DNA of 19,033 nucleotides. Source: a virus. Taxonomy: Duplodnaviria; Heunggongvirae; Uroviricota; Caudoviricetes. How positions within the stretch are numbered: position 1 is the stretch's first letter; each line of letters starts with the position of its first letter. The position numbers and the translations under genes were made by a program. Shown here one piece after another: positions 1 to 19,033 of this stretch. The notes under the pieces were generated by a model, which was not told where the DNA came from, made no database searches, and saw only the letters and a list, made by a program, of their open reading frames with translations. Location of the stretch: the IMG/VR virus record IMGVR_UViG_2802429219_000005; one strand, 5' to 3'.

Positions 1-66
1 ATGTAAAAGTCCTCTCTGCTCAGCATGTTGATGTCCTTTCTGGTGTGAGAACCTTAAGGAAACAAC

Positions 67-201
67 ATGTTGGGTGGAGCGGACAATCCAAATGGTGAAT
101 TACCGTCTTATATCACTGGCGCTGACAAAGATGATCGCCATCCTGGCTGTCCGGTATTTGCTGGTATGAAATTGCCGGAAGGCGCGGTTGTTACTGAGTA
201 A
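67..201 (+). CDS. hypothetical small protein (44 aa), upstream of cos
   Basis: ATG at 67 preceded by AAGGAAA (55-61) at good spacing; stop TAA 199-201; followed by a 7-bp GC hairpin (213-219/229-235). Translation MLGGADNPNGELPSYITGADKDDRHPGCPVFAGMKLPEGAVVTE. No family recognised; too short for the ORF track. Confidence 0.3.
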   Translation: MLGGADNPNGELPSYITGADKDDRHPGCPVFAGMKLPEGAVVTE

Positions 202-439
202 CGGGCATTACAGCAGCCCTTCAGCGAGGGGCTGCGATAATGCAACACAGGAATAAAAACCGGCCAGGGAGAATCCGTTAAAGGTCTGCCGGTGGCGAAA
301 AAGTGCCAGGTGCTCAACCTAAGCTGATTCTCTGTTGAACACAATAATTTTATTTACATCTATGTGAATGCGTAGGGCTTCTGTGATGCACGTCATGTTA
401 ATGATGTATGGATATGCGAATCATTCCCATTTTCACGGG

Positions 440-488
440 TCCTTTCCAGAATCTGAAATACCGAGGGTCTGGGGACGCGCAAAAACGC
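440..488. other. cosN region (approximate position of the terminase nicking site)
   Basis: Window 488-540 (CGCTATTTATGAAAATTTTC...CCGTTCTTCTTC) nearly matches lambda left-end bases about 23-65 as recalled. Extrapolating places the nick site near 460-488, but the sequence there (GGTCTGGGGACGCGCAAAAACGCG) differs from lambda GGGCGGCGACCT, so exact ends cannot be called. Confidence 0.5.
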
Positions 489-637
489 GCTATTTATGAA
501 AATTTTCAGGGAAAAAGCAGATCCGTTCTTCTTCTGGCTAACCTGTTGTGTAATAAAATTTTCTTGAGAAAAAGAAAGGATCTGGTAGCGGTGATTTTTC
601 GCTGAAAAAAGCGTTTTGAGATCCTTTCTTCTTTTTG
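489..637. promoter_or_regulatory. cosB-like terminase binding region: three R repeats (R3 519-534, inverted R2 568-585, R1 619-634) with an AT-rich IHF-like spacer
   Basis: Direct repeats AGATCCGTTCTTCTTC (519-534) and AGATCCTTTCTTCTTT (619-634), plus inverted copy AAGAAAGGATCT (572-583). AT-rich spacer TAATAAAATTTTCTTGAG between R3 and R2. Palindrome GAAAATTTTC at 499-508. Lies immediately upstream of Nu1, as in lambda. Confidence 0.75.
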
Positions 638-652
638 TGAGGAATATGTGCC

Positions 653-1201
653 GTGAAGGTTAACAAAAAGAAACTAGCGGAAATTTTTGAGTGCGATGTC
701 AGAACAATCACTGGCTGGCAAAGTCAGGGGCTGAGAGTTTTGTCGGGGGGAGGCAAAGGTATCGAGGCCATGTTCAATACAGCAGAAGCCATTGAGTGGT
801 ATGCGCAGCGGGAAAAAGATATCGAAAACGAAAAGCTCCGCAAAGAACTGGAAGATTTGCGTGCGGCTGCAGAATCAGATTTACAACCCGGCACCATTGA
901 CTATGAACGCTACCGGCTCACCAAAGCACAGGCTGACGCACAGGAGCTGAAAAATGCCCGTGAAGAAGGGCTGGTGCTGGAAACGGAATTGTTTACCTTC
1001 ATTCTGCAACGTGTGGCACAGGAGATTTCGGGGATACTTGTACGTGTGCCGCTGACATTACAGCGTAAATATCCGGATATTTCACCATCACACCTTGATG
1101 TGGTGAAAACTGAAATCGCGAAAGCCTCCAATGTTGCAGCTAAAGCCGGTGAAAACGTGGGCAGGTGGATTGATGATTTCAGACGCACAGAAGGCAGCTA
1201 A
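653..1201 (+). CDS. nu1: terminase small subunit, lambda Nu1-like
   Basis: 182 aa, GTG start. [12 protein letters not shown]...GGGKG...[14 protein letters not shown]...[27 protein letters not shown] aligns along its length with recalled lambda Nu1 (MEVNKKQLADIF...IENEKLRREVEELR...[27 protein letters not shown]). SD-like GAGGAA at 638-643. Confidence 0.92.
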
Positions 1202-3089
1202 TGCAGCCGGTGCGATAGCTACAGGGCTTTTATCTCTCAATATTCCGGTTCCACTGACGACGGTTCAGTGGGCTGATCAACATTATTATCTGCCGAAAGA
1301 ATCTTCATACACTCCCGGACAATGGGAAACCCTGCCGTTTCAGGTTGCCATTATGAACAGCATGGGAAATGACCGGATCCGCACCGTTAATCTGATTAAA
1401 TCGGCGCGCGTTGGTTACACCAAAATGCTGTTGGGGGTGGAGGCTTATTTTATTGAGCATAAATCCCGTAACAGTCTGCTTTTTCAGCCAACAGATTCTG
1501 CGGCAGAAGATTTCATGAAATCTCATGTTGAGCCAACGATCAGGGATGTCCCTGCATTGCTGGAGCTGGCTCCATGGTACGGAAGAAAGCACCGCGATAA
1601 TACACTTACCCTGAAGCGTTTTTCCTCCGGCGTGGGGTTCTGGTGCCTGGGCGGTGCCGCAGCTAAAAACTACCGTGAAAAATCTGTGGATGTGGTCTGC
1701 TATGACGAACTCTCCTCGTTTGAACCGGATGTGGAAAAAGAAGGCTCGCCGACGCTGCTTGGCGATAAACGTATCGAAGGCTCGGTATGGCCTAAATCCA
1801 TACGCGGCTCAACGCCGAAAATTAAAGGCTCCTGCCAGATTGAGAAAGCCGCGAATGAATCTGCGCATTTCATGCGGTTTTATGTCCCTTGCCCTCATTG
1901 CGGGGAGGCCCAGTATCTGAAGTTTGGCGATGATGCGACGCCGTTTGGCCTGAAATGGGAGAAGGGTAAACCGGAAACGGTGTATTACCTGTGTGAACAT
2001 AATGGCTGTGTGATCCGGCAGTCGGAACTTGACCAGACCGACGGGCGCTGGATTTGTGACAATACCGGGATGTGGACGCGCGACGGCCTGGCATTTTACA
2101 GCGCCGGTGATGAGGAGATGCCGCCACCGCGCTCAATCACGTACCACGTGTGGACAGCGTACAGTCCGTTCACCACCTGGGTACAGATTGTTTATGACTG
2201 GCTGGATGCGCTGAAGGATCCGAACGGTGTTAAGACGTTTATTAACACCACGCTCGGGGAGCCCTATGAAGAGGCCGTGGCAGAAAAACTGAGCTTTGAG
2301 TTGTTGCTGGAAAAAGTCTGCCACTATGGTGCGCAGGTTCCCCTGCGGGTGGTTTACCTGACCGCCGGGATCGACTCCCAGAAAGATCGCTATGAAATTT
2401 ATGTCTGGGGCTGGGCTCCCGGCGAAGAAGCCTTTCTGATTGATAAGCAAATTATCATGGGGCGACCGGAAGACGAGGACACCCTTAAACGTGTTGATAC
2501 GGTGATCCGGAAAAAATATCGTCATGCTGACGGTACTGAAATTTCCATTTCCCGTGTCTGCTGGGATACCGGTGGTATCGACCAGGACATTGTGTATCAG
2601 CGTTCCAGGAAACACGGCACTTTTTTTGTGCTTCCCATAAAAGGGGCATCGGTGTACGGCAAGCCGGTGATCACCATGCCCAAAAAGCGCAACCAGCGTG
2701 GTGTGTTTTTGTGTGAGGTGGGCTCCGATACCGTCAAGGAAATGCTGTACGCCCGTTTTGCCCTGCCAGTGGTCTCTGTCAGTGAAGCCGCCCCGTATAC
2801 CTTCCGTTTTCCGGATAACCCCGACATTTTTTCGGAAGAAGAGGCGCGTCAGATCGTGGCGGAAGAGCTGGTGGAGAAGGTGGTTAATGGCAGGGTGAAA
2901 CTGCTGTGGGATAAAAAAGGGCGACGCAACGAAGCCCTCGACTGCCTGGTATATGCCTATGCTGCCCTGCGTATTTCAGTTCAGCGGTGGCAGCTGGATC
3001 TTGAAGCACTGGCCCGTGCCAGAAGAGATGAGCAGGACGACGATGAGATGAGTCTGGAAGAAATCGCGGCTGCACTGAGTGGAGGATAA
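1173..3089 (+). CDS. A: terminase large subunit, lambda gpA-like
   Basis: Long ORF with strong similarity to recalled lambda gpA ([64 protein letters not shown]-terminal [19 protein letters not shown]). Start chosen at in-frame ATG 1173, giving the same N-terminal length as lambda and a 29-nt overlap with Nu1, as in lambda; the ORF track starts further upstream at 1131. Confidence 0.93.
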
Positions 3090-3092
3090 AGA

Positions 3093-3302
3093 ATGGTTTA
3101 TACGCATGAAATGCTTTGTGATGCCCGTCGGGCATTACATGAACTGATGATCGGACGTGCTGTGGTTTCCGTCAGTAAGGACGGGCGTCAGGTTCAGTAT
3201 TCGCGGGCGACGATTGGTGAACTACGCCAGTATATTAAAGAGCTGGAAAGTGCGCTGGGCGTATCCGGACGGCGTTGTGCCCCGGCAGGAGTGGGGCTGT
3301 GA
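3093..3302 (+). CDS. W: head-tail joining protein, lambda gpW-like
   Basis: 69 aa. ARRALHELMIGRAVVSVSKDGRQVQYSRATIGELRQYIKELE...RRCAPAG resembles recalled lambda W ([26 protein letters not shown]...LKKYIAELE...RRRGPAG). GGAGGA at 3079-3084 upstream of the ATG. Confidence 0.85.
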   Translation: MVYTHEMLCDARRALHELMIGRAVVSVSKDGRQVQYSRATIGELRQYIKELESALGVSGRRCAPAGVGL

Positions 3303-4870
3303 ACGGGGAACTGGTGGATCTGCACGGGCAGCCATTGCGGCAGAGTATGGGATATTCCGGAGGGGGTACCGGATTTGGCGGGCAGCTTGCGGAATGGTTG
3401 CCTGCACCGGAAAGTGCCGATGTGGCGCTCTTACCTTCCATTCAGCTGGGTAACGCCCGTGCGGATGATCTGGTCCGTAACAACGGTATTGCCGCAAATG
3501 CAGTGGAAATTCATAAAGACCATATCGTCGGGCACATGTTTCGCCTGAGCTACCGGCCCAACTGGCGCTGGCTGGGGATGTCGGAAGCTGATTCGCATGC
3601 CTTTATTGAAGATGTGGAGGCGGCGTGGATGGAATATTGCGATCCTGTGTTTGGTTCGATGGATGTGGAGGGGCGTCGCTCGTTTACCGAATTTATTCGT
3701 GAAGGGGTGGGCGTTCATACGTTTAACGGTGAAATTTTTGTCCAGCCCGTATGGGATACGGAATCCACGTCATTATTCCGGACGAAATTCAAGACCATCA
3801 GCCCGAAACGTGTCAGTACGCCCGTTTATGGCATCGGCGATCGTTTTATGCGTGCCGGGGTGGAAATCAACCGGTACGGAAAAGCACTGGCCTACCATGT
3901 TCAGGAAGATGACTGGCCCGGTTACGGTGTCAGCAACTGGACGCGGATTGCGGCGACGCTGCCCTCCGGGCGACCGGGAATGATCCATGTGTTTCAGCCG
4001 CAGGAGGACGGGCAGACGCGCGGGGCCAACCAGTTTTATTCTGTCATGGAGCGCCTCAAGATGCTCGACACACTGCAGGCCACGCAACTGCAGTCGGCGG
4101 TGGTGCGGGCGATGTATGCCGCGACGATTGAATCCACACTGGATTCGGAAAAAGCATTTGAATATATCGCCGGGGTGGGAGACGGCGGAAAAAATCCCCT
4201 GAACACCATCATGAAAGGCTATGCGCGTTATTACGCCACCAATACGGTAAAACTGGGCGGGGTCCGTATTCCGCATCTTTACCCGGGGGATTCACTGAAT
4301 CTGCAGACAGCGCAGAATGCAGATAATGGTTTCTCTGAACTGGAAAAGGCGCTGTTACGTTACATTGCTGCCGGGCTGGGGGTGTCCTATGAACAGCTTT
4401 CCCGTGATTATTCACAGGTCAGTTATTCCAGTGCCAGGGCATCCGCCAATGAGTCGTGGCGGTATTTTATGGGCAAACGAAAATTTGTGGCCAGTCGACT
4501 GGCATCACAGATGTTTGCCTGCTGGCTGGAGGAAGCTCTTATTCGCGGTGTGATTCGCCCGCCGAAATCCCGTTTTTCATTCTGGGAGGCCCGTTCCGGA
4601 TGGTGTCGTGCCGAGTGGATTGGTGCCGGTCGCATGGCGATTGATGGCCTTAAGGAAGTGCAGGAAGCGGTGATGCGTATTGAAGGTGGTTTAAGCACGT
4701 ACGAGAAAGAGCTGGCCCTGATGGGCGATGACTATCAGGAGATTTTCCGCCAGCAACTGCGTGAAAGCCAGGAGCGACAGGCAGCGGGTCTTCCCCGCCC
4801 CATCTGGATAAAGGACACGTTTCAGCAGCAGATCCGACAGACAACGGGAGAAAAAGGTGATGCGTCGTAA
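3299..4870 (+). CDS. B: portal protein, lambda gpB-like
   Basis: About 524 aa. GGGTGFGGQL, LLPSIQLGNARADDLVRNNGIAANAVEIHKDHIVG match recalled lambda B. Start placed at in-frame GTG 3299, which overlaps the W stop as GTGA and follows AGGAG at 3286-3290; the ORF track start at ATG 3275 is the alternative. Confidence 0.9.
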   Translation: MNGELVDLHGQPLRQSMGYSGGGTGFGGQLAEWLPAPESADVALLPSIQLGNARADDLVRNNGIAANAVEIHKDHIVGHMFRLSYRPNWRWLGMSEADSHAFIEDVEAAWMEYCDPVFGSMDVEGRRSFTEFIREGVGVHTFNGEIFVQPVWDTESTSLFRTKFKTISPKRVSTPVYGIGDRFMRAGVEINRYGKALAYHVQEDDWPGYGVSNWTRIAATLPSGRPGMIHVFQPQEDGQTRGANQFYSVMERLKMLDTLQATQLQSAVVRAMYAATIESTLDSEKAFEYIAGVGDGGKNPLNTIMKGYARYYATNTVKLGGVRIPHLYPGDSLNLQTAQNADNGFSELEKALLRYIAAGLGVSYEQLSRDYSQVSYSSARASANESWRYFMGKRKFVASRLASQMFACWLEEALIRGVIRPPKSRFSFWEARSGWCRAEWIGAGRMAIDGLKEVQEAVMRIEGGLSTYEKELALMGDDYQEIFRQQLRESQERQAAGLPRPIWIKDTFQQQIRQTTGEKGDAS

Positions 4871-6338
4871 TTTATCGCATATTGCCGCCATGGCATTTAA
4901 TGAGCCGCTTTTACTGGAACCCGCCTATGCGCGGGTTTTCTTTTGCGCGCTGGGTAAAGAGATAGGGGCCGGCAGTCTTGCCGTTCCTCAGCAGGCTGTT
5001 CAGCTTGATGCTGATGGTATGCAACTGGCTGTGACTGACTATATGGCGGGCGGTCAGCGTCCGGCGAAGAGTTACCAGGTGAAGAATGGCATTGCCATTC
5101 TTCCGGTGAGCGGCACGCTGGTGCATAAACTGGGTACCCTGCGGCCTTACTCCGGCATGACAGGCTATGACGGTCTGACTGCTCGTCTTCAGATGGCGGT
5201 GAATGATCCGGATGTGCGCGGCATTTTGCTGGATATCGACAGCCCGGGCGGTCAGGCTGCCGGGGCGTTTGACTGTGCTGACATGATTTACCGTCTGCGG
5301 GAACAGAAGCCCGTGTGGGCGCTGTGTAATGACATGGCCTGTTCAGCCGCCATGTTGGTGGCGGCAGCCTGTACGCGTCGGCTGGTCACACAGACGGCAA
5401 AAATTGGTTCGATTGGCGTGATGATGGCGCACACCAGTTACGAGAAACAACTGGCACAGGAAGGGGTGGACATCACGCTGATTTACTCCGGGCAGCACAA
5501 GGTTGACGGCAACAGTATTCAGGCATTGCCGGCAGGTGTGCGTGCAGATTTTCAGCGCCGTATTGATGAGACCCGCCGGATGTTTGTCGACAAGGTGGCG
5601 CTTTATACGGGGCTGAGTTCAGAGGCGGTGATGAATACCGAGGCTGCCGTTTATGACGGTCAGGCAGGCATTGATGCAGGCCTGGCTGATCAACTGATTA
5701 ATGCTGCAGATGCCGTTGAAGTGATGGTTTCTGCACTGAATGACTCTGTTACGAAGGAGAATGCAATGACTGTTAAAAATCTCACCGTTGCTGAAGCGGT
5801 GGCCCAGGAAAATCAGCGCGTGATGGGGATCCTGAATTGTCAGGAGGCGAAAGGGCGCGAGCAACTGGCGCAAATGCTGGCAGGTCAGCTAGGAATGACG
5901 GTTGAGCAGGCGAAAGCGTTTCTGGCGGCAGCCCCTGCTGCCAGTGCTGCAGGCACAGGCGATCAGATTATGGCGTTGCCGGAAGCAAAAGGGCGTGAAC
6001 AACTCGCGCAGGCGCTGGCTGAACAGCCGGGAATGACCGTTGACCAGGCAAAAACGTTACTGGCGGCGGCACCGGTTGCTGGTTCTGCAAGTGTCGGCGA
6101 TCAGATTATGGCACTGCCCGAGGCGAAAGGGCGCGAGCAACTTGCACAGGCGCTGGCAGAACAACCGGGAATGACGGTGGCGCAGGCGAAAACGTTGCTG
6201 GCAGCCGCACCGGCGGCATCGCAACCGTCACAGGAAACACTTTTTGATCGCTTTATGGCACAGCATGCCACCAGTTCGGTTTCCGGTGGCGGAACTGCCG
6301 GGCGCGGGGAAGAAGACCTGCTGATGAGTATGCCGTAA
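4857..6338 (+). CDS. C: head maturation protease / minor capsid protein, lambda gpC-like, with C-terminal scaffold region containing a triplicated repeat
   Basis: 493 aa. N-terminus RNLSHIAAMAFNEPLLLEPAYARVFFCAL matches recalled lambda C (RNLPHIASMAFNEPLMLEPAYARVFFCAL). About 54 aa longer than lambda C (439 aa as recalled), roughly one extra repeat unit. Start at 4857 (GTG) or 4860 (ATG). Confidence 0.9.
   Translation: MMRRNLSHIAAMAFNEPLLLEPAYARVFFCALGKEIGAGSLAVPQQAVQLDADGMQLAVTDYMAGGQRPAKSYQVKNGIAILPVSGTLVHKLGTLRPYSGMTGYDGLTARLQMAVNDPDVRGILLDIDSPGGQAAGAFDCADMIYRLREQKPVWALCNDMACSAAMLVAAACTRRLVTQTAKIGSIGVMMAHTSYEKQLAQEGVDITLIYSGQHKVDGNSIQALPAGVRADFQRRIDETRRMFVDKVALYTGLSSEAVMNTEAAVYDGQAGIDAGLADQLINAADAVEVMVSALNDSVTKENAMTVKNLTVAEAVAQENQRVMGILNCQEAKGREQLAQMLAGQLGMTVEQAKAFLAAAPAASAAGTGDQIMALPEAKGREQLAQALAEQPGMTVDQAKTLLAAAPVAGSASVGDQIMALPEAKGREQLAQALAEQPGMTVAQAKTLLAAAPAASQPSQETLFDRFMAQHATSSVSGGGTAGRGEEDLLMSMP
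5766..6338 (+). CDS. nu3: putative Nu3-like scaffolding protein from an internal in-frame start within C
   Basis: In-frame ATG at 5766 preceded by AAGGAG (5754-5759) at 6 nt spacing. Product (190 aa) is Ala/Gln/Glu-rich and contains the three tandem repeats. Lambda Nu3 is likewise nested in frame in the 3' part of C. Inferred from signals and precedent only. Confidence 0.45.
   Translation: MTVKNLTVAEAVAQENQRVMGILNCQEAKGREQLAQMLAGQLGMTVEQAKAFLAAAPAASAAGTGDQIMALPEAKGREQLAQALAEQPGMTVDQAKTLLAAAPVAGSASVGDQIMALPEAKGREQLAQALAEQPGMTVAQAKTLLAAAPAASQPSQETLFDRFMAQHATSSVSGGGTAGRGEEDLLMSMP
5832..6245 (+). repeat. three tandem, in-frame 138-nt (46-aa) repeats inside C/Nu3 (copies start about 5832, 5970, 6108)
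   Basis: Protein repeats (M)ALPEAKGREQLAQALAEQPGMTV(D/A)QAKTLLAAAP...GDQI. The DNA copies differ at many synonymous positions (gggcgcgagcaactggcg / gggcgtgaacaactcgcg / gggcgcgagcaacttgca), so this is not a recent slippage event. Confidence 0.85.
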
Positions 6339-6377
6339 GCGGTATCCGGAATTCAGATAAATCAGGAGACTGAAAAA

Positions 6378-6713
6378 ATGATTAAAACCACCACGGAAAA
6401 GCGTGCAGATGTGCGCATTTTTGCCGGAAGCGATCCGGCGCATACCGCAACAGCCACCAGTGGTATCAGTGCTGCCACACCTGCACTGACGCCACTGATG
6501 GTGGATGACGCCACCGGAAAACTGGTTGTCTGGGATGGTCAGAAAGCCGGAACGGCTGTGGGGGTGCTGGCTCTGGCGCTTGCCGGGACCGAGCCCACGC
6601 TGACGTACTACAAAAGCGGTACGTTTGCCACTGAGTCGCTGGTCTGGCCTGGTTCGGTGGATGCGGTGAAAAAAGCCAACGCATTTGTGGGAAGTGCCAT
6701 CAGCCACGCCTGA
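6378..6713 (+). CDS. D: head decoration protein, lambda gpD-like
   Basis: 111 aa. SDPAHTATA...TPLM...KLVVWDG...YKSGTF...AFVGSAIS matches recalled lambda D (110 aa). SD AGGAG at 6363-6367. Confidence 0.9.
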   Translation: MIKTTTEKRADVRIFAGSDPAHTATATSGISAATPALTPLMVDDATGKLVVWDGQKAGTAVGVLALALAGTEPTLTYYKSGTFATESLVWPGSVDAVKKANAFVGSAISHA

Positions 6714-6735
6714 TGGTGAAGTGATTAACTGAAAA

Positions 6736-6767
6736 AACGGGTCGCGATGCGGCCCGTTTGTGTTTCT
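6736..6767 (+). terminator. intergenic stem-loop with U-rich tail between D and E (terminator-like or mRNA-stabilising hairpin)
   Basis: 10-bp stem AACGGGTCGC / GCGGCCCGTT (6736-6745 / 6749-6758, one G-U pair), 3-nt loop, followed by TGTGTTTCT. Confidence 0.4.
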
Positions 6768-6782
6768 GAAGGAAAATAAATT

Positions 6783-7811
6783 ATGGGGTTATTTACCACG
6801 CGTCAGTTACTCGGGTACACCGAGCAGAAAGTGAAATTTCGTGCGCTGTTTCTTGAGCTGTTCTTTCGTCGCACGATCACTTTCCATACTCAGGAAGTCA
6901 TGCTGGATAAAATTACCGGCAAAACACCGGTTGCGGCGTATGTGTCTCCGGTGGTGTCAGGCAAAGTGCTGCGCAGCCGTGGTGGTGAAACCCGCGTGTT
7001 ACGTCCCGGTTATGTAAAACCAAAACACCGCTTTGATTATCAGCAGGCTGTAGAACGTCTTCCGGGGGAAGATCCGGCCCGCCTTAATGACCCGGCTTAC
7101 CGCCGTCTGCGTATTCTGACGGACAATCTGAAACAGGAAGAGCAGGCGATTGTGCAGGTGGAAGAAATGCAGGCAGTCAGTGCTGTTCTGCAGGGTAAAT
7201 ACACCATGAGCGGCGAGCAGTTTGAGACGGTGGAAGTGGATTTTGGGCGTTCTGCCGCCAATAACATTACGCAGGCTGGCGGACGCGAATGGTCGAAGCA
7301 GAATGCTGATACCTTCGATCCGACGCATGATCTGGATGCGTACTGCGATTTCGCTTCCGGCACCATCAATATCGCGATTATGGACGGCACGGTCTGGCGT
7401 ATGCTGAACGGTTTTAAACTGTTCCGTGAAAAACTGGATACCCGCCGTGGCTCCAAATCTGAGCTGGAAACGGCACTGAAAGACCTGGGCTCCGTGGTTT
7501 CCTTTAAAGGCCATTACGGCGATCTGGCAATTGTGGTGGCGAAGACAACGTATGTTGACGAAAACGGGGATGAACAGCGTTATCTGCCGGAAGGTACACT
7601 GATTCTGGGGAACACTCAGGCGGAAGGCGTCCGTTGTTATGGTGCCATTCAGGATAATCAGGCACTGAGTGAAGGGATCACCTCTGCGATTCGTTATCCG
7701 AAACACTGGGAGGAAGTGGGGGATCCTGGTTGCGAATATACCATGACGCAGTCTGCGCCGTTGATGGTGCTGCCGGATCCGGATGCGTTTGTGGTGGTTC
7801 AGGTGAAATAA
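6783..7811 (+). CDS. E: major capsid protein, lambda gpE-like
   Basis: 342 aa. Extensive identity to recalled lambda E: YVSPVVSGKVLRSRGG, PGYVKPKH, AIVQVEEMQAVSAVLQGKYTMSGEQFE, EKLDTRRGSKSELETALKDLG, GDLAIVV, LGNTQAEG, MTQSAPLMVLPDPDAFVVVQ. Confidence 0.95.
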   Translation: MGLFTTRQLLGYTEQKVKFRALFLELFFRRTITFHTQEVMLDKITGKTPVAAYVSPVVSGKVLRSRGGETRVLRPGYVKPKHRFDYQQAVERLPGEDPARLNDPAYRRLRILTDNLKQEEQAIVQVEEMQAVSAVLQGKYTMSGEQFETVEVDFGRSAANNITQAGGREWSKQNADTFDPTHDLDAYCDFASGTINIAIMDGTVWRMLNGFKLFREKLDTRRGSKSELETALKDLGSVVSFKGHYGDLAIVVAKTTYVDENGDEQRYLPEGTLILGNTQAEGVRCYGAIQDNQALSEGITSAIRYPKHWEEVGDPGCEYTMTQSAPLMVLPDPDAFVVVQVK

Positions 7812-7816
7812 GACGG

Positions 7817-7842
7817 GGCGGGATATTCCCGCCTTTTTCTTT
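7817..7842 (+). terminator. rho-independent terminator-like hairpin downstream of the major capsid gene
   Basis: GGCGGGA (7817-7823), loop TAT, TCCCGCC (7827-7833), followed by TTTTTCTTT (7834-7842). Confidence 0.6.
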
Positions 7843-7861
7843 AGCGCACGGGAGAGATGTG

Positions 7862-8239
7862 ATGACAAAAGAGCAGATGACGGAACGCCTTCAGGAACTG
7901 GCAGTGATTCTGGGGCGTGAAGCAGATATTTCAGGTTCAAAAGCCGATCTTGAGCAGCGCCTGGCGGAATGGGAAGAAGAAGCAGAATGTATTCATCAGA
8001 CTGATGAGATTTCTGATGAAATTTCCGAAGTACAGAAAACAGAGAAAGTTACGCAGAATGCAACTGATCTGGTTCGGGTAAGAATGAAAGTGACGGCTCA
8101 CCTTTGTGCTTTTGATGAGCACGGCACCCGCCGGGTGGAATTTGCTCTGGCAGGTCAAATTGTCAGTCTGGAGTCTCATCGCCTTGCCAGCGTCATTGCT
8201 GCCGGAGTGGCTGAGGTTTGCCATGCTGTCGATGTCTGA
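7862..8239 (+). CDS. FI: DNA packaging / head assembly protein, lambda FI-like
   Basis: 125 aa from ATG 7862 (GGAGAG at 7851-7856). N-terminus MTKEQMTERLQELAVILGREADISGSKADLEQRLAEWEEE resembles recalled lambda FI (MTKDELIARLRSLGEQLNRDVSLTGTKEELALRVAELKEE). Position after E is as in lambda. The ORF track starts upstream at 7730, inside E. Confidence 0.8.
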   Translation: MTKEQMTERLQELAVILGREADISGSKADLEQRLAEWEEEAECIHQTDEISDEISEVQKTEKVTQNATDLVRVRMKVTAHLCAFDEHGTRRVEFALAGQIVSLESHRLASVIAAGVAEVCHAVDV

Positions 8240-8597
8240 TAATGATTTTGACCGGGCTATGGCAAAAGCTGATCACGAGATACTCAGGGCGATGGGGCGT
8301 GAGTTTCATATTCAGGCCGGTGGGCGTTTTGTCCATATCTGGGGCGTACTGGATGAGACTGAGTCTGATGTTCTCCTGAAAAAAGGAGGAGGGATGATTC
8401 ATGATGTCGCTCCACGGTTGTTTGTTTGCACCCGTGATATCGAAGGTGTATCCAGGAAAAGTCGGGTTGAGTGTGATGGTGTTGTTTACTGGGTGGTAAG
8501 TATTGGCCCGGACGACAATGGTTTCTGTTATCTGACGCTGGCGCGTGGGGAACCGGGTACGTCACTGCCGGTTATTGACGGGTGGAGTAAAAAATAA
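8223..8597 (+). CDS. FII: head-tail connector protein, lambda FII-like
   Basis: 124 aa from ATG 8223 (GAGG at 8213-8216). SDNDFDRAMAKADHEILRAMG...VHIWGVLDE...PRLFVCTRD...VVYWVVSIGPDDNGFCYLTLARGEP parallels recalled lambda FII (ADFDNLFDAAIARADETIRGYMG...PSLFVRTDE...FWVDRVSPDDGGSCHLWLGRG). Confidence 0.8.
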   Translation: MLSMSDNDFDRAMAKADHEILRAMGREFHIQAGGRFVHIWGVLDETESDVLLKKGGGMIHDVAPRLFVCTRDIEGVSRKSRVECDGVVYWVVSIGPDDNGFCYLTLARGEPGTSLPVIDGWSKK

Positions 8598-8618
8598 ACT
8601 TCATAAGGAGATATCGCA

Positions 8619-9302
8619 ATGGCGCGGGCATCACGCATCCGGCAAAATCTGTTGTTTGATATCGACGTCGAAGAATTGCGGGATATTGCGGCGCTGGCTG
8701 GCGCAACGCAGCACCAGTTTCGTCTGGCCTATTCCCGCGCACTGAAGCGAACGGCATCAAAAATGCGCATGAAGGCGCTTGCGGAACTGAAAACCGGCCT
8801 GGCTCCCCGCAAAATGGACATGCTGCGCAGGCGTCTTTTTTTCACTCGCATTACCCGGGGTAATGCAATGGATGAAGCCCGTTTCTGGTTTGGTCTTAAT
8901 GCGATCAAGATAAAGGATCTACGCGGACGCATTCGTGGACGACGTGTTCGTCATCATGATCTCCGTGACCCGGTAACCGGGCGGTTTATCAAAGAGAATC
9001 GTGTCAGACGGCGTCGCCGCAAAGCCAGCGATCCGGTTTTTGAACCCAACGGTTCGTTTTTATCTCCCACCGCATATGAAAACGGGCTGGTGATACGTAG
9101 CCGCAAAGAGAACCGACGAACAATCATCATCAAAAATCCGGAAACCGGGCGCGTCCGGGAGGCTGAAGCCGGTATTTATGCCCGTACAATGGATTATGTT
9201 GAAGATGTGGCTTTTGCAGAATGTCTGGAAATTTTTATGAAAGAGTTCGAATCGGACATCCGGCGACGTGCGAAGTACGGCATTACCGTGACCCCCCGAT
9301 AA
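8619..9302 (+). CDS. arginine-rich structural protein, putative tail completion protein (lambda gpZ-like by position and composition)
   Basis: 227 aa, SD AAGGAG at 8605-8610. Very basic with an RRRRRK run (KENRVRRRRRKASDP) reminiscent of the RRRRRKK stretch in lambda Z as recalled. Sits directly after FII, where Z lies in lambda. Function is positional/compositional inference only. Confidence 0.5.
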   Translation: MARASRIRQNLLFDIDVEELRDIAALAGATQHQFRLAYSRALKRTASKMRMKALAELKTGLAPRKMDMLRRRLFFTRITRGNAMDEARFWFGLNAIKIKDLRGRIRGRRVRHHDLRDPVTGRFIKENRVRRRRRKASDPVFEPNGSFLSPTAYENGLVIRSRKENRRTIIIKNPETGRVREAEAGIYARTMDYVEDVAFAECLEIFMKEFESDIRRRAKYGITVTPR

Positions 9303-9318
9303 AAAACGTGAGGACACA

Positions 9319-9882
9319 ATGGCTGAACCCTTATGCATGGCATCCTGGCACGCTGCTGTGCTGGGTGCCCTGAAAGAACTTAAATGGATCAGGGATGCGG
9401 ATACCTACCCTGAACGGGTTACGCAACTGGTCACTCCGGCGGTGTTTCTGGCGGTCGATGGCTGGGATGCGAAAAACAATGCAGACGGACAGATGACGGT
9501 GGTGTTGTCTGCTGCGCTGTGGGTGCTGGTTGATCGTGCCGGTGAGCCGGAGAACGAAAAAAAGGAAGTGGCTGCAAAGCCGGATATTTTTATCCGTTCG
9601 GCAGCCGCCGATCTGACGCACTGGCTCGACGGACAGACGTTCGGGCTGGCAAATGTGGAGCCTGCCATTTTTATATCAGCGGACGCAGATGAAACCGATC
9701 CGCGCCTGGATGATTATCTGGTCTGGCAGATTTCATTTAACCAGACGGTGACGTTTGGTATGGATCTCTTTGCCACGGATAACCTGCCGCTACAGCGGGC
9801 CTGGCTGGGTGTTGCACCGGAGATCGGGCGACAGCATGTGGATGATTACCGGCTGATTTTTGAGAGAAAGCCACGTGAATGA
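9319..9882 (+). CDS. putative tail terminator protein (lambda gpU-like)
   Basis: 187 aa, SD GAGGA at 9308-9312. N-terminal motifs HAAVLGAL and PAVFLAVDG, 28 residues apart, parallel AAVLDAL and PAVAVYLTG (29 apart) in recalled lambda U. Stop overlaps the start of the spike gene (GTGAATGA). Moderate confidence in the family assignment. Confidence 0.55.
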   Translation: MAEPLCMASWHAAVLGALKELKWIRDADTYPERVTQLVTPAVFLAVDGWDAKNNADGQMTVVLSAALWVLVDRAGEPENEKKEVAAKPDIFIRSAAADLTHWLDGQTFGLANVEPAIFISADADETDPRLDDYLVWQISFNQTVTFGMDLFATDNLPLQRAWLGVAPEIGRQHVDDYRLIFERKPRE

Positions 9883-10495
9883 GGTTCTGGGGGATTTACA
9901 GCGCCGCCTGGCAAATATGGTCCGGCGCGGGGTGATCCACTCGGTGCGGCTGGACGGTGGTTTTCCGGAATGCCGCGTGGATCTGGGGGATATTGTGACC
10001 ACCTGGCTGCCATTATGTCAGGGGTTTGCCGGAAAAAACAGGGCAGATTTTGAGCCGTTTGCTGTGGGTGATGCGGTTACGGTGCTGTCAGAGGCCGGGG
10101 AGCTGAATAACGGTCGTGTTTTTCCCGGCTGGAATACCGGTGAGGCACCGGCTCCGCAGGGCAGCGACAGTGAGCACATCACCCGTTACGGAGATGGTAC
10201 TGAAATTTGCTATAACCGGGAGACGCACTCACTGACCATTATTCTGGCGGAAGGGGGCACCTATGCCATTACCGGGAATGGTGTACTGGACGGAAACGTC
10301 ATGATTTCAGAAAACCTGATCGTGAACGGACGCACGATGGTTGAAGGTGAAGTGGTGGTGAAAAGTGATTTTTATGCAAAAGGAGAGGTGACGGATAAAT
10401 CCGGCAGTATGAGCCGGATCCGGGAAACGTTTAATGGACACGACCATCCCGGAGACAGTGGGGGAACCACGAAAGTACCGAATCAGAAAATGTGA
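9875..10495 (+). CDS. baseplate central spike / assembly protein, P2 gpV-like (Mu gp45-like)
   Basis: About 206 aa from GTG 9875. N-terminus (M)NEVLGDLQRRLANMVRRGVIHSV and C-terminal GHDHPGDSGGTT resemble recalled P2 gpV (LARALRNMIRTGII...HxHPGDSGGTT tip motif). The ORF track uses an upstream TTG at 9860. Confidence 0.85.
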   Translation: MNEVLGDLQRRLANMVRRGVIHSVRLDGGFPECRVDLGDIVTTWLPLCQGFAGKNRADFEPFAVGDAVTVLSEAGELNNGRVFPGWNTGEAPAPQGSDSEHITRYGDGTEICYNRETHSLTIILAEGGTYAITGNGVLDGNVMISENLIVNGRTMVEGEVVVKSDFYAKGEVTDKSGSMSRIRETFNGHDHPGDSGGTTKVPNQKM

Positions 10496-10516
10496 CCTGC
10501 TGCGGCAGGTTTTTTT
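10495..10516 (+). terminator. rho-independent terminator-like hairpin between spike gene and sheath gene
   Basis: ACCTGC (10495-10500), loop TGCG, GCAGGT (10505-10510), followed by a 7-T run ending at 10516. The stem begins at the last base of the V stop codon. Confidence 0.6.
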
Positions 10517-10533
10517 ATGTCCGGAGAATGCAA

Positions 10534-12003
10534 ATGGGGCAATTACATGGTGTGGAAACCATCGAGCTGACAGCAGGCACGGTGGCGGTAACCACAATAG
10601 AGACAGCCATTATTGGGGTGGTGGGAACCGCGCCGCAGGCTGCCGGGGCTGTGGCAGCAACACTGACAGCGGGAACGCCGTTGCTGGGTAACGAGCTGAC
10701 CTTTACGGCAAAAGCGGCGGGGCGGAGCGGAAATACCATTACCGTTATTGCTGAACAGGCTTTACAGGCAGCAAAAGAAAAAAGTGCGGGTGCGGTCCCC
10801 ACGTCAGCAAAATGGGAAAACGGAAGCCTGTTGATTTGGCTTGGATGCAGTGAAGAGGGGGCCGGTAATGCCACCGTCAGCGATGTTGTGACGGCAGTGA
10901 ATGGCGTGGCTGGGGTCGGGGTGAGTGCCACCGGCAGCGGTGACGGTATTGTGTCGCCGTTTTCCGGCACACTGAGTGGCGGTGAAGATGAACCGTTTCC
11001 GCTGAACACGCCAGTGGCGATGGCGGGAACAACGGCGCTTTCACGTCTGGGGCTCACCGGAACACTGAAGCAGGCGCTGACGGAGATTAACGACCAGCGT
11101 AACGCGCTGTCGGTGATCGTCCGGGTGGAAGAAAAAACGAAGCCGGAAGAGCAGCGTGCTGCCATTCTTGCGGGGATCAGCATGCTGTCATCGGCAAAAT
11201 CCGTCACCACGTATCAGCCACGTATTGTGATTGCACCAGGATTCAGTGAAGACGATGCGGTAGGTAAGGCACTGGAAACTGTGGCCGGAAAACTGCGGGC
11301 AGTGGCGTACGTGGATTGTGCTGCGGGCGCGACACTGCAGGAAGTGGTGCAGCGTCGTCAGTCTTACGGTGCCCGGACTGAACTACTGCGCCCGCGTGTG
11401 CAGGTCAGTAATGCAGAGGGGCAACTGGTGTATCGCCCGTATTCGGCGTTTGCTGCCGGACTGCGTGCCCGTATTGACTATGAAAAAGGGTGGTGGTGGA
11501 GCAAATCAAACCAGGAGGTTTACAACATCCTCGGTGTTGAGCAGGTGGATGAATTTATCCTCGGTGAGCGTAACTGCGATGCCAACCTGCTTAATATGCA
11601 GAATGTCTCCACCCTGATCCGCCGCGCCGGATTTAAACACTGGGGAAACCGGCTGTGCTCGTCCCATCCTCAGTGGCATTTCGAGTCCGTCCGCCGTACT
11701 GCGGATGTGATTGAAGACAGTATTCAGGAAGCGATGCTGGCATATGTTGACCGCCCGCTTGATCGTCAGAATGCGGACGACATCATTGGCACCATTAATG
11801 CGTATATGCGCCGTCTGGTGGCAGAAGGTGCCATCTTCGGGGGGCGGGCATGGCTGGATCCGGAACTGAATACCGCCGAAACGCTGGCAGCCGGTGAACT
11901 GTACATCAACTATGACTTCGGTCCCAAATCGCCGACTGAACTTATCAGCATGCGGGTGAGCGTCAACAACGAATACGGCATTAAGGAGATGAAGGCAACA
12001 TGA
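10534..12003 (+). CDS. contractile tail sheath protein (P2 FI / Mu L-like) with an extra N-proximal Ala/Gly/Thr-rich region
   Basis: About 489 aa from ATG 10534 (GGAG at 10523-10526). LHGVETIEL near the N-terminus and NVSTLIRRAGFKHWGNR, AGELYINYDFGP in the C-terminal half are typical of P2-type sheath proteins. Roughly 100 aa longer than P2 FI as recalled. Confidence 0.88.
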   Translation: MGQLHGVETIELTAGTVAVTTIETAIIGVVGTAPQAAGAVAATLTAGTPLLGNELTFTAKAAGRSGNTITVIAEQALQAAKEKSAGAVPTSAKWENGSLLIWLGCSEEGAGNATVSDVVTAVNGVAGVGVSATGSGDGIVSPFSGTLSGGEDEPFPLNTPVAMAGTTALSRLGLTGTLKQALTEINDQRNALSVIVRVEEKTKPEEQRAAILAGISMLSSAKSVTTYQPRIVIAPGFSEDDAVGKALETVAGKLRAVAYVDCAAGATLQEVVQRRQSYGARTELLRPRVQVSNAEGQLVYRPYSAFAAGLRARIDYEKGWWWSKSNQEVYNILGVEQVDEFILGERNCDANLLNMQNVSTLIRRAGFKHWGNRLCSSHPQWHFESVRRTADVIEDSIQEAMLAYVDRPLDRQNADDIIGTINAYMRRLVAEGAIFGGRAWLDPELNTAETLAAGELYINYDFGPKSPTELISMRVSVNNEYGIKEMKAT

Positions 12004-12506
12004 GCAGTAAAAACACATTACGGGCCTGGACTTTTTTCCGCCAGGGGATCCGTATTCAGGGAGCGCATGAGTTCACGCCACCCACGCTGTCCATAACCAC
12101 CACCGATTTACGCACCGGGGCACAGGATGCGCCCACGCCGGTTGACGACGGCATGGAGGCGCTGACCTGCCAGATTAAATTCTATGGTCTGGATACAGAC
12201 ATGCTGTCCAGTCTCGGATTTGTCAGTGGCAGCCGCTCCCGCTTCACGGCCTATCAGGGCTATCTGGCAAACGGCACCGCGCTGGGGACCACCGAAGAAA
12301 TCGAAGGTTTTGTGAAAACGGTGACGCCGGATGCGCGCGGAAACAGCGGGCTGTCAGAAAATGCGGTGACAGTGGAAATCGCGGTGAATTATTACCGTCA
12401 GACGCTGGAGGGGATCGAACTCATTATGATTGATACCGAGCGTTTTGAGCGTCGGATCAACGGCGTGAATGTTCTCGCCGGCCTGTCGGCAAAAGTGCGT
12501 CTCTGA
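12000..12506 (+). CDS. tail tube protein (P2 FII / Mu M-like)
   Basis: 168 aa. Start overlaps the sheath stop (ATGA). Size and position immediately after the sheath gene are canonical for contractile-tail tube proteins; assignment is by synteny, with no specific motif match recalled. Confidence 0.8.
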   Translation: MSSKNTLRAWTFFRQGIRIQGAHEFTPPTLSITTTDLRTGAQDAPTPVDDGMEALTCQIKFYGLDTDMLSSLGFVSGSRSRFTAYQGYLANGTALGTTEEIEGFVKTVTPDARGNSGLSENAVTVEIAVNYYRQTLEGIELIMIDTERFERRINGVNVLAGLSAKVRL

Positions 12507-12522
12507 GCACTGATTAACGCAT

Positions 12523-12546
12523 AACGGCCTGCGGGCCGTTTTTTTT
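12523..12546 (+). terminator. rho-independent terminator-like hairpin after the tube gene
   Basis: AACGGCC (12523-12529), loop TGCG, GGCCGTT (12534-12540), followed by TTTTTT (12541-12546). Immediately precedes the chaperone SD AAGGAG. Confidence 0.65.
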
Positions 12547-12558
12547 AAGGAGCAGATT

Positions 12559-12858
12559 ATGAATATTCCGGGTGAAACCCGCACCATCACACTGTACACA
12601 CCTGTCACTCTGGGGGGCGGGGCTGTGCTGGAACACATCACCATGCGCGAACCGCTGGTGCGCGATCGCATTGCCTTCACCAAAGACCGGGGAACAGAGG
12701 AGGAAAAAGAGGCGCGTATGATTGCGCAGCTTTGTAATCTGAGTGAGCAGGATATCTGGCTGCTGACCGCAGCGGATTATGCCCAGCTGACGGATGCCTT
12801 TAATGTTTTTATGCTGCCACCCGGGAAGCGACCGAAACCGAAATCTTCAGAGGGTTAA
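12559..12858 (+). CDS. tail assembly chaperone (P2 gpE / lambda gpG analogue)
   Basis: 99 aa, SD AAGGAG upstream of ATG 12559. Small acidic protein between the tube and tape measure genes, the conserved position of frameshifting tail chaperones. Confidence 0.75.
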   Translation: MNIPGETRTITLYTPVTLGGGAVLEHITMREPLVRDRIAFTKDRGTEEEKEARMIAQLCNLSEQDIWLLTAADYAQLTDAFNVFMLPPGKRPKPKSSEG

Positions 12859-12986
12859 GGTTTCTCGGGCGGCGGCTGCATTTTCCTCTTTCCGATTATC
12901 TGTCCATGCCGTTCAGTGTGTTTACGGCATTTTTACTGGATGAAGTGGAGGCGGTAAAACGTGGGAAGCGTAAGTCAGAATCTTAA
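12559..12986 (+). CDS. putative -1 frameshift extended chaperone (P2 E+E' / lambda GT analogue); slip predicted at the T-run 12806-12810
   Basis: The -1 frame opens at 12804 (after TAA 12801-12803) and runs to TAA 12984-12986, overlapping the tape measure start. It reads CFYAATREATETEIFRGLRFLGRRLHFPLSDYLSMPFSVFTAFLLDEVEAVKRGKRKSES. Predicted fusion is about 142 aa, the size of P2 E+E' as recalled. No canonical X_XXY_YYZ heptamer, so only single-tRNA slippage on UUU is possible. Confidence 0.45.
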
Positions 12987-14610
12987 GGCCACCGTGTCGT
13001 TCGGGGGCAAACTGGACAGTTCGTGGCGTCGTTCGGCGACGGATCTGCGAAAAAATCTGCAGGATGTGGAGCAGCAGGCTGCGCGTTTGCGTAAGGAGCA
13101 GGCAGAGCTGGCAGCAGAAATGAAGCGGGCGGCGCTGGCAGGGAAACGTTTTAAGTCGATGGAGGATGAATACGCCCGGCTCACTGCTGAAATTAAGAAA
13201 GCGGATGCGGCCCAGAAAAAACTGAACCGGAGCCTTGAGCGTCGCGATCGGCTCGGACGTTTTATGGGGAAGGGAAAAAGTCTGCTTGCCGGAACCGGCA
13301 AATTTGCCTGGAATGCCGGTCTGGCGATGGGGGGCGGTGCCGTGACCACGGCACTTGGTGCGCTGATTGCTCCGGCAGCCATGAATGCGCAGACGGCTGA
13401 AACGGCGGGTAAAGCGACTGCGTATGGCGTGGATACCCGTACGTACATGAATTGGGACGCCCTGGCAAAACAGTACGATATGACCGGCGATAATATCGGA
13501 GATCTGTTTGAGGAATACCTGCATAAGGCCGGGGAATATAAACAAAATGGCAAGCAGAGTTCGCTTTCTGACGCCTTTGAAACGCTGGGATTTAAGGAGG
13601 GCGATCTTGCCGGACTGAGTGATTCGTCGCAGTTCGAAAAAATTATCGACAGGGCGCTGTCTCTGGAAGATGAATCAAAGGCATCTTTTGCGCTGGATGC
13701 ATTGTTTGGTGGTGAAGCCAGTAAACTGCTGATGCTGATCAAACGTTCAGGAAAAAGTTTTCAGGAACTGCTGGCTGAGCAGGATAAATATAATCTGGTG
13801 ACAAAAGAGGGGGTGGCTGGCGCACTTGCCGGAAACAAGGCTGTTTCTGATTTGCAGCAGGTTTTTTCTTCTGCGGTTGCAGAAATTTCCGGACAACTGG
13901 GCGCAGAGCTGGCTCCCGCTATACAACAGACAGCGGGTGACCTGGCAGAGTGGTTTAAAGGTGGAGGCATTAAAAAGGTTGTGTCTTTTCTGAGGGACAC
14001 CCTGTATCCGGCAGCCCTGAAGTTTGGCGAAGGCGTCATTTTTGTCGGAAAAATCATTTTTGCAGCAGCCAAAAAGCTCTCCTGGTTGTTACCGGATGAA
14101 CAGGGCGATCAGAAGCAGATTCTGGAGTATGTCGGGCGTGGTGACATGACCGCTGCCCGGACAGTGGCCCGGAACAGCGGGCAGGATGCGTGGCTTGACG
14201 GGCAACTGAAAAATAATCCCGATTTTGAAAAGAGTGTCCGTGAAAAATACAACGCCGCGAAGGGCTTTATGGGCATTGTGGATACGGATGCGTTTCATGA
14301 ATCGGTGAACAGTTACCTCACGCCGGAAAAAACGTTCGATTTTTCGCTGCCGGCAGGATCCGCCGGAAAACAGGATGATCCTTTTGCCAGTGCGGGGGCA
14401 TGGCAGGCTGCCGTGCAGGCTATTCCTGTTGAGGGCGGACAGTCCGGCGCACAGCTGAATGACAACAGTGTGAAGAATTATAACTTCAACATTGTTGCGC
14501 AGCCCGGACAGAGCGAACAGGGTATTGCGGACGCCATTGCCGGAATGACGAAAAACAACCCGGCCTTCAGTGGTAATAATGCGTTGTGGGATGGAGGAAG
14601 TGTCTGGTGA
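12961..14610 (+). CDS. tail tape measure protein
   Basis: 549 aa, GTG start with GGAGG at 12946-12950. Coiled-coil-like N-terminus (LRKNLQDVEQQAARLRKEQAELAAEMKRAAL), Gly/Ala-rich central region, and position after the chaperone. Confidence 0.85.
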   Translation: MGSVSQNLKATVSFGGKLDSSWRRSATDLRKNLQDVEQQAARLRKEQAELAAEMKRAALAGKRFKSMEDEYARLTAEIKKADAAQKKLNRSLERRDRLGRFMGKGKSLLAGTGKFAWNAGLAMGGGAVTTALGALIAPAAMNAQTAETAGKATAYGVDTRTYMNWDALAKQYDMTGDNIGDLFEEYLHKAGEYKQNGKQSSLSDAFETLGFKEGDLAGLSDSSQFEKIIDRALSLEDESKASFALDALFGGEASKLLMLIKRSGKSFQELLAEQDKYNLVTKEGVAGALAGNKAVSDLQQVFSSAVAEISGQLGAELAPAIQQTAGDLAEWFKGGGIKKVVSFLRDTLYPAALKFGEGVIFVGKIIFAAAKKLSWLLPDEQGDQKQILEYVGRGDMTAARTVARNSGQDAWLDGQLKNNPDFEKSVREKYNAAKGFMGIVDTDAFHESVNSYLTPEKTFDFSLPAGSAGKQDDPFASAGAWQAAVQAIPVEGGQSGAQLNDNSVKNYNFNIVAQPGQSEQGIADAIAGMTKNNPAFSGNNALWDGGSVW

Positions 14611-15086
14611 GTGTGGGTTCGGTTATTGCTCTCGCTGAAGACAGCCTTCAGCGTTACAACAGTTATCTCCGTGGTGCTGCAGATGCCAGAGTCATGCTGA
14701 TGCTGGGGGATTTCGCCTTTTCCGTGGATACCACGGCATATAACCAGCTGACCCGTGAGGCCGGGTGGACCTGGAGCGAGCAGTCGCGTATCGGGCAGCA
14801 GAGTCTGCTGCAGTACACCGGGAAAAACGGGCGAACCGTCCGCCTTGAAGGGGAATCGCACGCCTTTTTGGGGAAGTCAGGGACGGAGGCGGTGAACACG
14901 CTGTATGACCTGGCAAATAAGGCTGAGCCGCAACTGCTGGTCAGTGGAGAAGGTGATGTGCTGGGATGGTGGGTGGTGGAGCGTTTTTCTGATTCCACCG
15001 ACTGCTTTTTACCTGGTGGTGGGCACCGTAACAAAAAGTGGAGTCTGGAGCTGAAACATTATGCCGACGATCTGGATAACCCGTGA
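14607..15086 (+). CDS. tail protein, P2 gpU-like
   Basis: About 159 aa from GTG 14607 (GGAGGAAG at 14593-14600); the ORF track uses GTG 14586. MLMLGDFAFSVDTTAYNQLTREAGWTWSEQSRIGQQSLLQYTGKNGRTVRLEG fits the P2 gpU family pattern as recalled. Overlaps the tape measure stop. Confidence 0.75.
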   Translation: MSVGSVIALAEDSLQRYNSYLRGAADARVMLMLGDFAFSVDTTAYNQLTREAGWTWSEQSRIGQQSLLQYTGKNGRTVRLEGESHAFLGKSGTEAVNTLYDLANKAEPQLLVSGEGDVLGWWVVERFSDSTDCFLPGGGHRNKKWSLELKHYADDLDNP

Positions 15087-15276
15087 CGGGGATGTGCTTG
15101 ATGCGATTTGCGCCACGCATTACGGCACGGAAAATCTGTCTGCCGTGCTCACTCTTGTGCTGGAGGCCAATCAGGGGTTGGCAGAGAAGGGCGCGGTTTA
15201 TCCGGCGGGGATCCGGATTGTGTTGCCTGAAATCACACAACAGGTGTCTGAGTCGCCATACAGCCTGTGGGATTAA
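15061..15276 (+). CDS. tail protein X, P2 gpX-like (LysM-like)
   Basis: 71 aa. GDVLDAICATHYG...VLEANQGLAEKGAVYPAGIRIVLPEI resembles recalled P2 X (GDTLDAICVRYYG...VLAANPGLAELGAV). U-X-D order matches R-type pyocin clusters. Confidence 0.75.
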   Translation: MPTIWITRDGDVLDAICATHYGTENLSAVLTLVLEANQGLAEKGAVYPAGIRIVLPEITQQVSESPYSLWD

Positions 15277-15284
15277 GGGAGGAG

Positions 15285-16487
15285 ATGATGACGTCATTAT
15301 TCGAACAGCTGCAGGCAATAAATGCTGCGTATCAGGAGTCCCTGAACAGTGAGGAAAAACAGGAAACCATTGCCACGACCGTCCGGGAATTCTGCCCGGC
15401 GTATCGGGTGACAGCTGAAGGGCGGGATATCACGCGGGTGCTGGCCCGTTATCTTGTGGATATCACTCTGACGGATTACGGCGGAGCCACCGCCAAATCT
15501 GATGAACTGAAAATCACGCTGCTTTCTGAAACACTGCCCCTGCCGACAAAGGGGGCGCGTCTGCGGGTGGCGATGGGGTTTAACGGTAATCTGGTGGACA
15601 AGGGCTGGTTTGTGGTGTGCGGCGTGAGCAGCAGCGGCCCGCCGCGGCGGATCGAGATTTATGCTACCGCTGCCCCCATGAATGCGGAAAAGCAGTCCGG
15701 TGATGTGCTGAATCAGAAAACACGCAGCTGGGATAATCTCACGCTGGGTGATCTGGTGAAAACTGTTGCCACGGAAAACGGACTGAAGGCCCGGGTGGCG
15801 GAGAAGCTGGCGGGGATCCGCATTACCCATGTGGATCAGGTGGCAGAATCGGATGCCAGCCTGTTGTCCCGCCTTGCCCGGACGTATAACGCCGTCAGTA
15901 AACCTGCCGGAGGTTACTGGTTGTTTCTGGAGCAGGGTGCCGGAACCACCGTATCGGGCGCGCCCCTGAAGACCGTGACGCTGACACCTTCCGTGGTGTC
16001 ATCCTGGAATTATCAGGAAGGTGAACGGGGGAGCTCTGGCGGCGGTGGAGATAAAAAAAAGAAGAAAGAAAAAATCACGGTTCGTTATTTTGACAAGGCT
16101 GACGGGCGAACCAAAACGGCAACCGTGGAGCATGACGGCTCGTCTGTAACCAGTCCGTACACGCAACCGGAAAAGGAAACGGCTGAACAACAGGCAAAAT
16201 CGAAAAAAACACAGGCGCAACGCAACAGCCGGAAAATGACGCTGACAGGGCCGTGCCGTCCTTCATATGTTGCCATGACCGCCGAATCCGGCGTGGTGAC
16301 ATCCGGATTTGGTAAGCGGGAAGATCGCCGCTGGCTCGTGGAATCACTGTTTTTTTCCCTCTCATCTTCAGGCTTTACCTTCACGTTTAATCTGGTGGCT
16401 GAAATCAAAAACGCCAGTAAATCAGACAAAAAATCCGGTGATAAAACAGGGCCGGATTATTTTGGTATCGGATCGGGAAAAAAATAA
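15285..16487 (+). CDS. baseplate hub / late control protein, P2 gpD-like (Mu gp44-like), with an internal Gly/Lys-rich low-complexity insert
   Basis: About 400 aa from ATG 15285 (AAGGGAGG upstream; second ATG at 15288). Size and position after U/X match P2 gpD-type proteins. Contains SSGGGGDKKKKKEK encoded by an A8 tract (16053-16060). Confidence 0.8.
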   Translation: MMTSLFEQLQAINAAYQESLNSEEKQETIATTVREFCPAYRVTAEGRDITRVLARYLVDITLTDYGGATAKSDELKITLLSETLPLPTKGARLRVAMGFNGNLVDKGWFVVCGVSSSGPPRRIEIYATAAPMNAEKQSGDVLNQKTRSWDNLTLGDLVKTVATENGLKARVAEKLAGIRITHVDQVAESDASLLSRLARTYNAVSKPAGGYWLFLEQGAGTTVSGAPLKTVTLTPSVVSSWNYQEGERGSSGGGGDKKKKKEKITVRYFDKADGRTKTATVEHDGSSVTSPYTQPEKETAEQQAKSKKTQAQRNSRKMTLTGPCRPSYVAMTAESGVVTSGFGKREDRRWLVESLFFSLSSSGFTFTFNLVAEIKNASKSDKKSGDKTGPDYFGIGSGKK

Positions 16488-16489
16488 TC

Positions 16490-16843
16490 ATGAATGGTGT
16501 GAACTGCCGGACAGGGAAGCGTCTGTCCGGTGCGGCGCATCTGCGCCAGTCTGTCAGCGATATTCTGAACACGCCAGTGGGAAGCCGTGTTCTGGTCAGG
16601 GATTACGGCAGCGATCTTTTTGAATTGCTGGACTCTCCCCGGGATGACCTGTTGAGGCTGCGCATAATAGCTGCCACGGCGACGGCGCTGGCACGCTGGG
16701 AGCCCCGGCTGAAAGTGTCAAAAGTGATCGTAACGTTTCCGGAGGATGAGGCCGGATGTGTGGTGGATATCATGGGGACGAATACGGAAACCGGTACACA
16801 GGTGACAACAGGAGGAATAACCGTTTATGGCAGAAAGTTATGA
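16490..16843 (+). CDS. baseplate assembly protein W (gp25-like / GPW family)
   Basis: 117 aa. HLRQSVSDILNTPVGSRVLVRDYGSDLFELLDSP...ARWEPRLKVSKV is typical of GPW/gp25 baseplate wedge proteins. ATG 3 nt after the gpD-like stop. Confidence 0.85.
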   Translation: MNGVNCRTGKRLSGAAHLRQSVSDILNTPVGSRVLVRDYGSDLFELLDSPRDDLLRLRIIAATATALARWEPRLKVSKVIVTFPEDEAGCVVDIMGTNTETGTQVTTGGITVYGRKL

Positions 16844-17735
16844 TGTGATCAATCTTTCGGATTTGCCCGTACCGGATGCCATCGTGGTGCCTGATGCGGC
16901 GGTGATTTTCGGGGCCTGGCTGGCACGTCTGCGCGAACTGGATCCTGAATTTGATGCCCTGGTGGAATCCGACCCGGCTTACAAGCAGGGCGAAGTGACA
17001 GCCTTTCAGCTTACCCTGGCTTTTCAGCGGGTGAATGATGCTGTGCGGGCCGTTTTTCTGGCAAGTGCGCAGAATGCCGATCTCGATCAGATTGGCGCGG
17101 CGTTCAATGTCGGACGTATGGTGATTGTTCCGGCAAATCCGGATGCCGTGCCTCCGACGGATGCGGTTATGGAAGAGGACGACGCTTTTCGCGAACGCAT
17201 TCAGTTGTCCTGGTCGCAACTGAATACTGCAGGCGCCCGCAATGCTTATCGTTTTCATGCCCGCTCTGCTGATGAAAATGTGCTGGATGCTGATGCCTAT
17301 GGTCCGGAAGAGCACGGGCGTGCGGGGGAGGTGGATGTCTACGTATTGTCCCGTGAAGGAAATGGCACTGCCAGCGAGGCGTTGCTGGATGCGGTCAGTG
17401 CGCGGCTGAATGCTGATGAAATTCGTCCGCTGACGGATTTTGTGACGGTGAAAAGCGCCATTATTAATGACTATACCGTGACGGCTGAGCTGGAAATACC
17501 GGACGGTCCGGATGCCGGTGAAGTGCTGGAAAATGCGAAAAACACGCTGATGTCTTATACCCGGCTGGCAAACCGGATTAATGGCATGGTGCCGCTGTCC
17601 GCTATTTACGCAGCACTGCAACAGTCCGGTGTGGCGCGGGTTATTCTGTCCAGTCCCCGGGCCGATATTGAACCGGCAACCGGTACGGCTCCCCGTTGTG
17701 CCGCCGTTAATGTGACGCGCAGAGAGATGTGGTGA
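16827..17735 (+). CDS. baseplate assembly protein J (P2 gpJ / Mu gp47-like)
   Basis: 302 aa, the same length as P2 gpJ as recalled. Motifs FQRVNDAVRAVFLASAQNADLDQIGAAFNVGR, VPPTDAVMEEDDAFRERIQ, RPLTDFVTVKSA, MVPLSAIYAALQQSGVARV parallel P2 J. SD GGAGGA upstream. Confidence 0.9.
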   Translation: MAESYDVINLSDLPVPDAIVVPDAAVIFGAWLARLRELDPEFDALVESDPAYKQGEVTAFQLTLAFQRVNDAVRAVFLASAQNADLDQIGAAFNVGRMVIVPANPDAVPPTDAVMEEDDAFRERIQLSWSQLNTAGARNAYRFHARSADENVLDADAYGPEEHGRAGEVDVYVLSREGNGTASEALLDAVSARLNADEIRPLTDFVTVKSAIINDYTVTAELEIPDGPDAGEVLENAKNTLMSYTRLANRINGMVPLSAIYAALQQSGVARVILSSPRADIEPATGTAPRCAAVNVTRREMW

Positions 17736-18289
17736 TGACAGAGACGTTTCGCTCACTTCTGCCGCCTTCCGCTGTCAGGCCGGAGCGGTCACAGGAGCAG
17801 GCCACAACAGAAAGTATCCTGACGCTTGATGCGGATATGGTCAGAAAGGTGAAAAATCCGGATACCTGTCCGTTGCATCTGTTGCCGTGGCTGGCATGGG
17901 AGTTTGCTGTGGATTTCTGGCAGGACGACTGGAGCGAAGAGCAGAAGCGGCAGATTTTACGTGATGCGGCATATGTGCATCAGCACCGGGGGACGGCGGG
18001 GGCAGTGTTGCGGGCGCTCAGTGCGGTTGGTGTTCCGGCAGCAATCAAAGAGTGGTGGCAGGATTCACCGCGCAAAAAACCGTACACTTTTCGTGTGGAG
18101 CTGTTTTTGCGGGAAGGGGCTGACAGTGTGCTTTACAGTCGGGTCAGGACGCTGGTCATTAAGGCCAAGAATTTACGCAGCGGTCTGAGCACCATTGACG
18201 TAAATACGAATATCGGAAAGGACAGCCAGTTTTATGTTGGTGGCGCGGTGACCGCGCATATTGATGTGGTGATTGAGGCGGGAGAATAA
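17735..18289 (+). CDS. tail / baseplate protein I (P2 gpI / Mu gp48-like)
   Basis: About 184 aa from ATG 17735, overlapping the J stop (TGATG); the ORF track uses GTG 17729. Size and position between J and the tail fibre gene match P2 gpI. Confidence 0.8.
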   Translation: MTETFRSLLPPSAVRPERSQEQATTESILTLDADMVRKVKNPDTCPLHLLPWLAWEFAVDFWQDDWSEEQKRQILRDAAYVHQHRGTAGAVLRALSAVGVPAAIKEWWQDSPRKKPYTFRVELFLREGADSVLYSRVRTLVIKAKNLRSGLSTIDVNTNIGKDSQFYVGGAVTAHIDVVIEAGE

Positions 18290-18290
18290 C

Positions 18291-19033
18291 GTGACCACGA
18301 AACATTGCAGTATTCTGACAAACAGGGGAAAGGCGCTGGAGGCCGCGTCTGCGGCGGGTGGCGCGCCGGTGGTACTGGACGGGTTTGTGGTGGGAGACGG
18401 AAACGGAAATGCTGTCACGCCAGAGGCAGGGCAGACGGCTCTGGTCAGGGAAGTTTATCGCGGCACCATATCACGTCTGGCGGTCTCGCCTGAGCAGGAA
18501 AACCAGTTTATTGCGTATCTAGTGCTGCCGGAGGGCGTGGGGGGATTTACGGTCAGGGAAGCGGGGCTGCTGACCAGTGATGGTGAGCTTTATGCCGTCG
18601 GAAGTTGTGCTGCCATTGAGAAACCGAAAAATGGTGTGACAGCCACACTGCAGTTCCGGCTGGCAGTGGCTGAAAGTGCGCAGGTCACACTGAATGTGGC
18701 AACCGGAGATGGTCTGTTTCTGCGACAGGACAGGAATCTTTCGGATGTGGAAGACAGGGATGAGGCTGTCGAAAACCTCGGATTAAAACCCACGGTGGAC
18801 AAGGCAAAAAATGCCGTTCAGCGTGATGGTGACACCATGAGTGGTGATTTGACGTTTGAAAATGACTCAATCCTTGCGTGGATTCGAAATACAGATTGGG
18901 CAAAGATTGGGTTTAAAAATGATTCGGATTCAGACACCGATTCATATCTGTGGTTTGAAGCGGGGGATAATGGAAACGAATATTTCAAGTGGCGGAGTAA
19001 GTCTGGAACCACAACCAAAGACCTGATGAATCT
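18291..19033 (+). CDS. tail fibre protein, N-terminal part (P2 gpH-like); 3' end lies beyond the window
   Basis: GTG 18291 with GGAG at 18281-18284. Frame checked codon by codon and open to the window end (247 codons). N-terminal region GQTALVREVYRGTISRLAVS...AYLVLPEGVGGFTVREAGLL and the later GDTMSGDLTFENDSILAWIRNTDWAKIGFKND segment are typical of P2-type fibres. Missing from the ORF track because it has no stop in the window. Confidence 0.85.
   Translation, partial: MTTKHCSILTNRGKALEAASAAGGAPVVLDGFVVGDGNGNAVTPEAGQTALVREVYRGTISRLAVSPEQENQFIAYLVLPEGVGGFTVREAGLLTSDGELYAVGSCAAIEKPKNGVTATLQFRLAVAESAQVTLNVATGDGLFLRQDRNLSDVEDRDEAVENLGLKPTVDKAKNAVQRDGDTMSGDLTFENDSILAWIRNTDWAKIGFKNDSDSDTDSYLWFEAGDNGNEYFKWRSKSGTTTKDLMN

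Follow-up and report, generated by a model that had tools for sequence, protein, structure and literature searches.

Why should the scaffold portion of a phage prohead protease gene carry the same unit of 46 residues three times over? The first-pass annotation of the 19,033-nt viral sequence analysed here, hereafter the window, had read such an in-frame triplication at 5832-6245, describing it as old and maintained, as a possible means of tuning capsid assembly and as a likely site of recombinational expansion or contraction. To answer, we need to know what the repeated unit is, how widely it is shared, and how its number changes.

The repeats lie in a plus-strand gene (4860-6338) encoding 492 aa from an ATG at 4860, in an ORF that opens at GTG 4857 (493 codons); in the ORF list, its start overlaps the 3' end of the portal gene (3275-4870). 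The product matched the head maturation protease PHROG 53 (E = 4e-204), contained a Peptidase_S49 domain (Pfam PF01343) at residues 147-291 (E = 6e-34), and matched the SppA structures 3rst and 4kwb, of SppA/ClpP fold (E = 1e-16). The exact 492-aa protein is on record from five independent contigs, GCA_002965135.1 and four others. On GCA_002965135.1 it is called between Phage_portal_2 and HDPD/Phage_cap_E genes, in the order Phage_portal_2, S49, HDPD, Phage_cap_E, Packaging_FI and Phage_attach, with Nu1 upstream. The gene lies between the portal gene and the decoration and major capsid genes of a lambda-type head module, whose order is Nu1, A, W, portal, S49/scaffold, D-like HDPD decoration protein, E-like major capsid protein, FI and FII.

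A second reading frame start lies within this gene. The Shine-Dalgarno sequence AAGGAG (5755-5760, plus strand) stands 5 nt upstream of an internal in-frame ATG at 5766, which opens a nested Nu3/gp6-like scaffold ORF of 190 aa (5766-6338, plus strand) in which the three units follow 18 N-terminal residues and precede a tail of 41 aa. This ORF aligns with the annotated gene 6 of phage 21 and matched PHROG 8399, a head scaffolding protein, at E = 1e-41. The internal methionine was kept in every homologue inspected; the lambda counterpart is AGGAGG followed by an ATG at residue 309 of C, and that of phage 21 is GAGGAGG followed by the ATG of gene 6, annotated with its RBS. A separate 190-aa scaffold translated from the internal start is a predicted product. 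Given the Shine-Dalgarno sequence and in-frame ATG, the repeats fall in the region common to the full-length protease and the nested scaffold, downstream of 5766, which agrees with their first-pass placement in the scaffold part. Also common to both is the C-terminal tail (AASQPSQETLFDRFMAQH...EEDLLMSMP; 6213-6335, plus strand), with a helix predicted at 6231-6266 and a disordered end; its motif F..FM..H...LLMSMP is kept across homologues including phage 21, and the lambda equivalent is LDRLM...LLNTPV. The S49 domain, the PHROG 53 match, the gene 5/6 layout of phage 21 and the internal start all point to the protease/scaffold identity proposed at first pass, and indicate by sequence that the repeats sit in an S49 protease gene of the lambda C type, within which a scaffold frame is nested in phase. 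Herpesviruses use the same logic in their nested, in-frame protease/scaffold pair.

The array itself was evident at both DNA and protein level. Tandem Repeats Finder reported a single array, at 5843-6214, with a period of 138 nt, 2.7 copies, 78% matches, no indels and a score of 457. Within 5832-6245, self-identity reached 0.707 at an offset of 138 (z = 10.9) and 0.630 at 276 (z = 9.0), against a background at other offsets of mean 0.266 and sd 0.040; the best-offset self-identity never rose above 0.493 in 500 codon shuffles. The 138-nt (46-codon) repeat is in frame with ORF 4857/4860-6338 and runs from about 5823 to 6236, its natural register opening seven residues before EAKG, 9 nt upstream of the phase first chosen. 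Read in this register, the three in-frame copies of 46 aa are as they were originally described.

Each unit consists of a 38-codon core and, in the first two, an 8-codon Ala/Ser/Gly linker. Unit 1 (5823-5960, plus strand; core 5823-5936) reads MGILNCQEAKGREQLAQMLAGQLGMTVEQAKAFLAAAP-AASAAGTG, unit 2 (5961-6098, plus strand) has the core DQIMALPEAKGREQLAQALAEQPGMTVDQAKTLLAAAP and the linker VAGSASVG, and unit 3 (6099-6236, plus strand; core 6099-6212) reads DQIMALPEAKGREQLAQALAEQPGMTVAQAKTLLAAAP, after which the register enters the tail. The DNA count comes to only 2.7 copies because unit 3 loses its linker, running directly into the C-terminal tail. Across the 38-aa cores, the units share 26-37 of 38 residues (0.86 identity overall), with the head of unit 1 deviating (MGILNCQ versus DQIMALP). 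A hidden Markov model of the unit, for which the window, phage 21 and lambda supplied the seed sequences, scored the three at 78.8, 78.1 and 75.5 bits, respectively; across the window and phage 21 proteins, each of the three units scored 68-79 bits.

The triplication is not, in kind, new: it is already annotated in phage 21. The nearest phage-database relatives of the protease are phage 21-type phages, and the GenBank record of the phage 21 head operon, M81255, which we take to be that of Smith and Feiss 1993, marks in genes 5/6 repeat regions named 'Tri1 box', 'Tri box' and 'Tri3 box', each noted as 'function unknown; putative'. Translation of phage 21 gene 5 places these three units where the window has its own. 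The literature that we could search held nothing relevant on Tri boxes, phage 21 head genes, scaffold tandem repeats or S49 prohead proteases. The two systems share the gene (an S49 protease with a nested scaffold), the location of the repeats after the internal start, an in-frame array of three units, each about 46-50 aa long and bearing the pattern EA(K/N)G(R/A)E...GMTV..A(K/R)..LAA, and the C-terminal tail. Phage 21-type relatives are about 64% identical to the window over the whole protein, and window unit 1 is 73% identical to Tri1 at the nucleotide level. They differ in that phage 21 units are diverged (19-21 of 38 residues) and position-specific, whereas those of the window are all unit-1-like. 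We rejected an assembly artefact, since the array recurs in complete genomes of E. coli and in the record for phage 21, and since five independent contigs encode the exact protein of the window.

We wondered whether the unit is peculiar to these arrays or belongs to the scaffold family at large. Searching the 190-aa scaffold against 1.84 billion 50%-identity representatives returned 198 matches at E <= 0.001. A separate homologue search with the scaffold part alone gave mostly short 'partial' fragments on tiny contigs, and the copy-number survey used the full-length protein and the 50%-identity representatives instead. Short-read assemblies break at such repeats, the gene being represented in databases by many partial entries, and length-based annotation can be misled as well. 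At least one unit was found by the unit model in all of the sequences scanned (206/206). Most of the family has just one: among 42 full-length 50%-identity representatives (at least 380 aa), 38 hold one unit, one holds two and three hold three. The consensus of 104 diverse single units is ER.RI.GIL.C.EAKGRE.LA..LA....M.V..AK..LAAAP. By this survey the unit is the sole element of the scaffold region conserved in all relatives, the conserved core of the scaffold family.

Lambda falls in the single-unit majority. It shares with the window the gene order, the S49 domain, the internal Shine-Dalgarno sequence and ATG, the conserved unit and the C-terminal tail, but its C protein (439 aa) holds exactly one unit, MGILNCEEAHGREEQARVLAETPGMTVKTARRILAAAP, behind a longer linker, and its nested product is 131 rather than 190 aa. 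The length excess over lambda C that had been put at about 54 aa is correct (492/493 versus 439 aa) and resolves into +92 aa from two added units minus an approximately 38-aa shorter linker between protease and unit.

Neither Pfam, NCBIfam nor PHROGs has a dedicated model for the unit, and none of the solved structures searched covers it. The only hits were to the HU N-terminus, DUF732 and T2SSK, all weak and below threshold, and to L7/L12 in the PDB search; we read them as a shared pattern rather than homology, the pattern being a 'G-hydrophobic-S/T-x-x-x-A-K' helix-turn-helix. We similarly set aside protein A Z/B domains, GA modules and Embp/Ebh repeats, where 9-17% identity, generic fold similarity and unrelated biology do not imply homology.

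We turned to structure prediction, which the first-pass annotation had suggested for the repeat unit. An AlphaFold2 model of unit 1 with its preceding helix, built on an alignment of 72 diverse units, was a compact three-helix domain (helices at residues 2-17, 25-32 and 39-48) with pLDDT 96.8 and pTM 0.80, and the unit is accordingly predicted to fold as such a domain. A model of the whole 190-aa product (pLDDT 72.5, pTM 0.31) placed three modules on short linkers, followed by the helix ETLFDRFMAQHA (residues 156-167) and a disordered end (pLDDT below 50 for 171-179). The modules were not alike. The first helix of unit 1 begins earlier, at 5787, making this the only full-length domain; in units 2 and 3 that helix is shortened to about six residues (the helices of unit 2 are at 64-69, 78-85 and 92-101), and neither retains the extended helix 1 or the near-invariant Arg that single-copy units have. 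Units 2 and 3 may, then, not be equivalent to unit 1. In BFVD the fold matched nothing but S49 prohead proteases of other phages, in their C-terminal domain (TM 0.83-0.91). Fold comparison is uninformative on function.

Are all three copies maintained? The first-pass annotation had noted that the copies diverge at synonymous sites, and the contrast is stark. Between the 38-codon cores of units 2 and 3, 17.5 of 28.3 synonymous sites differ (pS 0.62; Jukes-Cantor dS about 1.3) against 1.5 of 85.7 non-synonymous sites (pN 0.018), leaving 37 of 38 residues identical, or 83% identity in nucleotides and 97% in amino acids. By comparison, the protease domain of the window and phage 21 shows pN 0.185 at a comparable pS of 0.57. 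Internal units had pN far below pS in all arrays examined. Low pN at high pS between units indicates that every copy is held at the protein level under strong purifying selection. The array gave no sign of nucleotide-level conservation, differences being concentrated at synonymous sites.

Copy number varies among close relatives. Counting units among the 120 best full-length homologues, as had been proposed at first pass, revealed clear length variation, and with lambda and its single-copy relatives the range spans one to five units. Two units were found in four proteins (three of 449-451 aa; the fourth an aberrant 743-aa entry), three in 72 (490-516 aa for 70, the other two being aberrant at 610 and 721 aa), four in 41 (mostly 538 aa; E. 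coli, Citrobacter, Salmonella, E. albertii and E. marmotae) and five in two (568 and 578 aa, from draft assemblies). Carriers of three units include Salmonella Gifsy-type, phage 21-type, Edwardsiella and Cronobacter proteins as well as the window. We left uncounted an apparent six-unit protein (P0247, 657 aa), which carries a larger duplication including linker and scaffold N-terminus and may reflect an assembly problem. In the window's own subclade (75-90% identity), four-unit clusters comprise about 1,550 member sequences versus about 200 for three-unit clusters, making the three-copy form of the window a minority allele there.

The four-unit alleles offered a direct view of how array length changes. 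We compared the window with the four-unit prophage of E. coli E275, a complete genome, by scanning mismatches in 15-nt bins. The two match in register up to about 5909 (98.0% identity, 0-2 mismatches per bin); from about 5910 onward the match is shifted by +138 nt (95.9% identity, again 0-2 mismatches per bin), placing a crossover junction at 5895-5912 on the plus strand. This switch of register means that window unit 1 joins the head of E275 unit 1 to the tail of E275 unit 2; the counterpart of window unit 2 is E275 unit 3 (98% nucleotide identity), and that of window unit 3 is E275 unit 4 (93%). Such a hybrid first unit, relative to a four-unit allele, is a further difference from phage 21. 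Similar chimaeras occur elsewhere: the first unit of the two-unit proteins has a Tri1 head and a Tri2 tail, and one four-unit phage 21-type protein has a hybrid unit with a Tri3 head and a Tri2 tail. In a Citrobacter portucalensis prophage, two units are identical at 114/114 nt, implying a very recent duplication. In these alignments, hybrid units are footprints of unequal homologous crossover between units, the process by which the array changes length; together with the range of one to five copies, they bear out the expansion and contraction anticipated at first pass.

How old, then, is the triplet? In phage 21/Salmonella-type arrays, the median within-array core identity is 0.59 and units are position-specific, with identity of 0.77 at the same position versus 0.58 between different positions. 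Window unit 1 is 0.77 identical to Tri1-type units; the best match of units 2 and 3, too, is to the unit-1 type (0.70 and 0.71), versus 0.62-0.67 to units of position 2 or 3. That all window units lie nearest the unit-1 type implies homogenisation or re-expansion in the clade of the window. We suggest that the multi-unit state is common to the whole clade and that the window lineage homogenised or re-expanded its units, long ago since synonymous sites approach saturation. The view of the repeats as old and maintained is upheld by near-saturated synonymous sites and purifying selection, with the caveat that the array itself is a recombinant relative to the commoner four-unit allele and that its units look homogenised from unit-1-like sequence, unlike an untouched ancient triplet.

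We next considered what the units do. The reading that we favour, and regard as probable, is that the repeat is a protein-level array of helical scaffold modules whose length changes by unequal crossover and whose units are multivalent procapsid-binding modules. The array would comprise three helical core domains of about 38 residues, of lambda-Nu3/phage-21-gp6 type, on 8-residue Ala/Gly/Ser linkers, in the C-terminal region common to the 492-aa S49 protease and the internally initiated 190-aa scaffold. Each unit would hold both protease and scaffold against the inside of the shell as it assembles, through the E-like capsid protein and possibly the portal or the scaffold itself, so that a chain of three would act as a multivalent, beads-on-a-string scaffold whose copy number is tolerated over a range, without being matched to a particular capsid protein.

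That the unit is likely a procapsid-targeting or capsid-protein-binding module is inferred from four observations: nothing else in the scaffold region is conserved; the protease has the unit as well as the scaffold; in the lambda interaction map, Nu3 contacts E, B, C and itself, the Nu3-E contact having been seen by yeast two-hybrid (PMC3224144); and other scaffolds, those of P22, herpesviruses, SPP1, phi29 and 80alpha, bind capsid protein through small C-terminal helical or helix-turn-helix motifs (PMC11565965). The likeness to P22 gp8, phi29, SPP1, 80alpha and herpesvirus UL26/UL26.5 lies in this small helical C-terminal element, which in herpesviruses targets the in-frame protease too (PMC11565965); the difference is that these scaffolds have one binding motif per chain and the window has a tandem array. 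No sequence or fold similarity of the unit to solved scaffold coat-binding domains of P22 type was found. In their title, Medina et al. 2011 (reference 15 in PMC11565965) describe lambda gpNu3 as intrinsically disordered, which fits poorly with a confidently folded unit.

Whether the number of modules matters is a separate point. The E275 prophage, with four units, has a major capsid protein (342 aa) that is 100% identical to that of the window, and other three- and four-unit relatives have capsid proteins 85-98% identical. The same capsid protein occurring with three or four units argues that copy number is not matched or co-adapted to it. This weakens the earlier suggestion that repeat number tunes capsid assembly, although an effect on efficiency is possible; equally, valency may be of little functional consequence.

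One rival reading is tolerated repeat drift, in which the extra units are crossover passengers or inert spacer and one unit, or the tail alone, does the work. The range of copies among relatives, the pairing of one capsid sequence with three or four units, the sufficiency of a single unit in lambda and most of the family, and the truncated first helix of units 2 and 3 are all consistent with it. Inert spacers should decay, yet units 2 and 3 keep 37 of 38 residues despite a 62% synonymous difference, pN/pS is equally low in every array examined, and phage 21/Salmonella-type arrays retain three position-specific units across many prophages; we consider drift of this kind unlikely. More doubtful still is a ruler or tether, by which the array would mainly set a length or volume: how far the protease domain or scaffold N-terminus reaches from the anchor at the C-terminus, or how much internal core there is. 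It would stand in for the approximately 38-aa longer linker before the single unit of lambda. The flexible linkers of the beads-on-a-string model would suit such a role, as would the trade between a longer Ser/Thr/Ala-rich linker with one unit in lambda and an 18-aa N-terminus with three units in the window, so that the totals differ by only 53 aa; a pure spacer, however, needs no residue-level conservation of EAKGRE and GMTV.QAK in every unit, and close relatives range in length from 449 to 578 aa. Nucleic acid-level roles for the 138-nt repeats, for example as protein-binding iterons, as RNA structure controlling scaffold translation or as a programmed recombination site, have only position in their favour (the first repeat follows the internal start of the scaffold by about 60 nt) and are very improbable, since conservation lies in the protein and not at synonymous sites. 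An overlapping gene was rejected on the same ground; in the other frames and on the other strand, the array is not spanned by any ORF of 60 aa or more, and the minus-strand ORF at 5619-5873 only clips its 5' end.

Multivalent procapsid-binding modules thus remain our preferred reading, and they allow a more tentative idea, which we rate as distinctly less probable: that scaffold chains vary naturally in how many modules they carry, and that selection can act on this number, which would set valency and thus the efficiency or fidelity of procapsid nucleation. The near-saturated synonymous divergence between neighbouring units would then reflect, beyond age, selected 'recoding' against recombinational loss. 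The natural occurrence of one to five copies would provide such a polymorphism, with three and four units seen alongside the same capsid protein.

How scaffold and shell engage in lambda-type phages is still poorly defined. Our analysis casts the Tri boxes of phage 21 as extra copies of one domain conserved across Nu3-like scaffolds and predicted to be a three-helix module, adding to the phage 21 annotation a family-wide view, a fold prediction, the copy-number polymorphism, a mapped crossover and a signature of selection. The natural allelic series of one to five copies, some with an identical capsid protein, is an experimental handle on scaffold valency.

Two modules are joined in the window. 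One, at 653-8600, comprises packaging and head genes of lambda type (Nu1, A, W, portal, C/Nu3, D, E, FI and FII); the other, at 9860-18289, is a contractile tail module of P2 type (baseplate V-like, sheath, tube, gpD hub, baseplate J and Tail_P2_I) and had almost no nucleotide matches in the phage collection searched. Within the head module, the protease/scaffold ORF opens with GTG at 4857 and has ATG immediately next, at 4860, which is the start chosen by gene callers and gives a protein of 492 aa. The portal stop lies at 4868-4870, making an 11-nt overlap between the end of the portal gene and the protease/scaffold start; portal end and protease start overlap likewise in lambda and phage 21.

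Helices 2 and 3 of each 46-codon scaffold unit (LA..PGMTV.QAK.LLAAAP; 5880-5925, 6018-6063 and 6156-6201) matched HU (PF00216), at its N-terminal pair of helices, and ribosomal protein bL12, in each case weakly and below threshold. Convergence on a helix-turn-helix sequence pattern is the probable explanation.

Most database matches among homologues of the scaffold part (5766-6338) were entries named 'S49 family peptidase, partial' on contigs a few hundred bases long. Short-read assemblies are evidently broken by the 138-nt repeats, and the copy number of the unit is therefore probably under-recorded. An Escherichia coli protein of 610 aa, P0246, is 95% identical to the window protein over 89% of the latter; its database name is 'phage baseplate assembly protein V', yet its N-terminal part is protease/scaffold, with homology ending within unit 3 and different sequence following. 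P0246 arose in one of two ways: a defective prophage lost DNA, so that its head gene became fused with one for the tail, or the sequence was misassembled at the repeat.

The unit also occurs without an attached S49 domain, in P0051, a stand-alone protein of 163 aa from Bradyrhizobium (5001-5492 of locus L011). Its gene lies in prophage-like surroundings, immediately 5′ of a gene for a 297-aa product, with a tape-measure gene a few genes further on. The scaffold unit is therefore found in separate scaffold-like genes too.

Follow-up and report, generated by a model that had tools for sequence, protein, structure and literature searches.

What is the strongly arginine-rich protein encoded at the head–tail junction of this virus, and does its composition point to completion of the tail or to association with DNA? 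The stretch analyzed here, below referred to as the window, comprises 19,033 nt of a tailed virus (Caudoviricetes, IMG/VR record IMGVR_UViG_2802429219_000005), and the gene in question occupies positions 8619–9302 of the plus strand. The original prediction, made from position and composition, had suggested a lambda Z-like tail completion factor or, equally, a DNA-associated protein.

The reading frame at 8619–9302 (+) is a real ORF encoding 227 aa plus the stop codon, with a good ribosome-binding site, AAGGAG, read from the sequence 8 nt upstream of the ATG (8605–8610, +). Full-length homologues, with identity as low as 31%, are found in Enterobacterales, and the identical protein is present in at least 45 index blocks of a public assembly collection. 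Compared to an E. coli relative approximately 92% identical over the ORF, 52 of the 684 nt differ, yielding 32 synonymous and 15 non-synonymous codon differences and dN/dS of 0.13; judging by these substitutions, the gene is under purifying selection.

The composition is as originally described. The product contains 40 arginines (17.6%) and 5.7% lysine, with pI 11.24 and net charge +25. Of all the products encoded by the 21 genes in the window, it alone is strongly basic, pI of the other 20 ranging from 4.4 to 9.3. The run RVRRRRRK is found at residues 128–135 (nt 9000–9023), and the accompanying RGR/RRR clusters, at residues 102–111 (RGRIRGRRVR), 70–72 and 215–217 (both RRR). Given the composition, the clustering of arginine and lysine is modestly non-random (shuffling, p = 0.023 for the longest run and p = 0.025 for the maximum number of R/K per 40 aa). 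The estimate of about 35 aa in excess of lambda Z is exact, lambda gpZ having 192 aa. The second most basic product of the window is the gpD-like protein (15267–16487, +; pI 9.3), which has a glycine- and lysine-rich insertion, SSGGGGDKKKKKEK, and a lysine-rich C-terminal tail.

Sequence profiles link this protein to lambda gpZ. Its sole match in PHROG is family 27, "tail completion or Neck1 protein" (E = 4.7e-24, residues 5–226 aligned to positions 3–198 of the 199-position profile), which is also matched by lambda gpZ (E = 3.2e-69). In Pfam, the 227-aa query has no match at E ≤ 1 and hence stays below the gathering cut-off of the Minor_tail_Z model (PF06763, 23.9 bits); the search in NCBIfam yielded no match either. 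Nevertheless, PF06763 is matched by four of 19 close family members (best E = 5.4e-5). The family-profile search over 1.84 billion representatives identified 234 relatives, and, among ten remote relatives tested against PF06763, eight match at E ≤ 0.01 and five score above the gathering cut-off. Comparison by hhalign of the family alignment with an alignment of lambda Z and intermediates results in 99.95% probability (E = 3.8e-38, 183 aligned columns). As the lone lambda gpZ sequence produces no signal either in BLASTP or in hhalign with the family, the connection to gpZ is made through profiles and intermediates; and as the relatives match PF06763 and the intermediates yield so high a probability, the query is a divergent member missed by the Pfam model rather than a non-member.

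Searches of PDB sequences by phmmer and hmmsearch, with both the query and the family, produced chance matches alone (RNase M5 at E = 0.017, the rest near E = 1), and no PDB entry for the lambda gpZ structure was found. Two large WD40-repeat proteins from the profile search, P0154 and P0184, with 12 and 7 stretches matched to residues 116–166 of the query, respectively, were rejected as homologues, since these matches sum up the chance likeness of the RDxxTG...FxPxG pattern to the WD40 turn WD..TG...F.PDG. Based on the ORF, the PHROG 27 match, hhalign and dN/dS, we annotate 8619–9302, stop codon included, as the gene for a divergent tail completion protein (TCP/Ne1) of the lambda-gpZ type. The profile comparison with lambda gpZ thus comes out in favor of the original assignment, which is supported by synteny and the predicted fold as well.

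The late operon of a prophage makes up the window: a lambda-type head/neck module is followed by a contractile tail module of the P2/R-pyocin type, and the prophage, which combines both, is enterobacterial. The head/neck genes are Nu1, gpA, gpW, the lambda-type portal (B), the S49 protease/scaffold (C), gpD, gpE, FI and FII; the tail genes are those of the gpV spike, sheath, tube, chaperone, tape measure, gpU, X, D, W, J, I and fibre. The location of the arginine-rich gene at the head–tail junction, as originally placed, is confirmed by its neighbors. Upstream are FI (7862–8239) and, adjacent to the gene, the FII-type head closure protein (Hc1) at 8232–8597 (+; Pfam Phage_attach, E = 5.8e-11; PHROG 82, E = 1.4e-25). 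Downstream is the tail terminator, or collar (9319–9882, +), which resembles the collar of pyocin R2 and is listed as "hypothetical protein" in public genomes, and beyond it the gpV spike, sheath and tube genes follow in this order.

Several other features of the operon were observed. The S49 protease/scaffold gene (4857–6338) contains a 138-bp tandem repeat (2.7 copies, 78% match) at 5843–6214 (+), which encodes units of the form MALPEAKGREQLAQ.LAEQPGMTV.QAKTLLAAAP near the C-terminus; the length of this protein differs among related prophages (492 vs. 538 aa), suggesting variation in the number of repeats. The mechanically assigned starts of two plus-strand ORFs, TTG at 9860 (9860–10495, 211 aa) and GTG at 10492 (10492–12003, 503 aa), are probably too far upstream; in near-identical prophages the gpV-like protein is called at 206 aa and the sheath at 489 aa. 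The tail chaperone gene, located within 12559–12986 (+), encodes 99 aa (Phage_TAC_7 in relatives) and carries GTTTTTA at 12805–12811, with the –1 frame open from approximately 12804 to a stop at approximately 12984–12986. In P2, E+E' is a programmed –1 frameshift product, and the arrangement seen here would fit a product of this kind. No RNA family was identified by the Rfam scan of the window.

The order FII – TCP – tail terminator (FII/Hc1 to U/Tc1) is shared by phages Chris1 and Mica and by six further contigs. In every context examined, with either a lambda-E or an HK97 capsid, an FII-type (Phage_attach) gene is located directly upstream of the Z-type TCP gene, and in most of them the latter is followed by a gene encoding approximately 175–190 aa and then by a P2-type gpV spike gene. 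The neck cassette, at 7862–10495 in the window, appears to be exchanged as one unit in mosaic fashion. The region itself is rare: at least 80% of positions 7800–10500 is carried by just five of 5426 complete E. coli genomes, at 94–95% identity, and three more matches among those listed cover 71% of it. No nucleotide-level match was detected in the phage collection.

Comparison with known systems shows how far the similarity to lambda extends. The query and lambda gpZ share PHROG 27, the position of the gene, immediately flanked by FII upstream and by the tail terminator downstream, in a lambda-type head/neck module, strong basicity with a poly-arginine stretch in the central loop, and the terminal helices with a central beta region seen in TCP models (PMC11661146, PMC11784142). 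On the other hand, the two proteins have no pairwise similarity, the query being below the Pfam threshold and longer; the central loop is 59 aa in the query and 42 aa in lambda gpZ, and an RDxxTGR[FY] motif of the query loop, described below, is missing from the matching lambda Z region in the alignments. The arginine runs of the two proteins are at different points of the loop in these alignments, and therefore perhaps are not homologous insertions. Finally, lambda gpZ completes the tail of a siphovirus, and the query would complete a contractile P2-like tail.

The TCPs of P2 (gpS) and Mu (gpG) are assigned to the same TCP/Ne1 superfamily in the literature (PMC4362835, PMC11099176), whose members range from 56 to 231 aa (PMC4362835), and serve contractile tails of the P2/Mu type, as in this prophage. 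However, they are 150–156 aa long, come from a different genomic context and match PHROG 26, whereas the query matches PHROG 27 alone; hhalign of the query family with gpS and gpG reveals no similarity (probabilities below 1%). A specific affinity to gpS or gpG was accordingly rejected, and, as these proteins belong to PHROG 26 and lack similarity to the query, the prophage has a lambda-type TCP together with a P2-type tail. Yet another TCP, gp51 of 80alpha/SaPI1 (PDB 9MU2, chain P), comes from a headful-packaging siphophage of Gram-positive bacteria and belongs to a different sequence family (HK97 gp10, PF04883); it has 115 aa, without the inserted beta domain and the long basic loop, and its structural match to the query is weak.

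The AF2 model of the 227-aa protein (pLDDT 77.8, pTM 0.62) consists of an N-terminal helical region (residues 17–61; 8667–8801, +; pLDDT 83–90), a beta region (residues 74–185) and a long C-terminal helix (residues 187–220; 9177–9278, +). The N-terminal region includes the segment GATxxQxxxAYxRALxRT, whose alignment columns are invariant in the family. Predicted TCP structures have a beta-sheet between long terminal helices (PMC11784142), and the modeled fold of the query follows this layout; in gpZ, an extra beta domain has been noted at the apex (PMC11661146). In a Foldseek search against viral models the top matches are two 188-aa phage proteins (E = 1.7e-4, target TM-score 0.68), followed by proteins of the HK97-gp10 family.

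The arginine richness highlighted in the original prediction does not distinguish this protein from gpZ: strong basicity is the norm in the gpZ family rather than a peculiarity of this member. Lambda gpZ is more basic than the query, with pI 12.0, net charge +37 and the run RRRRRKK, and pI of every full-length relative listed is between 9.5 and 12, so the query fits in the family range.

We defined the central loop as the stretch running from the conserved GLN motif up to the conserved strand that follows it in the MAFFT alignment of 158 representatives. Its length varies from 11 to 61 aa with the median of 35, and its net charge has the median of +6 and is positive in most representatives. 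In the query, the loop, or beta excursion, delineated by MAFFT and hhalign, comprises residues 96–154 (8904–9080, +) with net charge +11 and pLDDT 62–74, compared to +13 in lambda gpZ. Most of the additional length of the query relative to short family members is located in this loop, where an insertion is seen in hhalign. Within it we observe the motif RDPVTGRF (residues 116–123; 8964–8987, +), identified from alignment columns of the long-loop subfamily; in the alignment of the query's subfamily, R116, D117 and G121 show no variation, and T120 and R122 almost none. The RDxxTGR[FY] pattern is found in 68 out of 158 full-length representatives, with the median protein length of 220 aa compared to 188 aa in the rest.

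The RVRRRRRK run (9000–9023, +) behaves differently. It is restricted to close E. coli and Salmonella relatives, where its length varies (RRRRRK, RRRRK, RRRR), while in other family members the linker at this position is neutral or acidic; it is also the segment of the lowest confidence in the AF2 model, with pLDDT below 50 at residues 128–132. The run was therefore rejected as a conserved functional core, and the most plausible reading is that of a flexible basic linker, specific to this lineage and part of the loop, rather than a function of its own.

The long loop as a whole could be regarded as an adaptation to the contractile tail or to the lambda-head/P2-tail hybrid. The five long-loop members with examined context (the window, Chris1 and three contigs) indeed all come from lambda-head/P2-tail elements. 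However, the short-loop relative P0087 (190 aa) occupies the same lambda-head/P2-tail cassette, and the short-loop proteins of Mica and of the P0108 contig are encoded upstream of a gpV spike gene; given these short-loop relatives, this explanation was rejected. The conserved inserted module of the long-loop subfamily (RDxxTGR[FY], the basic linker and FxPxG) could still be a distinct functional element beyond a tolerated loop expansion, e.g., one that clamps the cohesive DNA end or latches onto the FII/terminator channel or the N-termini of the tape measure protein, though we consider this rather unlikely. If true, the module would provide a tractable handle on the positioning of the genome end by gpZ-type proteins.

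The 80alpha/SaPI1 neck structure and the genetics of lambda and SPP1 suggest, by analogy, how such a protein may act. In 80alpha/SaPI1, the only solved case, the TCP is present as a monomer inside the lumen of the neck, where it caps the DNA end and also binds the tape measure protein; its positive face is turned towards the DNA, and aromatic residues are stacked on the last base pair (PMC11661146). In SPP1, gp16.1 is required for head–tail joining and DNA entry, while lambda particles lacking gpZ look normal but are non-infectious, which has been attributed to misplacement of the DNA end (PMC11099176); the association of lambda gpZ with placement of the DNA end is a long-standing one (PMC11099176, PMC11661146). 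The best overall explanation, with a probability of roughly 0.78, is that the gpZ-type TCP of this prophage resides in the neck lumen and joins the DNA end to the tape measure protein. One or few copies would be added to the finished tail after the terminator and housed in the lumen, where the basic face and the loop would touch the packaged DNA end and the acidic inner wall, and the opposite face would bind the trimeric tape measure protein at its N-termini. In this way the genome end would be plugged and positioned for ejection, and the TCP would leave together with the tape measure protein at infection. Both functions offered by the original prediction, tail completion and DNA association, agree with this scheme, but not as alternatives: as the 80alpha TCP in the neck lumen completes the tail and caps the DNA end, they constitute one hypothesis within this scheme.

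The strongest competing explanation, to which we assign a low but appreciable likelihood, is that the gpZ homologue is a structural or joining part, that is, a symmetric ring, a component of the neck exterior or a protein located elsewhere on the tail, and not a lumenal plug. It is favored by the contractile tail of this prophage, and our literature search found no report of a TCP located in a contractile-tailed phage, or myophage. However, the adjoining terminator resembles the collar of pyocin R2, which caps both tube and sheath and would render a separate ring unnecessary. Membership in the lambda Z family rather than in that of P2 gpS and Mu gpG also speaks against a structural part, as does the fact that heads and tails do join in lambda Z– mutants (PMC11099176). 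The location of TCPs may vary, T5 p143 having been fitted at the tail tip, but the membership of p143 in the family is doubted by the T5 authors themselves (PMC11784142).

Further, the protein could act in assembly only, chaperoning the terminator or the tape measure protein, and be absent from the finished virion. In line with this, no cryo-EM map of lambda has ever shown gpZ (PMC12617516, PMC11661146), and the loop of the AF2 model is flexible and partly of low confidence. Yet SPP1 gp16.1 has been found in tails by mass spectrometry and western blotting (PMC11099176), and in 80alpha the TCP has been resolved within virions (PMC11661146, PDB 9MU2), making this explanation quite improbable. 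Least probable of all is an arginine-rich protein unrelated to tail completion, which would instead condense DNA like a histone or protamine, reside inside the head, or be packaged with the genome as an ejection protein: the extreme basicity (pI 11.2), arginine content and poly-arginine run would suit it, but the homology to the gpZ profile is full-length, the place between head closure and tail terminator is kept in every context examined, the run is not conserved, with an acidic linker in some relatives, and lambda gpZ, a tail protein, is equally basic.

Taken as a gpZ-type TCP, the protein is a divergent member, hitherto without annotation, of a known family, in which its composition is ordinary, and the locus adds no unusual feature that would change the picture of gpZ-type proteins, whose role is partly understood. 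The gain is in annotation: two genes of the cassette, both "hypothetical protein" in complete E. coli genomes and missed by Pfam and NCBIfam, can now be named, one as a gpZ-type tail completion protein, and the other, as a tail terminator (collar). For the family, gpZ-type proteins in general are extremely basic, with the charge centered on a central loop that varies in length, and this fits the emerging view of TCPs as plugs of the DNA end. For the phages, the lambda-type TCP travels together with the lambda-type FII head-closure gene into phages whose contractile tails are of the P2 type.

Follow-up and report, generated by a model that had tools for sequence, protein, structure and literature searches.

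The window analysed here, the whole stretch of 19,033 nucleotides of a caudoviricete genome (IMGVR_UViG_2802429219_000005), raises the question of why the gene for the baseplate central spike (V) stands directly upstream of the tail sheath gene, with a hairpin and a run of T residues between the two. An earlier note had proposed that the spike gene was displaced to this position, fenced off by a terminator and possibly placed under separate dosage control. Our reading of the locus is that it was very probably the wedge/fibre cassette that moved, and not the spike gene. The explanation given below as a whole, comprising the anatomy of the window, the history of the swap and the function of the hairpin, is judged from sequence comparisons to be probably correct.

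Tail genes of the window and the identity of the spike

The window is, with a high degree of confidence that applies jointly to the position of V and to the swap described below, the late region of a lambdoid temperate myophage, in which a lambda-type head module is joined to a P2-type tail module. The features of the tail module are as follows.

8619-9302, + strand: tail-completion or Neck1-type protein, 227 aa, which opens the tail module (PHROG 27 'tail completion or Neck1', E 4.7e-24)
9319-9882, + strand: collar-like (sheath-end) protein, 187 aa, the P2 gpS equivalent by position (R2 pyocin collar profile match, PHROG 1072)
9875-9882, + strand: 8-nt overlap GTGAATGA, with the V start codon within the end of the collar-like gene (direct sequence reading)
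9875-10495, + strand: gpV-type baseplate central spike, 206 aa, with HxH apex motif (PF04717, TIGR01644, phmmer to 3QR8)
10494-10516, + strand: intrinsic-terminator-type hairpin (ACCUGC-UGCG-GCAGGU) and U7 (fold and conservation)
10517-10533, + strand: sheath leader, with Shine-Dalgarno GGAG at 10523-10526 (sequence)
10534-12003, + strand: tail sheath (FI-like), 489 aa (Pfam Phage_sheath_1 and Phage_sheath_1C)
12000-12506, + strand: tail tube (FII-like) (Pfam Phage_tube, E 1.4e-19)
12523-12548, + strand: second terminator-type hairpin (AACGGCC-UGCG-GGCCGUU) and U8, which closes the sheath-tube pair
12559-12858, + strand: tail assembly chaperone (gpE-like) (Pfam Phage_TAC_7)
12961-14610, + strand: tape measure protein (TMP) (PHROG 3654 and PHROG 8125)
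14607-15086, + strand: gpU-like (P2 U) tail protein (Pfam Phage_P2_GpU, E 1.1e-29)
15061-15276, + strand: gpX, LysM-type tail protein X (Pfam Phage_tail_X, E 2.4e-15)
15285-16487, + strand: gpD-like baseplate hub (Pfam Phage_GPD)
16490-16843, + strand: gpW/gp25 wedge protein, first gene of the relocated wedge/fibre cassette (Pfam GPW_gp25)
16827-17735, + strand: gpJ wedge protein (Pfam Baseplate_J)
17729-18289, + strand: gpI wedge protein (Pfam Tail_P2_I)
18291-19033, + strand: start of a tail fibre gene, open to the window end (frame without a stop codon; the positional equivalent in one relative, L038, is annotated as tail protein)

An ORF at 15083-15352 that had been considered as gpX was found to be spurious, the true gpX being the gene at 15061-15276, and a small ORF from the ATG at 10517 was dropped because relatives have ACG or ATA in place of that ATG. 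A scan of the window against Rfam found no known RNA family.

V begins with a GTG codon and ends with the TGA at 10493-10495. Residues 31-86 of its product correspond to the N-terminal OB-fold of PF04717 (Phage_base_V; E 2.5e-7, 31.4 bits against a cut-off of 23.8). Profile search, named in the earlier note as a possible refuter of its proposal that V encodes a gpV-type spike, upheld that proposal: the product matches NCBIfam TIGR01644 (phage_P2_V) at 85 bits (cut-off 46.75), and there is a full-length phmmer match of residues 6-202 to residues 8-210 of the P2 gpV crystal structure 3QR8 (E 3.9e-22), together with a match to the R-pyocin spike PA0616 (4S37, E 6.9e-10). The apex motif HDHPGDSGGTT lines up with HKHPGDSGGTT of P2, such that H189-D-H191 lies opposite the H-K-H of P2, and both histidines of the HxH motif, which was defined as an iron-cage apex motif in bioRxiv 10.1101/2023.02.25.529910, are invariant across the family alignments. 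The start codon of V overlaps the upstream stop codon (TGA, 9880-9882) by 8 nt, and an overlap of the RTGAGTGA type with the upstream gene is repeated in most relatives, in agreement with the earlier suggestion that V is translationally coupled to that gene.

The upstream gene itself had been described as similar to lambda U, and this assignment has to be replaced. When the family profile of the 187-aa protein was compared with all PDB sequences (E <= 10), the R2 pyocin collar PA0615 (6U5F, E 1.2e-5) was the single match, and a comparison with Pfam at E <= 1 yielded nothing but a weak, sub-threshold match to Mu gp37; neither lambda gpU nor a tail-U family was matched. The family profiles of the 227-aa and 187-aa proteins gave no signal with P2 gpR and gpS, a comparison of shallow profiles against single sequences. 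In exchanges of the head module, the 227-aa tail-completion gene stays with the tail module.

Gene order and its history

The order in the window is V, sheath, tube, E, TMP, U, X, D, W, J, I and fibre. The P2-type order, with W directly after V and the sheath gene after the fibre gene, is not found, as V leads into the sheath gene and D into W; nor is the Mu-type order, with the spike gene between hub and W, as D (ending at 16487) and W (starting at 16490) are only 2 nt apart with no gene between them. A second spike gene is absent between D and W, and V is the sole central spike in the window. Inspection of the D-W junction revealed no hairpin there in the lineage of the window. Comparison with the database records of P2 and Mu confirmed what had been noticed earlier, namely that the order is unlike that of either phage, that the cluster is rearranged relative to P2 and that W-J-I lie downstream of gpD at the positions listed above.

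The proposal that V was displaced upstream of the sheath gene fared differently in the synteny comparison. In a family set of 94 non-redundant loci, V is followed by the sheath gene in 87 and by W-J-I, then the sheath gene and finally D in 7, and the neck genes are alike in all of them. The 7 P2-order relatives, among them loci from Dryocola, Serratia rubidaea and Cedecea and the IMG/VR contigs L113-L116, have the same two neck genes, a V product that is 56-61% identical and the same hairpin after V, followed by W-J-I-fibre-sheath-tube-E-T-U-D. In neighbour-joining trees (without support values, and with P2 on a long branch as the root), these relatives branch basally for V and for the sheath, and are not cleanly basal for the tube and J. 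Since these basal relatives combine the same neck genes, V and hairpin with the P2 order, it appears that the wedge/fibre and sheath-to-D cassettes swapped places, and V is found directly before the sheath gene because the wedge and fibre genes were relocated to the cluster's end. V itself has stayed in the S-V position, the ancestral one, which it shares with P2 and the 7 relatives. As retrieved, the P2-order loci extend as far as D, and the third joint, further downstream, lies beyond them.

The ancestral order V / W-J-I-H-G / FI-FII-E-T-U-X-D would have become V / FI-FII-E-T-U-X-D / W-J-I-H-G. V is bound to its upstream gene by the overlap, and the sole open joints of the ancestral cluster would have been the short intergenic elements consisting of a hairpin and a U-run, with the breakpoints exactly there. 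That V holds the ancestral position seen in P2 and R-pyocins, and that two cassettes downstream of it were exchanged at joints marked by hairpins, is very likely on these comparisons, the same confidence covering this history and the anatomy of the window together. The matches in STEC306-308 that begin at the sheath gene, which had been considered as a mosaic V/sheath joint, proved to be a deletion remnant of a degraded prophage.

The hairpin between the spike and sheath genes

The hairpin and T7 that had been reported between V and the sheath gene are present at 10494-10516. The stem pairs A10495-C10500 with G10505-T10510, with an additional G10494-U10511 wobble, around a UGCG loop, and the T-run occupies 10510-10516; this corresponds to a stem of 6-7 bp with 4-5 G-C pairs, followed by U7, with a predicted energy of -11.6 kcal/mol. 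The hairpin shares the last base of the V stop codon, and the U-run ends 17 nt before the sheath ATG at 10534. By itself the fold energy is unexceptional in comparison with shuffles (z = -1.04), and a terminator scan across the window found 28 candidates against 20.3 +/- 4.8 expected, a mild enrichment only. Among the relatives, the hairpin was found with compensatory changes at 90 of the 94 loci. Across 18 distinct variants of it, 98.1% of cells are paired and four of the six pairs have changed on both sides; none of 500 shuffles matched the observed score, and slid controls scored far lower. The loops in relatives are mostly of the UNCG type, the U-run is invariant, and in front of their sheath genes the relatives also conserve the T-run with ATGYCTGGAGAAA after it. 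Furthermore, the 26-nt intergenic stretch is the same in the window and in Citrobacter phage Chris1 (ON041214), while the flanking proteins are only 70-76% identical.

Similar hairpins are found at other cassette ends. A hairpin is located within 75 nt upstream of the sheath gene at 92 of 93 loci, even where a fibre-assembly gene or inserted cargo lies upstream instead of V, and 3' of the tube gene at 86 of 88 family loci. In two loci with cargo inserted after V (L028 and L033), the hairpin remains attached to the sheath gene, and the P2-order loci have one hairpin 3' of V and another directly 5' of the sheath gene. Hairpins on the + strand of the window with stems of at least 7 bp number four, all intergenic, and follow the decoration gene, the major capsid gene, V and the tube gene. 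A hairpin 3' of D is present at merely 3 of 74 loci: Hafnia phage yong2 (MZ516527) and L031 retain it, followed by a W leader that resembles the one 3' of the V hairpin in P2-order loci, and Chris1 and L016 have D-W hairpin remnants without a U-run. Since the sheath gene has a hairpin in front of it irrespective of its upstream neighbour, and the tube gene has one behind it, these elements appear to be punctuation of the sheath-tube cassette and not a fence specific to the spike, as had been assumed. They would serve as marks that bracket the genes of the most abundant virion proteins, namely the major capsid gene and the sheath-tube pair.

In close relatives, a Q antiterminator drives the late operon. 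Phage yong2, which is lambdoid, encodes a Phage_antiter_Q protein (E 6e-48), and in an E. coli RM10740 prophage that is 95-96% identical to the window, tRNAs, stx2e and lysis genes lie downstream of the gene for a DUF1133/Phage_antitermQ protein. One report (PMC9388147) states that terminator hairpins are not formed by Q-loaded polymerase. As the close relatives are lambdoid phages with Q antiterminators, the V-sheath hairpin is most likely read through during lytic growth. It would halt polymerase that lacks the Q modification, for example polymerase coming from prophage-expressed cargo or from spurious starts, and would also serve as a stable RNA end, giving the sheath-tube mRNA segment a separate half-life. 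For a role purely in RNA stability, conservation of the U-run would be superfluous. Taking structure and roles together, we tentatively suggest that 10494-10516 forms a genuine intrinsic-terminator-type RNA hairpin under purifying selection that would act as punctuation and be read through in the lytic cycle.

Several other explanations were weighed against this one. If V had been displaced upstream of the sheath gene, the terminator would end a head-neck-spike transcript and give the spike its own dosage control, which would fit the coupling of V to upstream genes, the canonical hairpin and U7 behind it, and the fact that the hairpin immediately adjoins the V stop codon in nearly all relatives. 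However, V has the same position in P2 and in the basal relatives, and a hairpin of the same kind precedes the sheath gene where V is not its neighbour. The spike is present in 3 copies per tail and the sheath, the most abundant tail protein, in hundreds, and attenuation would thus favour the scarce spike at the expense of the sheath; in addition, the Q antiterminators found in relatives should override the hairpin in lytic growth. This explanation is therefore improbable, and it is unlikely that the hairpin sets the dose of the spike. A translational role can be attributed to the same element, in which the hairpin and single-stranded U7 would be a standby site or S1-binding enhancer that shields the ribosome-binding site of the sheath gene from structure further upstream and from ribosomes reaching the end of V; the sheath would then be initiated independently and at a high rate. 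The distance from the hairpin end to the start ATG, near-constant at 20-27 nt across all arrangements, the invariant U-run and the abundance of the sheath are in line with such a role, but the same architecture is found before genes of low-copy proteins (W in P2-order loci and E after the tube gene) and a compact terminator with a ribosome-binding site would give an equal geometry, so that we consider this role unlikely. There is likewise only a small probability that the hairpin and U-run elements are recombination joints that permute the tail cassettes, so that the family would represent a surviving intermediate between the gene orders of P2 and Mu, and that the hairpin at the V stop codon is at the same time a translation-gated attenuator. 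With such gating, a ribosome ending V would cover the stem and allow read-through, and untranslated or non-antiterminated transcripts would stop before the sheath and tube genes.

It is very unlikely that the hairpin is an efficient operon-end terminator of the P2 style, with transcription from the sheath gene to D starting at a separate late promoter that depends on an activator, as pF of P2 does. The V and F operons of P2 are indeed parted by a terminator and the pF promoter, and phage Smp131 has comparable promoters after a rearrangement of its own (PMC3931495). Here, however, merely 17 nt, with the Shine-Dalgarno sequence inside, separate the U-run from the sheath start, and there is no + strand promoter-like site between 8246 and 16242 of the window. 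Depending on the arrangement, V, a fibre-assembly gene or cargo lies 5' of the sheath hairpin; these sequences are unrelated to one another, and a conserved activator site there is therefore impossible. The layout of yong2 is lambdoid with Q, and an Ogr-type gene is not annotated in it. That the hairpins are neutral relics of P2-type operon terminators, irrelevant since the tail module came under Q, is most improbable, as the decay or deletion of the D-W hairpin in most lineages is set against retention of the V/sheath and tube hairpins in >95% of loci with V identity down to 56%, and against compensatory substitutions and an intact U-run, unlike neutral decay.

Comparison with known tail clusters

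Intrinsic terminators in Q-antiterminated lambdoid late operons likewise consist of a GC-rich hairpin of the UNCG type and a U-tract, and the operon of the relatives is under Q; in comparison with those terminators, the placement here is unusually tight, overlapping a stop codon and ending 17 nt before the next start. Among cultured phages, Chris1 and yong2 have the same tail module and V-hairpin-sheath joint, with V 70% identical and an identical hairpin in Chris1, and V 60% identical and a compensatorily changed hairpin in yong2. They differ from the window in a head module of the ClpP-capsid fusion type and, for yong2, in the retained D-W hairpin. Since both are isolated phages, the permuted order is functional, and they offer a test system for internal terminators in lambdoid late operons. 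A literature search found no paper on the tail gene order of Chris1 or yong2, nor on this order in Stx2e prophages with tail sheaths; the lineage has a clinical link through the E. coli prophage that carries Stx2e.

In the R-type pyocin of P. aeruginosa, the collar gene PA0615 lies directly before the spike gene PA0616, just as the collar-like gene lies before V here. R-type pyocins keep the P2 order after the spike and have no head genes. In the P2 tail cluster (R S / V W J I H G / FI FII E E' T U D), with a record order of R-S-(terminator, orf30, pV)-V-W-J-I-H-G-(terminator)-FI...D, V also follows the tail-completion genes and terminators also stand at cassette ends, and the window has homologues of V, FI, FII, E, U, X, D, W, J and I. 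In contrast to P2, the W-J-I-H-G and FI-to-D cassettes are swapped here, X lies between U and D and not next to the lysis genes, V is fused by overlap to the upstream unit and does not head its own Ogr-dependent operon, and the head and regulatory modules are lambdoid, the regulatory side as judged from relatives. Another permutation of the same P2 cassettes is found in Smp131 (Stenotrophomonas), a Zymomonas plasmid prophage and Microcystis phage Mae-JY29 (PMC3931495), with the order R S / J I H G / V W / FI...D, in which V and W moved together and W still parts V from the sheath gene. This published permutation shows that reshuffling of P2 cassettes was already known; the permuted cluster described here is a well-supported and fairly ordinary variant of known phage gene order, and none of these findings overturns current understanding. 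The Mu cluster (gp37, gp38, L, M, gp41, gp42, gp43, P/gp44, gp45, gp46, gp47, gp48, S) shares the order sheath-tube-chaperone-TMP-...-hub-W-J-I-fibre and differs in having gp45, its spike, after the hub and before gp46, whereas here the spike gene is 5' of the sheath gene and every other gene is in Mu order. The P2-order and permuted relatives therefore form a natural before-and-after pair for the reshuffling of contractile-tail clusters and for the relation between the P2 and Mu orders.

The spike gene and its neighbours

The + strand of the window is an uninterrupted phage late region, with lambda-type head genes (Nu1, gpA, W, portal, S49 protease, decoration protein, major capsid E, FI and FII) and a P2-type tail module.

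Tail module of the window and elements of the V/sheath joint
8619 (start of tail module), +: gene 1, 227-aa tail-completion/Neck1-type protein
Upstream side of the spike gene, +: gene 2, 187-aa protein
9875-10495, +: gpV-type spike, 206 aa
10493-10495, +: V stop TGA, running directly into the hairpin
10494-10516, +: hairpin ACCUGC-UGCG-GCAGGU + U7, -11.6 kcal/mol
10523-10526, +: GGAG before the sheath ATG at 10534
10534-12003, +: sheath
Directly after the sheath gene, +: tube
Between tube and gpU, +: gpE-type chaperone, then tape measure
Between tape measure and gpX, +: gpU
15061-15276, +: gpX, 71 aa, Pfam Phage_tail_X, overlapping the ends of U and D
15285-16487, +: gpD
16490-16843, +: gpW
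After gpW, +: gpJ, then gpI
After gpI, running past the window end, +: fibre gene, start only

A longer mechanical ORF (15083-15352) was considered as gpX and rejected as spurious, the real gpX lying in another frame. Among the relatives, two unrelated head modules are joined to the same tail module (95-100% identical), either the lambda type of the window or a ClpP-protease/capsid fusion type (loci L003, L005, L006 versus L008, L011, L013, L014); in the window this mosaic joint falls at ~8600, between the FII-like gene and 8619, just 5' of the 227-aa gene.

As the earlier note had proposed, 9875-10495 encodes a central spike of gpV type: it matches Pfam Phage_base_V above threshold and TIGR01644 at 85 bits (cut-off 46.75), it aligns full length with the P2 gpV crystal structure 3QR8 (E 3.9e-22), and its HDHPGDSGGTT motif lines up with the P2 apex HKHPGDSGGTT. 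The iron cage at the tip of the spike has been reported to be built by this HxH motif (bioRxiv 10.1101/2023.02.25.529910). RefSeq annotations of E. coli prophages routinely name the gene baseplate assembly protein V. D and W, 2 nt apart, leave no space for a second spike gene. The proposed coupling to the upstream gene was also found, with an 8-nt overlap between the GTG start at 9875 and the upstream stop at 9880-9882 that is seen again in relatives. The upstream gene itself had been called lambda U-like, which does not hold: no lambda gpU similarity was found in the 187-aa protein, the sole match of its family profile was the R2 pyocin collar protein PA0615 (E 1.2e-5), and a match to Mu gp37 was weak and sub-threshold. 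In a Providencia alcalifaciens locus (L026, 1083-1741), the V homologue is apparently frameshifted near its 3' end, and the usual C-terminus and hairpin are found in another frame.

A hairpin under selection at the V/sheath joint

The hairpin and T7 run noted between V and the sheath gene are present. By energy alone the hairpin is not beyond chance (z = -1.04 against shuffles), and a terminator scan across the window gave mild enrichment only; by conservation, however, it is more than chance. Relatives were drawn from annotated phages, from IMG/VR and from a set with one genome per species, giving 94 loci once non-redundant. In 90, the V stop is succeeded by a hairpin with a T-run; two of the four exceptions have inserted DNA, one has a frameshifted V and one a stem mismatch. 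The 18 distinct variants are 98% paired, with an invariant U-run and mostly UNCG-type loops, and four of the six stem pairs are altered on both sides (for example, U-A, C-G and A-U at one position), a covariation reached by 0 of 500 shuffles, with slid controls far lower. Furthermore, the window and the isolated Citrobacter phage Chris1 (ON041214) have the same 26 nt between the two genes, while the flanking proteins are only 70-76% identical. We conclude that selection maintains a terminator-type RNA hairpin here.

It had been suggested that the hairpin fences off the spike gene, but it is not spike-specific. Of 93 loci, 92 have a hairpin in the 75 nt before the sheath gene, including those with P2 order, where the upstream neighbour is the fibre-assembly gene, and two with reverse-strand cargo between the V stop and the hairpin. 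A hairpin also stands after the tube gene in 86 of 88 loci, but just 3 of 74 have one after D. The four strongest + strand hairpins of the window are all intergenic, one after V and three others as listed. Overall, hairpins punctuate the genes whose products are most abundant in the virion.

Other strong terminator-type hairpins in the window
6735-6759, +: after the decoration gene
7815-7835, +: after the major capsid gene
12523-12548, +: after the tube gene, sharing the C-UGCG-G loop of the V hairpin

The cargo is inserted, on the reverse strand, precisely where the V stop meets the sheath hairpin, and marks the joint as a permissive insertion site: in Rouxiella (L028, 9619-11060) it comprises 226-aa and 143-aa ORFs, the latter with a cytidine-deaminase-like motif (HAE...PCxxC), and in Tatumella (L033, 9598-10030) a 77-aa ORF.

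The isolated Hafnia phage yong2 (MZ516527) is lambdoid, encoding cI, cII, RusA and a Q antiterminator (Pfam PF06323, E 6e-48), after whose gene the lysis, head and tail genes are located. An E. coli RM10740 prophage, 95-96% identical to the window across head and tail, encodes a DUF1133/Phage_antitermQ protein, with tRNAs, stx2e and lysis genes downstream of it; the window is therefore placed in a Stx2e-type lambdoid myophage lineage. In this prophage (L038, NZ_CP043821.1, 19998-21233), the Shiga toxin genes stx2e A and B lie between the tRNA cluster and the lysis genes, a stretch that corresponds to sequence preceding window position 1. One study reports that terminator hairpins cannot form with Q-loaded polymerase (PMC9388147). 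Given the Q context of the relatives, polymerase would read through the V/sheath hairpin during lytic growth, and the hairpin may have been selected for halting unmodified polymerase or, alone or in addition, for stable RNA ends that would give the sheath-tube segment its own lifetime. The sheath is needed in hundreds of copies and the spike in three. The separate spike dosage proposed in the earlier note is unlikely, because attenuation here would lower sheath relative to the three-copy spike.

Alternatively, the hairpin could be a translational standby or enhancer site, which we consider unlikely; more doubtful still are separate P2-style operons on either side of it. The U-run lies only 17 nt from the sheath start, and no promoter-like site was found on the + strand anywhere near the hairpin. 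A neutral relic is the least credible, and specific evidence stands against each of the three. These phages offer a tractable system in which to ask what internal terminators do in Q-driven late operons.

Gene order and the probable cassette swap

As had been observed, the window order agrees neither with P2 (R S, V W J I H G and FI FII E E' T U D, with terminators at cassette ends) nor with Mu (sheath, tube, chaperone, TMP, gp43, hub, spike gp45, gp46, gp47, gp48, fibre) in their annotated records. The proposed synteny comparison with related prophages gave the window order in 87 of the 94 loci. The other seven, from Dryocola, Serratia rubidaea, Cedecea and four IMG/VR contigs, share both neck genes, V (56-61% identical) and the hairpin behind it with the window, but go on in P2 order as W-J-I-fibre-sheath-tube-E-T-U-D. 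In P2-rooted neighbour-joining trees of V and sheath, calculated without support values, the P2-order loci are basal to a single derived group of window-order loci; the trees of tube and J are less clear-cut. Read most simply, V stayed where it was ancestrally, immediately behind the collar/tail-completion gene, just as S precedes V in P2 and PA0615 precedes PA0616 in the pyocin cluster, and the two cassettes downstream swapped places once, after which the order is that of Mu for all genes but V. On this reading the spike was not displaced, contrary to the earlier note.

P2-order relatives have one hairpin and T-run after V and a second ~20 nt upstream of the sheath start, whereas in window-order relatives a single hairpin links the V stop to the sheath leader. 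An extra hairpin is kept between D and W in yong2 and Rosenbergiella prophages, where the W leader resembles that after the V hairpin in P2-order loci; at this joint, Chris1 and locus L016 have decayed stems only and the window none. The breakpoints therefore coincide with hairpin elements. This also accounts for V staying behind, since it overlaps the gene before it and so has no free joint there. A degraded prophage copy in E. coli STEC306-308 (L002, 8144-11828) has its sheath gene fused by deletion to a truncated ATP-binding protein gene and its tape measure gene truncated beside a transporter pseudogene.

Comparison with known tail cassettes

The sequence observation of the earlier note is therefore confirmed and its interpretation partly supported; the novelty is modest, and the main gain is the corrected reading, in which it was the wedge/fibre cassette and not the spike that changed place. 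The V-sheath order is found in the isolated phages Chris1 and yong2, and with a chimeric V-plus-sheath protein query they were the only ones with direct adjacency among 50,697 phage records. A different permutation of the same P2 cassettes (R S, J I H G, V W, FI...D) is common to phages of very different hosts, namely Smp131, a Zymomonas plasmid and the Microcystis phage Mae-JY29 (loci L119, L120 and L121), and has already been noted for Smp131 (PMC3931495), so reshuffling of P2-type tail cassettes is a known phenomenon. The window order is a further variant, apparently not described, for which the evidence on polarity and joints is unusually clear.

Follow-up and report, generated by a model that had tools for sequence, protein, structure and literature searches.

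In the 19,033-nt stretch of phage DNA analysed here, hereafter called the window, a tail assembly chaperone gene very probably yields two proteins, the longer one through programmed -1 ribosomal frameshifting as in P2 E/E+E' and lambda G/GT, and the sequence points to a Z_ZZN tetramer, U_UUU, as the place of the shift. Taken by itself the window is weak evidence for such an event, modestly above chance, and it is the conservation in relatives that is decisive. This class of frameshift is already known and the established picture of tail chaperone frameshifting is unchanged; what sets the present case apart is the minimal tetramer slip site, together with a C-terminal extension that lies outside current family libraries.

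The chaperone gene and its second frame

The zero-frame chaperone gene runs from ATG 12559 to TAA 12856-12858 on the plus strand, as do all other features described below, and encodes a gpE-like short product of 99 aa. Residues 9-85 of this product match Pfam PF10109 (Phage_TAC_7), scoring 50.4 bits where the cut-off is 25 (E=2.3e-13); this family holds the chaperones E, 41 and 14, of the P2 gpE and Mu gp41 type. The product also matches phrog_166 'tail protein' (E=9e-25), and in E. coli genomes it is labelled by PGAP as 'phage tail assembly protein'. The gene order is likewise that of a tail chaperone, in which the upstream neighbour is the tail tube gene at 12000-12506 (PF04985 Phage_tube, E=1.4e-19) and the downstream neighbour is a long ORF at 12961-14610, followed by gpU-like (PF06995) and gpD-like (PF05954) genes. 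This long ORF encodes 549 aa from a GTG start, placed identically by the ORF list and by PGAP, and its position and weak matches of coiled-coil type mark it as the putative tape measure gene.

The window is a prophage morphogenesis region. Between 653 and 18289 it is a mosaic, in which a lambda-type head module (Nu1, gpA, gpW, a lambda-family portal (B), an S49 protease, gpD, gpE, FI and FII-like) is joined to a P2-type contractile tail module comprising baseplate V, the sheath (10492-12003), tube, chaperone, tape measure, gpU-like, gpD-like, gpW/gp25, gpJ and gpI. The baseplate-V-like gene (9860-10495) lies 5' of the sheath gene and apart from the remaining baseplate genes. The gap from the tube stop (12506) to the chaperone start (12559) contains, at 12523-12546, a terminator-like hairpin (AACGGCC-TGCG-GGCCGTT) with a T8 run behind it, and both the T8 run and the RBS ahead of the chaperone are kept in E. 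coli relatives; attenuation at this hairpin could yield less chaperone and tape measure than sheath and tube. Runs of T7 occur within coding regions, or where these begin, at 2621-2627 (terminase), 8836-8842 (an unassigned 227-aa ORF), 10510-10516 (sheath start) and 16350-16356 (gpD-like).

In the -1 frame, a TAA at 12801-12803 is followed by an ORF that is open from 12804 and ends with TAA at 12984-12986. It overlaps the last 55 nt of the chaperone gene (12804-12858), continues for 128 nt past the zero-frame stop, lacks its own start codon, and stops shortly after the tape measure gene has begun, its last 26 nt being shared with that gene. A TTTTT run occupies 12806-12810, where the zero frame reads AAT GTT TTT ATG. 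The fusion would join M1-F84 (12559-12810) to the 58 codons decoded at 12810-12983, the E'-like extension, giving 84 + 58 = 142 aa with the junction NVF/YAATRE. The initial annotation had read this locus as a chaperone frameshift with a fusion of about 142 aa, and its coordinates for the opening, the overlap, the T5 run and the stop turned out to be exact to the base; the computed length and junction agree, and the reading itself is supported by the PF10109 match, the position between tube and tape measure, the presence of the -1 ORF in all loci collected and the coding signature described below.

A megablast of 12000-13100 against phage genomes gave no match, and relatives were reached by protein search and through E. 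coli genomes, using peptide patterns that left codon choice free. The collection comprises 106 loci, namely 22 from E. coli genomes and from one genome per species (Providencia, Citrobacter, Scandinavium, Enterobacter, Pantoea, Izhakiella, Erwinia, Tatumella, Rouxiella, Rosenbergiella and Serratia), 80 viral contigs, two isolated phages and two further contigs. Of 5426 complete E. coli genomes, 12 contain near-identical DNA, in which PGAP annotates the short product only, and Citrobacter phage Chris1 and Hafnia phage yong2 have the same two-frame arrangement with the extension unannotated. A -1 ORF of 49-58 decoded codons is found in 106 of the 106 loci, and the 104 that were tabulated hold 55 distinct peptides and 59 distinct 132-nt segments. 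The initial annotation had proposed that the downstream frame and the T-run be followed in homologues: the frame is kept throughout, and T_TTT is universal, whereas the full T5 is not, Pantoea stewartii having T4.

The proposed slip site

The site put forward is the tetramer U_UUU at 12807-12810, with the Phe codon TTT (12808-12810) in the A site, a preceding T at 12807, and GTT (12805-12807) in the P site, such that base 12810 would be read twice. The sequence GTTTTTATG is identical in 103 of 104 loci, and T_TTT is the sole conserved slippery element in the overlap. The Val codon at the site is GTT in 58 of 59 distinct sequences, compared to 20% of Val codons in the window's genes. T and C are freely exchanged at the base 5' of GTT, the codon there being AAT or AAC, which indicates that P-site re-pairing, and with it the first position of a heptamer, is not under selection. 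A canonical heptamer X_XXY_YYZ is absent from the overlap, the site being [T/C]_GTT_TTT, of which only T_TTT re-pairs. In P. stewartii the site reads TTC AAT AAT TTT ATG, and the -1 frame opens exactly at T_TT; Serratia rubidaea reads AAC AAT TTT TTG, which is the canonical P2 heptamer T_TTT_TTG and the only canonical heptamer among close relatives. The earlier description of the slip site as non-canonical was thus right, and its focus on the T5 run picked the right place, while the essential element is T_TTT at 12807-12810 and not the whole run.

A heptamer is usual, not obligatory, for the tail-chaperone frameshift class, and tetramers are a recognised alternative. Z_ZZN has been described as the minimal -1 site (Atkins et al. 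review, PMC5009743), and U_UU.U is the third most shift-prone tetramer in E. coli (PMC4066793). Six effective tetramers combined with the IS3 pseudoknot gave from 0.26% to 5.6% frameshifting, whereas tetramers with no stimulator were barely above background in E. coli (0.147% vs 0.112%); such tetramers are used by IS elements (PMC4066793).

Two further observations concern this region. In Escherichia phage vB_EcoM-569R10 (L107, 586-998), a chaperone of 44% identity carries an unannotated -1 ORF that opens at 828, with CTG GTA AAG (G_GTA_AAG) as the candidate site, in which the A-site tetramer is A_AAG and Val again occupies the P site. The zero-frame tail of the short product, MLPP(G/A/E)KRPK (12817-12825 and its homologues), is almost invariant and contains a Pro-Pro-X motif of the EF-P-dependent kind, lying 3-5 codons past the shift site, which is too near to act via a collided trailing ribosome.

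A -1 shift elsewhere in the 55-nt overlap, for instance on A_CCC_GGG (12819-12825) or close to the CGA at 12829, would enter the same downstream frame, as would any shift within 12804-12858, and the overlap is GC-rich and maybe structured. We nevertheless consider such a location very unlikely, since these sites offer no cognate A-site re-pairing and are unconserved, CCC GGG being CCA GAG, CCC GCG and others in homologues, whereas T_TTT alone is universal.

It is highly improbable that the second frame is reached by transcriptional slippage, in which RNA polymerase would add one U at the T-run so that some mRNAs encode the 142 aa in a single frame. The resulting protein would be identical, and slippage is known to occur on homopolymers of T and of A, but efficient slippage needs runs of about 9, and T5C5 gave none detectable unless a GC-rich hairpin lay directly 5' of it (PMC5009743). 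Neither a run of about 7-9 or longer nor a shorter run with a 5' GC-rich hairpin was found at the site: no such hairpin lies 5' of 12806, where the run is T5, and the conserved core in P. stewartii is T4. Moreover, the mixed heptamers of more distant PF10109 chaperones, such as A_AAT_TTT and G_GGT_TTT, suit tRNA re-pairing and not polymerase slippage. The former is found in the phages Mica, Alexa and KA2-1, with the frameshift product annotated in the Mica record, and the latter in Mano, where the product is likewise annotated; P2 has T_TTT_TTG, recorded as a -1 frameshift site, and Wolbachia WO has T_TTT_TTT, with the short and the extended chaperone recorded as separate genes. All of these heptamers are canonical and fall on the Phe codon homologous to that of the window.

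The proposed ribosomal shift at U_UUU has two candidate stimulators. The first is a long imperfect RNA hairpin predicted at 12813-12876, starting 2 nt 3' of the shift site, with an MFE of -33.8 kcal/mol (z=-3.7) that was equalled by 0 of 200 shuffles. Its two arms are the Pro-Pro region (GCUGCC.CCCGGGA) and the extension's Gly-Arg-Arg region (UCUCGGG.GGCGGC), and a similar topology is the MFE fold in most homologues. When the 3' arm was recoded synonymously with the extension peptide kept, 48 of the 58 distinct homologues folded better in their native form (z < -1.64 in 26), and CGG or AGG encodes the leading Arg of G-R-R in 48 of 59 sequences vs 27% in the background. Dinucleotide shuffles over the homologues gave a mean z of -0.74, mostly insignificant; RNAalifold found no consensus structure in 21 diverse sequences (-1.9 kcal/mol); and the named helix lacks covariation, with one compensatory cell and 69% of cells pairing, no more than in column shuffles. 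The spacing of only 2 nt from the motif likewise counts against the hairpin. The hairpin may therefore act as a stimulator that is plausible, though unproven and not universal. The second candidate is a weak Shine-Dalgarno-like GGA at 12792-12794, 12 nt 5' of the shift site, which is found in most loci. Over 80 distinct upstream segments, the anti-SD duplex averages about -3.5 kcal/mol at spacings of 7-12 nt and reaches -4 or stronger in only 6-10%, and a stimulatory role of this GGA would be speculative.

Coding signature of the extension

The extensions share the motif A.E.(T/S)E..(I/L)...(L/I)RFLGRRLHF...(D/E)YL.MPFS.F...L.DE.E. A coding test was carried out on the 69 columns past the zero-frame stop in a gapless alignment of 21 sequences. 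Among differing codon pairs, 51% are synonymous in the -1 frame, compared to 8% in the zero frame and 6% in the +1 frame, and the -1 frame contains no stops, compared to 16 in each of the other two. Third positions of the -1 frame have an entropy of 1.34 bits, compared to 0.79 at first and 0.37 at second positions. The extension is a coding region under purifying selection, and the two-frame arrangement is conserved together with this second-frame signature. No conserved start was found: ATG, GTG or TTG is absent 5' of the LRFLGRRLHF motif in most loci, Tatumella has no start codon within the aligned 132-nt segment, and the first possible -1-frame start in the window is ATG 12906, which lies 3' of the conserved motif. 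Purifying selection on a frame that lacks its own start implies that the extension is reachable only by recoding from the chaperone frame.

It is accordingly extremely improbable that the downstream ORF is an independent small gene with an internal start, whether ATG 12906 or a non-canonical one. In some lineages gene callers do predict pieces of 31-46 aa from internal ATGs, but start positions are unconserved, with none in the aligned Tatumella segment, no SD precedes 12906, and the most conserved part (E..LRFLGRRLHF) lies 5' of this ATG. The chance that the -1 frame is a random or decaying ORF with no product, or that a +1 ORF at 12794-12943 is the real one, is practically negligible: in the window alone 60 or more open codons follow 3.6% of the -1-frame codons in the genes, runs of T5 or longer number 38 in the 19 kb and the +1 frame is likewise open across the chaperone stop (12791-12943), but only the -1 frame shows purifying selection and freedom from stops across genera. 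As the -1 ORF is conserved in relatives, the case for decoding of the -1 frame stands far above chance.

Several candidates were examined and set aside. The +1 ORF at 12794-12943, with 49 codons, an ATG start and a span that crosses the chaperone stop, is unconserved, as judged by stops in homologues and 6% synonymous differences. Chaperone homologues of 123-151 aa, considered as natural fusions, proved to be N-terminal mis-starts or chimeras. In two metagenomic proteins, P0086 and P0080, the chaperone runs on into the extension without a change of frame (…NVFMLPPAK/TKAALRAIRFLG…), which probably reflects indels or assembly errors, although they could be natural fused variants.

The extension matched no family in Pfam, NCBIfam or PHROG. 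Against PF06528 (Phage_P2_GpE), the P2 E' domain, no match was obtained even at E up to 10, while P2 E+E' itself scored 76 bits (E=1.2e-21). When a 17-sequence profile of the extension was compared with P2 E' by hhalign, the only alignment was HFPLSDYLSMPFS (HFPLSDYLSM) on HWPPSELYPMSLT (HWPPSELYPM) at E=0.13, a suggestive short motif and not homology evidence. Among 5.8 billion protein clusters four matches to the extension were found, and an exhaustive profile search of 1.84e9 representative proteins returned 11, consisting of pieces of the same ORF (from internal ATGs or error-containing contigs) plus P0091 and P0093. The latter, a borderline match of 257 aa (E about 1e-3), contains two tandem extension-like repeats, …NEATE.IL.QLRFLA…LGISLSAFQAFL…EEIERGRAEG; it was counted as unrelated, a borderline repeat protein, though its repeats raise the possibility that the extension is a small helical domain of HTH-like type. 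AlphaFold modelling of the extension alone, from a 4-sequence alignment, gave three helices at low confidence (pLDDT 66.7), with no meaningful match to the model in BFVD, and the 58-residue C-terminal domain is probably three-helix. Given that no family matched, PF06528 included, the function proposed for the extension is a matter of positional analogy.

Proposed mechanism and comparison with known systems

We infer the ribosomal nature of the shift, together with its efficiency, its stimulators and the function of the extension. In the proposed mechanism, the majority of ribosomes would read 12559-12858 and produce the 99-aa chaperone, while a minority would slip one base back with tRNA-Phe on the A-site UUU at 12808-12810. 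This tRNA would re-pair perfectly on UUU at 12807-12809, whereas the P-site tRNA-Val (GUU to NGU) would re-pair poorly, keeping at most a wobble pair. The slipped ribosomes would then decode from UAU at 12810-12812 on to UAA at 12984-12986, yielding the 142-aa protein, which would carry the first 84 residues of the chaperone and a new 58-residue C-terminal domain. On the model of lambda gpG/gpGT, binding of the tape measure protein would fall to the N-terminal part that both products share, whereas the extension would bring in the tube (or sheath) subunit once the tape measure is coated with chaperone, and tail assembly would be governed by a long-to-short ratio that is low and fixed. As for its history, it is conceivable, if rather doubtful, that this lineage swapped an ancestral canonical heptamer for a bare U_UUU that became fixed across many genera, with the long downstream hairpin compensating and its 3' arm held in the rare CGG/AGG/GGG codons of the extension at G-R-R; the extension would then be an unclassified, possibly HTH-like, three-helix E'-type domain, missing from family libraries as it was never annotated.

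The 142-aa product is omitted by RefSeq/PGAP and by the GenBank records of Chris1 and yong2. Since it is unannotated and its domain is nearly absent from databases, the tail-assembly proteomes of a widespread group of Enterobacterales prophages are incomplete. Among the relatives, the sites that nature has placed on a single homologous codon (T4, T5, T_TTT_TTG, A_AAT_TTT and G_GGT_TTT) form a series that could serve to gauge the parts of P-site re-pairing and downstream structure in E. coli -1 frameshifting.

Within the known tail-chaperone frameshift class, the case in the window is closest to P2 E/E+E', where the -1 frameshift (FETUD operon) is annotated in the GenBank record and experimentally established. 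In both, the N-terminal part belongs to PF10109, the genes follow in the order tube, chaperone, tape measure, U and D, the shift falls on a homologous Phe UUU, and the -1 ORF runs into the beginning of the tape measure gene before it stops; the products are of 91 and 142 aa in P2 and of 99 and 142 aa in the window. The two differ in that P2 uses a canonical heptamer whose P-site codon is UUU and whose A-site codon is UUG, whereas the window has a tetramer with GUU in the P site and UUU in the A site. Furthermore, P2 E' belongs to PF06528 and the extension of the window does not, and no hairpin has been reported for P2 (PMC3091744), while one is predicted in the window.

The chaperones of Burkholderia phage Mica and of Achromobacter phage Mano, like those of Alexa and KA2-1, resemble that of the window in belonging to PF10109 and in carrying a -1 extension, about 45-60 residues long, and the A-site codon of their slip is the same UUU Phe codon, in the geometry proposed here. 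By contrast, their P-site codons, AAU after A and GGU after G, can re-pair, which GUU after U or C cannot do, and their extension (LASHTGWS...FLWWLEGLP) belongs to another sequence family. The chaperone pair of lambda, gpG/gpGT, is likewise encoded between the major tail and tape-measure genes, and is made at a fixed low ratio of extended to short chaperone, with neither protein present in the virion (PMC5009743). It differs in having no sequence similarity to the window's products and in belonging to a siphovirus with the canonical heptamer G_GGA_AAG, and binding partners are known only for lambda. The tetramer sites of IS1/IS3 (U_UU.Y, A_AA.G) use the same minimal A-site-only motif as the window, and shifting at them depends on flanking stimulators (PMC4066793). 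Their context, however, is transposase fusion, and their stimulators are experimentally defined pseudoknots, hairpins or SD sequences.
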